Below, one piece after another: positions 1 through 54,981 of a DNA stretch of 54,981 nucleotides. Below the pieces are notes generated by a model that was given only the letters and a program-made list of their open reading frames with translations, was not told where the DNA came from and ran no database searches. The DNA comes from a virus (lineage: Duplodnaviria > Heunggongvirae > Uroviricota > Caudoviricetes). The position numbers and the translations under genes are program-made. The stretch is taken from the IMG/VR virus record IMGVR_UViG_2875697941_000003. The stretch is one strand, 5' to 3'. Position 1 is the stretch's first letter; the number at the start of each line of letters is the position of its first letter.

Positions 1-316
1 TATAATAAACTTACTTTTTTATCATTTTTCCACTTTAACAACATTTTGCTCCACTTTTCCACGANCAAACAACTTGAAATCTGGTTAAAATAACACGCAA
101 CACTATTCTTCTTCCTTGAGTCCGCCCGGAACTCGAAAAACAAACCGAGTTAAAGCCATTTTTCACAAAATCGATTTTGGGTCTCACCAAAATTACGGGG
201 TTGCATACGCATTCGTTTATTTTCGAACGTGTACATACAAATATGCACAAAAATAATCANAATTATTTTCTGAGATGCATTATGATATGAACACCAATTT
301 CGTATAGAGTCTCACT

Positions 317-907
317 ATGTCTCGAATTTTTGCTTACTGTCGGATATCAACGCTGGATCAGACCANCGAAAATCAACGCCGGGAAATCGAAAGTGCAGGT
401 TTTAAAATCAAACCTCAGCAAATAATCGAAGAACACATTAGCGGCTCAGCAGCAACCAGTGAGCGTCCTGGTTTTAACCGGTTGCTTGCTCGCCTGAAAT
501 GTGGTGATCAATTGATTGTGACAAAACTGGATCGCCTTGGTTGTAATGCAATGGATATCAGGAAAACAGTGGAACAACTGACCGAAACAGGTATCAGAGT
601 GCATTGCTTAGCATTGGNNGGCATTGACCTGACCAGTCCAACAGGAAAAATGATGATGCANGTAATTTCAGCAGTCGCTGAATTTGAACGAGACCTTTTA
701 CTTGAACGCACTCATTCCGGGATAGTAAGAGCCCGCGGCGCAGGGAAACGTTTTGGTCGACCACCTGTGTTAAATGAAGAACAGAAACAGGTGGTATTCG
801 AACGAATTAAGTCAGGTGTAAGTATAAGTGCCATTGCCCGGGAATTCAAAACCTCGCGGCAAACCATTTTAAGAGCCAAAGCAAAACTTCAGACACCTGA
901 CATATAA
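317..907 (+). CDS. pinR: Serine recombinase / DNA invertase (Pin/Gin/Hin family, PinR-like), 196 aa
   Basis: N-terminal catalytic motif YCRISTLDQ with the nucleophilic Ser, C-terminal HTH; sits next to tail-fibre genes as in Rac/e14; four N bases lie inside the ORF. Confidence 0.85.
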
Positions 908-925
908 AAAATAATCTCGGTGTGA

Positions 926-1204
926 GATGCTTTACGTCTTCCAAGCCCCCTTCCTTGCCGTAAATGGAAAGATACATCTAATTATAGAATTTATATGTTT
1001 TACCCTACGGCAGTGCTGGCCATTCAATATCCTGTGCAGTTGACGTATCAACACNNNNNNNNNNNNNNNNNNNNNGATGCTTTACGTCTTCCAAGCCCCC
1101 TTCCTTGCCGTAAATGGAAAGATACATCTAATTATAGAATTTATATGTTTTACCCTACGGCAGTGCTGGCCATTCAATATCCTGTGCAGTTGACGTATCA
1201 ACAC
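926..1204. repeat. Exact 129-bp tandem duplication (926-1054 and 1076-1204) split by a 21-N gap; probable assembly artifact
   Basis: Identical flanks on both sides of N run 1055-1075. Confidence 0.7.
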
Positions 1205-1880
1205 GGTTCAGCAATACCCGATACTTTTTCCATGCTTCCAGCAACGAGATTTCTTCCTCCGTTGCAATTTCCAGATCTGCAGCATCCTGAAGCGGCGCAA
1301 TATGCTCACTGGCTACCTGCATCAGGTTGTTTTTTGTTTCTTCCGCCTCCCGGATCCGGAACAGTTTTTCTGCTTCCGTATCCTTCACCCAGGCTGTGCC
1401 GTTCCACTTCTGATATTCCCCTCCCGGCGATAACCAGGTAACATTTTCCGGTAACGGACCGAGTTCAGAAATAAATAACGCGTCGCCGGAAGCCACGTCA
1501 TAGACGGTTTTTCCCCGATGATCTTCAACGAGATGCCACGATGCCTCATCACTGTTGAAAACAGCCACGAAGCCTGCCGGAATATCTGGCGGTGCAATAT
1601 CGGTACTGTTTGCTGGCAGACCTGTATGAGGCGGAATATATGCGTCACCTTCACCAATAAATTCATTAGTTCCGGCCAGCAGATTATAAATTTTTATGGT
1701 CCGTGGTTGTTCACTCATTCTGAATGCCANNNNNNNNNNNNNNNNNNNNNCGGTACTGTTTGCTGGCAGACCTGTATGAGGCGGAATATATGCGTCACCT
1801 TCACCAATAAATTCATTAGTTCCGGCCAGCAGATTATAAATTTTTATGGTCCGTGGTTGTTCACTCATTCTGAATGCCAT
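1155..1880 (-). CDS. tfaR: Tail fibre assembly protein (Tfa family); ORF inflated by an N-gap duplication
   Basis: Lambda Tfa-like N-terminus [24 protein letters not shown]... appears twice in the ORF because of the 1601-1879 duplication; lies directly downstream of the side tail fibre gene. Confidence 0.75.
1601..1879. repeat. Exact 129-bp tandem duplication (1601-1729 and 1751-1879) split by a 21-N gap; probable assembly artifact
   Basis: Identical flanks around N run 1730-1750. Confidence 0.7.
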
Positions 1881-4800
1881 TATGCAAGCCTCACAATATA
1901 GTTAAATGCGATGTTTTTGACGGTGTTTTCCGCNTTACCAGCAGCGTTAACGGTGATGGTGTGTCCATGTGAACCAATCGCAACGGAGTGCGTATGAGCA
2001 CCAATACCGACAGTATGCGCGTGTGCACCTGCAGATGCTGCTGTGCCGGACAGTGANTGGCTATGATTACCATCTGTACTGGTATTNGCTAACCACCCCG
2101 TAGACATACCTACTGAGCCTTGTACACCCCAGGTATTTTGACCTGAGCTTGTATAACCATATTGATAAGTATCTTTAAAAACACTGGGGTTAAATCGACG
2201 GCCATCTCTATGGCTGTGATTACCAGCTGCATTCGTGCTGCCACNNNNNNNNNNNNNNNNNNNNNAGCCTTGTACACCCCAGGTATTTTGACCTGAGCTT
2301 GTATAACCATATTGATAAGTATCTTTAAAAACACTGGGGTTAAATCGACGGCCATCTCTATGGCTGTGATTACCAGCTGCATTCGTGCTGCCACTTAAAC
2401 TATGAGTATGCGCACCAGTGTTATTCGTGGATTTAGTGCCGTAATCAAACGATGATGTGGTTTTCGTACCCAAATCCGTACTGGATACGCTGGCGCTGTG
2501 GGTGTGCGATTTAATGCCGTCCTGTTCCTGAGACAATACGGCACGACCACTGGCGGGCTTGCCCTTAATCGTCCAGCCACGCATATCAGGGATCACGCCT
2601 GACGGATAAGCGGCTGCAAGTTTCGGGTAAGCAGATTTGTCAAAAGTCTGCCCCTGCATCAGGGCATAACCAGACGGAACGGTATCTGATGGCCACGGGA
2701 TTGGTGCGCCGACTGGGTAGCTTTCTGGTGGAAGATTTTTCGAGGTATAAACTTCTGCCCAGTCTTCCTCAAAACCATAACCGTCTCTTGAAGAACGGTA
2801 GAACAGACCACCATTTCTGTAATGCGCCTTCATCTGCAGGGTCCGGCAACTTCCGACTCCGGTATAGAAGTTAACCAGAATATAGCTGTCGCCAGAGCGG
2901 GTGACATTGTAAGCGCCTGATTCGGCATTCCAGGGAACGCCACCATCCGCATCGGCATATGTATCCGTTGCCCTTCTGGCAAAAGCAGCCACATGCGCGG
3001 CGGTTAAAGTAATATCTTTTGAACCATCAAACTCAACCCCAGAAACCAGTCTTGGCGTTTGCAGCTTTGTTGCTGTCAATGCGTTACCGTTCAGACTTGC
3101 AGACAGCTTGGTTCCAATAACCAGTTCGCCGGTTGCGTTATCAATAGCAAACGGTCTTAATGTATTCCATCCACCATAAACATCACCTTGATTGGTAAGC
3201 AGCAGGTAAGTTTTAGCGCCATCATTACGCCATAATGCCCCATACTCCCCACCTATCATTCGAATCTGATTACCACCACGCGCTACAATTTCGTCTGTGG
3301 CAAAAAGTTTTTTGCACGACAAGTTATCGTTAACGATTAACGAATGAGACTCATAAAAACCACGCCCACTCTTAAAATCAAGGATAACGTCCGCCGCGAT
3401 ACATTCAGTCGCTGGATTTGTTGCCCCAAACTTATAGGTCGTATCATTAACAACGAGATCAGCACCAGGTGCGGATATTGACAGGCCATCTTCGATAAAC
3501 GCAAAAACAGGGAAAGCAGCGCCATCAACATAGAACACAGAGCGCAAATCATCGCCCTTATTACTCATCATTATTGAGTGGATGGCTCGTTCATTGTTTT
3601 GATATTGCCAGAACATTCCATAAGCATAACGCCCCCTGTCAGTCCAGCCACCAGGCATAACAAATCCGTTAAACTCGCAGTTATTCATCGGATCGCCTGC
3701 GGTTCGCGTTGCCGTGGTGATAATGACCCTTGATGCCAGTTCGCTTACTGAGCCAGCAGAACGCATAACAACAACAGGGTAATATTTTCCAGATGTTGCA
3801 CCTGCAGGAGCGTTAACCCGCACATAACGCATACCACGCTTATCAGCAAAGTCTGTTTTACTGACCGCGTTAATGTTGTTCAGGAAGCGTCCCTTATCGG
3901 GTATATCAGCGCCGTTCTGGTCTTTCTGCAGACGTTTCTCTGCATTGTCATAGGCTGATTTTACTGCCTTTGGCGTTGCCGCCAGCGTTTCAGACGTGCT
4001 GTTGGTCGCGCTGCTTAGCTGGATTATCCCTTTCTGTGCTGTCGTTGCATCCTGTGCGGTGTATTTCCCGTTAGCCAGGTCATACGCGGCCTTAACGGCT
4101 TTTGGCGTTGCCGCCAGTGACTCGGAAGTGCTATTGGTCGCACTGCTGAGCTGTACTATCCCCTTTTTCGTCGTGCTCGCATCCTCAAGCGCCACGGCGG
4201 ATGCAATATCCTCTGCCCGTTTTGCCGCTGTCTCAGCGCGCGTTGCCGCGGATTCCGCCGTACTTTTGCTCTGAGCTGCCGCCGTCGCACTGCCAGCTGC
4301 CTCTGTCGCCTTCGTGGATGCCGTCGTGGCGCTGCCCTTCGCTGCGGACGCTTGTCTGGTCGCCTCATCTTTTGAAGCAGACGCAGATGATGCCGATGAC
4401 GCCGCCGAACTGGCGGACGATGCGGCAGCCGTTTTTGAGGATTCTGCGCTGGTTTCCGACGCTTTCGCGTTCGTCTCGGATGTCTTCGCTGCGGAAGCAG
4501 ACCTCGCTGCTGCGCTGGCCTGTACAGCGGCTTCGCCAGCCTTCGTTGTGGCTGTTGAAGCGGACGATGCAGCACTTTCTGCCGATTTTCCGGCGGCGGT
4601 GGCACTGGCTGAGGCCTGCCCGGCACTTGTTGACGCGGCACTGGCAGACGACGCAGCCGCTGTTTTTGAGCCTGCCGCAGCTGAGGCACTCTGTCCCGCT
4701 GCCGTTTCAGAAGACCTGGCGTTTGTCTCAGACGTCTTTGCCGCCTTCGCGGAATTGCCTGCCGCCGTTGCCGAGGAAGCGGCACTACTGGCGCTTGATG

Positions 4801-5560
4801 ATGCGTTCGTTTCTGATGATTTCGCTGCCTCTTTTGAGGCCGCCGCATCCCGGGCTGAGGTGGCAGCTTCTGACGCTTTCGTGGTCGCGGTGGATGCTGA
4901 AGTGGCTGCTGATTGTTGTGACGCTGCCGCATTCGTTTCTGACGTTTTTGCCGCAGCGGCACTGGTGGCCGCCGCGCTTTTTGAGGACTCTGCAGCGGCA
5001 GCACTTTTTGATGCTTCAGTGGCCTTTGCTGATGCCGTTCCTGCGCTGGAAGACGCTGACTGAGCCGACGAAGCGGCCTGTCCGGCTGACGTGCTGGCTG
5101 CGCGTGCTGAGCCTGCAGCATCAGTCGCATGGGTTGCCGCCTCACGGGCAGATGTGCCGGCATCGCCGGCTGACTTCTTCGCGGCTGCCGTGTTCTGTGC
5201 CACTGCGGACGCGTTACGCGCCACCTCTTCCACCATCAGTTCAAAACGGCGCAGTGCCTCTGGCCGGACATCATCCTCCGTCATTGCACCGAGGAAATCA
5301 TTCAGTGTGCCCGGCTTTGAGTCCTCATATACGGTGATAATCCCGGCGTGTGACGGCGGGAATCCCTCCACCAACAGACTGACGCTGTACTGACCATACT
5401 CGACGTCCATTGTGTAACGCCCGGCTTCATCCGGGTTTTCTGAGGCCACTGTGTTCACCACCACCGTGGTGCTGTTGCGCCTGGCCTTTAGCTGAATGGT
5501 GCAGTTTTGTATCGGCTTACCTGCGCCATCTTTCAGTACACCTGAAATCCGTACTGCCAT
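1880..5560 (-). CDS. stfR: Side tail fibre protein (Stf-like): lambda-Stf-like N-terminus, Ala/Ser-rich repeat shaft, His-rich distal repeats
   Basis: N-terminus [38 protein letters not shown] matches lambda Stf; C-terminal [15 protein letters not shown]...[11 protein letters not shown]; contains N-gap duplication 2116-2394 and single Ns. Confidence 0.85.
2116..2394. repeat. Exact 129-bp tandem duplication (2116-2244 and 2266-2394) split by a 21-N gap; probable assembly artifact
   Basis: Identical flanks around N run 2245-2265. Confidence 0.7.
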
Positions 5561-5571
5561 ATTCCCCCCAC

Positions 5572-5598
5572 AAAAAAGCCCGCCTGAACCGGCGGGCT
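5572..5598 (-). terminator. Rho-independent terminator downstream of lom
   Basis: Minus-strand hairpin AGCCCGCC-GGTTCA-GGCGGGCT followed by TTTTTTGTGG. Confidence 0.75.
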
Positions 5599-5624
5599 GT
5601 CATAACACTGTGTTACCTGGCTAA

Positions 5625-6224
5625 TCAGAATTTATAACCGACACCAACGATGAAACTGTTGGTACGCCAGTCACCGCTGCCGGAGCCTTCATAAGCGACG
5701 TCAACGGCCACGGATTCGGTCGGGTTAAACTGCACGCCAGCTCCCCACGCCAGAGAGGTGTTACTGTGGCGAGCGTCATCACTTCCGGTCAGCACGTCGT
5801 GCGTTTTTCCCTTGTTGTCAGTTACGCGGAGATAATCCCCGGAAAAAGTCGACACACGGCTGTAAGCCACGCCTGCCATCGCATACGCGCTGAACCATTC
5901 ATTCACGCGTACAGACGGCCCCGCCATCACGCTGAACCAGCGGTTACGCACGGAATCTTCATGCCAGCGGGTATCGCTGTAACGGGTAAGCTGGCGATTC
6001 TTGTCTCCTGCATAGCTGAACGACGTCACCATCCCCAGTGTGTCCGTAAACTCATAACGGTATTTCACGTTAATCCCGTTCAGATCATCACTGCCGGGAA
6101 CGTTCGTCCGGGCATGAAGATACCCCGCGCTCAGCGTGGACTGATGTTCAGACGCCCATACAGGCGCACCGGATACGGCCAGACAAATGGCTGCGGACAA
6201 AATGGCTGCACAAACTTTACGCAT
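5625..6224 (-). CDS. lomR: Outer membrane beta-barrel protein Lom (Ail/Lom family), 199 aa
   Basis: Signal peptide, aromatic C-terminal residue (GYKF), lambda-Lom-like sequence and position between J and stf. Confidence 0.85.
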
Positions 6225-6248
6225 AATTACCTCTCGCTTTTCTGCAAT

Positions 6249-6273
6249 AAAAAAGGCGCCATTTCTGGCGCCC
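6249..6273 (-). terminator. Rho-independent terminator between J and lom
   Basis: Minus-strand hairpin GGGCGCC-AGAAAT-GGCGCC followed by TTTTTTATTG. Confidence 0.7.
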
Positions 6274-6291
6274 GTATATGGGTTATAAAAT

Positions 6292-9200
6292 TCAGCTGAT
6301 ACTGATGCCTGCGGTGGCTTTCTTCATCACCACAACCAGCAAATCGCTGATACTTGCTGTGGGATACCAGTCATTTACCAGCCATGCTGACACCGAAAAC
6401 TCCAGCGTCATGTGGCCGTGACCAGCTGGCATATCAATAACACCACTGTAAATCAGCGTATTATCCAGCGCGGTACGGTTATAAATTTCAGCACCATTTT
6501 TCTTCACTATCAGGCGGCATGAGGAGTAAATATCAGTATGCTCTCTCTCATGTTTAGCACCGCTGAATGCCACCGCCGGAATAACAATCTGCCGGTCAAA
6601 CGGCTGATCGTCATAAATCCTGACGGTAATGGTCCCTGATGGCCACCGCTCCGGTGCCCGGGAGTCCCGCGGGAAAGCCTTACCCACTGTTTTGACAATA
6701 TCGCCTTCAATCTGGTTGGCTGACAGTTTCCCTTTAATCTGACAGTTCTCATTTATCGTAACGTTGTTGAGCGTCCCGGCGTTCGCATTCACACTGCCAC
6801 TGATATCTGCATTTTTAGCGGTCAGCTTTCCGTCCGGTGTCATGGAAAATGCAGGAGGATTACCGCCGCTGGTAATGGTGGGAGCCGTCAGATATTTCAG
6901 GAACACTTCATTCATGAATATCTGATCACCCTGACCAACAAACATCGGTTTTGTGTTGCCATTTGCAGGATTAATCATCGCAATCCTGTCTGCCGCCAGC
7001 AGCACCTGACTCTGCATGCCGTCGGGGGTGTTCTCAATACCGGCACCGATACCCGCAATATAAAGGCGTCCGTCCTGCATCTGCTGCAGCTTCACAGCCC
7101 ACATGCTGTTCAGATTATTATTTGTATCAACCTGAACCTTCTGTATCTGCTGGATCGCTGCACTCTGGTCTTCCAGTTTCTTATTGACGGTCTGTGTGAT
7201 TTCATTGCTGACATCCGTAATGGACGTCCTGATTTCAGCCAGGTCAGGCGCAAGCTGACCGTTATCAATCTGCGTCCACAGCTCCTGAGCCAGATGGGTT
7301 TTCCCTATCTCGCCTTTGAAAAAATCCAGATAGCCGGATGCGTCATCACTCGGCTGACCAACAGCCTCCACGAATGCCGATTTGCCAACGGTGTTCACAC
7401 TGCGAACGTAAAAATAATAATTATGGCCCGGCCTGATATTGATACTGGCGGCTATCCAGTACAGCGCCGTACCAAGATAGCGGGCTGTGGTTTCAACCTG
7501 CCTGATATCCGCAATCCGCTTTTCCGAGAACCAGAACTCAAACTGTACCGTCGGGTCATAAACGGCAAGATGCGGCGTGGCGGTTATCTGAAAATAGCCC
7601 GGCGTCAGCTCAAGCCGCGACGGCACTGCAGGTGCGGCAATCCGGAACGATACCGATGCCGGATCGCCCTGCTGCCCCCACGCATTTACCGCCCGGACTG
7701 TCAGCCTGTAGTTCCCTGGCGCCAGCTGCGTGAAGCGGTATGTGGTTTCCGTCGTCCGGGCCGTGCTGACCAGCCGCTCACTGCCGTCATCCGCTGCCAC
7801 GGTCAGGCGAAGCAGGAAGCTCACGCCCTTCACCACCTTCGGCGTGTCCCAGCGCGCCAGCACCTGATATTCCCCGCTGTCTGCGGTGACTTCGGCGGTC
7901 AGGTGCTGCACCGCTGGCGGCGTGACACCATTCACCGTGCCGCTCTGGTCGCCGTCAAAGTGCGCCCCGTTATCCACGATGGCTTCTTTTTCCGGTACAT
8001 GCTGCACGGCAGTGATGGCATACGTGCCGTCATCGTTCTCACGGATACTCACACAGCGGAACAGGCGCTGGCGCAGCGTCGGCAGCTTCAGCCCCCACAC
8101 ACTGTATTCTGCAACGCCGTCAGGAACCCGGTTCACTTTCACCTTAAGTCCGTCGGTGACGGACTGAACCTCCACGCTGACCGGATTACCACTTCCGTCA
8201 ACCAGGCTTATCAGCGTGGTACCGGAGGATGGCAGCGTGATTTCACGGTCGAGCGTCAGCGTCCGGGTCTGGCTGTTCACCGCCAGCACGCGACCACCGG
8301 TGCTGATACCGGCATAGTCATCATCGCAGATTTCAATGACATCCCCCGGTACATGGCGAAGCCCTTCCGCACCCACGCTGAAGTCCACGGTCTGCGTCTC
8401 CAGCAGTTCCGTTTTAATCAGCCACAGCCCGGCGCGGTGTGCCTGCCCCCGGCTGGTACAGCCAAAGGCATCCATCTTCGTGACATTACGACCGTAACGG
8501 GCAATGGCCTGCGTATCTTCAACAAGCTCTGTCGCCGTCTCCCAGCCGTTGTCCGGGTCAATCCAGTTCACCTCAACGGCATTATGGCGGTCCTTCAGGG
8601 CGCTGAAGCTGTAGCGGAACGGCGCGCCATCATCCGGCATCACCACATTACTGCGGTTATAGGTCCACACCTTATCCGACGGTCGGTCCTGCNNNNNNNN
8701 NNNNNNNNNNNNNCAGTTCACCTCAACGGCATTATGGCGGTCCTTCAGGGCGCTGAAGCTGTAGCGGAACGGCGCGCCATCATCCGGCATCACCACATTA
8801 CTGCGGTTATAGGTCCACACCTTATCCGACGGTCGGTCCTGCACGAACGTCAGCGTCTGCCCGTTCCATACCGGCATACAGCGCATCGCCGAGCAGAAAT
8901 CACTGAGCACATCCCACGCCTTGCGCTGTGTGGTCAGGTACGCATTACAGGTGATGCGCGGCTCCGTGCCGCCAAAGCCGTCCGGCACTGACTGGTCGCA
9001 GTACTGGCCGATGACATACAGCGCCCATTTGTCCACATCCGCCGCACCAAGACGTTTCCCCANNNNNNNNNNNNNNNNNNNNNTCAGGTACGCATTACAG
9101 GTGATGCGCGGCTCCGTGCCGCCAAAGCCGTCCGGCACTGACTGGTCGCAGTACTGGCCGATGACATACAGCGCCCATTTGTCCACATCCGCCGCACCAA

Positions 9201-10207
9201 GACGTTTCCCCATGCCGTAGCGTGGATGGGTCAGCATATCCCACAGACACCAGGCCATGTTATTGCTGTATGCTGGCTTAAACGTTCCGTCCCAGATACC
9301 GCTGTATTGCCGAGTCTGCGGGTTATAGTTCGACGGCACCTGCAGAATACGCCCGCGCAGATGATAATTACGGCTCACCTGCTGGCTGCCGAACTGCTCC
9401 GAATCCACCTGTACGCCGACCAGTGCCGTGTTCGGGTAGCACTGTTTCACATCGATGATTTCGGTGTATGACGACCAGAGCGTTTTGTTCTGCAGCTGGT
9501 CTGTGGTGCTGTCCGGCGTCATCCTGCGCATCCGGATATTGAACGGGCGCGGCGGCAGGTTACCCACCACCACCGATGCCAGATACTGCGAGGTGGTTTT
9601 GCCTTTAATGGTGATGTCTTTTTCCGTCACCCAGCCACCATTACGCTGTATCTGAACCAGCAGGCGGACTTCCGACGGATTCCGGTCCCCCTTTGAGGTG
9701 GTTTCCACCAGTGCCTGCACACCGAAGGTAAAGCGCAGACGGTCGATGTTTGCCTTTTTCCGTCACCCAGCCACCATTACGCTGTATCTGAACCAGCAGG
9801 CGGACTTCCGACGGATTCCGGTCCCCCTTTGAGGTGGTTTCCACCAGTGCCTGCACACCGAAGGTAAAGCGCAGACGGTCGATGTTTGCCGACGTGATGG
9901 TCCTGGTAATCGGCGTGTCGTACTTCACTTCCGTACCCAGCACCGTCTCGGAGCCGGAGGATTCAAATCCCTCCGGCGGTGTCTGCTCCTGCTCACCGGC
10001 CCGGAACACCACCGTGACGCCGGATATATTGGTATTCCCCTCACTGTCCAGCACCGGCGTACTGTTCAGCAGCACGCTTTTTAATCCGTCCACCGGACCT
10101 TCAACCGGCCCTTCGCTGATGGCATCGATCACACTCAGCAGCTGCGTGGACTTCAGGTTGTCCTTCGCTTCGCGCGGGGTATGCCCCTTACTGCTGCCTT
10201 TACCCAT
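6292..10207 (-). CDS. Tail tip / host-specificity protein J (central tail fibre); frame broken in this sequence by duplications
   Basis: Lambda-J-like sequence throughout; ORFs 6292-9720 and 9641-10207 are two pieces of one gene split by the 136-bp tandem duplication at 9619-9890; two N-gap duplications also lie inside. Confidence 0.85.
8564..8842. repeat. Exact 129-bp tandem duplication split by a 21-N gap (Ns 8693-8713); probable assembly artifact
   Basis: Identical flanks on both sides of the N run. Confidence 0.7.
8934..9212. repeat. Exact 129-bp tandem duplication split by a 21-N gap (Ns 9063-9083); probable assembly artifact
   Basis: Identical flanks on both sides of the N run. Confidence 0.7.
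9619..9890. repeat. 136-bp perfect tandem duplication without Ns (9619-9754 and 9755-9890) inside J; shifts the frame
   Basis: Direct comparison of the two copies; 136 is not a multiple of 3. Confidence 0.7.
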
Positions 10208-10267
10208 TCGTCATGCTCCATAAACGATAAAACCGCCCGGAGGCGGTTTCACATAAAACATTTTGCA

Positions 10268-10909
10268 TCAGCGACCAATCACCACAACCTGACCACCATC
10301 CCCTTCGTCTGCCGTGCTGATCTCCTGAGAAACCACGCGTGACCCCACGCGCATTTCACCGTACAGAACCGGCAGAACATTGCCCTGGGCAACCATGTTA
10401 TCCAGTGAAGAAAAATAGGTATTCTGTTTGCCGTTATCCGTTGTCTGTGTGCGGGGGGTTTTGGGTTTAGGGGCCAGCATCTGTGCAACACCGCCAAGCG
10501 TCATACTGGCACCGAGAGAAAACAGCAGATTACTCGCCATAATTCCTACCCCCGGCATCCATATAGCAACCGCCATAACAGCCGCCCCCAGCACAGCCTG
10601 AAACACACCGCCACTTTTGGCTCCTGCCAGACGCGGCACGATATGGATCACGGCACCATTTTCCAGCGGCTCATTAAGACGGGCAGACAATTCGGTTTCA
10701 CCTGCATCACGCCCGGCAATCCGTACCTGATACCAGCCGTCGCTCAGTTTCTGACGAAATGCCGGGATCTGCATGGCCAGCGCCCGGATGGCTTCGGACC
10801 CCGTTTTCACTCGAAGGTCGATGCGGCGGCCAAATCGTTGTAAATCCCCGTAAAGGCAGATGCGTGCCATGCCCGGTGACGCCAGAGGGAGTGTGTGCGT
10901 CGCTGCCAT
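10268..10909 (-). CDS. Tail assembly protein I
   Basis: Lambda-I-like sequence with C-terminal hydrophobic segment; position between K and J. Confidence 0.8.
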   Translation of the reverse strand: MAATHTLPLASPGMARICLYGDLQRFGRRIDLRVKTGSEAIRALAMQIPAFRQKLSDGWYQVRIAGRDAGETELSARLNEPLENGAVIHIVPRLAGAKSGGVFQAVLGAAVMAVAIWMPGVGIMASNLLFSLGASMTLGGVAQMLAPKPKTPRTQTTDNGKQNTYFSSLDNMVAQGNVLPVLYGEMRVGSRVVSQEISTADEGDGGQVVVIGR

Positions 10910-11153
10910 TTGTCGGTGTACCTCTCTCGTTTGCTCAGTTGTTCAGGAATATGGTGCAGCAGCTCGCTGTCACCACAGTAAATGGCGGCATGATTCGGCA
11001 CCGATGAACCAAAACAGCACGGAGTGTGTGCGTCGCTGCCATTTGTCGGTGTACCTCTCTCGTTTGCTCAGTTGTTCAGGAATATGGTGCAGCAGCTCGC
11101 TGTCACCACAGTAAATGGCGGCATGATTCGGCACCGATGAACCAAAACAGCAC
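10888..11153. repeat. 133-bp perfect tandem duplication without Ns (10888-11020 and 11021-11153) at the K/I junction; shifts the frame
   Basis: Direct comparison of the two copies. Confidence 0.7.
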
Positions 11154-11683
11154 AGCAGCACATCGCCCGGCTGCGCCGCTGACAACGGCACCTGATACAG
11201 CCCTGTGGCCTCCAGATTATCCAGATAGAGATTCTGACCGTTACGCCACCAGTCATCCCCGCGATGAAAATCCGGCATCTCAATTCCCGCCAGATGGTAA
11301 GCGTCCCGGAACAGCGTGTAACAGTCCGTTACCCCGTGCTCAAAGCGCCGCCCGGTGAGATGCGGCACACAGCGGAATTTATGAATCGCCCCCCGGCAGA
11401 CCAGCCACCACGGCAAATCACTCTGTACCTGCAGCCGCCGGTCGGCCTCACTCAGCCAGGGCAGACCACCGGGGTGGCTGTGGACCAGCGCCACAATCTC
11501 TCTCTGCATTTCTGCACTCAGCCAGTCCTCCGGCGACATCCGGAAATACTCCTCCGGCTCACCGGAGATATTCACGCAGGGAAAATATCTTTCCTCCTCC
11601 GGCGTTCTCACCACGAAGCCGCACGACTCCGCTGGCGCACATCGCCGGGCGTGCGCCAGAATCGCTGATTCTGTCTCTGTCAT
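10970..11683 (-). CDS. Tail assembly protein K (MPN/JAB plus NlpC/P60-like); C-terminus displaced by the 133-bp duplication
   Basis: Lambda-K-like sequence including HSHPGG motif; the authentic C-terminus continues in ORF 10807-11001. Confidence 0.8.
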   Translation of the reverse strand: MTETESAILAHARRCAPAESCGFVVRTPEEERYFPCVNISGEPEEYFRMSPEDWLSAEMQREIVALVHSHPGGLPWLSEADRRLQVQSDLPWWLVCRGAIHKFRCVPHLTGRRFEHGVTDCYTLFRDAYHLAGIEMPDFHRGDDWWRNGQNLYLDNLEATGLYQVPLSAAQPGDVLLCCFGSSVPNHAAIYCGDSELLHHIPEQLSKRERYTDKWQRRTHSVLFWFIGAESCRHLLW

Positions 11684-11688
11684 GGGAT

Positions 11689-12387
11689 TTACTGCGAAAG
11701 TTTGTTAATGGAAAGGAAGCTGCCAAAGTTGCCGACATTATTGCGAAACTTACAGCCACTCAGGCATTTGCTGCATTTATCCTTCGTGATATCGGACGTC
11801 GGCTGGTCATATTCATCCGCGACCGCCGGACCGCTATAACCGCACTCATCGCCGCGATAGGTCCAGGTGCAGGTGTTGGCCAGCATGATACGTCCCGGAA
11901 AAACAGCGCCATCCGTTTCAGTCGGCGTGGACAGTACAAAAGAGGCACTGACCGCGCTCAGTTCGCTGCACTGCTCGATGCGCCAGCGGCTGATCACCTC
12001 CTGCTCCGGATCGGCTTCGCTGTTTCCGTTGACGAAGTTCACCGCATCCAGAAAGCGGGCGTAAACCTTACGCCGGACCACCGTTCCGCCGACCAGACTC
12101 TGCAGATCTTCCGCCATCCCGGTGATCATGCCGTGCAGGTTAGAGACCGTCAGTGTCGGACGGGCAGCACTGCCCTTGCCGTTCATCTCAAATCCACTCC
12201 CCTGAATGGGATAGGCCTGATACTGCCGACTCTGCCAGGTGACAGACTCACCTTTTTCGTTCTGCTCATTACAGAAAAAGTAGCGATCCCCGCCTACCTC
12301 GGTCAGGTCGATTTCCCAGAGCACCACGCTGGCCGACTGCTCCGCACGAATGCATTCATTCAGCGTTTCCTGTTGTATGTCCTGCAT
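11689..12387 (-). CDS. Tail tip protein L
   Basis: Lambda-L-like sequence, C-terminal Cys cluster, gene order. Confidence 0.8.
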   Translation of the reverse strand: MQDIQQETLNECIRAEQSASVVLWEIDLTEVGGDRYFFCNEQNEKGESVTWQSRQYQAYPIQGSGFEMNGKGSAARPTLTVSNLHGMITGMAEDLQSLVGGTVVRRKVYARFLDAVNFVNGNSEADPEQEVISRWRIEQCSELSAVSASFVLSTPTETDGAVFPGRIMLANTCTWTYRGDECGYSGPAVADEYDQPTSDITKDKCSKCLSGCKFRNNVGNFGSFLSINKLSQ

Positions 12388-12725
12388 CAGATCACCACTT
12401 CGTCAAACTGACACGAAAAATCGGTATAGGTGATATGTTCTGTCGCTGACCACGTTCGACACACCACTCTGATTTTTCTGTTAATACCCGGCGGGCGCCA
12501 AAAAAAAGATTTATAGCCTTCATGCCGGGCTAAAAATTTTTCAAATGAATCACGTTCATTCGCCTCAACTTTGAAATCACAGGTGAAAACGCGCAGAGAA
12601 TGATTAAGTCCATTTGGACTTCGTTGCTCATAACCATCGCCAAATCTTACAGTTTTTATCGATGGTTTATTTTCTGTTTTCATTCCATCCTCTGGTAACC
12701 AGTGAAATTCTTCCGTATTAGCCAC
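12387..12725 (-). CDS. Minor tail protein M
   Basis: Lambda-M-like ([10 protein letters not shown]... / FDEVVI C-terminus); position between H and L. Confidence 0.8.
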
Positions 12726-15700
12726 TTAACATTCCCCCATCACGTCGCATATTTAACAGATTGCCCTGCACCCGCTGATCAACCATCCCCATAAGTGCTT
12801 TTATTGCCTGAGGGCCAATCTCTCCATTCTGGCCGTCATTTTGAATAGTGATTTGGTATACAGGGGCATAGGTAATATCTCCGCCTCCATTACCACTTTT
12901 ACTATTAATAGCTCTGACACCAAGAGAACCATCGGAAGTTCGTGTTAATGGCATAATGGCTTCCGGTCCAGCCTCACCAAAAACACCAGCCCCTTTTGCA
13001 AAAGCAAAAAATTGCGGGGAATCATAAATACCGTTCGAATACGTGCTCAATGACGGAGACTCATAAACACCGCCCTTTGCATTCGGAATAAATTTACTAA
13101 TAGCACTCCCGATAGTTCCTAAAATCCCCCCAGAAGAACTGTTACTAATGCTGTCGAAAATCCCAGTAATTGAAGCCTTTAATGCTATTCGACTAAGATC
13201 CGAAATCACGGAAGTAGCGAAAGAACGAAAATTTGCCTTGCCTGTCGTGACAAAATCACCCAGCGCATCGGTCATCCCATCAAACATCTGAGTCGTGGTT
13301 GATTTTATCTGCTCACTGATATCCTTAGTGTCATCCAGCCAGTTATTGAATCCCTGGGAGGCACCACTAACCCAGTCTCCTGCCTGAATATCGAGCTGCT
13401 CGTTTTTCTGTCTGACAATTTCTTTTTCCCGTTCCAGAGCATCATTCAGAGCCTGCATTTTCTCTTGAAAAACATGATCTGACATTCCACGGGATTTATC
13501 TGCATAGTCACGTTCAAGTTGCAGACGCTGATTGTTATATCCATGTTCAATCCGCAGTAATTCCTGCTGGCGTTGCTGATTTTTATCGCCAACCCCATAA
13601 CCAGCAATCTGAATATCATACCCCTGCTGACGATTATCAATCGAAGCCTGCAATGAATCACGCCATGCTGTTATTTCGGCGGATTCCTTGATTAGCCTGT
13701 TATTTTTTTCAATCGCAACATTTTTCTCCATCAACGTGGTTATTTCTTCCCGGTGTAAGAGAAGCGATTTCTGATCCTGGGTTAATTTCGATGATGGTCG
13801 TGACTCTAGGTCGGCAATCCGCTGACGCCACTTAACCAGTTCCTGTTCAGAGGAACTTAATTTAACGGTCAACTCAGCTTGTGAACTTAGTAACGCATTC
13901 TGTTGATTCAGATGATCAATCATTCGTTGGGCTGCATCATCAGAATAATCTTTCGCCTTTGGTTGCTTTGGATCTTTATAACGCTCATTTATTTGAGCGA
14001 TAAGATTATTATATTCTTCCTTTGAATACTGATTCTTTAGCTTTTCCAGTTTTGCAAGTTCACTAGCTCTCTGCTGCTCCCGGGTCTGATATTGTTTTGA
14101 AAAGGCATCTGCTCTCTGTCTGAGTTCAATTCCTTCCTGTTGTCGCTTGTTGTAATCGTTTATTGATGAATTTAGTACGTCCTGAGCAATTTTTTCTGCT
14201 TGAAGTACGCCCAATTGCTGCTTTAATCGTGCCAGCCTTTTATTTTGAGCTCCGCCATCTCCAATGCCACCTAACCCGAAAACTCCGGATCGGGTATTTT
14301 TTTCTATTTCATCAATTTGACGGAGAACATCTGAGATTTTTTGATCAAGGGAGGCCTCACGGCCAATATCCAGCATGGAATCCCATGCCCATTTTGCGGA
14401 GTCTGCGACAGCTTTCCATGCAGTCTCAAGATAACCAAGATTTTCTTTAATCTGGTTGGTGCGCTGGATCATTGAGGATGAGTATTCTTCTGTCGCAATG
14501 CGGGCGGCCTCCTGCTGGTTCCCTTCATCCTGTAGCGCCTTAATCTGGTTATAAGTCGCAAGTGTCAGAAAATGGTACTGATCATTAAGTTTTGATATGG
14601 CACTGACAGGATCCTTTGCAATTTCATTGAAGTCATTAACCAGTTGTTCGGTTGATATTCCTGTTACTTCGCTCGTTTTTACTATCGCTGTCGTCACTTG
14701 CTCCAGCGAACTGCTCGCTACCTTTCCCGAACGCACAAGCTGATTTAATACTGCCGCCGCAGCACCAGTTGTCGAATCAGCCGCATTCCCGGCACGTTGA
14801 GCTAAATCGCCCAATTGCCCGCTGGTTGTCCCCAACTGATTTCCGGTAAGAATAAGAGATTTATTAAATTCGTCCTGCTCCTGAGAGCCTTTATAGTAAG
14901 CCAGTCCTAAGACCCCAACGGCTGCTGCGGCCAGGGTAAAAGGATTAATTAATCCCAGCACATAAGAACCTACCCCTTTGATCGCCGGGCCAATCCCACC
15001 GAACATATCTTTTAGCTGGCCGCCCTGCTGCATTAACACCATAAATGGCGACTGACCAGTGGACAACCCAACAACAATATCCGTCATTTGTGCAGGCAAC
15101 ATGCGCATAGCAAAAGCCGTTTGTTTTGCCGACATTCCGGTTTTGCTTAATTGTGATTGAGTAACCTCAAGCTCACTCCGCATAGCACGAAGTTTTCCAG
15201 AAAGCTCCTCATACATTTCAGGAGAAAGCATCCCCTTAGCTTTTGCTTCATTGAGCTGTTTCTGTTGTTCTACCAGACGATTAAAAGCAGTTCCGACAGG
15301 ATCAAGTTGAGCAATCAGACGTTGCAAAGCAACAACCTGTTCATCATGCGCTTTTGCTGCTTCTCGCTCTGCCTGAGCCTCTCCGGTAAGCTCTCGCCGT
15401 GTTTCCTGTATTTTTCGGCTATAATTCTCAAACTGAGAACCATTTATTTTCCCGGATGCAAACGCAGCATTAAGTTCATCATGCTGTTGTTCAAGATTTC
15501 TTAGCGCCGCAGCCAGAGGGTCGATCTTGTCCAGCATTCTTTGAAAGGCCTGAGCCTGCGCTTCCTGCTGGGCGGCAGCAAGTTTTCCGGCCTTCTCGGC
15601 TTCTCTCTGCGCTTGCGCAACCCCGCTCAATTCCTCTGTGGTTTCATTAAGTTTACGGACAAGAAATTCATATTCTTCTTTATCAATAAGCCCTTTATCG

Positions 15701-15951
15701 AAAAATTTCTTTAATTCAGAATAGCGTCGACCGACAGTATCAATTGCGGCACCAACTGGATCAATAGCTGCTTTTAATTTTGCGAGCGCGTTCTTCTCAT
15801 CTTCTGTTGCCTTAGTCACTTTCCCTGCGCTATTTGCAGCAGTTTCCCCAGCCTGCGTCATTTTGACTAATGAGGAGGTCAGATTGTCAGCATTATTTTT
15901 CGCTCCAGTGCTATCAATAATTATTGCGAGACGCGAGGTTTGCTCTGCCAT
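12718..15951 (-). CDS. Tail tape measure protein (H-like), 1077 aa
   Basis: Length, coiled-coil-rich composition, position between G/GT and M. Confidence 0.85.
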
Positions 15952-16116
15952 TTATTAAAACTCCTGACAACAAAAAACCCACCGCGAAGTGGGTTTCAGG
16001 CGACATAATAGTAGATATAGCGATTACGAGGCCACGCAATGCTTTTCTCCAGGAGCATCATCGATTTAATTAAAGACACCATCACATCTCTGTAACAGAG
16101 TGTACGTAATTAACAA

Positions 16117-16886
16117 CTACACACACTGCTCCTGAAAATACTGGTCATCCAGTGCAAAGATCACTGCTTCAAATTCATCGCGCTCAATCAATACCGGATG
16201 AGTGGCTAAATATTCATTTATCTCTGTCAGAGATAAAGGCAAAGGCACCCCAGCCATTCCAGCATAACGTCGGGCACGGGATATTACCGAATAGGCGTAC
16301 AACAACTCCTTAAGCACCGGGTCTATTTCTGGTTCCGGTATCGGTGGCAACCTGAGTTTTTCTCGCTTCCATCTTGCCTTTTCCCCCCTTTCTCCCCCGA
16401 ACTCCGATAACCACCGCTGGGCAGCTATGGCTTTTTTATCGTATCCTGCTTCTGCTGCTCTTTACCCTGGGCGATGCTGGCTGCTTCTGCAAGGATCTGC
16501 CAGTACAACTCTGGATTCTGCTTAAGCAGCGCGATCCCTCGTTCTGCCGTATATTCCAGTGCAACCTCAACACCATTAACCAGTTCACCAACCCCTTTCC
16601 AGTCTTTCAGCAGATAACGAGCGGCATTATCAATGAGTAAATCATCAACAGAATCCACCTCGGAAACCTTTGAAATATCAAACTCCTTCGTTCCGACGTG
16701 CAAACTGGCATCCATTTTCTCAATGTGGCGACGGATTAATGCATTACGGGAGCGATACTGATCGTTATCGCTGCTTGCCACCAACAGTTTTAACCCGTCT
16801 ACAGGTTTTAAGTCCTTCATTGGCGTAAACCAGCGTTCTCCACCAATGATAATTTTCTGATTAAGAATAAACATCCATAACCTCAT
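16117..16886 (-). CDS. Tail assembly chaperone G and G-T fusion made by -1 programmed frameshift (G = 16425-16886; T extension to 16117)
   Basis: Two overlapping ORFs between major tail and tape measure genes; T frame is -1 relative to G and open from the slippery site to 16117. Confidence 0.7.
16431..16437 (-). promoter_or_regulatory. Slippery heptamer A AAA AAG for the -1 frameshift, one codon before the G stop
   Basis: Minus-strand sequence ATA AAA AAG CCA TAG; after a -1 slip the frame reads AAA AAA GCC ATA GCT... with no stop until 16117. Confidence 0.65.
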
Positions 16887-16934
16887 TCAATGCGTCCCCC
16901 TGTAGGGCAGTACCACAGGAGGAATAACGGAAAA

Positions 16935-17897
16935 TCAACTAATCGCCTCAGCACTGGCTTTTGCGATCACGGCAGCCGGGGAATTTTTTTTTCTGGTTAT
17001 CGTAGGTGCTTCATCTGCTGCGGTAATGCTCAATTGAACCTGGATAATGTCGCTATTACCCCCATCAGGCCATTCACCTGACACCTGAACCTTCGGGAAA
17101 CTGAAAGTGTATGCCCCCTCTCCATTCGAAAGCGTGAAGCTGAACGGAACTGTTTCTCCAGTCAGTGTTTTACTCCAGATTTCCCACGCGGCTTTAGACC
17201 ATGAAAGCGTCACCGTACCGGACGGTGTAAAAGTAGTCGGAATATTTGCTCCTGCATAAGGCGAGCCAGTCCCGATACAACGCTGTGTCTGGAGTTTGTT
17301 ATCGAACTGAATATCAAAACTGTCGATACAAAAACCGTTACCTCCGGCAACACCATTCAGGCTTACTGCTGAAACCTCCTTAAACGAATAACGTAGCTTT
17401 CCTGCACTATCCACAGGTTCGCCTTTGATAAAATTCGTATCATCGGCCTTTGATTCCCAGTCCAGTCCGGCAAAGGTTACGGTCGCTGTAATATCGCCGT
17501 CGTTAGGGATCTGCATTTTCCATGAGCCAACCTGCGCTCCTCTGACGACAGAGGCAATTCCGACATCGGACGCATAGGTCGCCAGAGAAAATGTTATTCG
17601 CTCATTCCCCATTGTCAGAGAATCGCCTGACCATTCCGCGCCGAAACAGGATGCAAGAAAATCATCATGTTGACCCCAGCGAAATTTGGTACCAACATCA
17701 CCGCCGACATCCACAGTGCCAGGCGTCGCCCCCTGAGCCATCCGGGAGCCACCAATCTCATTATTTTCGCCTTTATTCTGGGTGGGTTTTACTCCCCAGC
17801 TTGTGCGTTTTAATAAACTCCAGTCACCACTTGCTGGCGTAGTGCCTGCAACCGTCTCCCGGATAAATGCCGAGATAACCTTTGCACCTGAACTCAC
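16935..17897 (-). CDS. Major tail tube protein (V-like), 320 aa
   Basis: Position upstream of G/GT, size, Ig-like C-terminal region. Confidence 0.6.
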   Translation of the reverse strand: MSSGAKVISAFIRETVAGTTPASGDWSLLKRTSWGVKPTQNKGENNEIGGSRMAQGATPGTVDVGGDVGTKFRWGQHDDFLASCFGAEWSGDSLTMGNERITFSLATYASDVGIASVVRGAQVGSWKMQIPNDGDITATVTFAGLDWESKADDTNFIKGEPVDSAGKLRYSFKEVSAVSLNGVAGGNGFCIDSFDIQFDNKLQTQRCIGTGSPYAGANIPTTFTPSGTVTLSWSKAAWEIWSKTLTGETVPFSFTLSNGEGAYTFSFPKVQVSGEWPDGGNSDIIQVQLSITAADEAPTITRKKNSPAAVIAKASAEAIS

Positions 17898-17923
17898 AGG
17901 AGCCTCCTATGTCATTAATTGCG

Positions 17924-18316
17924 CTAGAGCGCGCGATATGGAATTTGAAGATTAAGCTGGAACCAGCCATTCTTTTCGCCAACGGCTATTGAGGAAACAG
18001 CCTGGTAACTGAGACGATCGTCATCCTGAAACTCAAACAGTTCCCGCAATTTATCGGCTGTCTCAGTAATGAGTTTTGAACCAGAACCTGCGGGGACAAA
18101 TAACTGAATAATGATTATCCCCGTGCGATAAACAATCGGCCCCGCGCCAATTTCATTAACTCCAGCCTGCCCGGGAATATTACTTAACCGCGCCCAGATT
18201 AACTTACCGGAAGGATCGAACGTTGGCGCGTTCGGATACAATACGTCTTTTCCATCAATAATCGTCTGTGCCGTCATTCTGGAAATAACCGTATTTCTGA
18301 TTTCAGTAAACGTCAT
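17924..18316 (-). CDS. Tail terminator / tail completion protein (U-like)
   Basis: Size and position between head-tail joining genes and major tail gene. Confidence 0.5.
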   Translation of the reverse strand: MTFTEIRNTVISRMTAQTIIDGKDVLYPNAPTFDPSGKLIWARLSNIPGQAGVNEIGAGPIVYRTGIIIIQLFVPAGSGSKLITETADKLRELFEFQDDDRLSYQAVSSIAVGEKNGWFQLNLQIPYRAL

Positions 18317-18693
18317 TTGTAAGCCTGTAAAACACCATGAAAAGCGTTGGCATACACGCCAGTTGGCGCTTGTTGTGAATGACCGTTTTCAAGAGCCTCT
18401 GCATAAGGAAGGTTATTCTGGATATAAATAACTCCGTAATTTGCAGCTTTCGAAATAACCCCGATCCCACGCTGAACAGCAATCGTACCGTTCGGATCCA
18501 CGTTATCAGATATACCAAAATCGGGATGCTGTAACGACACCAGGTTGTTATTTCTGAAACGTCCGGTATCAACCGGAGCAGCAATATCAATAGCAGTAAG
18601 AATCTGAATAGCGATGTAGCGAATCTTCAGCCCTACATCTTCCTCAATCATCCCGGCAAATATTGACGGTTCTATATCCCATGCCTTTGCCAT
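18313..18693 (-). CDS. Head-tail joining protein (Z-like / HK97 gp10-like)
   Basis: Size and position; overlaps neighbours by 4 nt. Confidence 0.5.
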   Translation of the reverse strand: MAKAWDIEPSIFAGMIEEDVGLKIRYIAIQILTAIDIAAPVDTGRFRNNNLVSLQHPDFGISDNVDPNGTIAVQRGIGVISKAANYGVIYIQNNLPYAEALENGHSQQAPTGVYANAFHGVLQAYK

Positions 18694-19077
18694 TTACGCT
18701 CTCCTTAACTGGATAGAGTAAACTGATGCGGAAGGATCTACACTTGCTGTAATTACCTCGTATCGTTGTAACTGCCTTGATACAGGATCATAAATCTCAA
18801 TAATATGGTCGACAGCTGGTTTATCCGTAACCTCGCATACCAGAGCGGTTAATTTAAGGTCACCATGCAAAATATTAATCCCATCAATTCTGCCCAGCTT
18901 ATAACGTGTCAACACGCCTCGCCCGGTATAGATTGCGGTGGATTCGCCGCCAGTTTCCGTCACAGGATCCCAGTGCCGGTGCGTAACGTAAGAACCAGAA
19001 AAATCACTCACGGCGTCCGCTAAATCCTCATCAAAAGCAGCGGCAACCTCTGACTGAATCTCTTCACGAAGCCCCAT
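18694..19077 (-). CDS. Head-tail connector / head closure protein
   Basis: Size and position in the head-tail joining block. Confidence 0.45.
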   Translation of the reverse strand: MGLREEIQSEVAAAFDEDLADAVSDFSGSYVTHRHWDPVTETGGESTAIYTGRGVLTRYKLGRIDGINILHGDLKLTALVCEVTDKPAVDHIIEIYDPVSRQLQRYEVITASVDPSASVYSIQLRRA

Positions 19078-19472
19078 TATCCCCCCCTCACAACCCTGAC
19101 TTGTGAGCGACTAAGTCCGTACGGTTTCAGCAGTGCTATCGCAAGCTGTAAATCGGGTTCAAGCAATGCAGTGCTGTTTGCTGGCAACTCAGAAAATGAT
19201 TTCGATACACTGACCCCGTCAGCCGACACGGCTTTACTGATAACAACGCCAGAATCATTTTTCTGCTGAAACAACTTACCGAATGAGGCAATTCTGGCTG
19301 CATATGCTCCCGCAAGTTTTACCTCTTCCGGAATACGGGATGGGTTAATTTTCAGGTTGAAGCCATTAAGCCAGGCATTAGCCATTAAAACAGCTTTATT
19401 TTTAGCGTTCTCACTCGTCCAGGCGTTCCCAAACGCATTATCAACGTCATCACAGGTCACGTAAGTGATCAT
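19077..19472 (-). CDS. Head-tail adaptor / DNA-stabilisation protein
   Basis: Size and position downstream of the major capsid gene. Confidence 0.45.
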   Translation of the reverse strand: MITYVTCDDVDNAFGNAWTSENAKNKAVLMANAWLNGFNLKINPSRIPEEVKLAGAYAARIASFGKLFQQKNDSGVVISKAVSADGVSVSKSFSELPANSTALLEPDLQLAIALLKPYGLSRSQVRVVRGG

Positions 19473-19475
19473 GTG

Positions 19476-19652
19476 TTACTCCTGAGTTTTCCAGCCCATA
19501 GCCTTCCAGTTGTCAACTTCATCAGGATGAACATTAGCGATAGTTGGTGCGCCGGGAAACATCTGATAATCGGTCACCATAACCACTAACTCAATTTGCG
19601 TTTTTTGTGCGGCTTCACGCTGTGCTCTTTGCTCTTTAGTTAATCCGGCCAT
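19476..19652 (-). CDS. Small hypothetical protein (58 aa) between capsid and head-tail genes
   Basis: ATG preceded by GGGGGG RBS; stop lies 3 nt before the next gene start; below the ORF-track length cutoff. Confidence 0.45.
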   Translation of the reverse strand: MAGLTKEQRAQREAAQKTQIELVVMVTDYQMFPGAPTIANVHPDEVDNWKAMGWKTQE

Positions 19653-19661
19653 ATGCCCCCC

Positions 19662-19684
19662 ATTAAAAATGGGGCCGAAGCCCC
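19662..19684 (-). terminator. Putative partial terminator / attenuator downstream of the major capsid gene
   Basis: Minus-strand hairpin GGGGC-TTCG-GCCCC followed by ATTTTTAAT, directly upstream of the next RBS. Confidence 0.4.
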
Positions 19685-19694
19685 GTTTGAATGT

Positions 19695-20834
19695 TTAACC
19701 AAGAATCAGACAACCATGTGCCGGCTTCACTGATGAAACACCCCATGCCAGTCCAACTTCATAGCGCACCTGGCGATACTGACGATACAGTGCAATCTGG
19801 AACGTAATCCCTGAAATCGGGTCCGTAACATTCATTACATCATCAGCATTATCGCCACCTTCCGGCATTGCCGGAGTACGGGATGCCAGCAGAAACGCGT
19901 TGCGATCAAACGCCATATTTGCCGTAAAGGCCCCAACAACTGTGATGGCAGTATCATCGGCCAGATCCTGACGCAGTCCGGGCGCTGCAAGAGTAATCAG
20001 ATTGCTGGTCGCTGCTGCCACAACATACTGATTCGGATCACCAGCGAACGTAACAATCTGACCTGCAGAAATACTCCCCGAACCAGTATCAATGGAAATA
20101 AGAACATCGCCTTCTTTTTTCTCTCCATTCACGAGATAACCAGTTGCAGCAACCTTTGGCGCTCGTTTCACACCTGCCGAACTGTGAATATTGAATCCCT
20201 CCAGACGCCCCAACACGCCCTCACGCAGTAGCTGTTCAGTGCCGGATTCATTCACTTTAAACAATACAGACTGTTTTCCGCGCAAATTAGCAATGGCAGT
20301 GGAGCCAAGCACCATCTGCAGATCGGTTGTCGGTGCGCCGTTATCCTCCAGAACCTGACGAGCCAGAGCAGCATCAGAAAGATCATCTTTAACACCAAAC
20401 GGCGTTGTCCCTGCGGTTCCCACGGCGCGGGAAGCACCGAAATACAACGCACCAAGATCAGCCTCAACCTCGTTTGCAAGGGCGCGAAAAGCCTGCTTGA
20501 ACTGATCAGCCAGAATGGTGTTGTAAGTCCCTGAAGGGCCAAGAGCCAGTTGTTCTTCACCATTCCATTTAACCGGTGCCATTTTGGATTTAGTAATTTT
20601 TACATCAACAGTGCCAATATTTTGATCACCGGTATTCGGAGCTGACGGCCCCGGTACGATATCTTCGGTTTTCGCCTCAGGCGCAACTGGCGCGGTTACC
20701 GTCTGATCTTTTGCTGCGGCGTCAGCTTTTACGTTTTTTGCTACCGCAGGGATAAAACCTACCTGCTCACGGGATACAACATCCAGGGCGGTATAAATAG
20801 TCGGGATCAACCCGGTCAGGGTATTTCCAGCCAT
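19695..20834 (-). CDS. Major capsid protein (start taken at internal ATG with AAGGA RBS)
   Basis: Size ~380 aa, position after scaffold gene; ORF track extends to 20927 but RBS supports 20834. Confidence 0.7.
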   Translation of the reverse strand: MAGNTLTGLIPTIYTALDVVSREQVGFIPAVAKNVKADAAAKDQTVTAPVAPEAKTEDIVPGPSAPNTGDQNIGTVDVKITKSKMAPVKWNGEEQLALGPSGTYNTILADQFKQAFRALANEVEADLGALYFGASRAVGTAGTTPFGVKDDLSDAALARQVLEDNGAPTTDLQMVLGSTAIANLRGKQSVLFKVNESGTEQLLREGVLGRLEGFNIHSSAGVKRAPKVAATGYLVNGEKKEGDVLISIDTGSGSISAGQIVTFAGDPNQYVVAAATSNLITLAAPGLRQDLADDTAITVVGAFTANMAFDRNAFLLASRTPAMPEGGDNADDVMNVTDPISGITFQIALYRQYRQVRYEVGLAWGVSSVKPAHGCLILG

Positions 20835-20932
20835 AATTAAATATTCCTTAAAAATTTGCGTAATTGTGAATAGATGGAGTAATGAGCTATCCAGCCCTGA
20901 CACCAGCTCCCATCCGGAAGCTGACAAATGTG

Positions 20933-21697
20933 TTAATCAACGATTGTGATACCGTCTTTCAATGCGTTTTGCTTACCTGCAACATCCAGTGCATCAAAAG
21001 CAGAGCGTTTCATCGTTTTCTGACCAATATCATGCTGTGTCGGACGGGAGCCGCCGCCATTGTTGCCACTGGCTTTCAGGATGTAGTCTTTCTGAGGGTA
21101 ATTTTCGACAAGGAACTCCAGCGCCTCATCAAACTGCGCCAGTTCGCCAGGCTTCGCGCGGGAATAAATTTTGTTGCCGGAAGCGTCATAAGCAACGATC
21201 TTCCCTTCTTCCACTTTGAATGCCTGCCCGAAGCGGGCTTGTAATAAATCTGCCGGGATCGCAATTTTATCGGCAATATATTTTGAACCCGCAAAACTAC
21301 CGCCAATCATAGAATCGTAAAGCTGCGTCTCCAGCATCTGAGAGCGTTGCTTTTCTTCATCTAATTGCTGCTGAAAATTTTTCGTAATTTCTGCCTTAAC
21401 CTGGTCAACCTGTCCCGCATCGATCAGCTTTTTCTGGTCGATTTTTAACAGCATTTCCAGTGCCTCGATCGCCTTCTTCGGGTCTTCGATAGCGGCAAAC
21501 TTAGCCAGTTTTTCCTCTGCAGCTTCTTTAGCCAGGCGATGATTTTTTGCCTCGCCATTAAGCTCTGTAATTTTTTTTATCGCCAGCGGTGCATCGAAGC
21601 CGATTTCTTTACCATCGTCGTGCACATAAACTGGCAGGCCAGCAGTATCAATTTCTGCGTATTGTTTTCCGTTAATCTCGACCGTTTTCAGTTTCAT
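20933..21697 (-). CDS. Capsid scaffolding protein (putative)
   Basis: Charged, helix-rich protein directly upstream of the major capsid gene. Confidence 0.55.
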   Translation of the reverse strand: MKLKTVEINGKQYAEIDTAGLPVYVHDDGKEIGFDAPLAIKKITELNGEAKNHRLAKEAAEEKLAKFAAIEDPKKAIEALEMLLKIDQKKLIDAGQVDQVKAEITKNFQQQLDEEKQRSQMLETQLYDSMIGGSFAGSKYIADKIAIPADLLQARFGQAFKVEEGKIVAYDASGNKIYSRAKPGELAQFDEALEFLVENYPQKDYILKASGNNGGGSRPTQHDIGQKTMKRSAFDALDVAGKQNALKDGITIVD

Positions 21698-21801
21698 ATT
21701 AGTACCTGGTTTAAGTCTTCCGACAGTTACGCTGCTCACCATCCGGATCGCAGCAATAAAAAAGGCCACCCGAAGGTAGCCTGTTGTAATAAATGATTTA
21801 T

Positions 21802-22917
21802 TTAAATCCCTGCTTTTCTGAATACCTGTGCATCACGCTCACGGAGTTGCTTCAGCGTCAGCCATTCGCCTTTATCGGTGTAAAATTCATCTGGCGACAT
21901 ACCGCCATCCCGAATCAGCTTTGCCCGGGTTTCCCCCACAATCTGTTTTTGTCTGGTGTAAGGCTGACGCAAAAACCATTCCCTGTAGGTTGTATCTCCG
22001 GCCACCACGCCATCCATGCTGGCCCGCTCAGCCGGGGAAATATCACGAACATCAATACCCAGTTCCTTCGCTGATTTCAGAATGAACGTTTCCGTTGAGC
22101 GGCAGCAGAAATGAATTTTTCCCGGCCCATGCAAATAAGGCACACTGTGACCTACAGGTTTATTATCCAGCGTATATTTGAGGCGATCCCTGATTCGACA
22201 TTGTGGCGTAGTACGATTATCAAGCGTTGATAACCATTGCTTACCCTTAATCAAATCATTATTCGCGCTGGCAAAACTCTCACGGGCAGTAGCAGCAAGA
22301 TGTCCAACCGCTGTTTTTGCAATGCTGGCCGCATTAGCCCGGCTCATCTGCAATGCACCATCCTGAAATCCCTTGCTGACATGTCCCCGAATTTTTCTTG
22401 CGATCTGCTCATTGGTATCCCCCAGCAAAAAACCCTGACGCACCGTATTTGTTATGCGTCTGAGCCGATCCGCCTCAAGATCCAAGGCCCACTCACTGAG
22501 CAGTCGTCCCTGGAATGGTCGCGCCATTGCAGCGGCGTAAAGTGCATCAGAAGATATACCAACCAGAGGGTGAACATCAGCAACAAAATCAGGTAGCAGA
22601 GAATCAAACAGACTTAACTGATAACCAGCCTCATAAATTGCCAGCTCGTTCAGCTCTCCGGAGAGACTGGTAAACATGCTGTTAATAGCAGCGCGGTTAA
22701 CCTCTCTGACACTCGCCAGAAGTGACTCCAGGCGCGTAACGGTAAAACTACCAGGATCGAGGCTGTCCAGTGCTACCAGCAGGCGAGCTGTAAGCTCCGC
22801 ATCGCTGTCATTCAGTATTTTCACCATTCTGGCAGCCACACCAGTGCTATAGCGGGATATCCAGACTGCATGAGCAATTGATTCATCACGCAGCCGTTCA
22901 TTCACGGTTTGCATCAT
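21802..22917 (-). CDS. Head morphogenesis protein (minor head protein, SPP1 gp7 / Mu F-like)
   Basis: Position directly downstream of portal; size; sequence resembles this family. Confidence 0.6.
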   Translation of the reverse strand: MMQTVNERLRDESIAHAVWISRYSTGVAARMVKILNDSDAELTARLLVALDSLDPGSFTVTRLESLLASVREVNRAAINSMFTSLSGELNELAIYEAGYQLSLFDSLLPDFVADVHPLVGISSDALYAAAMARPFQGRLLSEWALDLEADRLRRITNTVRQGFLLGDTNEQIARKIRGHVSKGFQDGALQMSRANAASIAKTAVGHLAATARESFASANNDLIKGKQWLSTLDNRTTPQCRIRDRLKYTLDNKPVGHSVPYLHGPGKIHFCCRSTETFILKSAKELGIDVRDISPAERASMDGVVAGDTTYREWFLRQPYTRQKQIVGETRAKLIRDGGMSPDEFYTDKGEWLTLKQLRERDAQVFRKAGI

Positions 22918-24304
22918 TGATTTCCATCAACATTACACTCTGATTTTTTAATTCATCGATCACATCCTCTGGACGGGAATCCTGATCGATAAATTTCAAC
23001 GCCTGCAACACCCGAACCGCATCAATCTGACGTATATCACCGCCCTGACGCAATGACTGAACAGCCAGCGCGGAGGATGAGTCAAACACCTGGGCAGATA
23101 CATCCAGTTCAGTGCGCACATCCACATTGCCACCGCAACTCTCTCCGCTCCATTCCGCCATTATCTGGAGAATATTATCGAGGGCATCTTCGAGGGAGTT
23201 CGCCATTGTATAAAGCGGCGAGTGTTCCTGCATCCGCTCTTCATTAGTCTGATCAACAGATTTGGTGGATGTATTTTCAGCCCGCAGAAGTTTAGCGCCG
23301 GCATGACGCATCTGATTTTCCAGCTTCTCAAGTGATGTTTCGCCAGATTCTATCGCTGCGCCACTATGTTCAACATATTCGAGGCCATTTTTTGTTCTGT
23401 CCTCAAAAATCGTAGCCGTGGATGCACCAACCGTCAGTTCTTCATTCCTGTCCAGCCCGTAGGCCACCAGCAATGGAACGCGGGCAACATGAAGAATATT
23501 GTCCTGCTCGCTCTGGCTTTGCCAGTGCTTGATATTCAGCAAGCCAAGATTAAGCAATGGCGGTGTACCACGCATAAACCCTGTTTTCTTCGTATACAGT
23601 GTTACCAGAGGAATATCATCACGGCTGGTATTCCATGACTCATGAAGCATCCAGACAGATTCGCCATTAGTACCTTCGCTGCGTCGATAAATTTCTACTC
23701 GACGGGGCATAATATGGCGGATCTGCTCCACCTTCTTCTGCCCGAAATCATCACCATCAATAATGATGACCTCTTTTATACGCAAATCAGTGAGAACAAC
23801 TTTCCCTTTTTCAACTTTCGATTTCCATCCAATAACCTGGCGTGGATTCAGCATCGTAACGTACGGGCGACCACCGGCCGCGTTTTCATCGGCTTTTGTC
23901 CGAATCTCGTTCATATCCGTTCGTGGATAGTCCACCAGCGCATGTGCCACACCATACTGAAATGCGAGACTGAAAAATTGCTGCGCCCACACATCCAGTC
24001 GGCTCCCCTCCATGTCGATATTTTCTGCATATTCCCTGATTTTTTCCGGCGTTTCCTCACTCAATACTGTCGGCTCTGCAAATATGCGCCCAATATTTTG
24101 TTTGATGCTTTCTTCATACACAGGAAGTAACGTAGCCACAGACAGGCGTTTTTTATAAGCGTCTTCATCTTCATTAGGCCATTTGGGGAGATAATTTTCC
24201 CCCTGCCTGCGCATTTCAAGCGTACCGCCCATCAATGCGTCGTTAATATCCCACGCCTCCAGCATATCGTTATAGTCGAGGTTGGGTGTTGATATATCAG
24301 CCAT
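22898..24304 (-). CDS. Portal protein
   Basis: 468 aa, directly downstream of terminase large subunit. Confidence 0.7.
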   Translation of the reverse strand: MADISTPNLDYNDMLEAWDINDALMGGTLEMRRQGENYLPKWPNEDEDAYKKRLSVATLLPVYEESIKQNIGRIFAEPTVLSEETPEKIREYAENIDMEGSRLDVWAQQFFSLAFQYGVAHALVDYPRTDMNEIRTKADENAAGGRPYVTMLNPRQVIGWKSKVEKGKVVLTDLRIKEVIIIDGDDFGQKKVEQIRHIMPRRVEIYRRSEGTNGESVWMLHESWNTSRDDIPLVTLYTKKTGFMRGTPPLLNLGLLNIKHWQSQSEQDNILHVARVPLLVAYGLDRNEELTVGASTATIFEDRTKNGLEYVEHSGAAIESGETSLEKLENQMRHAGAKLLRAENTSTKSVDQTNEERMQEHSPLYTMANSLEDALDNILQIMAEWSGESCGGNVDVRTELDVSAQVFDSSSALAVQSLRQGGDIRQIDAVRVLQALKFIDQDSRPEDVIDELKNQSVMLMEINDANRE

Positions 24305-24306
24305 AA

Positions 24307-25617
24307 TTAAATCCGAAGTGATGTGACTCTTCCGGTCGGTTTGACAATAGGGAATTGCTTAACGATGAAATAACCTCCGGCATCATTCGGGTGATCATTG
24401 CCAGATTTTTTATCAGGCTCCCCCTTATCATCCCAGATCTGTTGCTCCAGAGATTCGGCATATACCGGACAACGCTTCACATTAACTTTATAGCGACGCT
24501 CACCATTGGCATTGCAGAACATTGCATTCATTGAGTTAACGCGATCTTTTACTGGCGGGTTCGAGCTGTTCACCACAACGTTAAAACCTGCCTGCTTAAG
24601 CTGGGCTATATCCGTCGTACTTGCGTTACTTGATTTTCTGGAATCTCCGGAAGCATCTGGATAAATATAAATCTCCCTCACTTTCCGGTAATCATGCCCG
24701 TCATACAGCCAGAAGCGTTCTTTAATGAGGCGGATCATATCCGGCGTATCGTAGGCATTGATGATTTCAGTTACCGCACATGGAAGCCCCAAACGCAGCA
24801 CATGGACGATTCCCGCCATCTTTCCAACGTTAAAATCCATCCCAATATAAATCGGCTCCCCTGGCTGCTCCACTTCTTCGCAATTATTCAGTTTCCGGTC
24901 AAACTGATGGTAAACAGTACCACTTGTCAGGTTAGTAAACCGTCCTAGAAGATAGGCTTTAATCAGCTCTGGAGGGTATGATTCAAGAAGTGAAGGAATG
25001 TAATCTGCTGGCAGGTTCTTTTCATTATCGAAAGTAGATGCCTGCACCAGACCATACAGTGAGGCCAGCTCTGTTTTTTCACGCACGGCTTTAACAAACT
25101 GCTCGTAGACAAATTTGAATCCTTCCGGCGTGGTTGTAACGTCAATACCGTTGCGAAGTCCATCAATCTTATAACGCATACGCGCAATTATCTTGCGCCA
25201 CGCCGTTCTGGCTTTTTCCTTCGGCAAAATGTCCAGTTCATCCACCAGCGCATTACCAATTTTGAAACCGACGATCGTTTGTGGCTTCTCCATCGATCTG
25301 CAGATAGTGGTTCCCCGATACTGGCGTCCGTAATAAAAGTGAACCTCTTTATTTCCCTCATTAATTTTTACGTTCAATCCCCAGTCAGCAGCAACTTCTT
25401 CCACTGTAGGGTAAAAAATATCGCGAATTTGGGGATACGTTGGCGCAAAATATCCCTGATTTATACCTGGATGCTCCCAAATCCCCTTGCATATGCCGCC
25501 ACACCCAACCCATGTTTTGCCCGAGCCAAAACCAGCAATATAGGCTTTAAATTTATGGGGCATTGAAAGAAATCGCGCCTGAGGCACATTAAGCGTCGGA
25601 GAGATCATCTTCATCAC
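24307..25617 (-). CDS. Terminase large subunit
   Basis: Walker A-like GFGSGKT near N-terminus, acidic nuclease-type C-terminal half, ~436 aa, position. Confidence 0.85.
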   Translation of the reverse strand: MMKMISPTLNVPQARFLSMPHKFKAYIAGFGSGKTWVGCGGICKGIWEHPGINQGYFAPTYPQIRDIFYPTVEEVAADWGLNVKINEGNKEVHFYYGRQYRGTTICRSMEKPQTIVGFKIGNALVDELDILPKEKARTAWRKIIARMRYKIDGLRNGIDVTTTPEGFKFVYEQFVKAVREKTELASLYGLVQASTFDNEKNLPADYIPSLLESYPPELIKAYLLGRFTNLTSGTVYHQFDRKLNNCEEVEQPGEPIYIGMDFNVGKMAGIVHVLRLGLPCAVTEIINAYDTPDMIRLIKERFWLYDGHDYRKVREIYIYPDASGDSRKSSNASTTDIAQLKQAGFNVVVNSSNPPVKDRVNSMNAMFCNANGERRYKVNVKRCPVYAESLEQQIWDDKGEPDKKSGNDHPNDAGGYFIVKQFPIVKPTGRVTSLRI

Positions 25618-26683
25618 TCCTTAATCTGGCATCAACCACATTAATATTGATCGCCACAGGCTGGGGATGTTCATTATCCTCCACCGTTTCGATCTCTTTG
25701 CGCAGCTTCTGGTTCTCTATTCTGCGCCGTTCAATTTCCAGTTCCTGTAGCCGCTTATCTGCACATAATGCCCCGCCAGCAGAAAGCAAACGCAACAATT
25801 CACGCCGGGCGGCAGCCTTATCCTCCAGCAGGATCTCAACACCGTATTTTCCGAGCTTTGACCCTGCATATAATTGCCGCGCATCCCCATCAAGCAGTGT
25901 GGTATCAGCCATATAAAGCTGTCCTGTTCCCTCACCGCAGCACTTCGGGCAATCAGGATTGGGTATGGCGTTATCAACAAAGCCGAGGCCTCCATATTCC
26001 GGCTCGGGTTTACCATCTCTGGAGGCCTGTGCCGCAGCCTTATCGAATTCTGCAATATCACGCCACTGGTAGAGATGATTCTCGCCCCAGCAATAACGGC
26101 AGTTAACACGGCGAAATTGTGCCAACTGATTGGGGTCGGCCTGGACAATGGCCATCAACTGGCTCACCAGTAAATCCAGGTCTGCGGTATAGCGTTTCTG
26201 GTACTGATTGCGGAAGTAGCTGATAGCACGATAAACCCTGGCATTTCTAAGCATACGGCTGGCGTTGCTGTTAGCTGTCGCACCTTGCCCCTCATAACCA
26301 GCCAGTCGGTATGCCTCTGTCGGCTTTTTCCCCTGAGCAACCAACATGGCGAATTTTGCCTGCTGGTCAGAAATACCGAATTCATCGGGGCAGAACGAAA
26401 TTTCTTCCGTGTCCCCCTCAATCAGGAGTGCATCGGATACAGCCTTTTTTTTCTGAGATTTTCCGTTCTGCCTTTGCGCAGTCTGCGCAGTTTTTTTTCG
26501 CGCACTTTTTTGCGCAGTTTTGCGCATTTCTTTCTGCGCATTTTTCGGAGTTTTTTTGATGTAACGACGGGCTGTTGCGTAGTTCAGTCCCCTTGCTTCA
26601 CACCATGCCACCGGAGATATACCGGAGCGGGTGTATTCAGCAATATACTCCTGCTGCAACGCCCCCCAGTCCGGTCTGCTCAT
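25589..26683 (-). CDS. Terminase small subunit with extra N-terminal HTH and a Cys-rich (CxxC...CxxCC) region
   Basis: Terminase_2-type motif FAMLVAQGKKPTEAYRLAGY...ASRMLRNARV; directly upstream of TerL. Confidence 0.65.
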   Translation of the reverse strand: MSRPDWGALQQEYIAEYTRSGISPVAWCEARGLNYATARRYIKKTPKNAQKEMRKTAQKSARKKTAQTAQRQNGKSQKKKAVSDALLIEGDTEEISFCPDEFGISDQQAKFAMLVAQGKKPTEAYRLAGYEGQGATANSNASRMLRNARVYRAISYFRNQYQKRYTADLDLLVSQLMAIVQADPNQLAQFRRVNCRYCWGENHLYQWRDIAEFDKAAAQASRDGKPEPEYGGLGFVDNAIPNPDCPKCCGEGTGQLYMADTTLLDGDARQLYAGSKLGKYGVEILLEDKAAARRELLRLLSAGGALCADKRLQELEIERRRIENQKLRKEIETVEDNEHPQPVAININVVDARLRSDEDDLSDA

Positions 26684-26686
26684 CAG

Positions 26687-26938
26687 TTAGTCCTGATTTT
26701 TATCCACCCTGAGTAGTTCGCGCAGAGCAAAGGCATCCCCTTTTCTGGCAAGCTTAAACAATGCCGCTCGTAACTCGGCTTCACCTTTCGCTCTGCCCTT
26801 ACGGATGGCCGCATAAAAATCTGTCATTGCTTCCCGATTTTCTTTCAGTCGGTTCAGATCAACATCCAGAACGTCAGCGATTTGTTGTGCAGTCATCCGG
26901 CACGCTGCCAGAGACTCGACTTTCGAATACGGAATCAT
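26687..26938 (-). CDS. Small HTH-like hypothetical protein coupled to terminase small subunit
   Basis: Stop codon 4 nt from the TerS start; HTH-like segment TAQQIADVLDVDLNRL. Confidence 0.45.
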   Translation of the reverse strand: MIPYSKVESLAACRMTAQQIADVLDVDLNRLKENREAMTDFYAAIRKGRAKGEAELRAALFKLARKGDAFALRELLRVDKNQD

Positions 26939-27830
26939 TTGTCACCCCCATTGATATGCAGGGTGTCTTCTTCCTGTATTTTTCGTGAAGGATTTTTACT
27001 GCAGCGTTGTTCCAGGTGACCTGATGGTGAATGCGTTTATGGCTGGCACCCATCAGTGAGATTTTTACGCACGACGGCGAATACATGACGGAGTAAAAAC
27101 TTTTAACGTAGGTTCCGGAATCCAGATACAGCTCGGTCATTCCGCCGCTGTTTTTCTGCGTCTGTTTCTGCCCTAACTGGACAGCACCGATCGTCATAAA
27201 CAATTCACCACAGCGACCGAGATTCGTGTACGTATTCACATCCTCGTTAATGCGCCCCATGAATGAGAACGGTCGATCAACCGAACAGATAAAGCTGTTC
27301 ATTGCCTTGCGTTTCACCCACGAAGCATGGCCGCCATTGTCACCAAGAAAATCCCCGCCCTGCGACATAGCGATGGAAAGCGCGGGTATTGATTCGTAAT
27401 ACGCCAGCATTTCAGAAAGGATCGCATCCAGTTTCCTTATCGGGAAATAGGCCTGGTCATAGTTGCGATCCACCCGAAACTGGAACTCGTGATAATCATC
27501 ATCGAGCTGAATGAAGTATTTACACCCGACCAGTTTTGCCAGGTCGAAACAGGCATTACGGGCGTAAAAAATTGAGCGGCGATCACCAAAATTATCGGCT
27601 TCGTCAAAACGACTGGCAATATCGGCTTTGGAAAATACCAGCACCTGTTCACCAAATTCAGCCATGTACTGATGCCGTGTCTTATCTTCATCATCAACAA
27701 CGATAAAAATTTTCCCGGTATAGCCAGCACGACGCAACGTCCGGTAAGTCAGAACTTTGTCCGGTCGCCCGTGAGTCAGAATAAAGGCGCAAAAATCATC
27801 ACGCATATTCCTCCTCCTCCTCCCCGCCAT
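26874..27830 (-). CDS. GT-A fold (GT2-like) glycosyltransferase-like protein, soluble, ~310 aa
   Basis: FIVVDDEDK and ARNACFDLAKLVGCKYFIQLDDDY resemble the GT2 xDD and DxD signature regions; no transmembrane segments. Confidence 0.5.
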   Translation of the reverse strand: MAGRRRRNMRDDFCAFILTHGRPDKVLTYRTLRRAGYTGKIFIVVDDEDKTRHQYMAEFGEQVLVFSKADIASRFDEADNFGDRRSIFYARNACFDLAKLVGCKYFIQLDDDYHEFQFRVDRNYDQAYFPIRKLDAILSEMLAYYESIPALSIAMSQGGDFLGDNGGHASWVKRKAMNSFICSVDRPFSFMGRINEDVNTYTNLGRCGELFMTIGAVQLGQKQTQKNSGGMTELYLDSGTYVKSFYSVMYSPSCVKISLMGASHKRIHHQVTWNNAAVKILHEKYRKKTPCISMGVTNDSVFESRVSGSVPDDCTTNR

Positions 27831-28593
27831 GCATGATCTCCACCATGCGCTGCGTCATTCGGACAAATCCATTTTCAATAGCCTGCTGATAATCAATGAT
27901 CACCAGCGCCGACTCCTCGAAAAGGCACTGAATTTCAGCGGGGGCATGAGCGTAATAGTCCGCAATTCTGCTGAAATTAAACACTGTGTGACGTTCTGCC
28001 GCACACAGGAGGAATTTCTCAATATCAGGATCAAGGGACGCCGAACGTATCCGGCTGATCAGCTCCTGAGTTTTCGTATCGTCGTACAGTTCACTGATAT
28101 CCGGTTTACCGCCCGACGGCTCATAAACAGGCGTATCAATTTTCGTCGTATACGGCTCCTCCTCATTTCCTGTACCGGGCAAAACATCCGTCAACAGTTC
28201 ATCAATTTCTGTCGGGATGAAGCCTGTCAGGGAGACATCAAAATCAGCATTGATTAGGTCCGACAGCTCCATCCGCAACAGATCTTCATCCCAGCCAGCA
28301 TTCATCGGCAGGCGATTATCTGCCAGGCGGTACGCCTTTTTCTGCTCATCCGTCAGGCCAGACAGAACAATGACCGGAACAGAATCCATTTTGAGCATTT
28401 CAGCCGCCATAACACGACCGTGACCCGCAATAATTTCGCCCTTTTCGTCAATCAGCACCGGATTAGTCCAGCCGAATTGCTTAATACTTTCTACCAGTTG
28501 TGCCACCTGCTCAGGGCTGTGCGTCCTGGCGTTGTGCGCATACGGTGACAATTCTTGTAATGGGCGATAGACTATCTTTAATTTCTCGCTCAT
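27799..28593 (-). CDS. ParB-like nuclease domain protein (ParB/Srx N-terminal domain), 264 aa
   Basis: ParB box-like motif IIAGHGRVMAA in the N-terminal domain; acidic C-terminal tail. Confidence 0.7.
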   Translation of the reverse strand: MSEKLKIVYRPLQELSPYAHNARTHSPEQVAQLVESIKQFGWTNPVLIDEKGEIIAGHGRVMAAEMLKMDSVPVIVLSGLTDEQKKAYRLADNRLPMNAGWDEDLLRMELSDLINADFDVSLTGFIPTEIDELLTDVLPGTGNEEEPYTTKIDTPVYEPSGGKPDISELYDDTKTQELISRIRSASLDPDIEKFLLCAAERHTVFNFSRIADYYAHAPAEIQCLFEESALVIIDYQQAIENGFVRMTQRMVEIMHGGEEEEEYA

Positions 28594-28610
28594 ACAGCCT
28601 TGCTTTATGA

Positions 28611-28644
28611 ATAAAACGCACCCCAGCAGCCAGTGCTACTGGGG
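28611..28644 (-). terminator. Possible terminator downstream of trkG
   Basis: Minus-strand hairpin CCCCAG-12 nt loop-CTGGGG followed by TGCGTTTTATTCAT. Confidence 0.35.
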
Positions 28645-28730
28645 ACGGAGGGGTTGCTGGTAAAGTTAGGTATTGGATCAATGAGTGAGTCAACATAATA
28701 TTAAACTCACAATTATAAATCAGCCATATA

Positions 28731-30188
28731 TTAGGAGCGCCAAAAAAAACCTGAAAACAATATAATAACAGGATAAATTTCAAGGCGACCAAGAATCATA
28801 GCTATGCACATTAAACATTTTGCAATGTCATTAAGCACTCCGAATGACGATGCAGTAGCCCCAAAACCTAATCCCATATTATTAATACATGCAGCCACTG
28901 TTGCAAATGATGTAAGAAAATCATATCCCATACCATTTAACACCAGTATAAAAAACACCGTGAAGAGAGTATAAAGAAAAAAGAAACTCCATACAGACCT
29001 CATTACACGATCTGTAACTATCTTCCCTCCTACATTTACACTCAACAACGCTCTGGGATGAGAAAGCTGATTTATCTCATGTTTGCTTTGTTTGAAAAGT
29101 ATAAGAAATCGAAGTGACTTAATTCCACCACAAGTTGAACCTATACATCCCCCAAAGAAACTTGACAACAGCAAAAACACTATCGTGTGCGTGGGCCAAC
29201 TTGCATAATCCTGCGTAGCTAAACCATTATCAGTGAGCATGGAGCTGGCAAGAAAAAACGAATGAATAAAACTTCCATGCAAGTCATACATACCTATATG
29301 CCAGACCTGGAAAGAGGTAACAATGATCACCCCTAAGGCTATTAACAGAAAGAAACGAAGTTCAATATCTCTGATTAAAGGTTTTATCGTTTTCCTGCTA
29401 ATAACAATATACCAAAGAGTGAAGTTGAAAGCCGATAGCAGGGAAAAAGAACCAGCCACCAGCTCAACCAAATAGTTATTAAAATATCCGATACTCTCGC
29501 TATGAGTTGAGAAACCACCAAGCGAAACTGTGGAAATCCCGTGACAAATAGCATCAAACAAAGGCATTCCTGCAAGTCTATAACAGACAATACAAGCAAT
29601 ACCTAATAAAGAATAAGTTATCCACAGTGTCCGTGACGTATCGGCCAGGCGGGGAGTGAGTTTGTCATCCTTAAATGGCCCCGGCATTTCTGACTGATAA
29701 AGCTTTGCACCACCAATACCCAATAATGGCAATACAGCAACCGCCAGAACAATAACTCCTAAACCACCTATAAAATTTAACTGTGACCGATAGTACAAAT
29801 ATGCCCGAGGTAATGAACTAACATCATCAATTACAGTTGCTCCTGTTGTTGTTATTCCAGAAACCCCTTCAAACAGAGCATCAATGAACGTTAAATTAAG
29901 TTCTGAGTCAATCCATAAAGGGAATGCACTAATAACAGAAAACAAAATCCAAAACATTACAATTATAATAAACCCATCACGGGTACGTAATTGAATGCCA
30001 GATTTCTTAGTTGTATACCACGCTCCGCCACCAATGCAAAAAAATATAACGAAAGTTATAAAGAAAACGAACAGGCTTTTTTCTTTATAAAACAATGCTA
30101 CAACCATTGGTGGCAACATTGAAAGACTATAGAGCCAAACCAGGAACCCACACATATGAGTAACAACTCTTACATGAGATGTATTCAT
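28731..30188 (-). CDS. trkG: Trk-system K+ uptake protein TrkG (TrkH/TrkG family), prophage-borne
   Basis: Sequence MNTSHVRVVTHMCGFLVWLYSLSMLPP... recognised as K-12 Rac TrkG; multi-pass membrane protein. Confidence 0.9.
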   Translation of the reverse strand: MNTSHVRVVTHMCGFLVWLYSLSMLPPMVVALFYKEKSLFVFFITFVIFFCIGGGAWYTTKKSGIQLRTRDGFIIIVMFWILFSVISAFPLWIDSELNLTFIDALFEGVSGITTTGATVIDDVSSLPRAYLYYRSQLNFIGGLGVIVLAVAVLPLLGIGGAKLYQSEMPGPFKDDKLTPRLADTSRTLWITYSLLGIACIVCYRLAGMPLFDAICHGISTVSLGGFSTHSESIGYFNNYLVELVAGSFSLLSAFNFTLWYIVISRKTIKPLIRDIELRFFLLIALGVIIVTSFQVWHIGMYDLHGSFIHSFFLASSMLTDNGLATQDYASWPTHTIVFLLLSSFFGGCIGSTCGGIKSLRFLILFKQSKHEINQLSHPRALLSVNVGGKIVTDRVMRSVWSFFFLYTLFTVFFILVLNGMGYDFLTSFATVAACINNMGLGFGATASSFGVLNDIAKCLMCIAMILGRLEIYPVIILFSGFFWRS

Positions 30189-30325
30189 ATCTAAATATTC
30201 TTTCAATTATAACCACCTTGCTGCAATATTATGATTATACTGTATAAAATTTAACTCCTCTTAGATCTTACTTCACTGTTCCTTATGAAACAATCATCAA
30301 AATGAATCATATTGTAGTTAAGATT

Positions 30326-30802
30326 TTACTTTAAACACTGCTCGGTTATGTATTGCTGAGCACCTTCAAGTTGGGCCTGCATCATTACCAGTCGTTCCCG
30401 GAGGGTGAAATAATCCCGTTCAGCGGTGTCTGCCAGTCGGGGGGAGGCTGCATTATCCACGCCGGAGGCGGTGGTGGCTTCACGCACTGACTGACAGACT
30501 GCTTTGATGTGCAACCGACGACGACCAGCGGCAACATCATCACGCAGAACATCATTTTCAGCTTTCGCATCAGCTAACTCCTTCGTGTATTTTGCATCGA
30601 GCGCAGCAACATCACGCTGACGCATCTGCATGTCAGTAATTGCCGCGTTCGCCAGCTTCAGTTCTCTGGCATTTTTGTCGCGCTGTTCTTTGTAGGCGAT
30701 GGCGTTATCACGGTAATGATTAACACCCCATGACAGGCAGACGACGATGCAGATAACCAGAGCGGAGATAATCGCGGTTACTCTGTTCATTGCTGACCCC
30801 AC
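30326..30802 (-). CDS. Spanin inner-membrane subunit Rz (i-spanin)
   Basis: Near-identical to lambda Rz (N-terminal TM, coiled coil). Confidence 0.9.
30385..30570 (-). CDS. rzoR: Spanin outer-membrane lipoprotein Rz1 (o-spanin), nested in +1 frame inside Rz
   Basis: [23 protein letters not shown]... lipobox plus PPPPP stretch, lambda Rz1-like. Confidence 0.85.
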
Positions 30803-31200
30803 AAACAGATTTCACGCTCAATCTCACGACGAGTCATGAGACCTTTCCATTGCTTACCGCCAGCATATGTCCAGCGACGTAGCTGATCACATGCGCCTTT
30901 GATATCGCCCTGGTTTATTTTGCGAAGAAGCGTCGATGTTCTGAAATTGCCAGCACCCACGTTGTAAACGAATGAGTANTTCGTGTATTTTGCATCGAGC
31001 GCAGCAACATCACGCTGACGCATCTGCATGTCAGTAATTGCCGCGTTCGCCAGCTTCAGTTCTCTGGCATTTTTGTCGCGCTGGGCTTTGTAGGTAATGG
31101 CGTTATCACGGTAATGATTAACAGCCCATGACAGGCAGACGATGATGCAGATAACCAGAGCGGAGATAATCGCGGTTACTCTGTTCATTGCTGACCCCAC
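30787..31200 (-). other. Chimeric duplicate segment: Rz N-terminus (73 codons), single N at 30979, then endolysin C-terminus; probable misassembly
   Basis: ORF translation switches from Rz sequence to R sequence at the N; the copy differs from the full Rz by a few substitutions. Confidence 0.6.
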
Positions 31201-31679
31201 AAACAGATTTCACGCTCAATCTCACGACGAGTCATGAGACCTTTCCATTGCTTACCGCCAGCATATGTCCAGCGACGTAGCTGATCACATGCGCCTTTGA
31301 TATCGCCCTGGTTTATTTTGCGAAGAAGCGTCGATGTTCTGAAATTGCCAGCACCCACGTTGTAAACGAATGAGTAAAGAGCGCCGCGCGTTGTTTCCGG
31401 TATATCGACTTNGATGTACGGGTTAATTTGTCTGGCGACNGTGGCAAGGTCTTTATTCAAGAGTGNTTTGCATTCTGCTTTGGTATACGTTTTACCGAGC
31501 ATGATGTCTTTTCCTGTATGCCCGTGACATACAGTCCATACACCAACAATATCTTTGTATGGTATGTAGCTGACACCTTCCAGACCATCGTTACCACTTG
31601 GGCCAGTGATTAACACTGATGCTATAGCAATTGCTCCGCCACCAATAGCAGCAACGGCTTTTCGTAATGATGGAGGCAT
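31185..31679 (-). CDS. SAR endolysin (phage 21 R21-type, T4-lysozyme-like muramidase with N-terminal signal-anchor-release domain)
   Basis: N-terminus [26 protein letters not shown] (Gly/Ala-rich SAR TM) and C-terminal lysozyme sequence match R21; three internal Ns. Confidence 0.85.
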
Positions 31680-32080
31680 TATTCACCTCTCGCAGCCTTG
31701 CGCTTATCTTCTTTAATCTTGAAATAAAGGTTTGTCAGGTACGTCAGCAGGCCAAATACCAGGCTACCCAGCACACCTATTGCTGCCCACTGTGAGGGCG
31801 TGACTTTATCGAGCAGCTGTAAAAACCAGTAACCGGCACTACCTGCTGANTTATTCAAGAGTGTTTTGCATTCTGCTTTGGTATACGTTTTACCGAGCAT
31901 GATGTCTTTTCCTGTATGCCCGTGACATACAGTCCATACACCAACAATATCTTTGTATGGTATGTAGCTGACACCTTCCAGACCATCGTTACCACTTGGG
32001 CCAGTGATTAACACTGATGCTATAGCAATTGCTCCGCCACCAATAGCAGCAGCAACGACTTTTCGTAATGATGGAGGCAT
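31679..32080 (-). other. Chimeric duplicate segment: endolysin N-terminus (76 codons), single N at 31850, then pinholin C-terminus; probable misassembly
   Basis: ORF translation switches from R to S sequence at the N; copies differ by substitutions (VVAAA vs AVAA; LLDKV vs LLDRV). Confidence 0.6.
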
Positions 32081-32295
32081 TATTCACCTCTCGCAGCCTT
32101 GCGCTTATCTTCTTTAATCTTGAAATAAAGGTTTGTCAGGTACGTCAGCAGGCCAAATACCAGACTACCCAGCACACCGATTGCAGCCCACTGTGACGGA
32201 GTTACTCTATCGAGCAACTGTAAAAACCAGTAGCCAGCACTGCCTGCGGAGGTGCCGTAGGCAATGCCTGTTGAAATTTTGTCCATGGATTTCAT
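32080..32295 (-). CDS. Pinholin S21-type (class II holin) with dual-start motif
   Basis: [26 protein letters not shown]... matches phage 21 S21; two Met codons (32295 and 32286) behind a strong SD GGAGGTGA. Confidence 0.85.
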
Positions 32296-32396
32296 AGCCT
32301 CACCTCCGCACGGAACGGATGGCATAGTTATTATGTGTAGGCTTTCAGACACATCAATCAGAGCCTTAATTGATATATATGCTGGAGACGATGCAA

Positions 32397-32421
32397 TATA
32401 AAAAGCTCGCCGTAGCGAGCT
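32397..32421 (-). terminator. Rho-independent terminator between lipoprotein morons and the lysis cassette
   Basis: Minus-strand hairpin AGCTCGC-TACG-GCGAGCT followed by TTTTTATATTG. Confidence 0.6.
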
Positions 32422-32546
32422 AATAAAATGTATTTCTCTGATATTATGTTTATTTGTATTAGCTCAGACTTGACATCACAGGTTTCGTATATAGAACATC
32501 ATCAAATCTGTCAGTTTGCTATGAATGAGATATAGTAATTGAAGAG

Positions 32547-32942
32547 CTAACCTCGCATGTCAAAGCCAGATTTCTGAAAATCTCTGTAGACTTCCGGATT
32601 GTTGAAGGCCGGAAATTTGGCTTTATGAGCTGCGGACTTTATCGCTTCGCAATAGGCTTTATCACCGTTACTGGTAGATATTTTTAACGCCGTGCCATCC
32701 TGAGAGAATTCCATATGCAACCTGCATTTTTTCCCTTTCCAGTTATGCGGCTCATCAAGTTTGGCATTAATTGCAGCTCTGATTCCCCGCGCTTGCGCCC
32801 CCCATTCATCCTGATCATCCCAGCGTCCTGAACTGCAACTACCTGTAGCAGTAGTTTTGTGGCAATCTGAAGGGTGTAAAGGTGTGCATCCCGCAACAAA
32901 ACCGACCCAAAAAGTCAACATAACGATTTTCTTTAATCCCAC
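32547..32942 (-). CDS. Lipoprotein with TolA C-terminal domain (TolA-III)-like region, paralog 1
   Basis: Signal peptide plus lipobox VAGC; C-terminal region aligns with TolA domain III and with paralog 2 (conserved Cys pair, DG, F..D motif). Confidence 0.65.
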   Translation of the reverse strand: MGLKKIVMLTFWVGFVAGCTPLHPSDCHKTTATGSCSSGRWDDQDEWGAQARGIRAAINAKLDEPHNWKGKKCRLHMEFSQDGTALKISTSNGDKAYCEAIKSAAHKAKFPAFNNPEVYRDFQKSGFDMRG

Positions 32943-33092
32943 TTCTTGCTCCTCAATCCATTAAAATCTCAGCAATAGTAGTTGTTACGTCCGCCACTGG
33001 CTCAGAGCTGACTATCCGCTAAATTTAGCTCAGTGCCGTAGCTGTGTCAGAACAAACCTAAGCCGAAACCGTTTATTACAAAACAATAAATA

Positions 33093-33521
33093 TCAGGGTT
33101 TAAAATCCAGCACCCCATTTTGAAATACTTTATATACTTCCGGCGAAGGGGGGGCAGGTATATCAGCATTCTTTATCGCATTCATCGCTTCACGACATAA
33201 ATCGAGGTCTCCACTTTCTCTTTTAACCTCCAGTAGAAGGCCATTCGGGGCCATATGCATTCTCAGTGTACACTCTTTTCCTGAATACTTACTCGCATCC
33301 CCGAACTGTTTTTCGATGGCGCTCTTGATTTGATGGGCATACAGACGGATATCCTCACTAACATCAGAAGTACGTTCAGATGAACTCACATACTGTGTCT
33401 CTATTGCTTTATCGGAGTAATATGATGTACGGTCATGATAATTTGTCGATACAGCATCAGTGCACCCGATAATAATCCCACTAATAATCAACGTAAGAAT
33501 TGATGCGCTACGAAAACCCAT
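33093..33521 (-). CDS. Lipoprotein with TolA C-terminal domain (TolA-III)-like region, paralog 2
   Basis: Signal peptide plus lipobox IIGC; C-terminus QIKSAIEKQFGDASKYSGKECTLRMHMAPNGLLLEVK...PEVYKVFQNGVLDFKP closely resembles E. coli TolA C-terminus; own SD GAGGAA and TATATATAAT -10-like box upstream. Confidence 0.7.
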   Translation of the reverse strand: MGFRSASILTLIISGIIIGCTDAVSTNYHDRTSYYSDKAIETQYVSSSERTSDVSEDIRLYAHQIKSAIEKQFGDASKYSGKECTLRMHMAPNGLLLEVKRESGDLDLCREAMNAIKNADIPAPPSPEVYKVFQNGVLDFKP

Positions 33522-34107
33522 TTTTCCTCACATATGTCATATAGTAAAGGATTATATATACCGTTGTTTTGGACGCTCAAACAGCGAATCAGATCAAATA
33601 AAACGCACATTTGTTAACATTTACACAAAGTCTGCGTGGGATATTCTGAAAGAATATCCATAATGTGGAGAGAATCTATTGAAGTGCATGGTGCCGGGTG
33701 CCTCCCGGTGAACAAAATGTTCGTGATACCTGTCGGCGACAGAAAAGGTTAATGGTATCACCCCACCGCACAGGGGGATTCACCATGCAGGAGTTTTCTT
33801 AGCAAACTCACTGCGCGCCCGGCAACTCCCAACCACATAAAATGCGGAGTTTGTGGTATTTATGCATATAACTCGCAGGAATTATCTTAAAAAACTGATG
33901 TCGATCCGGATTAAAAAGAAGCAGGTCATCATCAGATGACTGGAAAAAAGGAAAAAAAATACTCATCATACAGTTTTGATTGCAGGGATGAGCCTGCTAT
34001 GCACAATATGCAGAATATAAGCAAGATAAAAATATGCAGGCATATTATTTCGGATTTTGTTATTAACACAACCTTTTTAATAATCATTTGGCATACAATA
34101 AACCAGT

Positions 34108-34133
34108 CCAAAAAGAACCGCCTAAACAGGCGG
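34108..34133 (-). terminator. Rho-independent terminator on the late-transcript strand
   Basis: Minus-strand hairpin CCGCCT-GTTT-AGGCGG followed by TTCTTTTTGG. Confidence 0.6.
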
Positions 34134-34404
34134 TTGGTCAATACAAAGGATGCTTCGTCTTTATTATAGTAATCTGAGGCGTCGGGTGTCTTGTATCAGA
34201 CAACATATTGTCCCGCTAAACAGCGAATTACAAACCACCCTGCAATGATCTCTCATCTCATTTTATATGAGTTGACGACATCAGGATAACGCATCATCAG
34301 CCCCTGCCAAGAAATATCAAAACTCCCGCCAGCAATGTGTTATCACAATATTGTAAAAAAAACACAGCACCGAAACTATAACTGGTCTCTGTTATAATTT
34401 GGAG

Positions 34405-34482
34405 CAGAAAGACCAGTTGCCCAACTAGCAGCATTCTCCCCTGCTTTCCTGACGTAAAAAAACCGCATTAAGCGGTTTTTTT
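34405..34482 (+). ncRNA. Candidate small RNA (~80 nt) antisense to the late leader region
   Basis: Extended -10 TGTTATAAT at 34390-34398, internal hairpin AGCAG...CTGCT, ends at the 34456-34482 terminator; no ORF. Confidence 0.3.
34456..34482. terminator. Bidirectional rho-independent terminator ~80-100 nt downstream of the Q-like gene (tR'-like)
   Basis: AAAAAAACCGC-ATTAA-GCGGTTTTTTT: symmetric A-tract/stem/T-tract. Confidence 0.75.
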
Positions 34483-34562
34483 ACGATGTCCATGTCTGCA
34501 ATCCGCCTCGCGATACAGCTGTGCGAAGCATAGCAAAATTGAAGCAGTTTATACGTAAGAAA

Positions 34563-35105
34563 TCAAGCCATTTTCTCAGCAAATGATTCACGCATGGGAA
34601 TATATAGGGCATACTCAGCAACAGCTAACCAATTAGCAATCCGTTTTTCGCATGTGCTAAAACACCACTCTGGGTGTCCATCATTTAGCAATTCAGCCAT
34701 TTTGCGCTTAGTCATCCCCCGCCCTTCATAGCGTTGCCGGAGAATGCAAATCAATCCTGGATGCTCTGCCAGCACCTCACTTATGACTCGATCAATACAT
34801 AACGCCTCTGCATCAGTACAATGCGCCAGCCAGCTCTTTTGCTTGCCGTTGATCATCTCTCGCAAAAACGCTTCCAGCTCAGCTTTCTCTATTCCCGCTT
34901 TTTTCATTCTACGCAGGGCTTCATTAATGGCTGTTTTCGTCAGTTTTTTGGATGCCAACAACTGATTGAACATATTCCCTGACCTGCCACCGCCAATATA
35001 CGACCAGCGCCCCCACATACGTAGTTTTCCCTGAATCCAGACACTTTCCAGCGTGGTGAGGCGAAGGTGTTCTCCGCTTTTTCCTGTATTCGTTGGGTAA
35101 ATCAT
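34563..35105 (-). CDS. Putative late-gene antiterminator (Q-like) by position
   Basis: Last gene of the nin block, followed by terminator and late/lysis genes; family not confirmed from sequence. Confidence 0.45.
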   Translation of the reverse strand: MIYPTNTGKSGEHLRLTTLESVWIQGKLRMWGRWSYIGGGRSGNMFNQLLASKKLTKTAINEALRRMKKAGIEKAELEAFLREMINGKQKSWLAHCTDAEALCIDRVISEVLAEHPGLICILRQRYEGRGMTKRKMAELLNDGHPEWCFSTCEKRIANWLAVAEYALYIPMRESFAEKMA

Positions 35106-35392
35106 AAATGACCTTTCTTTCTCCAGATTTCTTGTGTGCGAAAAACCCCTTCAGCATGCATCAGGCGCAATTCTTCTTTGGTGTAATCGCTGGTTTTTAC
35201 CCGCCCGTCGATTAGATCGTGGCATGAGCTACAGGCTATCGCCGCCTGCATATCGTGTGGTTTTGTCGCTGTTCCGCACGTCCCCGCCAGCCTGTAATGC
35301 GCCAGCACAGAGGTTTCGGGATTGTGATTGCAGTAGCCAGGGATTCTGATCTGGCACATCTGGCCTTTAGCCGCTTTACGTAAATTCACCAT
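35102..35392 (-). CDS. Nin-region protein, YbcO-like (DUF1364, Cys-rich putative nuclease)
   Basis: Resembles DLP12 YbcO as I recall it (CQIRIPGYCNHNPETSVLAH...ACSSCHD). Confidence 0.65.
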   Translation of the reverse strand: MVNLRKAAKGQMCQIRIPGYCNHNPETSVLAHYRLAGTCGTATKPHDMQAAIACSSCHDLIDGRVKTSDYTKEELRLMHAEGVFRTQEIWRKKGHL

Positions 35393-35991
35393 TACGCAAA
35401 CTCCAGTAGTTGTGCGGCCACATTTTCAACTTCCTCCTGAGAGGAGAATTTACGAAACAGAATCCAGTTCCACAGCACATTCAGTACAGATTTATAAACC
35501 TGCTGAAACTCGACTTCGTCCATATTCGCAAAAGCGATGGATTTTGCCCGACGCCCACGGCTACCGTCCGGATAAATATGCTCGGTGTAAAATCCGGCCT
35601 GAATGGTTACCCACTCGCGGAAAGCCTCAAACGACTTTAGCAACGCCGTATCCCGGGTTCTACGAGTCGCAACGGTGTTAAGGTATTGCTCTGCGGCATC
35701 ACTCAGGGCTGGCGTGTGTTCCCGACCAACTGATTCGCACAGGTAATCAACGAAACCAGACAGCAGTTCTCGTTCGCGAGGCGTGATCGCCCCACCGACC
35801 GGAGTCCAGTAATCGAATCCCAGTTGCAGGAGTTTGAAAAAACGCTTGTGGAATGCGTAGTTACGCACACGCTTAAAGTCTGCGTGTATCCACTCACCTA
35901 TTTTGATTTGATGCAGAAAATCGCAACTCTCCGGCGTCGCCGGGAGAAGTAAACCAGAAGAAGTTTGTTTGACCAGTTGTATATGCGCCAT
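35392..35991 (-). CDS. Nin-region hypothetical protein (DUF1367-like)
   Basis: Position and size typical of lambdoid nin-region genes. Confidence 0.5.
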   Translation of the reverse strand: MAHIQLVKQTSSGLLLPATPESCDFLHQIKIGEWIHADFKRVRNYAFHKRFFKLLQLGFDYWTPVGGAITPRERELLSGFVDYLCESVGREHTPALSDAAEQYLNTVATRRTRDTALLKSFEAFREWVTIQAGFYTEHIYPDGSRGRRAKSIAFANMDEVEFQQVYKSVLNVLWNWILFRKFSSQEEVENVAAQLLEFA

Positions 35992-36271
35992 TTCTCAATC
36001 TCTCGATGGCGCAGCGCAGCAGATGCCAGTTGTTCAGGCTGACGAATAAAGTATAAATAAACTGGCTATGGTGTAAAGCCCCACATAGCATGAACAAACA
36101 CTACATATCAAATAGCTGGTACAAGGATAGAAATACGACATTTATTATTAAAAACGATTAGATAAATTACATTTTAATGTTATGCAAAAGTTCTTTTTTA
36201 TCATAACATTTCAATAAAAGCATTACAGATGCAATCATCCCGTCATCATCAATTATTTAAGGTGGTTAAAC

Positions 36272-36358
36272 ATGGAAAATAACAAGTTCGCACATCTCGC
36301 TCCTTTTTTATCCGTAATCCTTTTCGCTTGTTGTTTTATATGGGCATTATTTTTATAA
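36272..36358 (+). CDS. Small hydrophobic peptide (28 aa, MENNKFAHLAPFLSVILFACCFIWALFL); candidate small membrane protein or type I toxin
   Basis: Strong SD AAGGTGG 6 nt upstream of ATG; single predicted TM; sits in an AT-rich intergenic region. Confidence 0.3.
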   Translation: MENNKFAHLAPFLSVILFACCFIWALFL

Positions 36359-36804
36359 AGTAGCCACATGATAAGTTGCTGGAATCATATTTCCCACTCA
36401 AGTCATTAACATTTGATAAGATATATCTAAAAGGACGCCTTTACATTATTTATGTGTATATAATTTATTTATATACACAGTAAAGGTATCCTGGGAAAAT
36501 ATTTATCGTTAAAAAATACATCATAAATAATTAAGCTGAAATTTCAGAACACAACTAATACACACAATAAGGTTCAGTAACAATAATCTATGTGGACTAC
36601 ATCGAGATTTTTTGATTAAACTTTAATAACTTATTCCTAACACACAGAATGCATAAACTAAAAGTAAAACAAATAGTTATACGAAAAACAACCATATTTA
36701 TTATATCTTCTCCTCTAATCAACATATCAATTATGTGTTTCATAACAGCTTGACATAACCCTCAAAAACACGCATTTATAATGCATGTTTTTGATGAGGT
36801 GGTT

Positions 36805-37143
36805 ATGACACACAAGAGAATTCCTAAAGATTGGGTAATCAAACGCTCAACTCCGTTCTTCACAAAAGAGAACGTACCTTCAGCGTTATTAACACATCAT
36901 AATACAGCAGCAGGTGTTTTTGGGCAGTTGTGCGTAATGGAAGGCACTGTAACATATTATGGTTTTACTGATGAGAATGCTACTGAACCGGAGATAAAAG
37001 TAGTCATTAATGCTGGCGCTTTTGCAACAAGCCCACCACAATACTGGCACCGTGTTGAACTAAGCGATGATGCTCAGTTTAATATTAACTTTTGGGTCGC
37101 TCCAGACTTCTCGGGCGAAAAAGTCTATAGCACCAAAAAATAG
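36805..37143 (+). CDS. Hypothetical protein (~113 aa), first gene of the cargo island
   Basis: ORF with GAGGTGG SD before internal ATG at 36805; no phage-like features. Confidence 0.5.
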   Translation: MTHKRIPKDWVIKRSTPFFTKENVPSALLTHHNTAAGVFGQLCVMEGTVTYYGFTDENATEPEIKVVINAGAFATSPPQYWHRVELSDDAQFNINFWVAPDFSGEKVYSTKK

Positions 37144-37866
37144 ATGATCATATTAAAAATGCTTTAACAGTCAGACCCGGCAGGGCTATCCCCGACGGGT
37201 CTCATTTTTGTAAATATATTGGTTCTACATTGACAGGAGACTTCAACCATAAGAAGTAATCTGAATACTTGAGCAATAAATTTACTTAAGATTAATGAGC
37301 GCACCTTGCCGGACAAAGATAAACCAAGGTAACACCTTTTTTCTAGCCAGTATGTAATCAATCAGAAAGCCGCTCCATAAGAACAACAGCAAGACAATAA
37401 ATTGCCATTACAGCCGCAATAGCTAGCGCACATTTGAGAACCAGCACGACAACCTCCTGTATTGGACGTACACCAGTTCTGATAAATATGAGGCTGTCTC
37501 ATCATTGATTCAATATAACTATTGGGTATAGTTTCTGTGATTTTGTTCTGTAGAAATGGAACACAACAACCAGTCACCACCAGCACTTCTTTAAATACGC
37601 CAAGTCCGACGCAAGCTAACCTTCTAGTCCGCTTTGAGCGAGGAGCGGACCAAACCCGGCCAACTGACTCTTAAAGGGGCCGCAGGAATTTTTCGTCTGA
37701 ACTTTCGAAGCTCCTCTCCCTGAAGACAGAAAACTTCTGTGTGCTGTGGGAATATTGAATCTTTGCCTTAGATATAAATAATTTTATCCCGCCTGAAGTT
37801 TACATTATTTTATTTATCTGTTTTTCTAAATCAGACTGCACTCCTTACTTAAATCAGGAGCCAGTC

Positions 37867-39066
37867 ATGCCATTTGTTATTTATGTGTTTACTATCAGTG
37901 CCTTTGCGCTCGGACTCGCGGAATTTGTCCCCATTGGGCTGACAGACGTTATGGCTCAGGGGTTGTGTGTGGGTGTGGAGCAGACCGGGGCAGCGGTTAC
38001 AACCTATGCACTGGGGGCAACGTTCGCGGCACCCGTACTGTCTGCGCTGACAGCAAGCTGGAGCCGGAAAAATGTAATGCTTACAACTGCCGTTGTGTTT
38101 ACTGCCGGTAGTCTGGCGGCCGCGTTTGCAGCCACATTACCTCAGCTCCTGTTAGCGCGGTTCATTGCTGGTCTGGGACACGGCCTGTTTCTGGCTGCGG
38201 CATCCAGTACCGCAGCTCGTCTTGCTGGACCGGGTAAAGCAGGCAGAGCGGTGGCTGTGGTATTTGGTGGCTTTACTCTGGCGATGGCAATCGGCGTACC
38301 GCTGAGTACATGGTTGGGGGGGGTGGTCTCATGGCGTCCAGTTCTCGGCGCTATTGCCGCTTTTGGCGCGTTCGGATTCCTTGGACTGTTGTTCGGTATG
38401 AAAGATCCCGTACGCAGCGTGCCCGGTGAACATAGTGACTCAGCAATGCAGAATATCGGCATGCTGTTTAACCGTAAGTTGCTGGCCGGCGCGCTGGTTA
38501 CGGTGCTGGCGTATGCAGGCTCGTTTACGGATTACACCTTTATCGCACCTATTCTGACGCAGGTGACAGGGGTTACCGGAGCAACGGTGAGTCTGTTTAT
38601 GCTGGTTTACGGTATTACAGCTGCGGTAGGTAATATTCTTGGTGGGAAACTTACCGACAGCATGGGGGTTAATCGTGCCAATATACTCATCATTAGCGGC
38701 ATTGTTGTTGTCGTGCTTGGTATGTGGCTGCTGTCATCCTCACCGGTGAGCATGGGCATTCTGGTTGCGCTGCTGGGTATGGTGACATTTGCCGCAGTGC
38801 CGGCACTGCAGGCCCGTCTGATTGGTGTCGCTGAGCAACATGCTCCTCATGCGCATGGTGTTGCTGCCGGCCTGAATATTGCGGGCTTCAACTCAGGTAT
38901 AGCGCTGGGATCAGTACTGGGCAGCATTACTATAAGCCACGCCGGTATCGTGTATACCGGTATCAGCGGTGCGATTGTTTCTCTGCTCGGCCTGCTGTTG
39001 CTGCTTGCACAAATCCGTCGCAGCCACAGTCGTAAATTTCAACAGGTTAAAATCGTAGGCCAGTAA
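37867..39066 (+). CDS. MFS transporter (12-TM), 399 aa
   Basis: Hydrophobic multi-pass sequence with MFS-like architecture. Confidence 0.8.
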   Translation: MPFVIYVFTISAFALGLAEFVPIGLTDVMAQGLCVGVEQTGAAVTTYALGATFAAPVLSALTASWSRKNVMLTTAVVFTAGSLAAAFAATLPQLLLARFIAGLGHGLFLAAASSTAARLAGPGKAGRAVAVVFGGFTLAMAIGVPLSTWLGGVVSWRPVLGAIAAFGAFGFLGLLFGMKDPVRSVPGEHSDSAMQNIGMLFNRKLLAGALVTVLAYAGSFTDYTFIAPILTQVTGVTGATVSLFMLVYGITAAVGNILGGKLTDSMGVNRANILIISGIVVVVLGMWLLSSSPVSMGILVALLGMVTFAAVPALQARLIGVAEQHAPHAHGVAAGLNIAGFNSGIALGSVLGSITISHAGIVYTGISGAIVSLLGLLLLLAQIRRSHSRKFQQVKIVGQ

Positions 39067-39077
39067 AGGGAGGTTAT

Positions 39078-39770
39078 ATGCTTACCCGTGAAAATATGCT
39101 TAATGGCACATTTGTCAGGGTGCATGAAGCGCTGCTCCCGGCGAATATGCTCTGGGACGCTGAAAAAATACGCGCATCAATGAACTCTACTCTGGAGGAG
39201 CGCCCGACGGGTGCTCCTGTCTGGATATTTGCCTACGGGTCATTGATGTGGAATCCCGTGCTGGCGATTGAAGAAATGCAACGGGCCCGTCTGAAAGGAT
39301 GGCAGCGCAGTTTCTGCATTCGTTTGATATCCGGACGAGCGACTCCTGATGTCCCCGGCAGGATGTTATCGCTCGACGAAGGTGGAATTACCGAAGGTAT
39401 TGCGTTCAGACTGCCGGAATCGACTCTTATTAATGAGCTGGAAATTGTCTGGACGCGCGAGATGATAACCGGTCTTTACCGTCCGGTCTGGGCAGACGTT
39501 TCGCTAGGAAACGGTAAGGAAATTCAGGCGCTGGCTTTCGTATCAGACAGACTGCATCCGCATTATGAACAGGACAATCTTACAGCGACCGTAGCGTTGA
39601 GCATCGCATCTGCCCGTGGAGACATTGGCACGAATGCAGATTATGTATGGAAACTGCAGGCCACTCTGGGTGCGTTGGGAATACGGGATGATTACGTGAG
39701 TGAACTGGCCCTTGCTCTGCATGAGGCTCCCTGTAACGATAAACTTCATCAGCGAGGCGCTTCACTATGA
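39078..39770 (+). CDS. ChaC-like gamma-glutamyl cyclotransferase family protein
   Basis: Conserved AYGSLMWNP motif and overall similarity to E. coli ChaC, but clearly a distinct paralog. Confidence 0.75.
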   Translation: MLTRENMLNGTFVRVHEALLPANMLWDAEKIRASMNSTLEERPTGAPVWIFAYGSLMWNPVLAIEEMQRARLKGWQRSFCIRLISGRATPDVPGRMLSLDEGGITEGIAFRLPESTLINELEIVWTREMITGLYRPVWADVSLGNGKEIQALAFVSDRLHPHYEQDNLTATVALSIASARGDIGTNADYVWKLQATLGALGIRDDYVSELALALHEAPCNDKLHQRGASL

Positions 39771-40648
39771 GCCATCTGAGCCATCTGCGAACGTTTCTTG
39801 AGGCCTATCGCTCTGGCTCCTTTTCAAAGGCGGCAGAACTACTGGGCATCACTCAGCCCGCGGCGTCACAGCATATCCAGTCTCTTGAGACTCTGGTTGG
39901 TAAGCGTCTGTTTATCAGGCAGGCCAGAGGCGTGACGGCAACCGAAGCTGCGGATGAGCTTGCCCGCTCAGTTTCACCCTTCATTGATGGTCTGGAAGAA
40001 AAGCTGTCCTCTTTCCGGTCAGGCTCTGTACGTGGGGGAACAATTAATCTGGCAGGACCGCCAGATTTTATTCATTCCCGGCTTGGGACAGTAATGGCTC
40101 CACTAATGAAGGAGGGGTATCGCCTACGCTTTCATACCGGCAATAAGCAACGTATTTATTCCCTTTTGCATGACGGGAGCGCCGATCTCGCTGTTACCGC
40201 ATCTATGCCTGATGACCGTCTGTACGGCTATGCACATCTACTGACTGAACGCATGCTCCTTGTTCATGCTCCCGCCATGTCAGAGATCATCGGATCAGAA
40301 CCTGGTGCTGAAACGCTTGCCTCATTACCGCTGATTGCTTATGACGAAGAGTTGCCACTGATTAGAGCGCTCTGGGCCTCCATTTTTCAGAGAGCCCCTG
40401 AGATGCAGGCTACATTCACCATTCCGGATTTACGTATTATCCGCGACTTGGTCTGTGACGGCCACGGGTGGACAGTGCTGCCGGATTATCACTGTGACAA
40501 TGACCTGAAAAGTGGTCGCCTGATTTCAGTGACACCTGCAGACCTCGCTCCGACTAATCATCTTTATCTGGTCTGGAACAAAAGGACGGCTAATAACAGC
40601 CGAACCGCCTATGTTCGGGATTACATTCTTAAAACGTTTCCGCGTTGA
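39767..40648 (+). CDS. LysR-family transcriptional regulator
   Basis: N-terminal HTH (HLRTFLEAYRSGSFSKAAELLGITQPAASQHIQSLE) plus LysR substrate-binding region; 293 aa. Confidence 0.85.
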   Translation: MSHLSHLRTFLEAYRSGSFSKAAELLGITQPAASQHIQSLETLVGKRLFIRQARGVTATEAADELARSVSPFIDGLEEKLSSFRSGSVRGGTINLAGPPDFIHSRLGTVMAPLMKEGYRLRFHTGNKQRIYSLLHDGSADLAVTASMPDDRLYGYAHLLTERMLLVHAPAMSEIIGSEPGAETLASLPLIAYDEELPLIRALWASIFQRAPEMQATFTIPDLRIIRDLVCDGHGWTVLPDYHCDNDLKSGRLISVTPADLAPTNHLYLVWNKRTANNSRTAYVRDYILKTFPR

Positions 40649-40778
40649 TGTTTGAAACGGATGATTGGCGATGCGTATCATAAGTTACGTATGTCCGCTT
40701 CTGGCACAAAGCAGACGCCCACTCTCACGCGAATGCTTTGCCCTTGACTTGCCAACAACCGTATCGCTTGCTCCGCAA

Positions 40779-42071
40779 CTATGGTTTTTTATTAGAATCT
40801 TCGCCACTAAATAAATTATAATAAATTGATTTTATTAGATATCTGTCAGAATCTATATGGTCAGCACGAGTAGCATGCTCTAATGTTTCAAATGCTAGGG
40901 TTTGTGCGGCTTCAGCAAAAATTCCAGGCCAACCCTTACTCAGCATCGACAGTCCTTTAAGTACCCTTATCTGAATTTCCCTCATACTGGCACCATCGCG
41001 CGCAACAGGTGAGAAAAAGTCTTCAAGTAGATCGTTATTCTGAAGTGGTGCAACATGTACAGAAGGATATTTCACTTCTATTTCATCAGATTTATTCTGC
41101 GCGTAAGCGGAAAGTATACGTACACCTCTGCCAATGACATCAATGGCGGTTCCAGGATCGTTCACTGCGGGGGAAAGGGCTCGGCAGGCTATTTCGGCCA
41201 TGACGCTAAGACAAAATCGGGGGTCCTGAGCAAATGAACGTACATCCGAGACAATAATCGTCTCAAGTAAATCGGTGCTGATTGATGACTCCTGGCCCTG
41301 ACTCAGGTACAAAACTGGCGTGGACGGATGTATGAAACTGCCCGGCTGCGCCACGAGGTATACATGACGGGGATCATTGGTCAGCAGCTTGCTGAGTTTC
41401 ACCATATCAACATATTCAACATAGCCAATCTTTTTCGGATAAACTGCAACCGTTCCTTTCGGCTGTTCATTGTTCTCAAGCCATGGATATCCGCCGAGAC
41501 AGGGATTTCTTGCTCTCGCAATAAATGTTTCGATGGCCGCCTGTTCTACTTTTGCCGTTGTCTCACCAACCCTCCCCAGAGAGGTCAAATGCTGTATCCA
41601 GCGAAGCAATGTGATGAGGATTAAGGCAATGACAACCAGTGTTACAATGAATAAAATGACTCTCCCCCTTTCTCCATAAGCTCCCATATTGAGGGCAATA
41701 ATCCCTACCAGACTGAAGAGAAAAGAACCGATGAAGGTGGCCAGTACATTTTGTGTGGTGACGTCTTCAACAACTAAACGAGTAGCTCTGGGAGTCACAT
41801 TAGTAGTGGCTGAACCGTAGGCTGTGACCATGATGCTCAGCGAAAATGTGGTCACTGCCAGCATACTCGATGCCAGTATGTTCAGAATGTTATCGACTGC
41901 TTCCGCACCAACCTTCACGGAAACCGACTCAGGTATCATTGATTTAAAAAGAATTGATAAAAGGGCCGTTATTATTGCGACAATTGCGAATAACGTTGCC
42001 CTGAACCATAGTTTTTTAAATGTCTGCTTCAGCATCCATTTCCAGCGTGAAATCATTCTGCATTCCCTCAT
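40779..42071 (-). CDS. DUF2254-type membrane protein (430 aa)
   Basis: N-terminal multi-TM region followed by soluble domain; family call from memory only. Confidence 0.5.
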   Translation of the reverse strand: MRECRMISRWKWMLKQTFKKLWFRATLFAIVAIITALLSILFKSMIPESVSVKVGAEAVDNILNILASSMLAVTTFSLSIMVTAYGSATTNVTPRATRLVVEDVTTQNVLATFIGSFLFSLVGIIALNMGAYGERGRVILFIVTLVVIALILITLLRWIQHLTSLGRVGETTAKVEQAAIETFIARARNPCLGGYPWLENNEQPKGTVAVYPKKIGYVEYVDMVKLSKLLTNDPRHVYLVAQPGSFIHPSTPVLYLSQGQESSISTDLLETIIVSDVRSFAQDPRFCLSVMAEIACRALSPAVNDPGTAIDVIGRGVRILSAYAQNKSDEIEVKYPSVHVAPLQNNDLLEDFFSPVARDGASMREIQIRVLKGLSMLSKGWPGIFAEAAQTLAFETLEHATRADHIDSDRYLIKSIYYNLFSGEDSNKKP

Positions 42072-42119
42072 ATTGCAGCCGGGATAAATAAATGCCGCCT
42101 CTGTGGCGGCATGTTGCTG

Positions 42120-44123
42120 TTAACGAACCAGATGCAGGAAGTGCAGGTGTTTTTCGTACTGGTCCAGTATGTCATTAATCAGCTGTTCCTGATTCCAGCC
42201 CATTACATCATAATTTTGGCCGCCCTCTTTGAGATAGACTTCAGCGCGATAATATCGATGTTGTTCACTCTGCTGCTCATCATTATCCAGCGCAGCGAGC
42301 GCGAAGGTCGGTGAGTTATACCCGCGAAGCCTCACTTCATATATATAATTCAGCTCGTTGCCCAAATCGACTTCAAGGCGAATACGATCCTCGGCGGCGT
42401 CACTGATGTGGCTTATCGTTCCCTGCTTGTTAAGTTCCTCCTGAACCAGCGTCATGGCGGGTTGGATAATGTCGTCCATAAAACGTTTCACAAGAGAGCG
42501 CTTCGGCAAATACGCGATATTGCGTAACCTTCTCTGCCAGGGAATTGGGTTACGTGCAGCCGTAGGAGCAATAGTCGCCATGCTAAGGCTTTCACGCTTG
42601 GTCAAATCCCGACGCAGGGCTTTTAACAGTCCGTATATGGATATTAATAAGATAACTGAGAAGGGCAATGCACTCGCTATCGTTACGGTTTGCAACGCAC
42701 TCAGCCCCCCTGCGATCAGCAGGGCAATAGCAACAACGCCCATGAGCGATGCCCAGAAAATTCGCTGCCAGACGGGCGTGTTTGCCACCCCACCTGATGC
42801 CAGAGTATCCACAACCATTGCCCCCGAATCAGCAGACGTTACAAAGAAGACGATGACCATCGCCATTGCAATGAATGACAGCACGGAAGAGAACGGGAAA
42901 TGCTCCAGGAAATTAAACAGGGCAAGCGCAACATCCTGCTGAACGGTATTGGCGAGGTCAGTGGCGCCCTGGTTCATGATGAGATAGATGGCGCTGTTTC
43001 CAAACACCGTCATCCACATGAGCGTAAAGCCGGCGGGAACAAACAACACGCCAGTCACGAACTCACGAATTGTCCTGCCGCGGGAAACGCGTGCAATGAA
43101 CATACCTACAAACGGCGACCATGAAAGCCACCATCCCCAGTATAATAATGTCCAGCCCCCCAGCCAGTTGCTCGACTTGGGTTCATACGCGTAAAGGTTG
43201 AACGTTTTACTCACCAGTTCCGACAGATAACCACCCGTATTTTCCACAAATGACTTCAGCAGAAGCACAGTGGGACCCAGGCACAAGACCAGCGCCAGGA
43301 GCAACACCGCCAGGCCCAGATTAAGCTCAGACAGGATGCGTATTCCCTTGTCCAGGCCGGACACCACCGAAATCGTCGCTAACCCCGTGATGACCACGAT
43401 CAAAATGACCTGTACCGTTTCATTGATGGGCACGCCGAAAAGATGGTTCAAACCGGCATTCACCTGCAATACACCGTAACCCAGCGATGTTGCAACGCCA
43501 AAGACAGTGCCTATCACGGCGAAGATATCAACCGCGTGGCCTATAGGCCCGTAAATGCGATCGCCGATAATGGGATAGAGCGCAGAACGCAGCGTTAAAG
43601 GCAGACCGTGACGGTAACTGAAAAAGGCCAGAATCAGCGCCACGATGGCATAAATTGCCCATGCGTGCAGACCCCAGTGGAAGAACGTCAGGCGCATGGC
43701 TTCCTTCGCTGCCGCAACGGTCTCTGGAGTGCCGACAGGTGGCGAAAGATAATGCATCACAGGTTCGGCAACGCCAAAGAACATCAGGCCGATCCCCATC
43801 CCTGCCGAAAAAAGCATCGCGAACCAGGAGTGGTAGCTGAAATCAGGCTGCGCATGGTCTGGGCCCAGCTTTATATCACCGTAACGTGAGAGTCCAAGGA
43901 ACGTGACGCTCAGTAAAATCAGGGCCACAGCAAGTATGTAGAACCAGCTGGCATTCGTGAAGATTTGTTGCTGAAGTAGTTTAAAATTTTTGTCGGCGAC
44001 ATCCGGGAATACGGCGGCAAAGGCGACAAGAAGGAAAATTAGCAAAGCAGATGTAAAGAATACCGCTTTGTTAATCTGGCTTGTAGACTTCTTTGGGGTT
44101 GTATCATTTTCACTCATAATCAT
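42120..44123 (-). CDS. BCCT-family transporter, BetT-like (choline/betaine/carnitine), 667 aa
   Basis: Shares blocks with E. coli BetT (WSPFVG.F.ARVSRGRTIR.FV; ILDQYE.HL.F.HL) but is a paralog. Confidence 0.85.
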   Translation of the reverse strand: MIMSENDTTPKKSTSQINKAVFFTSALLIFLLVAFAAVFPDVADKNFKLLQQQIFTNASWFYILAVALILLSVTFLGLSRYGDIKLGPDHAQPDFSYHSWFAMLFSAGMGIGLMFFGVAEPVMHYLSPPVGTPETVAAAKEAMRLTFFHWGLHAWAIYAIVALILAFFSYRHGLPLTLRSALYPIIGDRIYGPIGHAVDIFAVIGTVFGVATSLGYGVLQVNAGLNHLFGVPINETVQVILIVVITGLATISVVSGLDKGIRILSELNLGLAVLLLALVLCLGPTVLLLKSFVENTGGYLSELVSKTFNLYAYEPKSSNWLGGWTLLYWGWWLSWSPFVGMFIARVSRGRTIREFVTGVLFVPAGFTLMWMTVFGNSAIYLIMNQGATDLANTVQQDVALALFNFLEHFPFSSVLSFIAMAMVIVFFVTSADSGAMVVDTLASGGVANTPVWQRIFWASLMGVVAIALLIAGGLSALQTVTIASALPFSVILLISIYGLLKALRRDLTKRESLSMATIAPTAARNPIPWQRRLRNIAYLPKRSLVKRFMDDIIQPAMTLVQEELNKQGTISHISDAAEDRIRLEVDLGNELNYIYEVRLRGYNSPTFALAALDNDEQQSEQHRYYRAEVYLKEGGQNYDVMGWNQEQLINDILDQYEKHLHFLHLVR

Positions 44124-44457
44124 TTATTCCATTAATTAAATCCGCACTGGATAGAAGGTACTACCTCTCACAGAGTAGCAAAGTTCAACTGGCTATGCGG
44201 GGTTAATCGGAATGCATGGTGGAATGAGTGCCGATACAAATCATCCTATATTCTAAGGAGTTTTAAGTTACTCAGCCTGCCAATTACTGGGGCATTTAAT
44301 TTGTATGATCTGTATCAAAGCTGGGATATAAGTTAAGTGAAGTATATTAGGCACGAATTACCAGCGTCTGCTCTTGGCACAAAGCGGACAACCACGCTAG
44401 CTCTACCCTGTGCCACAAAATGTCAATTTGCATCTGAACTAATGCACTTTAATCTCG

Positions 44458-44880
44458 TCACTTCAATAAATACCGAACATCCCCCTGATAAAACGACAAT
44501 ATGCGCTGCATAACTTCGCTCTTCCGGCACTCGCGACAGATTATGTTTAGGCGACTGTCGTAGCGACGTATTTCTCCGTCAGGTAATGACCAGATAAGGT
44601 CCGGATCAACCACAACCGGTTTCTTCAGCTTTGCCCTCGATAATTTTTTGCGGGCATTTTGCCAGTCTTTACGAGCCTGTTCAGACGGGAATAACCCGTA
44701 GCCAGAATTGTATACATCGCCACTGGCAACCAGCTCTCTGGCCAGAACGCTCATCAGATATCTTGTTGCCCCAGTTTTAGCTTCCAGTTGTCGTAACGTC
44801 TCGCGCCCACTCTGGCGTACGAGTTCAAGAACCTGCCCTTTAATTTTTTCCCGCTCTTCTTGTGTAAAAACTTTTGCCAC
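44458..44880 (-). CDS. Hypothetical early-region protein (140 aa)
   Basis: ORF directly downstream of the replication gene. Confidence 0.5.
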   Translation of the reverse strand: MAKVFTQEEREKIKGQVLELVRQSGRETLRQLEAKTGATRYLMSVLARELVASGDVYNSGYGLFPSEQARKDWQNARKKLSRAKLKKPVVVDPDLIWSLPDGEIRRYDSRLNIICRECRKSEVMQRILSFYQGDVRYLLK

Positions 44881-44920
44881 AAGCCCTCCTGAAAATTACC
44901 TCATGACCAGAAATTAACAC

Positions 44921-45997
44921 TTACCCCCTGAAGCCCGGCGGAATTTCGTTATCCGGTTCAGAAATATGATTCACACAACGTTGGTTGTTCGTGCCGCTTA
45001 CCGGGAGCAACCAGGGGTTCTCAAAATTCCGGTCCGGTCCAAAAAACGTCGTCGCTCGCTGAACAAATTCCGTTCCCGTTTTCCCGGTAGCCGCCAAGTA
45101 TCTTGCGTAACGCCTCACGCCATCCAGCATGGCCTCTGGTGGCACCCCCTCGCGTAATCTGGCCTTCCAGGCACTGAAAGCGGATTTCTTCGGGTTTGCC
45201 CCAGCACGCAACGGGTACTCCCGCCAGACCTGTTCGAACACATCCGGATAATCCACTCGTCCCACAGACTGCCCGGTGTTTTCCGGGACTACCCGATCGG
45301 CTTCCCGCTGAATGGCGGAATCGGCTTCGGGCTGCTGCAGTTGGTGTGATTGCTCCGGCCTTGCGGTCATCACCTGCTGCACAGCGCCCGAATCGGCTTT
45401 CAGCGCATACGCTGAATCGGCTTCCGGTGTCGTGCCTGCTGGCTGACCAAGATTGACGGTCTGAACATCCCCTGCCTGGTTCGTGGCGTTTTTTACGCCA
45501 TGGACCATAGTGTTTTGATCTTCTTGATCTGTATCTTTATCTGTATCTTTATCTGTCGTGACTCGTCGTGACATATGCGTGACATTTCGTGACGCGCCGT
45601 GACAATCGCCATTTTGTTCCCGCTTTCTTTCCCTCTCTCGCTGCGCCCTCTTGCGCTCTGCAGGAGATTTTGCGGTTTGCGAAATATTGCCGTTGTCCTC
45701 TTTAAGCACCTGGCGTTTTTCCCATCCAGTGATTAAATCACCATCAAGTACCCGCCCCTGCATCGTCTGCAAAATTGAATCAATTACCTCTTCTGTCACG
45801 TCGAGCGCACTTGCCAAATCTTCTGTCGTGACCTCAATGTGACCTCGCGTGACATTTCGTGACGCGCTCACCAGGAGGTGGATATACACTGCCATCACTG
45901 TTGCAATTGGCTGCCCTGACACCCTGGCAATTGTTCGCCACTTAGGGTCATTTGGCATGTCATGCCATAATCTGAGCCAGGCGTTAGCCATACTCAC
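44921..45997 (-). CDS. Putative replication initiation protein (O-like), with iteron repeats inside the ORF
   Basis: Position after Cro-like/YdaT-like genes; embedded CGTGAC iterons. Confidence 0.55.
   Translation of the reverse strand: MSMANAWLRLWHDMPNDPKWRTIARVSGQPIATVMAVYIHLLVSASRNVTRGHIEVTTEDLASALDVTEEVIDSILQTMQGRVLDGDLITGWEKRQVLKEDNGNISQTAKSPAERKRAQRERERKREQNGDCHGASRNVTHMSRRVTTDKDTDKDTDQEDQNTMVHGVKNATNQAGDVQTVNLGQPAGTTPEADSAYALKADSGAVQQVMTARPEQSHQLQQPEADSAIQREADRVVPENTGQSVGRVDYPDVFEQVWREYPLRAGANPKKSAFSAWKARLREGVPPEAMLDGVRRYARYLAATGKTGTEFVQRATTFFGPDRNFENPWLLPVSGTNNQRCVNHISEPDNEIPPGFRG
45552..45603. repeat. Iteron cluster A: five CGTGAC repeats at 10-11 bp spacing (45557, 45567, 45578, 45588, 45598)
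   Basis: Direct count in sequence; spacing is not a multiple of 3, so it is DNA-level periodicity. Confidence 0.6.
45795..45863. repeat. Iteron cluster B: CGTGAC/TGTGAC repeats at 45827, 45838, 45848, 45858 plus an inverted GTCACG at 45795
   Basis: Direct count; shares TCTGTCGTGAC and GACATTTCGTGACGCGC blocks with cluster A. Confidence 0.6.
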
Positions 45998-46062
45998 CTC
46001 TTTTGATACCGAATCTTTTTACTCACAAATTGCCGGAAGCGATCCGGTATGAATATTGCGAG

Positions 46063-46488
46063 TCAATGCACAGCCACAATATTTCCTGCAGGGCCACCAC
46101 GATTCATCTGGTTGAAACCAGCGATCGCCACTGCGACAAAATCATCAGCGTCTCTCACCAGTCGTTCCCGCGTCTCCACTAGTTCCCGAAAATAGGCTGA
46201 GCTATGACTGCGCATTCGGGCCACCAGCAGAGGTGGCATTGCTTTTTCGATAGCTGGTAACAACGCCTGAATTTTTTTAACCGCATCAGGGGTGTCTTTC
46301 TCCACCCAGCGGAAAATTTTCTGAGTATTGCGAGCCAGGGCTTCCGGATGGCTGTCGTCATACAGTTCCGGGAACGTCATTCCCAGCTCGAAATACGCTT
46401 TGGTAATTTTCGCAGCCGGTACTTTTTCGCCGTCCGGATGCGCCCAGGCATTCATCGCCATGCGGATGTGTTCATGCTTGATTTTCAT
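46063..46488 (-). CDS. YdaT-like early-region protein (141 aa) by position and size
   Basis: Second gene of the rightward early operon after the Cro-like gene, as ydaT in K-12 Rac. Confidence 0.5.
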   Translation of the reverse strand: MKIKHEHIRMAMNAWAHPDGEKVPAAKITKAYFELGMTFPELYDDSHPEALARNTQKIFRWVEKDTPDAVKKIQALLPAIEKAMPPLLVARMRSHSSAYFRELVETRERLVRDADDFVAVAIAGFNQMNRGGPAGNIVAVH

Positions 46489-46739
46489 GAATCAACTCCC
46501 ATCAGCTTTTTCGTAGTAGTTTTATTCCTGCCAATAGTTAAAATTGCATCGGCAGAAAATAATCCGTTTGATTCAAGAGCGATTTTTTCAGCGTAATTTG
46601 TTTCGCCGGTATATTCTGTGCGAGGCAATTTTCCGTTATCCATCCATTTATAGATTGCTCTTTGGCTGACACCACAAACGTCGGCCACAACAGCAACGCG
46701 AACAGTTTTGATTACATCTTCAAGTGTTTTCTGGTTCAT
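46485..46739 (-). CDS. Cro/YdaS-like HTH protein (start taken at ATG with SD GAGGGTG)
   Basis: HTH-like segment VVADVCGVSQRAIYKWM; divergent from the repressor gene. Confidence 0.6.
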   Translation of the reverse strand: MNQKTLEDVIKTVRVAVVADVCGVSQRAIYKWMDNGKLPRTEYTGETNYAEKIALESNGLFSADAILTIGRNKTTTKKLMGVDS

Positions 46740-46750
46740 ATCACCCTCAC

Positions 46751-46795
46751 AATGTGAACTTTGAGTACATGCTATAACAGAACTGACAGTACATT
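46751..46795. promoter_or_regulatory. Putative operator/promoter region between divergent repressor and Cro-like genes
   Basis: AGTACAT(T) motifs at 46764-46770 and 46788-46795 plus related AATGTGAACT, in a 79-bp divergent intergenic region. Confidence 0.4.
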
Positions 46796-46818
46796 CAAGA
46801 GCGAATATCATTGAACTT

Positions 46819-47238
46819 ATGGTTCATGAAGATAAAGCGCGTAAAGAGTTCGCCAGTAGGCTTGCGCTAGCCTGTGAAAACGCTGGTTATGAACAACATG
46901 GAAGGCAGGCAGAAATTGCCCGTCGAATGAAATTAACACCAAAAGCGGTTAGCAAATGGTTTAATGGCGAAACAATTCCTCGCCGGGAGAAATTAAGGGA
47001 ATTAGCAACACTAATAGGAACAACACCAACCTACCTTTTGGGAGAGGATACAGAAGAAAGTGGACAGGTACGTTTCTATCAGGAGTTAAATCCAAGACAA
47101 AAAATCATCATTGACCTTCTGGACGAGCTCCCTGACAGTGAGACAGATGAACTTTTAAAAACTCTTGAAGAGAAAAAACAGAAGTACAATGCAATTTACG
47201 AAGAGTTAGCACGAAAGAAAAAACAAAAAGCCTCTTAA
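46819..47238 (+). CDS. Prophage repressor-like HTH protein (RacR-like position), 139 aa
   Basis: XRE-type HTH with Lys-rich coiled C-terminus; divergent from Cro-like gene. Confidence 0.65.
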   Translation: MVHEDKARKEFASRLALACENAGYEQHGRQAEIARRMKLTPKAVSKWFNGETIPRREKLRELATLIGTTPTYLLGEDTEESGQVRFYQELNPRQKIIIDLLDELPDSETDELLKTLEEKKQKYNAIYEELARKKKQKAS

Positions 47239-47302
47239 ACCAGCATAAATCCGGTAGCGCCTTCCTCCGGGTTTGTGCTTCACTTTATCCCATCTCATTT
47301 TT

Positions 47303-47356
47303 TTACACATAAAATGTACTAAATGTACTTTACAACAATGAACACAAAGTACATTA
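47303..47356 (+). promoter_or_regulatory. Putative early-left promoter/operator (pL analogue)
   Basis: Tandem AAATGTACT AAATGTACT (47312-47329) and inverted AGTACATT (47349-47356) overlapping TTTACA / TACATT promoter-like boxes. Confidence 0.4.
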
Positions 47357-47524
47357 TATGCCTGCCACCCACCCCGCCCCACAGAATGCAGGGCAATACT
47401 TCGAGTTACCAGGCAGTGGTCAGGGGTTAAGTAGCCAGCCCGAGGCGTAAGAACATGACGGCGGGATTCAAATTTTGCAGTGCAGCAGTTAGTTCCGCCA
47501 CCCGGCGTTAAGGGGAGAGATAAG

Positions 47525-47659
47525 ATGGTGCATTACGAAGTAGTTCAGTATTTGATGGATTGTTGCGGTATCACTTACAACCAGGCTGTGCAGGCTTTAC
47601 GCAGCAACGACTGGGATCTCTGGCAGGCAGAAGTCGCTATACGTAGCAACAAGATGTGA
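47525..47659 (+). CDS. ydaG: Small protein YdaG-like (44 aa)
   Basis: ATG with SD AGGGGAGAG; size, order and orientation match K-12 Rac ydaG. Confidence 0.5.
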   Translation: MVHYEVVQYLMDCCGITYNQAVQALRSNDWDLWQAEVAIRSNKM

Positions 47660-47669
47660 GATTCGCAAA

Positions 47670-47825
47670 ATGCAAAAAATCGACCTCGGCAACAACGAAT
47701 CCCTGGTGTGCGGCGTGTTCCCCAACCAGGATGGAACGTTCACTGCCATGACGTATACCAAAAGCAAAACATTTAAAACCGAAACTGGTGCGCGCCGATG
47801 GTTGGAGAAGCACACAGTAAGCTAA
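47670..47825 (+). CDS. ydaF: Small protein YdaF-like (51 aa)
   Basis: Size, order and orientation match K-12 Rac ydaF. Confidence 0.45.
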   Translation: MQKIDLGNNESLVCGVFPNQDGTFTAMTYTKSKTFKTETGARRWLEKHTVS

Positions 47826-48310
47826 CGATTAAAACGTCTACTCCTGCTGTTCCAGAATAACTTCATAAAATGGGAGTATTTTTCGGTGACGAGATAATAA
47901 GAACAGTTTGCGCTATCACTCTGATGTTGAATGATGCCCTTCCGTTCTAATTTTTTCATAACCGGGTTACGGCAAGGAGAAGTGATAATAAGATTTCCTG
48001 TTTTAAGGAAATCTTTAAATACAGCGATTTCTTTCTCAGATAAACGAAGCAATACTCGTTGCTCTGGTAGTAATGAATAATGCTTTTGAATATGTGCTCG
48101 CAATCTTGAGAAGGAAATGGCGACCACGAAAGAAAAGGCAAAAACGATAATCTGAAAGAGCCAAGGTATTTCAGTATAAGCATTGAATGCGACAGTAAAC
48201 TCTTTCGGTATCAGCCAGAGAGTGAGACCAAAAATGATAATCGTATACATAAGTCTTTCGAGTGGCTCGTTAGCAAAAAGTTTCAACAATGGAGTAAATA
48301 CATCCAACAT
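47822..48310 (-). CDS. sieB: Superinfection exclusion protein B (SieB), 162 aa
   Basis: Membrane protein MLDVFTPLLKLFANEPLERLMYTIIIFGLTLWLIP...; position and size as Rac sieB. Confidence 0.75.
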   Translation of the reverse strand: MLDVFTPLLKLFANEPLERLMYTIIIFGLTLWLIPKEFTVAFNAYTEIPWLFQIIVFAFSFVVAISFSRLRAHIQKHYSLLPEQRVLLRLSEKEIAVFKDFLKTGNLIITSPCRNPVMKKLERKGIIQHQSDSANCSYYLVTEKYSHFMKLFWNSRSRRFNR

Positions 48311-48751
48311 ATCAATAACTCTCAACTGTAAGGGTATTGAAATGTTAACACAAACTCTCGCTGTAGGGGTATAGCCGAGACCACCGAAGCCCGGAGGTGG
48401 TGAAATAAAACCGGGCACAACACGAAGGCGCATTTCCGATATCCATAAAGAGTCGGTCTTGTCTGTTAAATTTAAATGGAGGGAGTGCGCCTCCGGTTGT
48501 AAATAACGACATTGCTGTGTGTAGTCCTGGCGGCATCAGTTTTTTTCTTGAAGTTCGGCTGATGTCCGCCCTTTTTAAAGTGAATTTTGTGATGCGGTGA
48601 ATGCGGCTAAGCGCACGTGGCACAGTTAAAAGTCATGTTAGTCCTTATTGGTTTGGGTGGGAAAGCCGACTGTAATTGTTAACTGGTTGCAGTCACCTGG
48701 AGGCACCAGACACCGCATCAACAAAGTTCATTTGTAAAAATGGAGATAATT

Positions 48752-48973
48752 ATGATTGCACATCACTTCGGAACTGATGAAATACCACGTCAGTGTGTGA
48801 CTCCTGGCGATTATGTTCTTCATGAAGGCCGGACATATATTGCCTCGGCAAACAATATTAAAAAGCGAAAACTATATATTCGTAACCTGACCACAAAAAC
48901 ATTCATTACTGACCGCATGATTAAAGTCTTCCTCGGTCGTGATGGTTTACCTGTAAAGGCGGAGTCATGGTGA
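48752..48973 (+). CDS. kilR: Killing protein KilR (FtsZ inhibitor), 73 aa
   Basis: Sequence [35 protein letters not shown]... recognised as Rac KilR. Confidence 0.75.
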
Positions 48974-49143
48974 TGACTAAGAAAATAAAATGTGCTTACC
49001 ACCTTTGCAAAAAAGACGTTGAAGAAAGCAAAGCTATTGAAAGAATGCTTCACTTCATGCACGGGATTTTATCAAAAGACGAACCGAGAAAATATTGCAG
49101 TGAAGCTTGTGCCGAAAAAGACCAGATGGCACATGAACTTTAA
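48973..49143 (+). CDS. ydaE: Small Cys-containing protein YdaE (56 aa)
   Basis: Start overlaps kilR stop (TGATG); KIKCAYHLCKK...KYCSEAC; below the ORF-track cutoff. Confidence 0.6.
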   Translation: MTKKIKCAYHLCKKDVEESKAIERMLHFMHGILSKDEPRKYCSEACAEKDQMAHEL

Positions 49144-49217
49144 TTAATTGACTATTCGAAACTGAATTTATGCCAGAAATGGCAGGTATTCGCTCAACCT
49201 TAATTAAGGAGAAAAAC

Positions 49218-49493
49218 ATGATTACCAATTATGAAGCCACTGTTGTAACTACCGATGACATTGTTCACGAGGTGAATCTGGAAGGAAAGCGCATTGGCTA
49301 CGTAATTAAAACAGAAAATAAAGAAACCCCATTCACTGTGGTTGATATCGATGGTCCATCAGGCAACGTAAAAACACTTGATGAAGGTGTCAAAAAAATG
49401 TGCCTGGTGCATATCGGAAAGAATCTGCCCGCAGAAAAAAAAGCCGAATTTCTGGCAACTCTAATTGCAATGAAATTAAAAGGTGAAATCTGA
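49218..49493 (+). CDS. racC: RacC protein (91 aa)
   Basis: MITNYEATVVTTDD...; directly upstream of recE. Confidence 0.7.
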   Translation: MITNYEATVVTTDDIVHEVNLEGKRIGYVIKTENKETPFTVVDIDGPSGNVKTLDEGVKKMCLVHIGKNLPAEKKAEFLATLIAMKLKGEI

Positions 49494-49594
49494 AAGAAAT
49501 AGCCTGCGTATGGCGCAGGCTATGAACAGTGTGTATCCGGCAAGATCATTCACTGAACAAAACGAATTTTAATCTGAGTTGAGGTTAAAAAACA

Positions 49595-52195
49595 ATGAGC
49601 ACAAAACCACTCTTCCTGTTACGGAAAGCGAAAAAATCATCCGGTGAACCTGACGTCGTCCTGTGGGCAAGCAACGATTTTGAATCGACCTGTGCCACTC
49701 TGGACTACCTGATCGTTAAGTCAGGTAAAAAACTGAGCAGCTATTTTAAAGCTGTTGCCACGAATTTTCCTGTCGTTAATGACCTGCCCGCTGAAGGTGA
49801 GATCGATTTTACCTGGAGTGAACGCTATCAACTCAGCAAAGACTCCATGACATGGGAACTAAAACCGGGAGCAGCACCAGACAACGCTCACTATCAAGGC
49901 AATACCAACGTCAACGGCGAAGACATGACTGAGATTGAGGAGAATATGCTACTCCCAATTTCTGGCCAGGAACTGCCCATTCGTTGGCTTGCTCAACACG
50001 GCAGCGAAAAACCGGTAACGCACGTTTCACGCGACGGACTCCAGGCATTACACATTGCTCGAGCTGAAGAACTACCGGCTGTTACTGCCCTGGCTGTTTC
50101 CCACAAAACCAGCCTGCTCGACCCGCTGGAAATTCGCGAACTCCACAAACTGGTTCGTGACACTGACAAAGTTTTCCCTAATCCTGGTAATTCAAACCTG
50201 GGACTGATAACTGCTTTTTTCGAAGCATACCTGAACGCTGACTACACCGATCGAGGACTGCTGACAAAAGAGTGGATGAAGGGTAATCGTGTTTCACACA
50301 TCACTTGCACGGCTTCCGGTGCTAATGCTGGCGGCGGAAACCTCACCGATCGCGGCGAAGGTTTCGTACACGATCTGACGTCACTGGCGCGCGACGTAGC
50401 CACTGGCGTACTGGCCCGTTCAATGGATCTGGACATCTATAACCTTCATCCGGCACACGCTAAACGCATTGAGGAAATTATCGCTGAAAATAAACCGCCC
50501 TTTTCTGTTTTCCGCGACAAATTCATCACCATGCCTGGCGGGCTGGATTATTCCCGCGCCATCGTGGTTGCGTCCGTAAAAGAAGCACCAATTGGGATCG
50601 AGGTCATCCCCGCGCACGTCACTGAATATCTGAACAAAGTACTGACTGAAACCGATCATGCCAACCCTGATCCGGAAATCGTGGATATTGCCTGCGGTCG
50701 CTCCTCTGCCCCGATGCCGCAGCGAGTAACAGAAGAAGGAAAACAGGATGATGAAGAAAAACCGCAACCATCTGGAACAACGGCAGTTGAACAGGGAGAG
50801 GCTGAAACAATGGAACCGGACGCAACTGAACATCATCAGGACACGCAGCCGCTGGATGCTCAGTCACAGGTAAATTCTGTTGATGCGAAATATCAGGAAC
50901 TGCGGGCAGAACTCCATGAAGCCCGGAAAAACATTCCATCAAAAAATCCTGTCGATGCCGATAAATTGCTTGCTGCATCACGTGGTGAATTTGTTGACGG
51001 AATTAGCGACCCGAACGATCCGAAATGGGTAAAGGGGATCCAGACTCGCGATTGTGTGTACCAGAACCAGCCAGAAACGGAAAAAACCAGCCCAGATATG
51101 AATCAACCTGAGCCAGTAGTGCAACAGGAACCGGAAATAGCCTGCAATGCCTGCGGCCAGACTGGCGGGGATAACTGCCCTGACTGTGGTGCGGTGATGG
51201 GCGACGCAACATACCAGGAAACATTCGATGAAGAGAGTCAGGTTGAAGCTAAGGAAAATGATCCGGAGGAAATGGAAGGCGCTGAACATCCGCACAATGA
51301 GAATGCTGGCAGCGATCCGCATCGCGATTGCAGTGATGAAACTGGCGAAGTCGCAGATCCCGTAATCGTAGAAGACATAGAGCCAGGTATTTATTACGGA
51401 ATTTCGAATGAGAATTACCACGCGGGTCCCGGTATCAGTAAGTCTCAGCTCGATGACATTGCTGATACTCCGGCACTATATTTGTGGCGTAAAAATGCCC
51501 CCGTGGACACCACAAAGACAAAAACGCTCGATTTAGGAACTGCTTTCCACTGCCGGGTACTTGAACCGGAAGAATTCAGTAACCGCTTTATCGTAGCACC
51601 TGAATTTAACCGCCGTACAAACGCCGGAAAAGAAGAAGAGAAAGCGTTTCTGATGGAATGCGCAAGCACAGGAAAAACGGTTATCACTGCGGAAGAAGGC
51701 CGGAAAATTGAACTCATGTATCAAAGCGTTATGGCTTTGCCGCTGGGGCAATGGCTTGTTGAAAGCGCCGGACACGCTGAATCATCAATTTACTGGGAAG
51801 ATCCTGAAACAGGAATTTTGTGTCGGTGCCGTCCGGACAAAATTATCCCTGAATTTCACTGGATCATGGACGTGAAAACTACGGCGGATATTCAACGATT
51901 CAAAACCGCTTATTACGACTACCGCTATCACGTTCAGGATGCGTTCTACAGTGACGGTTATGAAGCACAGTTTGGAGTGCAGCCAACTTTCGTTTTTCTG
52001 GTTGCCAGCACAACTATTGAATGCGGACGTTATCCGGTTGAAATTTTCATGATGGGCGAAGAAGCAAAACTGGCAGGTCAACAGGAATATCACCGCAATC
52101 TGCGAACCCTGTCTGACTGCCTGAATACCGATGAATGGCCAGCTATTAAGACATTATCACTGCCCCGCTGGGCTAAGGAATATGCAAATGACTAA
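49595..52195 (+). CDS. recE: Exodeoxyribonuclease VIII (RecE), 866 aa
   Basis: Full-length match to K-12 RecE as recalled ([24 protein letters not shown]...RWAKEYAND). Confidence 0.95.
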
Positions 52196-52997
52196 GCAAC
52201 CACCAATCGCAAAAGCCGATCTGCAAAAAACTCAGGGAAACCGTGCACCAGCAGCAGTTAAAAATAGCGACGTGATTAGTTTTATTAACCAGCCATCAAT
52301 GAAAGAGCAACTGGCAGCAGCTCTTCCACGCCATATGACGGCTGAACGTATGATCCGTATCGCCACCACAGAAATTCGTAAAGTTCCGGCGTTAGGAAAC
52401 TGTGACACTATGAGTTTTGTCAGTGCGATCGTACAGTGTTCACAGCTCGGACTTGAGCCAGGTAGCGCCCTCGGTCATGCATATTTACTGCCTTTTGGTA
52501 ATAAAAACGAAAAGAGCGGTAAAAAGAACGTTCAGCTAATCATTGGCTATCGCGGCATGATTGATCTGGCTCGCCGTTCTGGTCAAATCGCCAGCCTGTC
52601 AGCCCGTGTTGTCCGTGAAGGTGACGAGTTTAGCTTCGAATTTGGCCTTGATGAAAAGTTAATACACCGCCCGGGAGAAAACGAAGATGCCCCGGTTACC
52701 CACGTCTATGCTGTCGCAAGACTGAAAGACGGAGGTACTCAGTTTGAAGTTATGACGCGCAAACAGATTGAGCTGGTGCGCAGCCTGAGTAAAGCTGGTA
52801 ATAACGGGCCGTGGGTAACTCACTGGGAAGAAATGGCAAAGAAAACGGCTATTCGTCGCCTGTTCAAATATCTGCCCGTATCAATTGAGATCCAGCGTGC
52901 AGTATCAATGGATGAAAAGGAACCACTGACAATCGATCCTGCAGATTCCTCTGTATTAACCGGGGAATACAGTGTAATCGATAATTCAGAGGAATAA
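52188..52997 (+). CDS. recT: Recombination protein RecT (single-strand annealing), 269 aa
   Basis: [22 protein letters not shown]...; start overlaps recE stop. Confidence 0.95.
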
Positions 52998-53053
52998 TTC
53001 AGCCTGGCGGTGTAATGCACCGCCAACTTGAAATATTTTTTATGAGAAAAATT

Positions 53054-53248
53054 ATGAGATATGACAATGTTAAACCATGTCCATTTTGTGGTTGTCCATC
53101 AGTAACGGTGAAAGCCATTTCAGGATATTACCGAGCGAAGTGTAACGGATGCGAATCCCGAACCGGTTATGGTGGAAGTGAAAAAGAAGCACTCGAAAGA
53201 TGGAATAAACGAACCACTGGAAATAATAATGGAGGTGTTCATGTATAA
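53054..53248 (+). CDS. ralR: RalR / Lar restriction-alleviation protein (64 aa, Cys-rich)
   Basis: MRYDNVKPCPFCGCPSVTVKAISGYYRAKCNGCESR...; position between recT and ydaC. Confidence 0.75.
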   Translation: MRYDNVKPCPFCGCPSVTVKAISGYYRAKCNGCESRTGYGGSEKEALERWNKRTTGNNNGGVHV

Positions 53249-53450
53249 AATTACCGCCACTATTGAAAAGGAAGGTGGCACTCCTACTAACTGGACAAGA
53301 TATTCAAAATCTAAACTAACGAAATCAGAATGCGAAAAAATGCTCTCAGGTAAAAAAGAAGCAGGCGTTTCCAGAGAGCAGAAAGTAAAACTGATAAATT
53401 TTAATTGCGAGAAACTTCAGTCCTCGAGAATTGCATTGTATTCAAATTAA
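53241..53450 (+). CDS. ydaC: YdaC-like protein (69 aa)
   Basis: ATG with GGAGGTG SD; size and order as in Rac. Confidence 0.6.
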   Translation: MYKITATIEKEGGTPTNWTRYSKSKLTKSECEKMLSGKKEAGVSREQKVKLINFNCEKLQSSRIALYSN

Positions 53451-53528
53451 AACTTCATAGCTGATTATTAATAATCAACATCGGGCGTCAATTTCAGTCT
53501 AACATTGGCGCCTGCCAGAGGTGATGCG

Positions 53529-53744
53529 ATGGCACAAGTAATCTTTAATGAAGAGTGGATGGTTGAATACGGCCTGATGCTTCGCACTGGTCTGGGGGCC
53601 AGACAAATTGAAGCATACCGCCAGAACTGTTGGGTGGAGGGCTTCCACTTCAAACGAGTATCTCCTTTAGGTAAGCCAGACAGCAAACGAGGGATTATCT
53701 GGTACAACTATCCAAAGATAAATCAGTTTATCAAAGACTCATGA
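53529..53744 (+). CDS. xisR: Excisionase (Xis / AlpA-like), 71 aa
   Basis: Small HTH protein directly upstream of the integrase; stop overlaps int start. Confidence 0.75.
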
Positions 53745-53745
53745 T

Positions 53746-54981
53746 ATGTCTAAATTACCAACAGGTGTCGAGATTAGAGGTAGATACATTCGCATCTGGT
53801 TCATGTTTCGAGGAAAACGATGTCGGGAAACATTAAAAGGCTGGGAGATTACAAACAGTAATATTAAAAAGGCCGGAAATTTAAGAGCGCTGATAGTTCA
53901 TGAAATAAACTCCGGTGAATTTGAGTATTTAAGACGTTTTCCCCAGTCCAGCACTGGGGCAAAAATGGTGACAACGAGAGTCATAAAAACGTTCGGAGAG
54001 CTTTGTGATATCTGGACAAAAATTAAAGAGACAGAGTTAACAACAAACACAATGAAGAAAACGAAATCACAATTAAAAACACTCAGAATAATAATTTGTG
54101 AAAGTACCCCGATATCACATATTCGTTATAGCGATATCTTAAACTACCGGAATGAACTGCTGCATGGAGAAACGCTTTACCTGGATAATCCAAGATCCAA
54201 CAAAAAAGGAAGAACCGTGCGCACAGTTGATAACTATATCGCCCTGCTCTGTTCGCTGTTGCGTTTTGCGTATCAGTCGGGATTTATATCAACCAAACCA
54301 TTTGAAGGAGTAAAAAAATTACAGCGAAACAGAATAAAGCCTGATCCGTTATCTAAAACAGAATTCAATGCATTAATGGAAAGTGAAAAAGGACAGAGCC
54401 AGAACTTGTGGAAATTTGCCGTTTACTCAGGACTTCGTCACGGGGAACTGGCAGCTCTGGCGTGGGAGGATGTGGATCTCGAAAAGGGAATAGTGAATGT
54501 CAGAAGAAACCTGACGATACTTGATATGTTCGGTCCCCCAAAAACAAATGCCGGGATCCGAACAGTAACACTACTGCAGCCTGCTCTTGAAGCACTGAAG
54601 GAGCAATACAAACTGACCGGGCATCATCGCAAAAGCGAAATCACCTTTTATCATCGGGAGTACGGCAGAACCGAAAAGCAAAAACTGCATTTTGTTTTCA
54701 TGCCCAGGGTGTGTAACGGAAAACAAAAACCTTATTACTCGGTAAGCAGTTTGGGGGCAAGGTGGAATGCAGCAGTAAAACGTGCTGGTATTCGCCGCCG
54801 TAATCCGTACCATACGCGGCATACTTTTGCCTGCTGGCTGTTGACGGCAGGAGCGAACCCGGCATTTATAGCCAGCCAAATGGGGCATGAAACTGCGCAG
54901 ATGGTGTATGAAATTTACGGTATGTGGATTGATGACATGAACGACGAACAGATAGCCATGTTGAATGCGCGGTTATCGTAG
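53746..54981 (+). CDS. intR: Tyrosine site-specific integrase (phage integrase family), 411 aa
   Basis: C-terminal catalytic region with conserved R, HxxR and Y (NPYHTRHTFA...MGHETAQMVYEIYG); stop codon is the last three bases of the window. Confidence 0.9.
   Translation: MSKLPTGVEIRGRYIRIWFMFRGKRCRETLKGWEITNSNIKKAGNLRALIVHEINSGEFEYLRRFPQSSTGAKMVTTRVIKTFGELCDIWTKIKETELTTNTMKKTKSQLKTLRIIICESTPISHIRYSDILNYRNELLHGETLYLDNPRSNKKGRTVRTVDNYIALLCSLLRFAYQSGFISTKPFEGVKKLQRNRIKPDPLSKTEFNALMESEKGQSQNLWKFAVYSGLRHGELAALAWEDVDLEKGIVNVRRNLTILDMFGPPKTNAGIRTVTLLQPALEALKEQYKLTGHHRKSEITFYHREYGRTEKQKLHFVFMPRVCNGKQKPYYSVSSLGARWNAAVKRAGIRRRNPYHTRHTFACWLLTAGANPAFIASQMGHETAQMVYEIYGMWIDDMNDEQIAMLNARLS

Follow-up and report, generated by a model that had tools for sequence, protein, structure and literature searches.

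The window analysed here, a stretch of 54,981 nucleotides, corresponds to GenBank CP035322.1:3733198-3788178, an E. coli chromosome record. Its first part contains the ydfK side and pinR (1-1054) and the minus-strand genes tfaR (1155-1880), stf (1880-5560), which encodes the tail fibre, and the tail-tip gene J (6292-10207). Five runs of exactly 21 N interrupt this region, at positions 1055-1075, 1730-1750, 2245-2265, 8693-8713 and 9063-9083. The 129 nt to the left of each run are repeated exactly to its right, giving a period of 150 nt, and the original observation of five gaps with identical 129-bp flanks and a 150-bp unit was confirmed base by base. At each run 129 is the only matching flank length above 1 nt, and each 129-mer occurs only twice in the whole window (both strands were checked), in both cases directly beside its own N run. 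Chance cannot produce one exact match of 129 nt, let alone five with equal geometry.

The first unit (926-1204, copies 926-1054 and 1076-1204) lies mostly in the pinR/tfaR spacer, as had been described, but also takes in the last 50 nt of tfaR. The positions given for the other units needed no refinement. The second unit (1601-1879, copies 1601-1729 and 1751-1879) falls in tfaR, and the third (2116-2394, copies 2116-2244 and 2266-2394) in the 3′ part of stf, where it adds 150 nt and keeps the frame. Both the fourth (8564-8842, copies 8564-8692 and 8714-8842) and the fifth (8934-9212, copies 8934-9062 and 9084-9212) are located in J. The reported doubling of the Tfa N-terminus is present as residues 2-43, eight X, and residues 2-43 again.

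All five sites are real, but the list was incomplete, since the same window contains four further junctions of the same class. Two of them are exact tandem duplications without N. One, at 9618-9890 in J, has a period of 136 nt and shifts the reading frame, splitting J into ORFs 6292-9720 and 9641-10207. The other, at 10888-11153, has a period of 133 nt, lies where the tail-tip genes K (C40 peptidase) and I overlap, and frameshifts K (ORF 10970-11683). The remaining two junctions are in the lysis region (30582-32250), where an 870-nt contig (30980-31849) is bounded by one N on each side (30979 and 31850) and the flanks of each N overlap by about 397-400 nt.

Comparison with closed genomes

We collapsed positions 1-14000 of the window by removing one copy and the Ns at each junction, which left 12,981 nt. 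This sequence was identical to the closed genomes NZ_AP045736.1 and NZ_CP073953.1 at 12,972 of 12,981 positions, and the nine exceptions were isolated Ns. For a 12,000-nt query, the 25 top closed genomes listed spanned 10,980-10,981 nt, save one with an IS21-family insertion.

It had been proposed that the units inflate or break the ORFs in which they lie, and that ORF lengths should be compared with homologues after removal of one copy. In the record tfaR measures 726 nt (241 aa) versus 576 nt (191 aa) in closed genomes, stf 3681 nt versus 3531 nt, and J 3916 nt versus 3480 nt (+150 +150 +136); J is frameshifted by the 136-nt copy, and the gene calls of the public record fragment it at the N runs. 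Collapse restored the closed-genome lengths of 576, 3531 and 3480 nt.

The two N-free junctions, of 136 and 133 nt, had no match in 5,426 closed E. coli genomes at a strict E-value limit. The 133-nt junction gave no match in viral, genome and metagenome collections (three large public sets), relatives in the phage collection that was searched were single-copy only, and an exact look-up of the chimeric J ORF 9641-10207, which is made by the 136-nt copy, returned no match. The K ORF 10970-11683 did match the source record.

Shared blocks with a second prophage

Strain MB49 carries this Rac-site prophage and, at the argU/DLP12 site, a second lambdoid prophage. The second prophage was observed in MB49 as a proxy genome, the source record having been read only around the window. 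The source genome contains the Rac-site lambdoid prophage and, by inference, a second one whose pin-tfa-stf-lom-J-I-K and lysis genes are paralogous. In collapsed coordinates, the exact blocks common to the Rac-site prophage and the second prophage of MB49 are 1-1064, 1441-1954, 8104-8472, 8855-9017 and 9986-10151. In MB49 every exact stretch of at least 150 nt common to both prophages coincides with a junction, while eleven shared stretches of 91-148 nt are without one.

All seven junctions in 1-14000 lie at fixed offsets from the limits of these proxy-genome blocks. At all 21-N junctions the end of the repeat contig lies 10 nt inside the block, and 139 nt of the block are covered by the unique contig. 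At the first unit, for example, the shared block runs to collapsed coordinate 1064, and the left contig (1-1054), in which a two-copy repeat is collapsed, stops 10 nt earlier; the right contig, a unique tfaR segment, begins 139 nt inside the block. The contig between the fourth and fifth N runs (8714-9062, 349 nt) is itself the shared repeat, which would have had 369 nt before trimming. At the N-free junctions two unique contigs meet, each extending 149 nt into the shared block (150 including the base between them). The block is 163 nt long at the 136-nt junction, where one extra base stands between the contigs, and 166 nt long at the 133-nt junction.

Each of the 12 isolated Ns in the window coincides with a difference between the two prophages. 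The six Ns of contig 1-1054 (65, 260, 366, 618, 619 and 661) are exactly its six paralog differences, and the three of the collapsed contig 1751-2244 (1934, 2057 and 2087), which contains the 5′ end of tfa and the 3′ end of stf, are exactly its three. The collapsed contigs have no paralog differences other than those marked N.

We also derived k=150 unique unitigs from MB49 alone. These were 916-1589, 1806-8252, 8324-9003, 8869-10134 and 10003 onward, and the unique contigs observed in the window were, in collapsed coordinates, 926-1579, 1816-8242, 8334-9003, 8869-10134 and 10003 onward. The ends agree to the base, less 10 nt wherever an end adjoins a 21-N gap; contig ends at the N-free joins do not show this shortfall.

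The simple k=150 model does not reproduce the junctions of the lysis region, where the left Rac-site contig extends 233 nt into a 268-nt shared run. The 870-nt contig comprises the essD-rrrD-rzpD lysis cassette of the second prophage and carries second-prophage alleles on both flanks. Of its 870 positions, 867 are identical to the MB49 second prophage and the other three are Ns; this match lies 0.89 Mb away from the MB49 Rac site. Compared with the true Rac-site sequence, it overlaps by 397 nt on the left (98.5% identity) and by 400 nt on the right (95.8%), and the true sequence between the two Rac-site contigs is only 76 nt. Judged by these sequence matches, the 870-nt contig is misplaced.

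Proposed origin of the duplicated ends

Our data strongly support the view that the five units are neighbouring short-read contigs that were scaffolded without merging their overlapping ends, and are thus an assembly artefact and not biology (probability about 0.95). The scaffolding or read-joining artefact suggested originally is supported both by the collapse to closed-genome sequence and by the position of the junctions at the limits of identity with an unlinked prophage. The duplications, the collapse, the coincidence with repeat boundaries and the offsets of 10, 139 and 149 nt were observed directly; which programs were run, and in what order, we infer.

The assembler would have behaved like a graph whose words or overlaps were about 150 nt long, and contigs would have been broken at exact stretches of at least 150 nt common to both prophages. 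Unique contigs would then run 149 nt into each shared block, and each block would form a collapsed contig of its own, in which every isolated paralog difference is written as an ambiguity symbol. Because unique contigs reach 149 nt into the shared blocks, neighbouring contigs overlap by 149 nt. The scaffolder may have placed them in the right order but with a one-base placeholder instead of a merge, giving a period of 149 + 1 = 150. A gap closer that stripped 10 nt from each gap edge without refilling would leave 129 duplicated nt (149 - 20) and 21 N (1 + 20). For the 163- and 166-nt shared blocks, the block's own contig was probably omitted, so that its unique neighbours, with overlaps of 135 and 132 nt, were set end to end; filling of the placeholder by one base would yield N-free duplications with periods of 136 and 133 nt. 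In the lysis region the placeholder would have been retained as the single N.

The arithmetic (129 = 149 - 2 × 10; 21 = 1 + 2 × 10; 129 + 21 = 149 + 1) fits a single-N join followed by trimming of 10 nt per side. A word length of exactly 150 is unusual among de Bruijn assemblers, and the data are fitted just as well by 150-nt reads and contigs that reach one nucleotide less than the read length. We rejected a 150-nt overlap (k=151) without a placeholder: in either orientation 11 nt would have to be trimmed from the unique contig and 10 nt from the repeat contig, and at the N-free joins the contigs on the left extend no further than 149 nt. SSPACE reportedly writes a single N when an overlap goes undetected. 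The units fit such an SSPACE-like join followed by edge trimming as in GapFiller, for which 10 nt per gap edge (t=10) is the documented default (Boetzer and Pirovano 2012, PMC3446322). Trimming at this default enlarges a gap by 20 nt, which agrees with a change from 1 to 21 N and from 149 to 129 nt; GapFiller would, however, be expected to refill unambiguous trimmed bases, unlike what is seen in the window. The mixed outcome (five gaps trimmed and unfilled, two back to a single N, two filled) is not readily explained by a gap closer. A published bacterial pipeline combines Velvet, SSPACE and GapFiller and discards contigs below the fragment size, as may have happened to the short-block contigs here (Page et al. 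2016, PMC5320598). Velvet is run in that pipeline with odd k at 66-90% of the read length, from which a 149-nt overlap is not an obvious outcome. Our literature search found no description of the assembly method of CP035322.1 / GCA_004116695.1; the neighbouring accession CP035320 appears in the literature as strain BR02-DEC.

Among artefactual origins, five identical runs of 21 N could also reflect a set spacer length placed between contigs that natively overlap by 129 nt, with neither a single-N stage nor trimming. We regard this as unlikely: the repeat contigs stop exactly 10 nt before the limits of the shared blocks, the unique contigs enter the blocks by 139 nt at N gaps versus 149 nt at N-free joins, two joins of the same scaffold (30979 and 31850) have a single N, 129 + 21 adds up to 149 + 1, and a 10-nt trim per side is a documented default. 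Gap closers can create duplicated flanks, and 129 + 21 = 150 may be read as a filled part plus a remainder, if contigs abutted, the gap was estimated at about 150 nt, and one contig was extended by 129 nt that duplicate the start of the next, leaving 21 N. This is quite improbable, as it would require five identical gap estimates of 150; moreover, the offsets show the same symmetry about the repeat boundary with the unique contig on the left or on the right, and both copy limits are k=150 unitig ends minus 10 nt, not a one-sided extension. Later masking of real sequence by the database or data provider has in its favour that some collections do mask stretches with N, according to the genome collection's description. 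We give it hardly any credence, because masking does not produce identical flanks, the NCBI record in another collection carries the same N runs, and removal of the Ns and one copy gives exactly the closed-genome sequence.

Genuine tandem duplications in the source strain, each with 21 unresolved bases, have nothing in their favour beyond their presence in the deposited record. Five sites of unrelated sequence have units of identical size, no extra length is seen in the closest closed genomes listed, and the N-free junctions are found in none of the closed E. coli genomes searched. The 136- and 133-nt copies, were they real, would inactivate J and K. The copy limits keep a fixed distance, 10/139 nt, from the points where identity with an unlinked prophage ends. 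Junction positions set to the base in this way can come only from an assembly process, and real tandem duplications are therefore effectively excluded. It is also most improbable that at least one duplication, most plausibly an N-free one (136 nt in J or 133 nt in K/I), is real in the source strain and inactivates tail-tip genes, its match to the assembly geometry being coincidental.

Related artefacts and consequences for the record

Artificial duplications at scaffold gaps ('negative gaps') in short-read assemblies resemble the units in having an exact copy on either side of an N run, a size set by a parameter, a position at repeat boundaries, and in their loss on comparison with closed genomes. 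Nothing essential differs; here the geometry is resolved to the base, and one scaffold has three outcomes (21 N, 1 N and 0 N). The window also resembles collapsed lambdoid-prophage paralogs of E. coli (pin/tfa/stf, J and lysis cassettes). In contigs 1-1054, 1751-2244 and 8714-9062, and in the core of 30980-31849, sequence that exists in two copies is shown once, with Ns at paralog differences; this is an assembly state rather than a biological element. Genuine duplications and repeat modules of phage tail fibres are alike in keeping the frame (150 nt) and in affecting tail-fibre and tail-tip genes, which commonly show real mosaicism. Unlike these, the units are exact copies of equal length at unrelated sites, interrupted by N, absent from closed relatives and positioned by another prophage. 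They carry no biological novelty or significance.

CP035322.1, a chromosome-level record, thus contains at least nine unmerged contig joins in one 55-kb prophage. Together the nine joins add about 1.8 kb of false sequence: tfa and stf each gain 50 codons, J is split, K is frameshifted, and a lysis cassette of another prophage is inserted. False variants are to be expected in prophage typing, tail-fibre and host-range comparison, pseudogene counts and pangenomes that use this record. The signature, made up of 21-N runs between two copies of a 129-mer, of single Ns or N-free tandems whose flanks are shorter than 150 nt, and of isolated Ns where paralogs differ, is simple enough for automatic screening and repair.

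Doubled sequence at the N runs and its collapse

Five runs of exactly 21 Ns are present in the window (1055-1075, 1730-1750, 2245-2265, 8693-8713 and 9063-9083). The 129 nt upstream of each run are identical to the 129 nt downstream, other flank lengths above 1 nt gave no match, and each 129-mer occurs in the whole window only at the two sites flanking its run. The original prediction of five gaps with identical 129-bp flanks and a 150-bp unit is exact in the sequence, and its placement of the units is correct overall, with the refinement that the first unit also takes in the last 50 nt of tfaR. The period is 150 nt at all five units, a multiple of three, so that the Ns do not interrupt the reading frames. 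In the Tfa ORF, residues 1-43 are followed by 8 X, by residues 2-43 again and by the remainder (241 aa versus 191 aa in the closed genome), confirming the doubled N-terminus that had been described.

Self-comparison of the window revealed two exact tandem duplications without N in addition to these five: 9618-9753/9754-9889 (unit 9618-9890, period 136), which frameshifts J, and 10888-11020/11021-11153 (period 133), which frameshifts K (C40 peptidase).

A collection of 5,426 complete E. coli genomes was searched by megablast with positions 1-12000, and in 1,122 of these genomes at least 80% of the query was covered by one place. The best matches were 99.9% identical, yet only 10,981 nt long compared to the 12,000-nt query. 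Local alignment to three of the top closed genomes traversed the reference twice at seven places, namely the five 129-nt overlaps at the N runs and the two doubled stretches without N. Removal of one copy (and of the Ns where present) at the seven sites in window 1-14000 gave 12,981 nt, which match NZ_AP045736.1 and NZ_CP073953.1 (strain MB49) throughout, apart from nine isolated Ns. In the comparison with homologues that had been proposed, tfaR, stf and J thereby returned to their closed-genome lengths (576, 3531 and 3480 nt). Over its remaining length the window follows the closed prophage colinearly, except for joins at single Ns (30979 and 31850) and an IS2 in the reference. This IS2 lies in trkG of NZ_AP045736.1 at window position ~28910-28917; 1,327 nt are missing from the window, where the trkG site appears uninterrupted.

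A second prophage in strain MB49 and the limits of the contigs

In MB49, used as a proxy for the source genome, a second lambda-like prophage occupies the intD/tRNA-Arg site (3.38 Mb), 0.89 Mb from the Rac-site copy (2.49 Mb), with its own ydfK-pin-tfa-stf-lom-J-I-K and essD-rrrD-rzpD. In collapsed coordinates (numbering after removal of one copy and the Ns per join), the exact blocks common to the window and this second prophage are 1-1064 (identity broken at N positions only), 1441-1954, 8104-8472, 8855-9017 (163 nt) and 9986-10151 (166 nt). The contigs between the joins are 1-1054, 926-1579, 1451-1944, 1816-8242, 8114-8462, 8334-9003, 8869-10134 and 10003 onward. At all 21-N joins the contig of shared sequence ends exactly 10 nt within the block and the unique contig enters it by exactly 139 nt, while at both N-free joins the two neighbours are unique contigs that each include 149 nt of a short shared block and are separated by a single extra base. 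When the whole window was compared to the second prophage, every exact shared stretch of at least 150 nt coincided with a join; eleven stretches of 91-148 nt, among them 148 nt at 30401-30548, had none.

Unitigs with k=150 were computed from the two MB49 loci alone. The predicted unique unitigs are 916-1589, 1806-8252, 8324-9003, 8869-10134 and 10003 onward; the shared ones end at 1064 or span 1441-1954 (with bubbles), 8104-8472, 8855-9017 and 9986-10151. The observed contigs equal these unitigs minus 10 nt at each end abutting a 21-N run, and the scaffold lacks the two shared unitigs of 163 and 166 nt. The 136- and 133-nt tandems belong to the same artefact class, with unique contigs overlapping inside these two short blocks.

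The twelve isolated Ns (65, 260, 366, 618-619, 661, 1934, 2057, 2087, 31412, 31440 and 31466) mark ambiguous positions in contigs that collapse two copies into one, and may originally have been IUPAC codes. The nine within 1-2260 are the only nine paralog differences within the collapsed contigs, and the three in an 870-nt segment (30980-31849) likewise fall on paralog differences.

Origin of the joins

Our data demonstrate that contigs were broken where sequence common to two prophages begins or ends and that overlapping neighbours were concatenated without merging. The five units are an assembly artefact and not a real feature, explained almost to the base, and we assign a probability of about 95% to their being unmerged contig overlaps. 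The suspected scaffolding or read-joining artefact is borne out by a collapse that restores the closed-genome sequence and by join limits matching the second-prophage blocks; its extent is greater than reported, with nine joins instead of five.

A one-base placeholder would have been set between contigs overlapping by 149 nt, and 10 nt would then have been trimmed from each gap edge (129 = 149 - 2x10; 21 = 1 + 2x10). A scaffolder such as SSPACE would put a single N where an expected overlap is not found. Given this arithmetic and the joins by a single N at other places of the scaffold, the specific order of a single N followed by 10-nt trimming seems somewhat favoured. Velvet, SSPACE and GapFiller form a widely used bacterial pipeline, in which short contigs are discarded (PMC5320598). 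The 149-nt reach could correspond to k-1 (k=150), to k (k=149) or to read length minus 1 (150-nt reads).

Real tandem duplications in the source strain are practically excluded: the sites have unrelated sequences but the same size, and their limits are set by an unlinked prophage. Furthermore, neither N-free junction had a match among the 5,426 closed E. coli genomes, and the 133-nt junction had none in viral, genome and metagenome collections. Two other kinds of artefact, a fixed 21-N spacer and one-sided over-filling of a gap, fit the 10-, 139- and 149-nt offsets less well than unmerged overlaps. Later masking cannot create identical flanks, and the NCBI record has the same N runs.

Lysis-region joins and source record

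The single Ns at 30979 and 31850 (region 30582-32250) flank the 870-nt contig, which shares only 97% identity with the Rac-site sequence; the overlap between the two is about 397 nt (98.5% identity) on one side and 400 nt (95.8%) on the other. It equals the second prophage of MB49 (3.38 Mb) at 867 of 870 positions, the other three being Ns. This contig is the essD-rrrD-rzpD lysis cassette of another prophage, spliced into the Rac-site lysis region. The k=150 model misses both joins: the left Rac-site contig ends 233 nt inside a shared run of 268 nt, the contig on the right begins 13 nt ahead of a paralog difference, and the 870-nt contig has a 76-nt core with 397 nt on each side, both flanks carrying alleles of the second prophage. 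Possible reasons for this geometry are that the source genome contains a third lysis paralog or that contigs were extended during gap closing.

The window corresponds to CP035322.1:3733198-3788178 (GCA_004116695.1; chromosome of 5,052,397 nt), a chromosome-level record with scaffold joins still inside, and the only one among the records searched that matches the K ORF frameshifted by the 133-nt copy. Since the N-free junctions were unmatched in the RefSeq complete-genome collection searched, CP035322.1 appears to lie outside it. In its gene calls for the stretch CP035322.1:3741167-3747880, J is represented by separate products of 182, 115 and 799+ aa divided by N runs, and the frameshifted N-terminal piece has no gene call, which explains why an exact protein look-up gave no match. 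A literature search found no description of the assembly procedure of CP035322.1; the adjacent accession CP035320 is cited as strain BR02-DEC (PMC6723558).

The window is a full-length lambdoid prophage at the Rac site, extending from just past ydfK to the end of intR, adjoining ttcA. By our own arithmetic its true length is about 53.2 kb, compared to 54,981 nt deposited; Rac of K-12 is a remnant and far smaller. The prophage carries recET, kilR, sieB, ralR and trkG and, according to the annotation of a closed relative, a cargo block encoding a BCCT transporter, DUF2254, a LysR regulator, gamma-glutamylcyclotransferase and an MFS transporter. An imperfect tandem repeat is present at 26473-26545 (period 36, 2.1 copies, 82% matches).

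What the first reader, a model, noticed from the sequence alone, without database searches (positions are those of the whole stretch)
9619..11153. Two N-free perfect tandem duplications (136 bp and 133 bp) that frameshift J and K
9619-9754 is repeated at 9755-9890, splitting J into two ORFs; 10888-11020 is repeated at 11021-11153, displacing the K C-terminus. Both lengths are not multiples of three. If real they would inactivate essential tail genes in an otherwise intact prophage, so they are more likely the same artifact class as the N-gap duplications. If real, the prophage is tail-defective.
Basis: seen in the sequence. Interest (0 to 1): 0.45.

Follow-up and report, generated by a model that had tools for sequence, protein, structure and literature searches.

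The report
Assembly-join duplications, not real mutations
The two perfect 136-bp and 133-bp tandem duplications that appear to break the prophage tail genes J and K are almost certainly places where overlapping contigs were pasted end to end without merging, so the finding is an assembly error and not biology.

Summary
9619-9754 equals 9755-9890 (136 bp) and 10888-11020 equals 11021-11153 (133 bp). Both are 100% identical, N-free and out of frame, and they truncate J and K.

- The window comes from GenBank CP035322.1 (GCA_004116695.1).
- Aligned to a complete E. coli chromosome carrying the same Rac-type prophage, the window falls into 10 collinear tiles.
- Every one of the 9 tile boundaries steps back in the reference: 129 bp five times (each with 21 N), 136 bp and 133 bp (no N), and about 397 bp twice (each with 1 N).
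- At least 11 complete genomes are 100% identical across 9300-11500 and are exactly 269 bp (136+133) shorter.
- Probes spanning each duplication junction find nothing in 5,426 complete E. coli genomes or 50,697 phage records.
- The frameshifted K protein is on record on only this one contig.
- Deleting the second copies restores J (1159 aa), I (200 aa) and K (247 aa) identical to RefSeq proteins.
- The region is multi-copy in E. coli (median 3 places per genome), which is where short-read contigs break.

Read-level proof is not available here. Probability of artefact is about 0.95. Interest is low.

The parts
9619..9754 (.). Copy 1 of the 136-bp unit. It is the last 136 bp of assembly tile 9084-9754 and corresponds to J nucleotides 318-453.
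9755..9890 (.). Copy 2 of the 136-bp unit. It is the first 136 bp of tile 9755-11020. The false junction lies between 9754 and 9755.
   Evidence: The junction 50-mer is absent from complete genomes and phages.
10888..11020 (.). Copy 1 of the 133-bp unit. It is the last 133 bp of tile 9755-11020 and corresponds to K nucleotides 531-663.
11021..11153 (.). Copy 2 of the 133-bp unit. It is the first 133 bp of tile 11021-30978. The false junction lies between 11020 and 11021.
   Evidence: The junction 50-mer is absent from complete genomes and phages.
6292..10207 (-). Tail tip / host-specificity gene J as it stands in this record. It is broken by the 136-bp join and carries two in-frame N-gap joins. 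Collapsing the joins gives a 1159-aa J identical to WP_032202219.1 of strain a15.
   Evidence: (Pfam FNIII-A_GpJ, Phage-tail_3, Ig_J, Phage_Tail_Tip, Ig_GpJ_C)
10268..10870 (-). Tail assembly gene I (200 aa, Pfam Lambda_tail_I). It is intact and the duplication does not touch it.
10807..11683 (-). Tail gene K (Prok-JAB + NlpC/P60 'C40 family peptidase') as it stands, 744 + 133 bp. Collapsing the join gives a 247-aa K identical to WP_001349612.1.
8564..9212 (.). Two N-gap joins inside J: 129 bp + 21 N + the same 129 bp, at 8564-8842 and 8934-9212. They bound a 349-bp tile and are the nearest flagged members of the same join series.
926..2394 (.). Three further 129 + 21 N + 129 joins (926-1204, 1601-1879, 2116-2394) in the pinR / tfaR / tail-fibre region.
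30582..32250 (.). Two joins of about 397 bp, each with a single N (30979, 31850), around an 870-bp tile that is 97% identical to the reference. They falsely duplicate the lysis genes.

Best explanation
Both duplications are assembly artefacts. The deposited chromosome (GenBank CP035322.1) was built by laying contigs in order. Wherever two neighbouring contigs shared their ends, the shared stretch was written twice instead of once. In this 55-kb window that happened at all nine contig joins. Seven joins still carry a gap marker (21 N or 1 N). At the two joins in J and K no N was left, so they look like clean tandem duplications. The contigs break in this region because the J-I-K tail module is present in several nearly identical copies in most E. 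coli genomes. The real prophage most likely has intact J, I and K genes. Shown here: the step-back structure at every join, single-copy sequence in independent identical genomes, absence of the junctions elsewhere, and restoration of intact proteins on collapse. Inferred: that the tiles are contigs, and which software step left no N.
For: (1): blastn of the window against strain a15 (NZ_CP122492.1, same Rac-type prophage) gives 10 collinear blocks. At every boundary the reference coordinate steps back by 129, 129, 129, 129, 129, 136, 133, 397 and 397 bp. The 136 and 133 steps are the two reported duplications. They lie in the same dense run of joins as the N-flagged ones (8693, 9063, 9755, 11021). 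(2): all five 21-N gaps are flanked by perfect 129-bp duplications, so this assembly demonstrably writes overlaps twice. 133 and 136 are close to 129. (3): at least 11 complete genomes match window 9300-11500 at 100% in 3 pieces spanning 1932 bp, which is 2201 minus 269 (136+133). (4): a probe made of the two junction 50-mers (25+25 nt each, so only a junction-spanning 28-mer can seed a match) finds no junction-spanning match in 5,426 complete E. coli genomes or 50,697 phage records. (5): the frameshifted 237-aa K product is on record on exactly one contig, CP035322.1, which is the window itself. (6): deleting the second copies restores J 1159 aa, I 200 aa and K 247 aa, identical residue for residue to the RefSeq proteins of strain a15. 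(7): the junctions have 1 and 0 bp of microhomology, as expected for arbitrary concatenation. (8): the collapsed 2.7-kb J-I-K region occurs in 4,527 of 5,426 genomes at a median of 3 and up to 14 places per genome, mostly at 93-97% identity. This is the kind of repeat at which short-read contigs end. None of the listed full-length matches is 133 or 136 bp longer.
Against: No reads are available, so the junctions have not been tested directly. The two joins differ in signature from the flagged ones: no N, and 136/133 bp instead of a constant 129 bp. They must therefore come from a somewhat different step of the pipeline, for example a gap declared closed, and I could not identify that step. Absence from other strains does not by itself exclude a private mutation of this strain.
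Confidence: 0.95

Rival explanations
1. Both duplications are real private mutations of this isolate. Two independent short tandem duplications frameshift J and K and leave the Rac-type prophage unable to build a tail tip.
For: The copies are clean, N-free and directly adjacent, as real tandem duplications are. Cryptic prophages do accumulate inactivating mutations (general knowledge). The signature differs from the N-flagged joins.
Against: This requires two independent events of nearly the same size (133 and 136 bp) 1.1 kb apart. Both would have zero divergence and 0-1 bp of microhomology. They sit in an assembly with seven other step-back duplications in the same 55 kb, and immediately after two flagged joins in the same gene. 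Neither junction occurs in 5,426 complete genomes or 50,697 phage records. At least 11 genomes with 100% identical flanks are single-copy.
Confidence: 0.03
2. Mixed case: one of the two is real and the other is an artefact, or the duplication exists only in a subpopulation of the sequenced culture and the assembler picked it up.
For: Nothing specific. It is simply not excluded without reads.
Against: The evidence is the same as for the main rival. The two joins have the same signature as each other, which argues for a common cause.
Confidence: 0.02

Closest known systems
False duplications in genome assemblies (unmerged or under-collapsed contig overlaps at joins and gaps; the class is reviewed for vertebrate assemblies in Genome Biol 2022;23:205, PMC9516828)
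   Same: An identical stretch is written twice at a contig join. It creates apparent gene disruptions or gains that are absent from better assemblies. It is concentrated at repeats and gaps.
   Different: Here the scale is very small (129-397 bp) and the genome is a haploid bacterial chromosome. The cause is therefore not heterozygosity or long-read error but plain non-merging of overlapping contig ends. Two of the joins carry no N to flag them.
Lambda-type tail tip module J / I / K of lambdoid (Rac-type) prophages of E. coli
   Same: Gene order M-L-K-I-J-lom-tail fibre. Pfam families are Prok-JAB + NLPC_P60 (K), Lambda_tail_I (I) and Phage-tail_3 / Phage_Tail_Tip / Ig_GpJ_C (J). RefSeq names in strain a15 are given. 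The surrounding genes are the Rac markers recE, racC, kilR, sieB, trkG, pinR and tfaR.
   Different: Nothing biologically different once the joins are collapsed. The proteins are identical to those of other strains.
Genuine short tandem duplications that pseudogenise prophage genes
   Same: A head-to-tail direct repeat whose length is not a multiple of three gives a frameshift.
   Different: Genuine ones are normally isolated events, often with junction microhomology, and are reproducible in independent sequence data. These are two of nine step-back joins in one assembly and are seen nowhere else.

Membership tests
Assembly false duplication (unmerged contig overlap) | The two copies are identical and the second copy begins exactly where a collinear alignment to an independent assembly steps back | tested here: met
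   100% identical copies; step-backs of 136 and 133 bp at 9754/9755 and 11020/11021.
Assembly false duplication (unmerged contig overlap) | The same assembly shows the same defect at joins that are explicitly flagged as gaps | tested here: met
   five 21-N gaps each flanked by a perfect 129-bp duplication, and two 1-N joins with step-backs of about 397 bp. Nine of nine joins in total.
Assembly false duplication (unmerged contig overlap) | Independent assemblies of the same sequence carry the unit once, and the junction is found nowhere else | tested here: met
   at least 11 genomes at 100% identity are 269 bp shorter; no junction match; the K variant is on one contig only.
Assembly false duplication (unmerged contig overlap) | The joins fall in sequence that is repeated in the genome, so contigs end there | tested here: inconclusive
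   the J-I-K region is multi-copy in E. coli generally (median 3 places per genome, 4 in strain a15). The other copies in the source genome itself could not be inspected.
Assembly false duplication (unmerged contig overlap) | No sequencing read spans the junction, and read depth over the unit is that of single-copy sequence | not testable with these tools
Genuine tandem duplication / pseudogenised J and K | The junction is reproducible in independent data from the same or related strains | tested here: not met
   absent from all other records searched. Reads of the isolate itself were not testable.
Genuine tandem duplication / pseudogenised J and K | Junction microhomology typical of slippage or illegitimate recombination | tested here: inconclusive
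   1 bp and 0 bp, no more than chance. This does not favour a real event but is not decisive.
Lambda-type tail tip genes J, I, K | Characteristic domains and gene order | tested here: met
   Pfam hits on record for the called genes; RefSeq annotation of the identical locus; collapsed products identical to those proteins.

The most novel reading that the evidence does not exclude
The duplications are real. This isolate's Rac-type prophage would then have acquired two independent out-of-frame tandem duplications of about 135 bp in J and K and would be tail-defective, a very recent step of prophage decay.
Probability: 0.03. Interest if true: 0.15.

Novelty: not a real feature. Interest (0 to 1): 0.04.

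Why it matters
It matters only as a data-quality warning. A GenBank record labelled as a chromosome contains unflagged, N-free false duplications that create false pseudogenes in J and K, as well as a falsely duplicated lysis cassette. Pipelines that score prophage intactness, count pseudogenes or call structural variants would be misled. Screens that look only for N-flanked duplications would miss these two. There is no new biology.

Tried and rejected
(1) 80-mer junction probes were uninformative. The search tool joins the two 40-nt halves, which lie at opposite ends of the single-copy unit, into one 'place' spanning 137 or 133 bp. I replaced them with 25+25-nt probes. In those searches the hits at query 22-52 or 25-52 are the natural left flank plus a chance 2-nt extension, not the junction.

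(2) An exact look-up of the truncated J N-terminal product (188 aa) found nothing, because no gene was called there in the source record (gene table). The K variant look-up succeeded.

(3) CP035322.1 / NZ_CP035322.1 and the neighbouring NZ_CP035321.1 are not in the annotated collections, so I could not inspect sister assemblies for the same defect.

(4) No paper cites CP035322. Neighbouring accessions are strains BR02 (CP035320) and BR03-DEC (CP035321), so the record probably belongs to that batch. I could not find the strain name or the assembly method.

(5) I considered that 129 + 21 = 150 points to a read-length-bound, partial gap-filling step. On that idea, gaps of 136 and 133 would have been 'filled' completely and so lost their Ns. 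This is speculation and could not be tested.

(6) I considered real slippage duplications and rejected them as unlikely, for the reasons given under rival explanations.

Full report
OBSERVATION. The window sequence, Tandem Repeats Finder and a direct string comparison all confirm the finding. 9619-9754 is repeated exactly at 9755-9890 (136 bp), and 10888-11020 is repeated exactly at 11021-11153 (133 bp). Both have 100% identity, no indels and no N. The identity run of the first begins one base earlier (9618), so its junction has 1 bp of ambiguity or microhomology. The second has none. Both lengths are 1 mod 3.

On the minus strand, J (start at 10207) keeps 151 correct residues and then runs 37 residues out of frame to a stop (ORF 9641-10207). 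The remainder of J is the ORF 6292-9720. K (start at 11683) keeps 221 correct residues and then 16 out-of-frame residues (ORF 10970-11683). Its true last 26 residues are displaced into a 64-aa ORF at 10807-11001. The I gene (annotated start at about 10870) is not touched.

CONTEXT IN THE WINDOW. The window contains 119 N. Among them are five runs of exactly 21 N (1055, 1730, 2245, 8693, 9063) and several single Ns. Each 21-N run is flanked by a perfect 129-bp direct duplication, 129 + 21 N + 129 with a spacing of 150 (families D6-D10). Single Ns at 30979 and 31850 sit between duplications with a period of about 398 bp (D1-D3). This record therefore demonstrably writes overlapping ends twice.

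SOURCE. An exact-sequence look-up of the frameshifted K product returns one contig in the whole index: NCBI GCA_004116695.1, CP035322.1, 5,052,397 bp. The fetched stretch (L002) is byte-identical to window 970-21683, so the window is part of that record. The record is not in the RefSeq complete-genome collection available here. Neighbouring accessions belong to strains BR02 and BR03-DEC. I could not find the strain name or the assembly method of CP035322.

COMPARISON WITH INDEPENDENT ASSEMBLIES. Window 9300-11500 matches at least 11 complete E. coli chromosomes at 100.0% identity. The match is always in three pieces that together span 1932 bp of the record, which is 2201 minus 269 = 136 + 133.

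I fetched the locus from strain a15 (NZ_CP122492.1; L001). It is a Rac-type lambdoid prophage: pinR, tfaR, tail fibre, lom, J, I, K, L, M, tape measure, head genes, terminase, trkG, lysis genes, then sieB, kilR, racC and recE.

blastn of the whole window against L001 gives ten collinear blocks:
- 1-1054
- 1076-1729
- 1751-2244
- 2266-8692
- 8714-9062
- 9084-9754
- 9755-11020
- 11021-30978
- 30980-31849
- 31851-end

At every one of the nine boundaries the reference coordinate steps back, by 129, 129, 129, 129, 129, 136, 133, 397 and 397 bp. The two reported duplications are simply joins number six and seven of this series. They bound short tiles of 671 and 1266 bp, immediately after the two N-flagged joins in the same gene.

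The seven short overlaps are all 100% identical. The 870-bp tile 30980-31849 is only 97% identical to the reference (21 mismatches, one 3-bp indel). It looks like a contig from, or collapsed with, a paralogous prophage lysis cassette. In the tiles that contain them, the single Ns are the only differences from a15. This again points to a mixed consensus of paralogous copies.

JUNCTION TEST. My first 80-mer junction probes were uninformative because the tool joins the two halves. I then used a probe made of the two junction 50-mers, with 25 nt on each side, so that only a junction-spanning 28-mer can seed a megablast hit. No junction-spanning match exists in 5,426 complete E. coli genomes or in 50,697 phage records. 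The short hits at query 22-52 or 25-52 are the natural left flank of the unit. The collapsed 2.7-kb region is found full-length and in one piece in thousands of genomes, and none of the listed matches is 133 or 136 bp longer.

REPAIR TEST. Deleting the second copy at each short join, and the Ns, yields J of 1159 aa, I of 200 aa and K of 247 aa. These are identical residue for residue to WP_032202219.1, WP_000090943.1 and WP_001349612.1 of strain a15.

WHY THERE. The J-I-K region occurs in 4,527 of 5,426 complete genomes, at a median of 3 and up to 14 places per genome, mostly at 93-97% identity. That is the classic situation in which short-read contigs terminate. All nine joins lie in prophage modules that are typically multi-copy (pinR/tfaR/tail fibre, J, K, lysis genes), and none lies in the cargo genes at 36-44 kb. 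I could not inspect the paralogous copies in the source genome itself, so this step is inferred.

MECHANISM. Shown: the record is a chain of segments whose ends overlap and are written twice. Inferred: the segments are contigs ordered by a scaffolder or against a reference. At seven joins a gap marker was left. At two joins no N remained, possibly because a gap-closing step declared them closed. The constant 129 + 21 = 150 hints at a read-length-bound partial fill, but I could not test this. The general class, false duplications at assembly joins that produce false gene gains or disruptions, is documented (PMC9516828).

RIVALS. Real private tandem duplications cannot be excluded without reads. 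They would require two independent events of nearly equal size 1.1 kb apart, with zero divergence and 0-1 bp of microhomology, in a record with seven other step-back joins in 55 kb, and absent from every other genome, including those with identical flanks. I give this about 3%, plus about 2% for a mixed case.

VERDICT. It is not a real biological feature. The prophage's J, I and K are most likely intact. The value lies only in flagging that this record contains N-free false duplications that create false pseudogenes.

Noticed in passing
window 30582-32250: The lysis cassette (Rz-like gene, rrrD lysozyme, essD holin) appears duplicated. An 870-bp tile (30980-31849) is only 97.2% identical to strain a15 (21 mismatches and a 3-bp indel) and is flanked by single Ns (30979, 31850) with step-backs of about 397 bp. 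It is probably a contig from, or collapsed with, a paralogous prophage copy, so the extra lysozyme ORFs are false.
   Followed up: partly
window 65, 260, 366, 618-619, 661, 1934, 2057, 2087, 31412, 31440, 31466: Isolated N calls are the only differences from strain a15 in their tiles. They look like ambiguous consensus positions where reads from paralogous prophage copies (pinR/tfaR and the lysis genes) were mixed.
   Followed up: partly
window 926-1204, 1601-1879, 2116-2394, 8564-8842, 8934-9212: Five joins of exactly 129 bp + 21 N + the same 129 bp. The period of 150 is a multiple of three, so ORFs such as the J C-terminal part read through them with X residues. 129 + 21 = 150 may reflect read length, but this is unverified.
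   Followed up: partly
window 26473-26547: Imperfect 12/24/36-bp tandem repeats rich in TGCGCA lie inside the 5' part of the small-terminase gene (25589-26683, minus strand). They could be a pac-like packaging site, as in phages whose pac lies within the small-terminase gene.
   Followed up: no
window 45522-45556: TCTTTATCTGTA repeated 2.9 times (95% matches) lies inside the 358-aa ORF 44921-45997 (minus strand), next to the DUF977 gene. It is iteron-like and might mark a prophage replication origin inside a replication gene, as lambda ori lies in O.
   Followed up: no
window 3947-4185: A 107-bp direct repeat at 76% identity and 132-bp spacing lies inside the tail-fibre gene (1880-5560, minus strand) (D11). 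It is a genuine, diverged internal repeat and a useful contrast to the 100% identical artefact repeats.
   Followed up: no
whole window (CP035322.1, about 3.70-3.76 Mb): The window is a Rac-type prophage with a full lambda-like tail module, P22-type capsid and terminase genes, and cargo genes (trkG, an MFS transporter, a BCCT transporter). It is nearly identical (at least 99.9% in the large tiles) to a prophage in pig, poultry, dog and human E. coli isolates from several countries.
   Followed up: partly

Follow-up and report, generated by a model that had tools for sequence, protein, structure and literature searches.

A probable programmed -1 ribosomal frameshift in the G/GT-type tail chaperone gene pair of a Rac-type Escherichia coli prophage

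Results

Organization of the tail module

The window analyzed here, a stretch of 54,981 nucleotides from the Caudoviricetes record IMGVR_UViG_2875697941_000003 of IMG/VR, carries an intact tail module on its minus strand, with genes in the order tail terminator, tail tube, G, T and tape measure (Table 1). Two consecutive ORFs, G and T, lie between the tube and tape measure genes, the position held by lambda G/GT-type pairs. RefSeq names the surrounding genes as P22-type capsid, tail terminator, tail tube (labelled 'phage tail tube protein') and tape measure, and gives the upstream ORF, G, the name 'protein YdaY'; among the profiles that recognize the tape measure gene, Pfam TMP_2 scores 1.6e-81 and TIGR01541 scores 1.3e-64. 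T and the tape measure gene, which are expected to belong to a single late operon, are 165 nt apart, and the gap between them holds a hairpin resembling a terminator, GAAACCCAC-TTCG-GTGGGTTTT, with a run of T after it. The tail tube gene has a run of nine A (CCAGAAAAAAAAATTCC) in its 3' end, some 50 nt ahead of the stop codon. This run is long enough for transcriptional slippage; both alternative frames close there within 10-17 codons, and relatives have seven A at this position.

Table 1. Coordinates of the tail module, the overlap and related features in the window
Feature	Coordinates	Strand	Basis or remark
Tail terminator gene	17924-18316	minus	Phage_tail_terminator_5
Tail tube (major tail) gene, directly 5' of G	16935-17897	minus	Pfam Phage_tube_2, 9.4e-32
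Nine-A run in tail tube gene	16984-16992	minus	
G-like tail assembly chaperone ORF (149 aa + stop)	16874..16425	minus	PHROG 313
Last -1 frame stop (TAA) upstream of overlap	16464..16462	minus	
Overlap, 0 and -1 frames both open (34 nt)	16461..16428	minus	frame analysis
Slippery heptamer A_AAA_AAG (0-frame codons ATA AAA AAG)	16437..16431	minus	X_XXY_YYZ phase
G stop codon (TAG)	16427..16425	minus	
T part (104 codons + stop)	16431..16117	minus	phrog_1189
-1 frame stop (TAG)	16119..16117	minus	
Predicted GT fusion (252 aa)	join(16874..16431, 16431..16117)	minus	
Gap between T and tape measure gene	15952-16116		165 nt
Terminator-like hairpin	15974-15997	minus	
Tail length tape measure gene, 3' of T	12718..15951	minus	TMP_2, Tape_meas_lam_C, TMP_4, TIGR01541
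Terminase small subunit gene	25589-26686		Pfam Terminase_2, 1.2e-08
A_AAA_AAG in terminase small subunit gene	26444-26450	minus	CAG AAA AAA AAG

The G/T pair belongs to a Rac-type prophage of E. coli. Salmonella phage SPF_0923 and a set of prophage-derived E. coli phage records are 98-100% identical to this region. A search of 5,426 complete E. coli genomes matched the locus in 1,073, among them K-12 MG1655, whose Rac remnant holds the 3' 81% of the query. Its copy (L003, 2993-3727) retains the heptamer described below together with a complete T frame, both identical to those of the window, and its G has lost its N-terminus at the Rac deletion junction, where it adjoins ynaK. Some genomes encode a ParB-YdaY fusion (P0040).

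The G ORF corresponds to full-length E. coli YdaY. The ATG at 16874 has the best support as its start: a GAGG lies 6 nt upstream, and the N-terminus is kept, beginning at the same Met, in 21 homologs. This start is preferred to the first ATG, at 16886, and to the internal ATG at 16784 that RefSeq/PGAP uses for a YdaY of 119 aa (copy L002, 3167-3526). The RefSeq start lies too far downstream; homologs conserve 30 more N-terminal residues than the RefSeq protein, and the internal start was apparently modelled on the truncated K-12 gene.

What kind of proteins are G and T? G matches PHROG 313, annotated as 'tail assembly chaperone', at 4.9e-46. The PHROG 313 profile has 258 positions, and because T also matches it weakly, at positions 173-246, the family seems to include some full GT fusions. 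T itself matches phrog_1189, of unknown function, at 1.4e-36, and Pfam Phage_TAC_18 weakly, at 4.7e-4, which is under the gathering cut-off. A search of a local copy of Pfam gave no match to G, none of the NCBIfam models matches G or T, and BLASTP of G and T against lambda G and T detected no similarity. An AlphaFold model of G (pLDDT 79.9) finds no match by fold in the PDB, where G has none by sequence either. Among viral predicted structures (Foldseek, BFVD), the model has one match at E <= 0.001, to an uncharacterised protein, and annotated phage tail or tape-measure chaperones match it weakly, at E 1.4e-3 to 8e-2; TM-scores over its BFVD matches are 0.41-0.56, and several of the matches are of GT-fusion length (231-268 aa). 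Because sequence similarity to lambda is lacking, the functional analogy is founded on where the genes lie, on the annotation of the PHROG family and on a fold match of moderate strength. Synteny and family matches, together with the comparative data below, support a tail assembly chaperone pair of the G / G-T kind.

The overlap and the -1 reading frame

On the minus strand the G ORF ends ...CAG GAT ACG ATA AAA AAG CCA TAG, encoding the C-terminus ...QKQDTIKKP*. The heptamer A_AAA_AAG is in the X_XXY_YYZ phase relative to G, with a single sense codon, CCA, between it and the stop. The -1 frame is open from the first nucleotide after an upstream TAA through the whole of T, so that both frames are open together for only 34 nt, and any shift must fall inside this overlap. 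Within it, A_AAA_AAG is the sole canonical X_XXY_YYZ heptamer. The bare heptamer is not rare, with 22 copies on the two strands of the window versus 14.9 expected, but in-phase copies within long ORFs are, with 2 in 18,182 codon positions; by chance, approximately 0.001 in-phase copies would be expected in the 11 codons of the overlap. The other in-phase copy within a long ORF lies in the terminase small subunit gene and is probably incidental, because the -1 frame stops there after 8 codons.

After the predicted shift, the -1 extension comprises 104 residues, AIAAQRWLSEFGGERGEK...DDQYFQEQCV. Across 20 divergent loci the T protein is conserved from its first codon, and the alignment from the first residue reads A(I/L)(E/A)AQ.W(L/I).EFGG.E.GEKA.W.REKL.LP.IPEPEID. 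The only conserved start codon in T is an ATG at codon 58. In the window the first possible T start is a TTG at codon 27, which is not conserved, and three loci have no ATG, GTG or TTG at all before codon 58. Because T is conserved from its first residue but has a conserved start only at codon 58, the sequences indicate that full T cannot be made otherwise than by reading through from G.

Could T nevertheless be a separate protein, initiated on its own or made through translational coupling, with the heptamer an incidental feature? Public annotation takes this form: RefSeq and GenBank show YdaY and, in the T frame, a separate 'hypothetical protein' of 61-66 aa, and the ATG at codon 58 is kept in most loci. 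However, strong conservation in the -1 frame extends over the 57 residues ahead of this ATG, right up to the heptamer, several loci lack any start codon before codon 58, and neither the TTG nor the GTG starts of the window are conserved. Independent translation would also leave the conservation and covariation of the heptamer, described below, unexplained, and we regard it as very unlikely.

Conservation among relatives

A protein search with the predicted fusion returned 144 relatives, nearly all of them G alone at 57-99% identity, and the G relatives share a conserved C-terminal ...T(V/I)KKP motif. Scans of genomes and viral contigs yielded 99 loci, to which phage records added 3 more, and removal of duplicates left 62 distinct loci. 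Their hosts represent about 15 enterobacterial genera, including Escherichia, Shigella, Citrobacter, Klebsiella, Raoultella, Serratia, Pectobacterium, Pantoea, Rosenbergiella, Providencia and Erwinia.

A canonical slippery heptamer is present at the homologous codons in 59 of these 62 loci. In 54 it is formed by ATA or GTA followed by AAA AAG, and in 5 by GTG or ATG followed by GGA AAG, which creates the heptamer of lambda. Three single loci have a non-canonical P-site: GTG GGG AAG, GTC GCA AAG and, in Aurca01, CTG GAA AAG. The A-site motif A_AAG is present in every locus (62/62). The base in the wobble position of the codon before it always agrees with the heptamer type: AAA AAG is preceded by A, GGA AAG by G. 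Exchange of one heptamer for the other replaces amino acids (KK to GK, Ile to Met) and keeps the X_XXY_YYZ pattern. Such covariation is what selection on slipperiness predicts and what selection on amino acids does not.

The same variants bear on a second possible route to the fusion, transcriptional slippage, in which RNA polymerase would gain or lose an A within the A6 run and ribosomal slippage would not be involved. Six consecutive A do occur at the site, and slippage on homopolymers is a known alternative recoding route (PMC5009743, PMC3711429). Yet the run is shorter than the tracts of more than seven A reported for productive realignment (PMC3711429), and five relatives carry GGGAAAG, which has three A and can act solely as a ribosomal site. 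Because some heptamer variants have just three A, transcriptional slippage is excluded as a general mechanism. The heptamer also stays strictly in one phase with respect to the 0 frame, a property that matters to ribosomes and not to polymerase. For the locus in the window, we consider slippage by the polymerase highly improbable.

Selection can be followed across the junction itself. In a nucleotide alignment of 20 sequences, the mean column identities at the three codon positions are 0.75/0.82/0.46 for the 0 frame before the heptamer and 0.72/0.77/0.45 for the -1 frame right after it. Exactly at the heptamer, third-position variability passes from one frame to the other. Purifying selection is visible in both frames across genera. 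In intact loci the -1 extension is about 87-116 aa long. The +1 frame closes after a few to approximately 39 codons, varies among loci and shows no conservation.

The distance between the heptamer and the end of G varies within the family. From the start of the heptamer to the G stop it amounts to 10, 28, 82 or 112 nt depending on the lineage, corresponding to 1 to 35 codons. In two relatives (L018, L021) the overlap is just 16 nt long, with the heptamer still inside it. In one lineage of viral contigs (L083-L089, ~2937-3050; ~91% identity), the G stop has been lost by a change of TAG to TTG, and G gains 34 codons in the 0 frame (183 aa) with the heptamer kept. In one E. coli record, a short deletion just 5' of the heptamer has joined G and T in frame to give a protein of 240 aa. 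Proteins P0001 and P0007 are those behind the read-through and in-frame fusion observations. Some relatives (L077, L081, L084, L092-L094 and L009) have a second in-phase heptamer, G_GGA_AAA (CAG GGA AAA GAG), 30 nt upstream. It occurs in relatives with a longer overlap and is not conserved; the window has GGT AAA.

These data also speak to the idea that the -1 shift takes place elsewhere in the overlap, at a non-canonical position, or that the pair is a decaying pseudogene that no longer undergoes functional recoding. Truncation is seen in places: G lacks its N-terminus in the K-12 Rac copy, and the T frame is truncated in some loci (L045, L043 and L060). Against this, the overlap in which a shift could occur spans 34 nt in the window and 16 nt in the two relatives with the shortest overlaps, always with the heptamer inside; both frames are under purifying selection across genera; and the tail module around the pair in the window is intact. 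There is very little probability, in our estimation, that either version applies. The prophage in this particular host may still be defective and its frameshift site unused.

Overall, the comparative evidence for frameshifting, drawn from aligned sequences, is strong. The architecture agrees with the original prediction in its main points. The heptamer was said to lie one codon before the G stop in the series ATA AAA AAG CCA TAG, and it is seen there, at 16437..16431 with the stop at 16427..16425; the -1 frame was said to be open from the heptamer to 16117, and it runs to the TAG that ends at that position. The proposal that the two ORFs form a G / G-T tail chaperone pair has been borne out by synteny, by the match to PHROG 313 at 4.9e-46 and by the conserved -1 architecture.

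Stimulatory elements and proposed mechanism

In dnaX, the heptamer is flanked by a Shine-Dalgarno (SD)-like stimulator upstream and a stem-loop downstream, and shifting takes place at about 50% (PMC3711429). At the present locus, a GU-rich hairpin directly abuts the heptamer in the RNA of the window and folds no better than shuffled sequence. The downstream fold has z scores of -0.40 for 91 nt and +0.87 for 181 nt relative to shuffles, within an overall range of -0.40 to +1.3. For 20 divergent homologs, RNAalifold gives a consensus of -2.25 kcal/mol with no covariation or compensatory pairs, and the 70 nt 3' of the heptamer have a mean z of +0.16 against dinucleotide shuffles. No dnaX-like stem-loop was found 5-9 nt downstream.

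Upstream, an SD-like AGGA is located 6 nt before the heptamer, within conserved Gln-Asp/Glu codons. The optimum for such a stimulator is reportedly some 10-14 nt upstream (Larsen et al. 1994). A dnaX-like SD stimulator about 10 nt upstream was not found, and the AGGA is missing in 7 of 20 divergent homologs, these being the more distant ones. The AGGA is probably just codons.

The two nucleotides 3' of the heptamer are CC, and CC is at the same time required by the Ala codon of the -1 frame. In E. coli, A_AAA_AAG is the most shift-prone heptamer and a 3' CC the most shift-prone context (PMC5009743). Because no stimulator was found, the efficiency of frameshifting is expected to be low, probably a few percent.

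Taken together, these observations make it very probable that a programmed -1 ribosomal frameshift at A_AAA_AAG yields G and a predicted GT fusion, as in lambda G/GT. Most ribosomes would translate G and terminate at the TAG one codon past the heptamer. A minority would slip one base back while the P and A sites hold ATA/AAA and next AAA/AAG, E. coli's single tRNA-Lys re-pairing with AAA in both sites, a case of tandem slippage on a bare heptamer. Translation would then resume at GCC ATA GCT... and continue for 104 further codons, producing the 252-aa GT, a protein that we infer from the sequence of the locus. On the lambda model, G and GT, the latter through its G part, would coat the tape measure protein; GT would use its T part to recruit the tail tube protein, and neither G nor GT would remain in the virion. 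These chaperone roles are proposed by analogy.

How the ratio of G to GT might be set invites speculation. Conceivably, the repeated exchange of heptamers and the varying distance to the stop reflect host-specific tuning of G:GT to how much tRNA-Lys and tRNA-Gly is locally available. Such tuning would cover the exchange between A_AAA_AAG and G_GGA_AAG as well as the degenerate G_GGG_AAG, C_GCA_AAG and G_GAA_AAG, and stop distances of 1-35 codons. In the window, the nearby stop might itself be a stimulator, with termination one codon past the heptamer taking the place of an RNA structure. We consider this extension of the frameshift model doubtful.

Discussion

The site described here is a real but ordinary frameshift site, previously unannotated, and will not surprise a specialist; conserved frameshifts in tail chaperone genes are a standard finding (PMC5009743, PMC3711429, PMC10885494). 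None of the public records inspected (RefSeq/PGAP, GenBank and phage records) annotates slippage at the locus. A full-text literature search on ydaY or Rac frameshifting found nothing relevant; Xu et al. 2004 and Gurvich et al. 2003 might list the case, the latter (EMBO J) reportedly being a survey of A_AAA_AAG in E. coli K-12 genes that might mention ydaY.

Our understanding of frameshifting and of tail assembly is unchanged by the finding. Its chief value lies in annotation, as YdaY and its neighbour can be corrected in many E. coli genomes, and recognition of the pair as G/GT gives YdaY a function. Frameshift predictors, which at present overlook many shifts in tail chaperone genes (PMC10885494), also gain a well-supported case for training. 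Moreover, the relatives of the G/T pair offer a clean natural example of selection for slipperiness, with two heptamers alternating at the same codons.

How does the locus compare with known systems? The original prediction called the site dnaX-type. This holds for the heptamer itself, since dnaX gamma/tau uses the identical A_AAA_AAG in phase, a sequence decoded in E. coli by a single tRNA-Lys (PMC5009743). It does not extend to the stimulators of dnaX, both of which were tested for and not found at this locus. The outcome of the shift differs too, the product being shorter in dnaX and longer here.

For other phages, such as those of Paenibacillus larvae, AAAAAAG has already been proposed as the site of tail chaperone frameshifts by analogy with lambda G/GT (PMC6003738). 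There, too, the heptamer falls within the 3' part of the upstream gene for tail assembly. The hosts and proteins are unrelated to those of the present locus, and the proposal was made without comparative or covariation evidence.

The lambda G/GT tail chaperone frameshift (Levin, Hendrix & Casjens 1993; Xu, Hendrix & Duda 2004, 2013, 2014; summarised in PMC5009743) is a further comparison. The two systems differ in several respects: BLASTP detects no resemblance in sequence between G or T and their lambda counterparts, T is 104 aa long rather than 144 aa, and T is separated from the tape measure gene by the gap with its terminator-like hairpin, whereas T overlaps H in lambda. The heptamer is A_AAA_AAG here and G_GGA_AAG in lambda, and one sense codon separates it from the G stop rather than five. 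The original prediction had singled out this different slippery sequence and different position. Both are true of the window, but neither sets the family apart from lambda. The spacing is not a meaningful distinction, because it spans 1 to 35 codons (10-112 nt) among the relatives. The difference in heptamer is trivial, since some of the relatives use G_GGA_AAG.

At the same time, the likeness that had been drawn to lambda G/GT stands at the level of sequence, where the features of such a pair are all found: position, overlap, a T without a start, a slippery site, a switch of frame and relatedness to chaperones. Both systems have two overlapping ORFs between the major tail and tape measure genes, a -1 shift at a heptamer ending in A_AAG near the end of G, and a downstream ORF without its own start, and this locus resembles lambda also in that no conserved RNA stimulator was detected. 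In some relatives of this locus, lambda's exact G_GGA_AAG occupies the same codons.

Follow-up and report, generated by a model that had tools for sequence, protein, structure and literature searches.

The TAGT (TET-associated glycosyltransferase) family was reportedly defined by Iyer and Aravind in 2013, an attribution also relayed via Burke et al. In phage T6, a member of the family acts on alpha-glucosyl-hmC in a genome that is fully hmC-substituted, and it does so together with an alpha-glucosyltransferase and a dCMP hydroxymethylase. Other members lack enzymes that would supply a hydroxymethyl handle. The literature flags these 'solitary TAGTs' as unexplained: one survey counted them in 288 of 753 phage genomes, and in a second, ~65% of the mined contigs had solitary glycosyltransferases. 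Pyle et al. considered glycosyltransferases that lack such neighbors 'less likely' to modify DNA. A second line of work concerns the ParB-dependent thymine dioxygenases of phages (O'Toole et al., PNAS 2026). There, the enzyme encoded beside ParB is post-replicative, and the N- and C-terminal parts of ParB are both needed for activity on double-stranded DNA. Terminase genes are often neighbors of that system, and glycosyltransferases accompany the dioxygenases that are ParB-independent (O'Toole et al.).

Here we describe a TAGT-family enzyme and a ParB-like protein encoded side by side in a Rac-like Escherichia coli prophage. While solitary TAGTs have been flagged before, the translationally coupled ParBC-TAGT module, with the ParBC domain as the constant partner, is the new element.

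A two-gene module upstream of the terminase genes

The window, by which we mean the entire 54,981-nucleotide stretch of IMG/VR record IMGVR_UViG_2875697941_000003, carries the following features around the module.

28621..28644, minus strand: terminator-like hairpin between trkG and the ParB-like gene; 10-bp stem followed by a T run, a consensus match only
27799..28593, minus strand: ParB-like ORF, 264 aa; Pfam ParB_N and full-length phrog_620
26874..27806, minus strand: TAGT-family GT-A glycosyltransferase ORF, 310 aa; PF20691 and phrog_842
26687..26938, minus strand: small HTH-like ORF between the glycosyltransferase and TerS, 83 aa
25589..26683, minus strand: TerS; Pfam Terminase_2 and phrog_51 (6.4e-75)
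24307..25617, minus strand: TerL; Terminase_6N (3.5e-32) and Terminase_6C (2e-10)

The preliminary description had placed the pair in the packaging module, upstream of a small HTH gene and TerS, and had noted that K-12 Rac retains only remnants of the region. Both observations hold, as K-12 has just trkG, an 87-aa ynaK remnant, ydaY, and ynaA left. The full-length region is present in ~16% of complete E. coli genomes, which makes the question of the acceptor easy to test. The module adjoins the cargo gene trkG. The range first described, 26687-28593, includes the small ORF as well as the pair. This ORF has a RefSeq start at 26896, giving 69 aa, and matches phrog_309 (terminase small subunit) over profile positions 145-218 only (8.3e-23); enterobacterial relatives have an ORF of 79-85 aa in its position.

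Read from its first ATG, the glycosyltransferase ORF spans 26874-27830 and encodes 318 aa. The ATG at 27806, which is preceded by a GGAGGAGGAGGAGG run and gives 310 aa as in RefSeq, is the likely start. From this start, the gene overlaps the stop codon of the ParB-like gene by 8 nt.

The enzyme is a predicted GT-A glycosyltransferase of the TAGT family

The glycosyltransferase scored 121.5 bits (6.1e-35) against Pfam PF20691, for which the gathering cut-off is 27.5, with residues 16-230 aligned to profile positions 4-205 of 205. It also matched phrog_842 at 1.5e-103. The preliminary description had recognized a protein of ~310 aa with GT2-like signatures in FIVVDDEDK and FIQLDDDY. Both regions were located and the glycosyltransferase assignment stands, while the profile matches replace a generic GT2 label with the TAGT family of DNA-modifying phage GT-A enzymes.

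The proposed GT-A fold was also borne out by structure prediction for the N-terminal half of the protein. In an AF2 model built from a 30-sequence alignment, block-mean pLDDT was mostly >85 across residues 13-157, with two blocks at 64-68 (residues 71-90). The C-terminal half was modeled poorly, with pLDDT <50 across much of residues 160-318. All top matches to this model in a Foldseek search of the PDB were GT-A enzymes, with SpsA first (3.4e-4) and ThuS/SunS, WrtF, glycogenin, and COLGALT1 among the further matches. A profile search of solved structures with the glycosyltransferase returned nothing meaningful (best E 0.72).

To locate candidate active-site residues, we used an alignment of 30 homologs with 59-99% identity (alignment A1; residue numbers follow the 318-aa version).

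27690..27695, minus strand: D46-D47 within FIVVDDEDK (nt 27681-27707), by analogy with GT-A enzymes a predicted nucleotide-binding acidic pair, at the end of strand beta-2 (E40-46); in A1, D46 is invariant and D47 conserved to 90% or more
27495..27503, minus strand: DDD (D110-D112) within FIQLDDDY (nt 27492-27515), the DxD metal and NDP-sugar motif, after strand E105-110; invariant in A1
27237..27248, minus strand: NEDV (N195-V198), candidate catalytic acid/base region, the counterpart of the motif that Pyle et al. give as 'EDY/F'; invariant in A1

R22, D110-D112, and E196-D197 are invariant across A1. By the motif definition of Pyle et al., this R...DDD...ED pattern agrees with that of phage GT-A DNA glycosyltransferases and JGT, with the third motif being EDV and not EDY/F. 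Past the Pfam domain, A1 shows a conserved C-terminal extension of ~60 residues.

The maximum Kyte-Doolittle mean over 19 residues was 1.08 for the glycosyltransferase and 1.25 for the ParB-like protein, indicating that neither has a transmembrane segment. Given this, and given that its neighbors are ParB and terminase genes and not GtrA or GtrC partners, a GtrB-type enzyme of O-antigen seroconversion is ruled out, in line with what had been noted from the sequence at first. Compared with enterobacterial homologs, dN was 0.13-0.19 for the glycosyltransferase and 0.28-0.31 for the ParB-like gene, and dS was saturated for both, so that no dN/dS ratio could be calculated. These values point to strong purifying selection on both genes, with dN/dS far below 1.

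ParBC is the constant partner of the enzyme

The ParB-like protein is very acidic, with a pI of 4.46 and a net charge of -26. It is composed of three parts.

28183..28593, minus strand: ParB/Srx N-terminal domain, aa 1-137; GHGR box (IIAGHGRVMAA) at nt 28402-28434
28117..28152, minus strand: linear motif YTTKIDTPVYEP, aa 148-159; Y148, P155, and Y157 invariant across phyla (alignments A3 and A4)
27826..28101, minus strand: ParBC helical domain, aa 165-256; R201, H202, Y214, E226, and D234 invariant

The ParB/Srx domain with its GHGR box had been recognized in the preliminary description, and we recovered it with a marginal match to Pfam ParB_N (PF02195; 28.9 bits, cut-off 26.3) and a full-length match to phrog_620 (1.5e-90). 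The conserved GHGR, at residues 57-60, matches the GxxR nucleotide-binding box. The domain is also similar to the module found at the N-terminus of ParB-methyltransferase fusions in phages (phrog_498, 1.2e-50; PADLOC MTase_II, 2.5e-38), a likeness that suggests a shared module coupling modifying enzymes to DNA. Profile searches of the whole protein found no HTH and no other DNA-binding domain. A ParB of chromosome or plasmid partition (ParABS) was rejected, since there was no HTH or ParA family match, TIGR00180 scored 38.5 bits against a cut-off of 58.45, and the protein is strongly acidic. Likewise, a nuclease motif was not recognized in it.

The C-terminal ~120 residues, which we call ParBC, consist of a Y[TS]xKIxxPxYxP motif followed by a five-helix domain. 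The linear motif has low pLDDT in the model and probably becomes ordered only upon binding a partner. The helical domain is a predicted unit of 90 residues and not a jelly-roll. ParBC has no Pfam entry, and no structural relative was found in the structure libraries searched. Stand-alone ParBC proteins of 130-140 aa that lack the ParB/Srx domain also exist.

A first scan of IMG/VR loci returned nearly all near-identical E. coli prophages; diversity came from a scan of species-representative genomes and from tblastn against phages. In 53 of 55 related loci, the gene immediately upstream of the glycosyltransferase contains ParBC, the two exceptions being a locus cut by a contig end and a 5'-truncated fragment. 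The same order in so many loci argues that the adjacency of the two genes is not due to chance. The paired loci span phages of Lactobacillus, Nocardia, and Vibrio, the halovirus HHTV-2, and prophages of eight phyla. Looking in reverse from ParBC, a TAGT gene was immediately downstream in 6/6 places examined. Stop and start codons overlap among loci, mostly by 4-41 nt, and on this sequence evidence the two genes form a translationally coupled module. The preliminary description had paired a 'ParB-like nuclease' with the enzyme. The pairing is confirmed, whereas nothing backs the nuclease label, and the partner can now be named more specifically: it is ParBC, not the ParB/Srx domain, that is constant. 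The ParB/Srx domain is dispensable, while the glycosyltransferase and ParBC are not.

The genomic surroundings of the module are those of DNA transactions. Among 24 diverse loci, TerL lies downstream in ~15 and TerS in ~11, and the phages concerned have unrelated terminases of the Terminase_6N, Terminase_3, and GpA types. In phage c5, whose complete genome is 31.8 kb and has no annotated integrase or CI-type repressor, the module comes right after the cos site. In larger phage contigs of 70-145 kb, ParBC without ParB/Srx is found within replisome gene clusters with the order DnaB-primase-PolA-[TAGT]-ParBC-TAGT-beta clamp-RecA-clamp loader. Some module loci have second TAGT or methyltransferase domains. 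Identity of the module is 40-59% across bacterial phyla and a haloarchaeal virus, and this conservation alongside unrelated terminases points to a universal acceptor. Literature searches on ynaK, Ld25A, and HHTV-2 yielded nothing on function.

Known acceptor-generating enzymes are absent from the loci searched

Neither the prophage nor the complete genome of phage c5 encodes a TET/JBP enzyme, a thymidylate-synthase-like hydroxymethylase, or a DNA methyltransferase. Likewise, no TET/JBP enzyme, hydroxymethylase, or DNA methyltransferase was found among the three genes that flank the module on each side in 24 diverse loci, or within 10 kb on either side of it in the contigs of 70-145 kb. Many small hypothetical genes in these phages are unannotated. 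In c5, the largest proteins of this kind are ~210 aa at most and, going by their size, look too small for a dioxygenase. To our knowledge, E. coli DNA does not contain hmC or hmU.

What the module may glycosylate

We propose that the ParB-like protein and the glycosyltransferase constitute one functional unit that operates with the late or DNA-handling genes, and that this unit, with the help of the partner, glycosylates phage DNA late in infection, a proposal to which we give an even chance of being correct. The catalytic subunit would be the soluble 310-aa GT-A enzyme of the TAGT family, dependent on a metal and an NDP-sugar. Overlapping stop and start codons would ensure that ParBC is made in fixed proportion to the enzyme, which ParBC probably binds and then activates or positions. 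The N-terminal ParB/Srx domain may serve as a facultative tether, probably linking the complex with DNA or with the packaging machinery. Such a role would have a parallel in phage thymine dioxygenases, which on double-stranded DNA require ParB-like activators. Lineages without this domain instead have the module in the replisome gene cluster. The sugar would be put on replicated phage DNA before or during packaging, and could there protect against host nucleases or other defenses. The packaging and replisome contexts favor DNA over a virion component as the acceptor. Against DNA stand the lack of any known route to a hydroxyl-bearing base in the loci and genomes searched, the view of Pyle et al. 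on glycosyltransferases without such neighbors, and a strongly acidic partner that has no recognizable DNA-binding domain. The poorly modeled C-terminal half of the enzyme and its lack of detected similarity to the T6 enzyme beyond the shared Pfam family also weigh against the proposal.

If DNA is the acceptor, the ParBC-TAGT pair might be self-sufficient and independent of a hydroxymethylated base, with the sugar placed on a canonical nucleobase or on the backbone, or with ParBC creating or presenting the acceptor. We advance this version only tentatively. We know of no precedent for direct glycosylation of canonical DNA bases and of none described for any phage. Were the version true, a very widespread DNA modification would have been missed, one that extends from phages of numerous bacterial phyla to a haloarchaeal virus and to the prophages of ~1/6 of complete E. 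coli genomes.

Alternatively, the product could be a glycosylated protein. In a glycogenin-like reaction, the enzyme might modify its own partner on an invariant Tyr or Thr of YTxKIxxPxYxP, or else its target might be a protein of the packaging machinery or of the virion. Y148 and Y157 of the motif are invariant, and the part of the obligate partner in which the motif sits is predicted to be disordered. A protein acceptor would also be consistent with the lack of a DNA acceptor-generating enzyme in the loci and the c5 genome searched. GREB1, a eukaryotic relative of the TAGT family, has been reported to glycosylate protein. Protein- or peptide-modifying GT-A enzymes (glycogenin, SunS/ThuS, and COLGALT1) are among the Foldseek matches, but such structural matches are generic (E ~1e-3). 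Furthermore, the host phages share no common virion or terminase protein, so ParBC itself is left as the sole candidate for a universal protein acceptor. The placement in replisome clusters, a ParB/Srx domain typical of DNA methyltransferases, and the second TAGT or methyltransferase domains fit a DNA-borne glycan at least as well, and we regard protein glycosylation as unlikely.

The enzyme could also have the classical role of its family, transferring a sugar to 5-hydroxymethyl-cytosine or -uracil, or to a sugar already on it, with the modified base made by an unrecognized, distant, or host enzyme. All TAGT-type enzymes characterized so far act on hydroxymethylpyrimidine DNA or its glucoside. 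Profiles of phage 5mC/T-dioxygenases (5mYOXs) retrieved thousands of contigs in which no TET/JBP is annotated and which may encode highly divergent 5mYOXs (O'Toole et al.), and the many unannotated small genes of these phages leave room for one. We nevertheless consider this role improbable, as no TET_JBP or thymidylate-synthase match was obtained in the window, the neighborhoods, or the complete c5 genome, and the only constant neighbor, ParBC, is a 90-residue helical domain rather than a jelly-roll.

An activity directed at the host or at competitors, in which an envelope polymer, a nucleotide, an immune signal, or the DNA of a superinfecting phage is modified and the module acts in exclusion or counter-defense, likewise has little chance of being correct. 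Pyle et al. raised the possibility that prophage glycosyltransferases act on invading genomes and noted a structural similarity to TarP, and the position next to trkG would suit such a role. Against this, the genes lie in a late operon coupled to terminase and not in the position of cargo expressed during lysogeny, the module also occurs in c5 and in the replisome clusters of the larger contigs, and the enzyme is soluble. Conservation over Gram-positive, Gram-negative, and archaeal hosts speaks against an envelope acceptor in particular. The glycosyltransferase has no PADLOC defense-system match, and a known defense system was rejected on this basis.

Finally, it is highly improbable that the ParB-like protein is a nuclease or DNA-handling factor for terminase, like the HNH proteins of cos phages, with the glycosyltransferase-like protein catalytically irrelevant and structural or regulatory: the conserved position directly upstream of TerS and TerL, the site after cos in c5, and the common annotation 'ParB-like nuclease' would fit, but all catalytic residues of the enzyme are invariant under strong purifying selection, some copies of the module do not adjoin terminase genes, ParB/Srx is dispensable while the enzyme and ParBC are not, and a nuclease motif was not identified.

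Partner-assisted DNA glycosylation is the preferred reading. The locus narrows the question of solitary TAGTs to a concrete, testable cassette of two genes in an E. coli prophage that is common, and in this cassette the obligate partner of the enzyme is a domain that none of the family or structure libraries searched describes separately. If DNA is the acceptor, the cassette would represent new DNA-modification chemistry or new targeting, with bearing on evasion of restriction and other defenses, on sequencing artifacts, and on enzyme tools. Should a protein be the acceptor, the cassette would stand for a phage glycoprotein system that is new, very widespread, and tied to DNA replication and packaging. 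With either acceptor, it extends an emerging view of ParB-like proteins as adaptors that were repurposed to serve DNA-modifying enzymes.

Comparison with known systems

The known systems closest to the prophage enzyme are the TAGT family members (PF20691) of phage 5mYOX clusters and the base-J glucosyltransferase of kinetoplastids. It shares with them the profile match, the GT-A fold predicted for its N-terminal half, the R...DDD...ED pattern, and solubility, and, like them, it is phage-encoded near ParB and terminase genes, as is often the case in the family. It differs in having no accompanying 5mYOX, cytosine methyltransferase, or hydroxymethylase, in its ~60-residue C-terminal extension, and in its obligate ParBC partner, which is absent from published descriptions.

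The T2/T6 beta-glucosyl-HMC-alpha-glucosyltransferase belongs to the same Pfam family, and the PHROG and RefSeq pipelines give its name to homologs in other phages and to the PHROG family of the prophage enzyme. The T6 enzyme scores 37 bits on the PF20691 model. Direct comparison of the prophage enzyme with it gave a best BLASTP E of 1.6 and an hhalign probability of 0.1%. An alpha- or beta-glucosyltransferase and a dCMP hydroxymethylase, as present in T6, are absent from the window and related loci. With no similarity to the T6 enzyme by BLASTP or hhalign and no hmC genes, the name is not justified for the prophage enzyme.

Like the ParB-dependent thymine dioxygenases of O'Toole et al., the module has a ParB homolog without a recognizable DNA-binding domain beside a modifying enzyme, and its ParB architecture is N-domain, linker, and C-domain. 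In the prophage, the two genes adjoin and overlap, and activation of the enzyme would be by analogy. Where that system has an Fe(II)/2-oxoglutarate 5-methylpyrimidine dioxygenase, the prophage has a GT-A glycosyltransferase as partner. Phage fusions of ParB and DNA methyltransferase (phrog_498 and MTase_II) have a closely similar ParB/Srx domain at their N-terminus and also lie near terminase genes. In contrast to these fusions, the effector in the prophage is a separate glycosyltransferase polypeptide, putatively recruited via ParBC, and not a fused methyltransferase. Lastly, the alpha-glucosyltransferase of T4 differs in its GT-B fold, is unrelated in sequence, and works on hmC that is incorporated at replication. 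Through its association with the gp45 sliding clamp, it is nonetheless a DNA glycosyltransferase tied to the replication machinery, and the stand-alone ParBC-TAGT pairs similarly adjoin genes for clamp, polymerase, and clamp loader.

A ParB-like protein and a soluble GT-A enzyme beside the terminase genes

The window is a lambdoid prophage of E. coli resembling Rac. One end carries integrase, RecE/RecT, SieB, a cI/Cro-type switch and YdaT; the other carries tail genes. The genes of interest and their neighbors are all on the minus strand, listed here in transcription order.

upstream of 30206 (-): lysis cassette, transcribed first
28731-30206 (-): trkG cargo gene (potassium transporter), flanked by the lysis cassette and the ParB gene
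28621-28644 (-): terminator-like hairpin with a 10-bp stem, 3' of trkG and just upstream of the ParB start
27799-28593 (-): ParB-like gene, 264 aa
26874-27830 (-): glycosyltransferase gene, 318 aa from the first ATG
26687-26938 (-): small ORF, 83 aa
25589-26683 (-): TerS, after the small ORF
24307-25617 (-): TerL, followed by portal and head genes

By comparison with homologues and in RefSeq, the glycosyltransferase of the window starts at the ATG at 27806 and is 310 aa long. This ATG overlaps the ParB stop codon within ATGCGTGA, by its sequence a classic arrangement for translational coupling. The run preceding it, GGAGGAGGAGGAGG (27806-27830), has two roles, coding for the poly-Glu tail of ParB (EEEEE-Y-A) and acting as the Shine-Dalgarno of the enzyme, and this dual coding may be a partial cause of the conserved acidic C-terminus of ParB homologues. 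The hairpin stands between trkG and the ParB start; late transcripts would have to read through it to enter the module, for example by Q-type antitermination. At its C-terminus, the E. coli enzyme is about 20-25 residues longer than in other genera (26874-26960; 310 aa versus 285-290), and the extra tail extends into the beginning of the following ORF.

Elsewhere in the prophage, a cargo island (~36700-44200) has a GC content of 0.32-0.56, unlike its surroundings; by the identical copy in NZ_CP019944.1 (L001), it encodes a DUF1971 protein, an MFS transporter, a gamma-glutamylcyclotransferase, a LysR regulator, a DUF2254 protein and a BCCT transporter. The lysis region (30582-32250) contains three direct-repeat pairs of 200-300 nt, ~400 nt apart and 92-100% identical, and ambiguous bases, of which the whole window has 119, break its Rz, lysozyme and holin-like ORFs. 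These repeats and Ns look less like biology than like an artefact of assembly or consensus calling.

The preliminary description had proposed a soluble GT-A enzyme with GT2-type signatures. The motifs it quoted are all in place, and neither the enzyme nor the ParB-like protein has a hydrophobic stretch resembling a membrane helix. The enzyme matches Pfam PF20691 (TET-associated glycosyltransferase, TAGT) over the entire profile at 121.5 bits (cut-off 27.5) and PHROG 842 at 1.5e-103. In an AlphaFold2 model, residues 13-157 (numbered from the first ATG, as throughout) alternate strands with helices in a Rossmann-like sheet, with block-mean pLDDT mostly >85 and two blocks at 64-68; the C-terminal half is poorly modeled (mean pLDDT 66.5). 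The structural check proposed at the outset came out in favor of the GT-A fold, since every leading Foldseek match in the PDB has it (SpsA, ThuS/SunS, WrtF, glycogenin, COLGALT1, LARGE1), and no relative at the sequence level was found among solved structures. Across 30 homologues of 59-99% identity, the invariant residues are R22, D46, D49, D76-E77-x-D79-N80, Y89-A-R-N92, D110-D111-D112-Y113, Q157-x-G-D160, N195-E-D-V198, G229-G-M-T232 and H268-H269. The enzyme shares the R...DDD...ED active-site pattern of phage GT-A enzymes for which glycosylation of 5hmC in DNA has been proven, a pattern also reported for the trypanosome base-J glucosyltransferase (Pyle et al.). Together, motifs, family and fold make the soluble GT-A assignment correct, while the GT2 label gives way to a more specific family. 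We did not transfer the PHROG/RefSeq name 'beta-glucosyl-HMC-alpha-glucosyltransferase': the T6 enzyme has no similarity to this clade detectable by pairwise or profile comparison and scores only 37 bits on the PF20691 model.

The pair is conserved across unrelated viruses

Searching phage genomes with tblastn, we found the same gene pair in unrelated viruses at 40-46% protein identity.

Lactobacillus gasseri phage phi jlb1: carries the pair
L. delbrueckii phages such as c5: the pair is the first two genes 3' of the cos site
Nocardia phage NTR1: carries the pair
haloarchaeal virus HHTV-2: carries the pair
Vibrio phages of ~191 kb: a stand-alone ParBC gene, encoding only the C-terminal part of the ParB-like protein, replaces the full gene

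A scan of one genome per species recovered the pair at 50-59% identity in Bacteroides, Dysgonomonas, Prosthecochloris, Desulfovibrionaceae, Acidobacteriota, Lachnospiraceae, Hyphomonadaceae, Saccharibacteria and Opitutia. Of 5426 complete E. coli genomes, 867 carry the region at full length; K-12 Rac, as had been noted, keeps only remnants (trkG, an 87-aa ynaK fragment, ydaY and ynaA). Strong purifying selection acts on both genes: dN is 0.13-0.19 in the enzyme gene and 0.28-0.31 in the ParB gene, and synonymous sites are saturated.

In the identical copy (L001, 21120-21907), RefSeq reduces the intact 264-aa ParB gene to a 'ynaK' pseudogene covering its first 258 nt, leaving ~530 nt unannotated, which appears to be an artefact of naming after the truncated K-12 protein. 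In strain MB06173 (NZ_CM129884.1), an IS1A lies inside the ParB-glycosyltransferase region, two ParB fragments are annotated, and the enzyme is called a 'GREB1-related protein'.

ParBC is the constant partner of the enzyme

From the ParB-like protein we made two profiles, one of its N-terminal 137 residues and one of its C-terminal 120, and ran both against the ORFs of 55 loci. ParBC was found in the gene directly upstream of the glycosyltransferase in 53/55 loci, many of them close relatives (effectively about 30 independent lineages); of the other two, one is cut off by the edge of its contig and one is an enzyme fragment truncated at its 5' end. Several loci lack the ParB/Srx part, including the Vibrio phages and a Lachnospiraceae element, where ParBC is a stand-alone protein of 130-140 aa. 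A TAGT gene lies immediately 3' of stand-alone ParBC in all six places examined, overlapping it by 8-11 nt in four. The constant unit is therefore ParBC plus TAGT, with the ParB/Srx domain an exchangeable accessory.

ParBC consists of a linear motif, Y[TS]xKIxxPxYxP (Y148, P155 and Y157 invariant, numbered as in the window's protein), and a compact five-helix domain (R201, H202, Y214, E226 and D234 invariant). It has no Pfam family, its sole PHROG match is the C-terminal part of phrog_620, and only two predicted viral structures in BFVD match it, both members of its own family. An exhaustive search of 1.84 billion representative proteins returned 1410 clusters (50% identity; 854 of them with E <1e-30), in which ParBC is always C-terminal. 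Of the 150 best representatives, 37 consist of ParBC alone and 111 have an N-terminal domain; these domains are diverse ParB/Srx versions (boxes GHGR, GNMR, DGHHR and DGTQRH) and, in one representative, DUF3102 instead.

Genomic context

Across 24 diverse loci, the next three genes on the downstream side are mostly TerL (~15 loci, several unrelated types), TerS (~11) or portal, and replication or lysis genes lie upstream. Where ParBC is stand-alone, the module sits inside a replisome cluster on contigs of 70-145 kb, in the order DnaB, primase, PolA, [TAGT], ParBC, TAGT, beta clamp, RecA, clamp loader. Some loci have a second, divergent TAGT. Two paralogous TAGT genes flank or follow stand-alone ParBC, between PolA and the beta clamp, on a contig from Bacteroidaceae (L102, 2970-5117) and on several 70-145 kb contigs (L117, 10001-12211; L119, 9156-11318). 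In a Hyphomonadaceae prophage (L107, 3581-5275), a 564-aa fusion of TAGT and a class-I SAM methyltransferase has a ParB-ParBC gene before it and a second TAGT gene after it, an arrangement that hints at multi-step modification. The extra TAGTs and this fusion suggest stepwise glycan building. In one phage lineage (L111-L113, ~3800-7600), the upstream neighbors are isochorismatase/nicotinamidase-like, F420-ligase-like and nicotinate phosphoribosyltransferase genes, which may be an NAD-salvage (counter-defence) cluster.

Proposed mechanism and acceptor

We propose that the enzyme would be the catalytic subunit and ParBC its dedicated partner, produced in fixed proportion to it, with the ParB/Srx domain, if present, acting as a tether to DNA or the packaging apparatus. 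Conservation, too, favors DNA: among host phages that differ in terminase and capsid type and in infecting bacteria or archaea, the enzyme remains 40-59% identical, so the acceptor must be shared by all, either DNA or ParBC itself. We give DNA about an even chance. The main objection is chemical, the lack of a hydroxymethyl handle: no TET/JBP dioxygenase, thymidylate-synthase-type hydroxymethylase or cytosine methyltransferase was found in the prophage, in the 24 neighborhoods, within 10 kb either side in larger contigs or in the complete 31.8-kb phage c5 genome. Also against DNA, the partner is highly acidic (net -26), and no DNA-binding element is visible in the ParB-like protein.

Glycosylation of protein, or of ParBC itself on its invariant Tyr/Thr motif, is unlikely. 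Still less probable is the classical TAGT role, in which an unrecognised enzyme makes hydroxymethylpyrimidines despite the empty searches for such enzymes, and we lend equally little credence to a function directed at the host or a competitor, set beside hosts this diverse. A non-catalytic packaging accessory, to which the terminase neighbors might point, is scarcely credible beside the invariant active-site residues.

Comparison with known systems

TAGT-type enzymes near ParB and terminase genes were noted earlier (Pyle et al.; Burke et al.), and two recent papers describe 'solitary' TAGT or GT-A genes as common and unexplained. The enzyme family is therefore already known; in the accessible literature, we found no description of ParBC plus TAGT as a constant unit, or of such a two-protein unit whose partner domain is an orphan and that lacks an acceptor-generating enzyme. 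The module addresses the acknowledged open question of solitary TAGTs in a very tractable organism. The nearest match to its ParB/Srx domain is the module at the N-terminus of phage ParB-DNA methyltransferase fusions (phrog_498, 1.2e-50; PADLOC MTase_II, 2.5e-38). Among experimental precedents, the closest comes from phage thymine dioxygenases, a subclass of which requires a cognate ParB-like protein for action on double-stranded DNA (O'Toole et al., PNAS 2026). That protein has no DNA-binding domain, its N-terminal part is needed as well as its C-terminal part, and predicted structures place the enzyme between them. In that study, glycosyltransferases go with ParB-independent enzymes, and ParB goes with kinase and amino-acid-transferase pathways, so a direct ParB-glycosyltransferase pair without a dioxygenase is outside its described classes. 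A second precedent for a DNA glycosyltransferase coupled to DNA machinery is the T4 alpha-glucosyltransferase, which binds the sliding clamp.

Follow-up and report, generated by a model that had tools for sequence, protein, structure and literature searches.

The locus between positions 30326 and 32295 of the window (the whole stretch of viral DNA analysed, 54,981 nt) holds, judged from its sequence, a lysis cassette of the phage-21 (S21/R21) type that forms part of the late genes of a lambdoid, Rac-type E. coli prophage. The recorded locus is not a clean three-gene cassette: its span from S to Rz is 1970 nt, as against the 1174 nt of SE11 and other complete genomes, and the excess of 796 nt consists of two tandem duplications of ~397 nt each. 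Phage-21-type lysis genes, overlain by duplications that arose during assembly, are very probably the best joint explanation of the locus. The lysis genes lie on the minus strand throughout (Table 1). The initial annotation had delimited the cassette by these same two end positions, which are exact, and all the elements that it named are present.

Table 1. Features of the recorded lysis locus and its downstream neighbour (positions are those of the window)
Feature	Position	Strand	Remarks
S	32080..32295	-	71 aa; Met1 at 32295, Met4 at 32286; stops at 32080; Rac-type allele
S start codons, ATG AAA TCC ATG (MKSM)	32295	-	S reads MKSMDK...
Shine-Dalgarno sequence, GGAGGTGA	32300..32307	-	4 nt 5' of S start
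R, first copy, truncated	31851..32080	-	codons 1-76 + 2 nt; Rac-type allele; end of piece C
Outer piece C	32450->31851	-	equals SE11 stretch 6001-6600 at 100%
Junction N, piece C / piece B	31850..31850	.	
Middle piece B	30980..31849	-	870 nt = 397 + 76 + 397; DLP12-type, not Rac-type, allele
S C-terminal half in piece B	31849..31679	-	
R, full-length, in piece B, 164 aa	31679..31185	-	Ns at 31466, 31440, 31412
Rz first 70 codons in piece B	31188..30980	-	
Junction N, piece B / piece A	30979..30979	.	
R C-terminal part	30787..30978	-	codons 103-165 + stop; Rac-type allele; start of piece A
Outer piece A	30978->30200	-	equals SE11 stretch 6677-7455 at 100%
Rz (i-spanin)	30326..30790	-	154 aa; ATG overlaps R TGA stop (ATGA)
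Rz1 (o-spanin)	30385..30570	-	61 aa; embedded in +1 frame of Rz
Tandem overlap 1, probable artefact	30582..31376	.	30582-30978 repeats 30980-31376; 397 nt, 6 mismatches
Tandem overlap 2, probable artefact	31453..32250	.	~31453-31849 repeats 31851-32250; 397 vs 400 nt
trkG, Rac-prophage marker	28731..30188	-	directly downstream of Rz

Phage 21 matches the cassette at 93.9% nucleotide identity over 92% of the cassette. The type originally proposed, a pinholin, a SAR endolysin and an embedded Rz-Rz1 pair as in that phage, is borne out at the protein level, with 64/71 residues of S (90.1%) and 162/165 residues of R (98.2%) identical to S21 and R21, respectively; alignment with S21/R21 and with Rz/Rz1, suggested as the check on this claim, returned strong similarity and not a lack of it. 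The Pfam scores of all four genes are far above curated cut-offs, and the gene identities are therefore not due to chance. S matches PF04971, 'Bacteriophage P21 holin S', over positions 1-63 of the 64 in the profile and scores 120.9 bits, the cut-off being 26; R, Rz and Rz1 match PF00959 (151.9 bits; a GH24 lysozyme domain), PF03245 (179.5 bits) and PF06085 (69.5 bits). The gene order is that of phage 21 (OL657228; R21 structures PDB 3HDE/3HDF), as are the single nucleotide shared by S and R (TAATG) and the ATGA shared by R and Rz.

The S gene shows the dual-start motif that had been recognised behind a Shine-Dalgarno sequence: ATG AAA TCC ATG begins at 32295, with GGAGGTGA 4 nt upstream. The GAGG core and its spacing are conserved across phage 21, K-12 DLP12 and SE11, and the upstream GGAGG together with MKSM is shared with phage 21, whose record annotates both S21-71 and S21-68. 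Residues 1-26 of S, including MKSM, are all identical to those of S21, from which the protein departs by seven conservative substitutions (W27L, Q30R, S32T, L47F, F49L, R61K and R64K); it is 100% identical to SE11 EssD. By hydropathy calculation only, TMD1 (residues 8-28) is a weakly hydrophobic SAR-type segment (Kyte-Doolittle 0.56, 57% G/A/S/T), and TMD2 (residues 36-56) scores 1.57. Initiation at Met1 would thus be expected to give the S71 antiholin form and initiation at Met4 the S68 pinholin form, as the likeness to S21 suggests. Pinholins, SAR endolysins and the S21-68/71 pair have been described, the S21 holes being small (~2 nm, heptameric), so that the membrane is depolarised while a cytoplasmic endolysin stays unreleased (PMC9636201).

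Among solved structures, the predicted endolysin finds 4ZPU (RrrD) and 3HDE/3HDF (R21) with E ~1e-107. Its N-terminus carries the Gly/Ala-rich SAR segment noted at first reading, spanning residues 8-26 with a mean Kyte-Doolittle value of 2.24 and 58% Gly/Ala/Ser/Thr, and this segment is identical to that of R21 except for A8V. The residues E, D and T occur at positions 35, 44 and 50, and Glu35/Asp44/Thr50 are what we take to be the catalytic triad of R21 in the numbering of the R21 literature. The dual start, the Shine-Dalgarno spacing, the SAR segment and this triad are all conserved between phage 21 and the cassette.

The two spanin genes are related to those of phage 21 and lambda alike. 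Rz shares 89.6% of its residues with its phage 21 counterpart, 90.9% with lambda Rz and 100% with the SE11 protein; residues 4-22 form a predicted N-terminal transmembrane segment (Kyte-Doolittle 2.49), and Cys99 and Cys152 stand at the same positions as in lambda. Rz1 is 91.8% identical to its phage 21 counterpart and 90.2% to that of lambda. It had been claimed that Rz1, with a lipobox and a PPPPP run, is nested in the +1 frame of Rz, and each part of this description agrees with the sequence: the gene lies wholly inside Rz with a frame offset of 1 ((30790-30570) mod 3 = 1), the lipobox reads VVGC with Cys20, and the PPPPP run is found within a mature protein of 41 residues, 10 of which are proline. 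Cys29 of Rz1 again occupies the lambda position. A lipobox, a lipoylated cysteine and a proline-rich region with a penta-proline are consensus features of embedded spanins, and Rz C99/C152 and Rz1 C29 have roles in intermolecular disulfides (PMC6139136). The C-terminal parts of both proteins diverge from phage 21, the tails being ...CLK versus ...CR in Rz and ...GNDW versus ...ERG in Rz1.

The spanins also bear on a reading of the cassette as a canonical lambda-type system, with a holin forming large holes and a cytoplasmic transglycosylase as endolysin, to which we attach practically no probability. The embedded pair is ~90% identical to the lambda proteins, with the same cysteine positions and penta-proline run, as such a reading would have it, but S and R reach only 21% and 20% identity with lambda S and lambda R in global alignment, and at ~20% they are effectively unrelated to them. 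In lambda, S is a class I holin that spans the membrane three times and R is the cytoplasmic transglycosylase. The S protein here falls into the P21 holin family (S21-type pinholins, class II holins) instead of the lambda one, and R is a lysozyme of the GH24 family that begins with a SAR segment. The profile, structure-match and identity results have already refuted a lambda-type holin and endolysin.

Given identities of 90-98%, the well-established lysis mechanism of phage 21 and lambda can tentatively be carried over to the cassette. Translation of S from Met1 would yield the S71 antiholin, whose TMD1 leaves the membrane more slowly owing to the additional Lys2, and translation from Met4 would yield the S68 pinholin. 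The weakly hydrophobic TMD1 would then leave the inner membrane and TMD2 would form small heptameric pinholes, collapsing the proton-motive force. Depolarisation would free the membrane-tethered SAR endolysin R (GH24), which would refold and degrade the peptidoglycan. Lastly, the spanin complex formed by Rz in the inner membrane and Rz1, an outer-membrane lipoprotein, would disrupt the outer membrane. Homologous cassettes can stay silent in lysogens.

The position of the cassette is that of the lysis region of Rac. The window is collinear with the Rac-type prophage of SE11 and with K-12 Rac (intR ... recET ... ydaSTUV ... trkG), and K-12 Rac aligns with it at 99.7% up to window position 30770, 20 nt inside Rz, where the alignment stops. 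The initial annotation had called the locus an intact version of what survives in K-12 only as the rzpR/rzoR remnants. As the cassette adjoins trkG in a Rac-collinear prophage, this remark is right on position; the 99.7% alignment and the 98.4% identity of Rz1 to K-12 RzoR, including a shared GNDW C-terminus, support the same link. In K-12 Rac, rzpR/rzoR lie upstream of trkG at the same chromosomal and prophage position, with the 99.7% identity running from trkG into Rz, but K-12 no longer has S, R or the beginning of Rz, and its rzpR bears a pseudogene annotation, whereas these genes are all retained in the window and in SE11. That K-12 holds only remnants is true of its Rac locus and untrue of its genome, since DLP12 contains a complete paralogous essD-rrrD-rzpD-rzoD set. 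The word intact, for its part, is unfit for the sequence as recorded, in which there are 5 Ns and two duplications of ~400 nt that give rise to chimeric ORFs.

Behind this recorded form, the real Rac-type locus is probably intact. The intactness of R there is a matter of deduction, because piece B, which is mixed, is the sole source for the 76 nt (codons 77-102) that separate the outer pieces. One could instead read the locus as a decayed, non-functional remnant akin to K-12 rzpR/rzoR, given that the first recorded copy of R is truncated and the full copy contains ambiguous codons. We consider such decay very unlikely: S, R, Rz and Rz1 are each represented by at least one full-length copy free of stops and frameshifts, the outer pieces agree at 100% with SE11, where the genes are annotated as intact, and the K-12 deletion end point (window position 30770) is absent here.

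The recorded order of the locus is S, an R::S chimeric ORF, a full-length R with ambiguous codons, an Rz::R chimeric ORF, and Rz/Rz1. The first chimera joins R codons 1-76 in frame to the C-terminus of S and matches both PF00959 and PF04971; the second joins the N-terminus of Rz in frame to the C-terminus of R and matches both PF03245 and PF00959. The copies of the second tandem overlap are 96% identical and differ by one 3-nt indel. In complete genomes, a 2251-nt query comprising the locus maps onto 1455 nt. Two of the five Ns in the cassette (30979 and 31850) fall exactly at the junctions between pieces, and the other three (31412, 31440 and 31466) are internal to piece B.

Several aspects of this arrangement point to the draft assembly as the source of the ~397-nt duplications, the chimeric ORFs and the Ns, an interpretation drawn from the sequence pattern and from comparison with other genomes. 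Firstly, the pieces differ in origin. Identity to SE11 is 100% for pieces A and C and 97.1% for piece B; piece B is in turn 99.7% identical to an allele of CP55_Sichuan, the sole differences being its 3 Ns, and there the allele sits in the context quuD-porin-essD-rrrD-rzpD-iss-nohD. Secondly, the three internal Ns coincide with the only three sites of that stretch at which the Rac and DLP12 alleles differ, which argues for mixed reads, with both alleles present among them. Thirdly, the window has five gaps of 21 Ns outside the cassette, and each of them is flanked by exact 129-nt suffix-equals-prefix overlaps.

We therefore propose, from these patterns, that two contigs, each assembled correctly, were separated by a gap of 76 nt, that an 870-nt consensus drawn largely from a paralogous DLP12-like cassette was used to bridge it, and that this consensus was inserted with single-N separators and its 397-nt flanks left untrimmed. 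The real locus is most likely a 1174-nt cassette as in SE11. On this account, a paralogous lysis cassette should be present in the strain on a second prophage, of DLP12-like type; no second cassette was found in the window, where piece B has no matches other than itself and the two overlaps.

The duplications could conversely be real, recombination between the cassettes of two co-resident prophages having produced tandem partial duplications and the R::S and Rz::R fusions. The middle segment is a real allele in other genomes, paralogous cassettes are available as recombination partners, and both fusion ORFs are in frame, which has about 1 chance in 9 and can be read as selection. Even so, we regard real duplication as highly improbable. 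The in-frame fusions have no other supporting evidence beside them, an N stands exactly at each junction, the overlaps on either side of the 76-nt core are equal at 397 nt, the internal Ns mark allele-variable sites, and the untrimmed-overlap signature recurs at all five of the 21-N gaps. Among 5,426 complete E. coli genomes, no better-matching record carries the duplication and none ranks above the non-duplicated form, and a junction-spanning pattern gave 0 matches in species-representative genomes. Two longer top matches, in 4-5 pieces, were considered as duplicated cassettes and rejected, both having IS3 insertions in or beside rrrD: inspection of one (H1) revealed an IS3 insertion splitting rrrD, and the annotation of the other (H2) includes an IS3 transposase.

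A subtler alternative dispenses with duplication altogether and sees a true mosaic Rac locus, whose centre (the 3' half of S, R and the 5' part of Rz) was gene-converted to the DLP12-type allele. SNPs would then have kept the assembler from merging the overlaps, and it is at this locus that the assembler placed piece B; lambdoid lysis cassettes are moreover well known as mosaic, with many allele combinations among phages. In the overlaps, however, the outer pieces are Rac-type at every discriminating site where piece B is DLP12-type, and the Ns at variable sites point to both alleles in the reads. Two different sequences for the same positions fit two loci better than one, and the mosaic is, in our judgement, very unlikely. 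There is a similarly small chance that the trkG-linked cassette is a real recombinant with its centre derived from a co-resident DLP12-like prophage, in the extreme form of which the R::S and Rz::R fusions would exist. If true, such a recombinant would show the lysis modules of two prophages in one genome caught in the course of gene conversion.

With the duplications attributed to assembly, the cassette can be placed among its relatives. K-12 DLP12 essD-rrrD-rzpD-rzoD has the same family and architecture (EssD 94.4%, RrrD ~98% and RzpD/RzoD ~90% identical), and the allele of piece B is of the type found in DLP12-like prophages such as that of CP55_Sichuan. DLP12 is a different prophage, in which the cassette is preceded by quuD and a porin gene and followed by bor/iss and nohD, and its cassette is paralogous, not orthologous, to the one linked to trkG. 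The flanks also differ from those of phage 21: here two TolA-like genes precede the cassette and trkG follows it, whereas phage 21 has tRNA genes before and bor after. No tRNA genes of the kind found between the Q-like gene and S in phage 21 were detected in 28-37 kb of the window. PADLOC returned no matches for the TolA-like genes and the cargo block. A scan of 30-35 kb for promoters and terminators gave 14 versus 11.9 and 4 versus 4.3 expected from shuffled sequence, respectively, and hence no enrichment; the scan yielded no assignable late promoter, and a hairpin at 32421-32404 was its sole feature of note.

The cassette is already known and belongs among the best-studied phage lysis systems. 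In its reliable parts, the allele is 100% identical to the SE11 genes annotated as essD, rrrD and 'lysis protein'; the same essD-rrrD-Rz/Rz1 genes are annotated beside trkG in thousands of E. coli genomes, and about half of the complete E. coli genomes contain a close relative of the cassette. A literature search on essD, rrrD and rzpD together found nothing relevant to function. The biological import of the locus is thus small, and its practical value lies in the warning that it gives about this draft. Untrimmed overlaps occur at every 21-N gap (129 nt) and at two single-N joins (397 nt), and overlapping contigs that are joined with N spacers and left untrimmed produce false tandem repeats and false fusions such as R::S and Rz::R, and raise the apparent number of genes. 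Repeats and 'novel fusion proteins' that are called beside an N in this record are best disregarded.

All the genes of the lysis cassette at 30326-32295 lie on the minus strand, and the initial annotation both placed its ends exactly and named only features that are found in the sequence: the MKSM dual start and SD of the holin gene S, the SAR endolysin R, and an o-spanin gene, Rz1, with lipobox and PPPPP run nested in the i-spanin gene Rz. By hydropathy calculation, the hydrophobicity of S is weak in TMD1 (residues 8-28; KD 0.56, 57% G/A/S/T), while TMD2 (residues 36-56) scores 1.57. G/A/S/T make up 58% of residues 8-26 at the N-terminus of R, in which E35, D44 and T50 are all found. Rz has an N-terminal transmembrane segment together with Cys99 and Cys152, and Rz1 a VVGC lipobox (Cys20) and Cys29, proline accounting for 10 of its 41 mature residues.

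Features of the lysis region, its neighbours and the cargo block, with the three pieces of the cassette region (positions in the window)
Feature	Position	Strand	Description
TolA-like gene 1	33521..33093	-	PF06519, 82.6 bits; also matches TonB_2
TolA-like gene 2	32942..32547	-	PF06519, 54.6 bits
Terminator-like hairpin, AGCTCGCTACGGCGAGCT then TTTTATATTG	32421..32404	-	between second TolA-like gene and S
GGAGGTGA	32307-32300	-	upstream of S start
S	32295..32080	-	71 aa; start ATG AAA TCC ATG (MKSM); PF04971, Bacteriophage P21 holin S, 120.9 bits (curated cut-off 26)
R			PF00959, phage lysozyme, 151.9 bits (curated cut-off 22.3)
Rz	30790..30326	-	154 aa; its ATG shares an ATGA with an R stop codon; PF03245, Rz lysis protein, 179.5 bits (curated cut-off 25.4)
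Rz1	30570..30385	-	61 aa; wholly within Rz, +1 frame; PF06085, Rz1 lipoprotein, 69.5 bits (curated cut-off 27.9)
trkG	28731..30188	-	K+ transporter; moron between lysis cassette and ParB-like/terminase genes, as in K-12 Rac and SE11
MFS transporter	37867-39066	+	cargo block
ChaC-like protein	39078-39770	+	cargo block
LysR regulator	39767-40648	+	cargo block
DUF2254 membrane protein	40779-42071	-	cargo block
BCCT betaine/carnitine/choline transporter	42120-44123	-	cargo block
Piece C	32450->31851		SE11 L001 6001-6600, 100% identity
Piece B	31849->30980		SE11 L001 6201-7073, 97.1% identity
Piece A	30978->30200		SE11 L001 6677-7455, 100% identity

The S21/R21-type lysis family is a textbook one, and structures have been solved for it. 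Proteins were compared directly with those of K-12 Rac, K-12 DLP12, lambda and phage 21 (OL657228, a record annotating S21-71 antiholin, S21-68 pinholin, SAR endolysin, i-spanin and o-spanin). S matches S21 at 64/71 residues, including all of residues 1-26, the seven substitutions being conservative (W27L, Q30R, S32T, L47F, F49L, R61K, R64K), and R, as its SE11 allele, matches R21 at 162/165 (A8V, A73T, M98T); Rz and Rz1 are 90.9% and 90.2% identical to their lambda counterparts. The claimed likeness to phage 21 S/R and lambda Rz/Rz1 is thereby borne out. Identity to the phage 21 spanins is 89.6% (Rz) and 91.8% (Rz1), and to DLP12 EssD 94.4%, whereas lambda S (21%) and R (20%) are unrelated. 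Structures 4ZPU (RrrD) and 3HDE/3HDF (R21) match R at E ~1e-107. At the nucleotide level, identity to the cassette is 93.9% for phage 21 (92% of the cassette covered) and 96-98% for several isolated coliphages; a close relative (≥80% query coverage) occurs in 2,702 of the 5,426 complete E. coli genomes. The cassette is already known, its reliable parts being identical to genes annotated in complete genomes.

Near-identity suggests that the mechanism established for phage 21 and lambda (PMC9636201; PMC6139136) would also operate here. Late transcription would yield the S71 antiholin, in which an extra Lys2 retards TMD1 exit, and the S68 pinholin; at an allele-set time TMD1 would leave the bilayer, allowing TMD2 to make heptameric pinholes of ~2 nm, through which the proton-motive force would collapse. 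The SAR endolysin, Sec-exported and tethered to the membrane, would then be set free, refold and cleave peptidoglycan, after which an Rz-Rz1 spanin complex, stabilised via intermolecular disulfides, would disrupt the outer membrane.

Read in reverse, the window is collinear with the Rac-type prophage of E. coli SE11, which runs intR - xisR - ralR - recT - recE - kilR - sieB - ydaT/U/V and later DUF1367 - DUF1364 - DUF1133 (Q-like) - two TolA-like genes - essD - rrrD - Rz - trkG, followed by ParB-like, terminase, head and tail genes. K-12 Rac, ordered ydaW - rzpR (pseudogene) - rzoR - trkG, aligns at 99.7% from trkG to 30770, 20 nt inside Rz, and there ends; its RzoR is 98.4% identical to Rz1, both with a GNDW C-terminus. 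The cassette had been described as an intact version of what K-12 retains only as rzpR/rzoR; that it is fuller than this remnant holds for the Rac locus, but "only" is too strong, as K-12 has in DLP12 a paralogous cassette of S21 type that is complete. Between the Q-like antiterminator and S lies an adjacent pair of small genes, lipoprotein-like and with TolA C-terminal domains. SE11 has the same pair, annotated "cell envelope integrity protein TolA", phage 21 has, close to its lysis genes, one with a TonB C-terminal domain, and PADLOC matched neither gene of the pair. Their products might mimic or titrate Tol-Pal partners, excluding, for example, colicins or filamentous phage. The hairpin before S, also kept in SE11, suggests that these genes can be expressed apart from the late lysis genes and that Q antitermination would allow read-through. 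The block at 37867-44123, missing from the SE11 prophage at the same position and without PADLOC matches among its genes, is unusual metabolic cargo between the replication and nin/Q genes of a Rac-type prophage.

The initial annotation overlooked two tandem duplications, chimeric ORFs and Ns within the cassette. From S start to Rz stop the window holds 1970 nt vs 1174 nt in complete genomes, an excess of 796 nt. Repeat finders returned 30582-30978 as a repeat of 30980-31376 (397 nt, 6 mismatches) and ~31453-31849 as a repeat of 31851-32250 (~397-400 nt, 96% identity, one 3-nt indel), with one N precisely at each junction (30979 and 31850) and three more at 31412, 31440 and 31466. The recorded order is accordingly S, an R::S chimera (R codons 1-76, X, the C-terminal half of S), a full-length R (164 aa, some codons ambiguous), an Rz::R chimera (Rz N-terminus, X, R codons 103-165), and Rz with Rz1; each chimeric product matches two Pfam families, as fusions should.

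A 2251-nt query across the region falls on just 1455 nt of complete E. coli genomes such as SE11, in three overlapping pieces. Cut at the junction Ns, the window gives pieces C, B and A, each aligned to the SE11 locus L001. Only 76 nt separate C from A, and piece B, with its 870 nt (397 + 76 + 397), spans the gap and reaches exactly 397 nt into either neighbour. Piece B is no degraded copy: it matches a real allele ungapped at 99.7% over 870/870 nt, differing by its three Ns only, in genomes including CP55_Sichuan, STEC1587, MY1-8, E47 and MB49. In CP55_Sichuan this allele sits away from trkG in a separate lambdoid prophage of DLP12-like context (quuD - porin - essD - rrrD - rzpD - iss - ylcI - nohD - terminase). 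The DLP12-type R (31679..31185, minus strand) has 164 aa, with one Ala fewer in its SAR segment (AVAAIGGG vs AVAAAIGGG); because the same 3-nt deletion recurs in at least five complete genomes (matches H26-H30, each 870/870 nt ungapped), it is no error but a genuine natural variant in SAR length.

Column by column, the base at all discriminating sites of the overlaps is that of SE11 (Rac-type) in pieces C and A and that of CP55 (DLP12-type) in piece B. Within SE11 6400-6909 the alleles differ only at 6587, 6613 and 6641, with which the three Ns of piece B coincide exactly, the mark of a consensus that mixes reads from two paralogous loci. At window positions 65, 260, 366, 618-619, 661, 1934, 2057 and 2087, isolated Ns suggest that the consensus is of mixed alleles there too. 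All five 21-N gaps in the window (1055-1075, 1730-1750, 2245-2265, 8693-8713, 9063-9083) are flanked by an exact 129-nt overlap, the suffix before equalling the prefix after with 0 mismatches; the assembly therefore routinely joins overlapping contigs, untrimmed, with N spacers, and tandem repeats or split genes called at these gaps are assembly artefacts.

A true mosaic or duplicated cassette, formed by recombination with a co-resident DLP12-like prophage, would also place a real DLP12-type allele here; we regard it as very improbable. Among the 5,426 complete E. coli genomes no record of the duplicated arrangement ranks above the non-duplicated one, and the junction-spanning pattern has no match in species-representative genomes. 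The two top matches spanning more DNA were rejected as duplicated cassettes: both include IS3 transposase genes. In the one inspected (H1; related complete genome E. coli CH4804, NZ_CM166344.1 483257-485090) an IS3-family insertion splits the orthologous rrrD, and an IS3 element lies inside the matched stretch of LR-25 (H2); these are examples of natural cassette inactivation. We judge with high confidence, from sequence comparison, that assembly produced the duplications, chimeric ORFs and Ns as artefacts; most likely the real locus is a single 1174-nt cassette. Because only the mixed piece B covers codons 77-102, the integrity of the trkG-linked R is inferred. A mosaic or duplicated cassette, if true, would be of modest interest at most, and the noteworthy result is technical only: false duplications and gene fusions made by a draft assembly.

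Follow-up and report, generated by a model that had tools for sequence, protein, structure and literature searches.

Staggered duplications in the lysis cassette of a Rac-type prophage very probably arise from unmerged contig overlaps at scaffold joins

Introduction

The lysis cassette considered here raises a simple question: was part of it duplicated in the phage genome, or was it duplicated during assembly? The window, i.e. the whole stretch of DNA that was analysed, comprises 54,981 nucleotides of a caudoviricete record (IMG/VR IMGVR_UViG_2875697941_000003), and the cassette lies on its minus strand, within 30.3–32.4 kb. A first-pass annotation, made from the letters of the window, had read the coding strand in the order S, R N-terminus, N, S C-terminus, full R, Rz N-terminus, N, R C-terminus and full Rz. 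It proposed that two near-identical lambdoid lysis cassettes had been collapsed into one path. Comparison of the locus with complete E. coli genomes, together with searches for the junctions in wider collections, indicates that the staggered duplications are very probably a scaffold-level misassembly, caused by the unmerged overlaps of a contig from a paralogous cassette, and not biology.

Two staggered repeats adjoin at single ambiguous bases

The first repeat covers 397 nt, with positions 30582–30978 recurring at 30980–31376 (an offset of 398 nt) with 6 substitutions. The second repeat extends over 31453–31849 and recurs at 31851–32250, the copies measuring 397 and 400 nt, respectively, and differing by 13 substitutions and a 3-nt indel. 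These differences are unevenly distributed: the initial 201 nt of the second repeat are the same save for an N at 31466, followed by the 3-nt indel and then by the 13 substitutions. In both cases the duplicated copies adjoin directly, with one N exactly between them (at 30979 and at 31850). Repeats of ~400 nt at 96–98% identity are far above chance expectation. The two backward jumps of ~400 bp, each marked by an N, and the several substitutions between copies had thus been described correctly. The extent of 30787–32080 given for them was rightly located, while the full structure is slightly wider, spanning 30582–32250 (Table 1).

Three more Ns, unmentioned in the first-pass annotation, are found in the inner block between the two joins, at 31412, 31440 and 31466. 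The window as a whole contains 119 Ns, made up of five runs of 21 N and 14 Ns at 13 isolated sites.

Table 1 Features of the lysis cassette and of other joins in the window.
Feature	Position	Strand	Remarks
Rz (i-spanin), resident Rac-type allele, intact	30326..30790 (Pfam listing 30329-30790)	-	Pfam PF03245, 3.7e-53; protein identical to MB49 WP_001082755.1 'lysis protein'
Putative Rz1-like o-spanin lipoprotein ORF, nested in Rz	30385..30570	-	61 aa, lipobox-like VVGC, proline-rich tail
Repeat copy A	30582..30978		Final 397 nt of left contig; resident allele; 0 mismatches vs SE11 and MB49; contiguous with trkG side
Artefactual fused ORF: DLP12-type Rz N-terminus, X, resident R C-terminus	30787..31188	-	Pfam Rz positions 1-41, then lysozyme positions 53-125
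Join 1, single N (left contig/inner block)	30979		Reference position goes back 397 nt
Inner block, 870-nt contig, allele of the second, DLP12-type cassette	30980..31849		867/867 defined bases match essD-rrrD-rzpD of CP55_Sichuan and MB49
Inner block, copy B	30980..31376		
Inner block, gap stretch	31377..31452		76 nt, sole copy
Inner block, copy C	31453..31849		
'Full R' ORF, DLP12-type SAR-endolysin allele	31185..31679 (Pfam listing 31188-31679)	-	164 aa, ambiguous residues; Pfam PF00959, 1.4e-44; translation compared with MB49 WP_001362419.1 and WP_001135310.1
Three single Ns at sites variable between alleles	31412, 31440, 31466		Resident allele T, C, T; DLP12-type allele C, A, C
Artefactual fused ORF: resident R N-terminus, X, DLP12-type S C-terminus	31679..32080	-	Pfam lysozyme positions 3-57, then holin positions 11-63
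Join 2, single N (inner block/right contig)	31850		Reference position goes back 400 nt
Repeat copy D	31851..32250		Opening 400 nt of right contig; resident allele; 0 mismatches vs SE11 and MB49
S holin (phage-21 type, essD-like), resident allele, intact	32080..32295 (Pfam listing 32083-32298)	-	PF04971, 2.2e-35; identical to MB49 WP_000839565.1
129-nt repeat pairs around 21-N runs	926-1204, 1601-1879, 2116-2394, 8564-8842, 8934-9212		
N-less tandem repeat, period 136 nt	9615-9890		In gpJ
N-less tandem repeat, period 133 nt	10888-11153		In tail assembly/C40 peptidase genes

Gene content of the cassette

Pfam searches of the intact and fused ORFs agree with the gene order that had been read on the coding strand. 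The families PF04971, PF00959 and PF03245 each score above the cut-off, in the order holin, lysozyme and Rz, with the Rz1-like ORF embedded in Rz. The R translation displays an N-terminal hydrophobic, SAR-like segment. On the basis of these sequence features, the cassette is predicted to be of the phage 21/DLP12 holin-endolysin-spanin type. The known cassettes of this type (essD/S21 holin, rrrD/R21 SAR endolysin and rzpD-rzoD/Rz-Rz1 spanins) share with it the gene order, the embedded Rz1, the overlapping start and stop codons and the Pfam families, and RefSeq labels the matching genes essD, rrrD and rzpD. Once the artefact is removed, no difference from them is left in the cassette itself; its setting does differ, as the resident cassette sits in a Rac-type prophage beside trkG rather than in DLP12, and its DNA is 94.8% identical to the DLP12-type copy. 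Biologically, what remains is an unremarkable set of holin, SAR-endolysin and spanin genes of the phage-21/DLP12 type, carried by an intact Rac-type prophage.

The 5' part of Rz falls inside the first repeat copy, and the Rz1-like ORF is located outside the duplicated part. An annotation of 'rzoD: prophage lysis lipoprotein RzoD' is present at the matching cassette in several complete genomes. The ORF that had been called the full R is not the resident R allele, which encodes 165 aa.

Both joins stay in frame, and two fused ORFs of 133 aa result. Taken at face value, these would be R'-'S and Rz'-'R fusion genes, created by genuine staggered tandem duplication in two illegitimate recombination events of ~398 nt each. 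Tandem duplications do occur in prophages, and the open frame kept at both joins would agree with such an origin. Both joins would, however, be in frame by chance in ~1 of 9 cases, the two independent events would need the same 398-nt period, and an ambiguous base sits exactly at each junction.

The outer copies and the inner block are alleles of different cassettes

When compared to the listed complete E. coli genomes, a 2,251-nt region around the cassette maps in full, in three pieces, onto only 1,455 nt. The difference of 796 nt equals 2 x 398 nt. A base-by-base comparison reveals that the sequence up to 30978 and the sequence from 31851 have 0 mismatches to the single-copy Rz-R-S cassette of SE11 and MB49, two complete E. 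coli genomes in which it is the resident cassette of a Rac-type prophage linked to trkG. MB49 is the closest complete relative, with 100% identity to the window over ~50 kb outside the joins. Excision of 30979–31376 and 31453–31850 (796 nt) yields a 1,174-nt Rz-R-S cassette that is the same as that of MB49 save for two Ns.

The inner block differs from the resident allele by 19 substitutions, a 3-nt deletion and the three Ns. When queried alone, it matches five complete genomes in a single piece at 99.7%, with the three Ns as the sole differences. What is matched in those five genomes is essD-rrrD-rzpD, the lysis cassette of another lambdoid prophage. The two cassettes are 94.8% identical overall and 97% identical across the 870-nt block. 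MB49 carries both of them, the resident one at 2.52 Mb and the DLP12-type one at 3.38 Mb, i.e. ~0.86 Mb apart. The source genome almost certainly also holds a second lambdoid prophage with a DLP12-type cassette; that prophage lies outside the window, and we infer its presence from MB49, the nearest relative with a complete genome.

The identity of the inner copies bears directly on the possibility of tandem duplication: they match the other known allele at all 867 defined bases, and are not diverged versions of the outer copies. Hence, the locus offers neither a defined junction nor copies derived from one another. The proposal of two near-identical lambdoid cassettes in one path holds in that the outer sequence is the Rac-type and the inner the DLP12-type allele; the event was an unmerged scaffold join, not a collapse. 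The sole signal of collapse is provided by the three internal Ns. These coincide with sites that vary between the two alleles (T/C, C/A and T/C), and thus mark consensus columns where the cassettes differ.

Lambdoid lysis cassettes are mosaic and recombine, and it could be argued that the resident cassette is a true mosaic with a gene-converted DLP12-type tract, represented by the inner block, the overlapping ends of the long contigs being erroneous. The 76-nt gap is covered by the inner block alone, in keeping with this idea. Against it, the resident alleles in the two outer copies lie ~140 nt and ~10 nt, respectively, from dense resident-specific flanking sites on the same contigs. At such short distances, the resident alleles are in physical linkage with the trkG and tolA-like flanks. 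As both long contigs are furthermore identical to two independent finished genomes, gene conversion appears exceedingly unlikely.

A mixed sample might also be considered, in which two strains or sub-populations had different alleles at the Rac locus and the alternative allele was scaffolded as the 870-nt contig. Such a mixture would likewise account for a divergent contig that overlaps its neighbours and for Ns where the alleles vary. In complete genomes, however, the block-type cassette is flanked by iss, nohD, quuD and a porin gene and not by trkG. MB49 has both cassettes in one chromosome, and several cassettes per genome are the norm. A mixture should also produce Ns or alternative contigs throughout the prophage, whereas the flanking 19,958 nt and 19,012 nt match MB49 almost perfectly and contain no N. 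Given that the block allele has its own prophage context and that the flanking 19–20 kb are clean, we regard a mixed sample as very unlikely.

The junctions are absent from other assemblies

We searched 5,426 complete E. coli genomes with 60-mers centred on either junction and found no match. The E-value limit was strict, such that a 30-nt half-match could not pass and only a true junction would be reported. The 60-mers replaced a 201-nt junction query, for which two-piece matches at 100% outrank a possible one-piece match. Junction patterns allowing any base at the N gave 0 matches in species-representative genomes, metagenome contigs and viral contigs. As a positive control, the normal single-copy sequence of this position was recovered from >120 viral contigs.

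Two complete genomes, CH4804 (locus L002) and LR-25 (locus H2), display longer spans at the cassette and were examined as candidates for a duplication, which was rejected: the additional length stems from IS3 insertions in rrrD. Similar to the window, each has two annotated rrrD fragments in one cassette. Unlike the window, this is due to a real IS3-family insertion of defined sequence, without duplication of any part of the cassette.

The junctions are therefore missing from all collections searched, which argues further against genuine tandem duplication. The first-pass annotation had held this to be the less likely alternative, and we concur on the grounds that the inner copies are the other allele and that the junctions occur in no other assembly; such an origin is extremely improbable. 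We attach equally little credence to a real structure formed by recombination between a Rac-type and a DLP12-type prophage, with a staggered DLP12-type insertion, in-frame fusions beside an intact gene set, and Ns that are low-quality calls.

Similar joins occur elsewhere in the window

Alignment of the whole window to MB49 identifies nine backward jumps. Each of the five 21-N runs (at 1055, 1730, 2245, 8693 and 9063) has an exact 129-nt direct repeat on either side, with a period of 150 nt. These repeats are unmerged contig overlaps. Two additional tandem repeats, with periods of 136 and 133 nt, carry no N as a flag; since these periods are not multiples of 3, false frameshifts would arise in the tail genes affected. 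None of these seven extra joins (five with 21 N, two N-less) is present in MB49 or the other best complete genomes (best 12). The 12 best complete genomes have 10,981 nt to match positions 1–12000 of the window, and the excess of 1,019 nt corresponds to 5 x 150 + 136 + 133 nt. That seven other joins bear the same signature as those of the lysis cassette speaks against tandem duplication as the origin of the latter.

The genes in which the joins fall all recur across lambdoid prophages: those of the pinR/tfaR/tail-fibre region, J, and the tail assembly and lysis genes. Spurious sequence amounts to ~1.8 kb over the nine joins. The overlaps are of equal size within a class (397 nt on both sides of the inner block, 129 nt at the five N runs), and the joins fall into classes with 21 N, 1 N or 0 N. 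Together these point to rule-based software behaviour.

The remaining isolated Ns (65, 260, 366, 618–619, 661, 1934, 2057 and 2087) are limited to the blocks 1–1054 and 1751–2244, which cover pinR, tfaR and tail-fibre genes. By analogy with the lysis block, these Ns probably mark sites that vary between paralogous prophages.

A proposed assembly path

A misassembly of this kind can be outlined as follows. The source E. coli contains an intact Rac-type prophage, whose single S-R-Rz/Rz1 cassette adjoins trkG. With a median of 2 copies per E. coli genome and a maximum of 13, the cassette is a typical assembly-breaking repeat. The resident cassette is split into two contigs, one ending at 30978 and the other starting at 31851; the 76 nt missing between them (30913–30988 in the MB49 locus, L004) belong to the most conserved part of R. 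The gap was filled with a contig of 870 nt that stems mainly from reads of the second cassette and overlaps each neighbour by 397 nt. As the overlaps differ (by 6 substitutions at one end, by 13 and an indel at the other), they were presumably left unmerged. Concatenation of the pieces with one N per join generates the two apparent staggered 398-nt tandem duplications and the two fused ORFs. The internal Ns may be explained by resident reads that, having no allele-specific anchor, were pooled with those of the second cassette.

Two candidate causes of a more specific nature were considered and rejected. De Bruijn k-mer geometry (k ~130) predicts, around the sites variable between the two alleles, unitig ends that are off those observed (L004 30912, 30989, 30516 and 31388). 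Divergence boundaries do not account for the ends of the inner block either, the nearest variable sites lying 33 nt and 7 nt outside them, with nothing distinctive about the positions.

A gap separating the copies of a duplicated pair within one scaffold is an established hallmark of false duplication (Ko et al. 2022, PMC9516828), and features become fragmented or duplicated when a scaffolder joins contigs by a gap whether or not they overlap (ARBitR preprint, bioRxiv 10.1101/2020.04.29.065847). The lysis locus shares with known false duplications at scaffold joins the adjacent pair on one scaffold, the gap character between the copies, the two different source sequences and the false gene fragments or fusions; in addition, removal of one copy gives the sequence of better assemblies. 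The Ns at the junctions, the restored reference, the recurrence at other joins and the absence of the junctions elsewhere are all features by which a false duplication is recognised. The locus is distinct in that its two sources are not the haplotypes of a diploid but paralogous cassettes from prophages of a haploid bacterium. It is also distinct in that the 'gap' is one N and the insert overlaps both neighbours, leading to a staggered double duplication. The true local sequence is that of the window minus 2 x 398 nt, and the duplicated structure is neither a real feature nor a biological novelty.

Annotation of the record and prophage context

The value of these observations is one of quality control only. 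If the record were annotated automatically, two false fusion proteins and a surplus lysozyme gene would be called, and a DLP12-type endolysin allele would be placed in a Rac-type prophage. Counts of gene copies, pseudogenes or prophage mosaicism should be taken from this assembly only after overlap merging.

According to the MB49 annotation (locus L004), the window represents an apparently intact Rac-type prophage with recE, racC, kilR, sieB, ydaT, trkG, pinR and a full set of head and tail genes. The defective Rac of K-12 is much smaller. The late and early regions are separated by a block of non-phage cargo, which encodes an MFS transporter, a BCCT transporter, a LysR regulator and a gamma-glutamylcyclotransferase. 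Immediately upstream of the holin, the SE11 and MB49 annotations place two small genes for lipoprotein-like products with a TolA C-terminal domain (32547–32942 and 33093–33521, minus strand), which are unusual neighbours for a lysis cassette.
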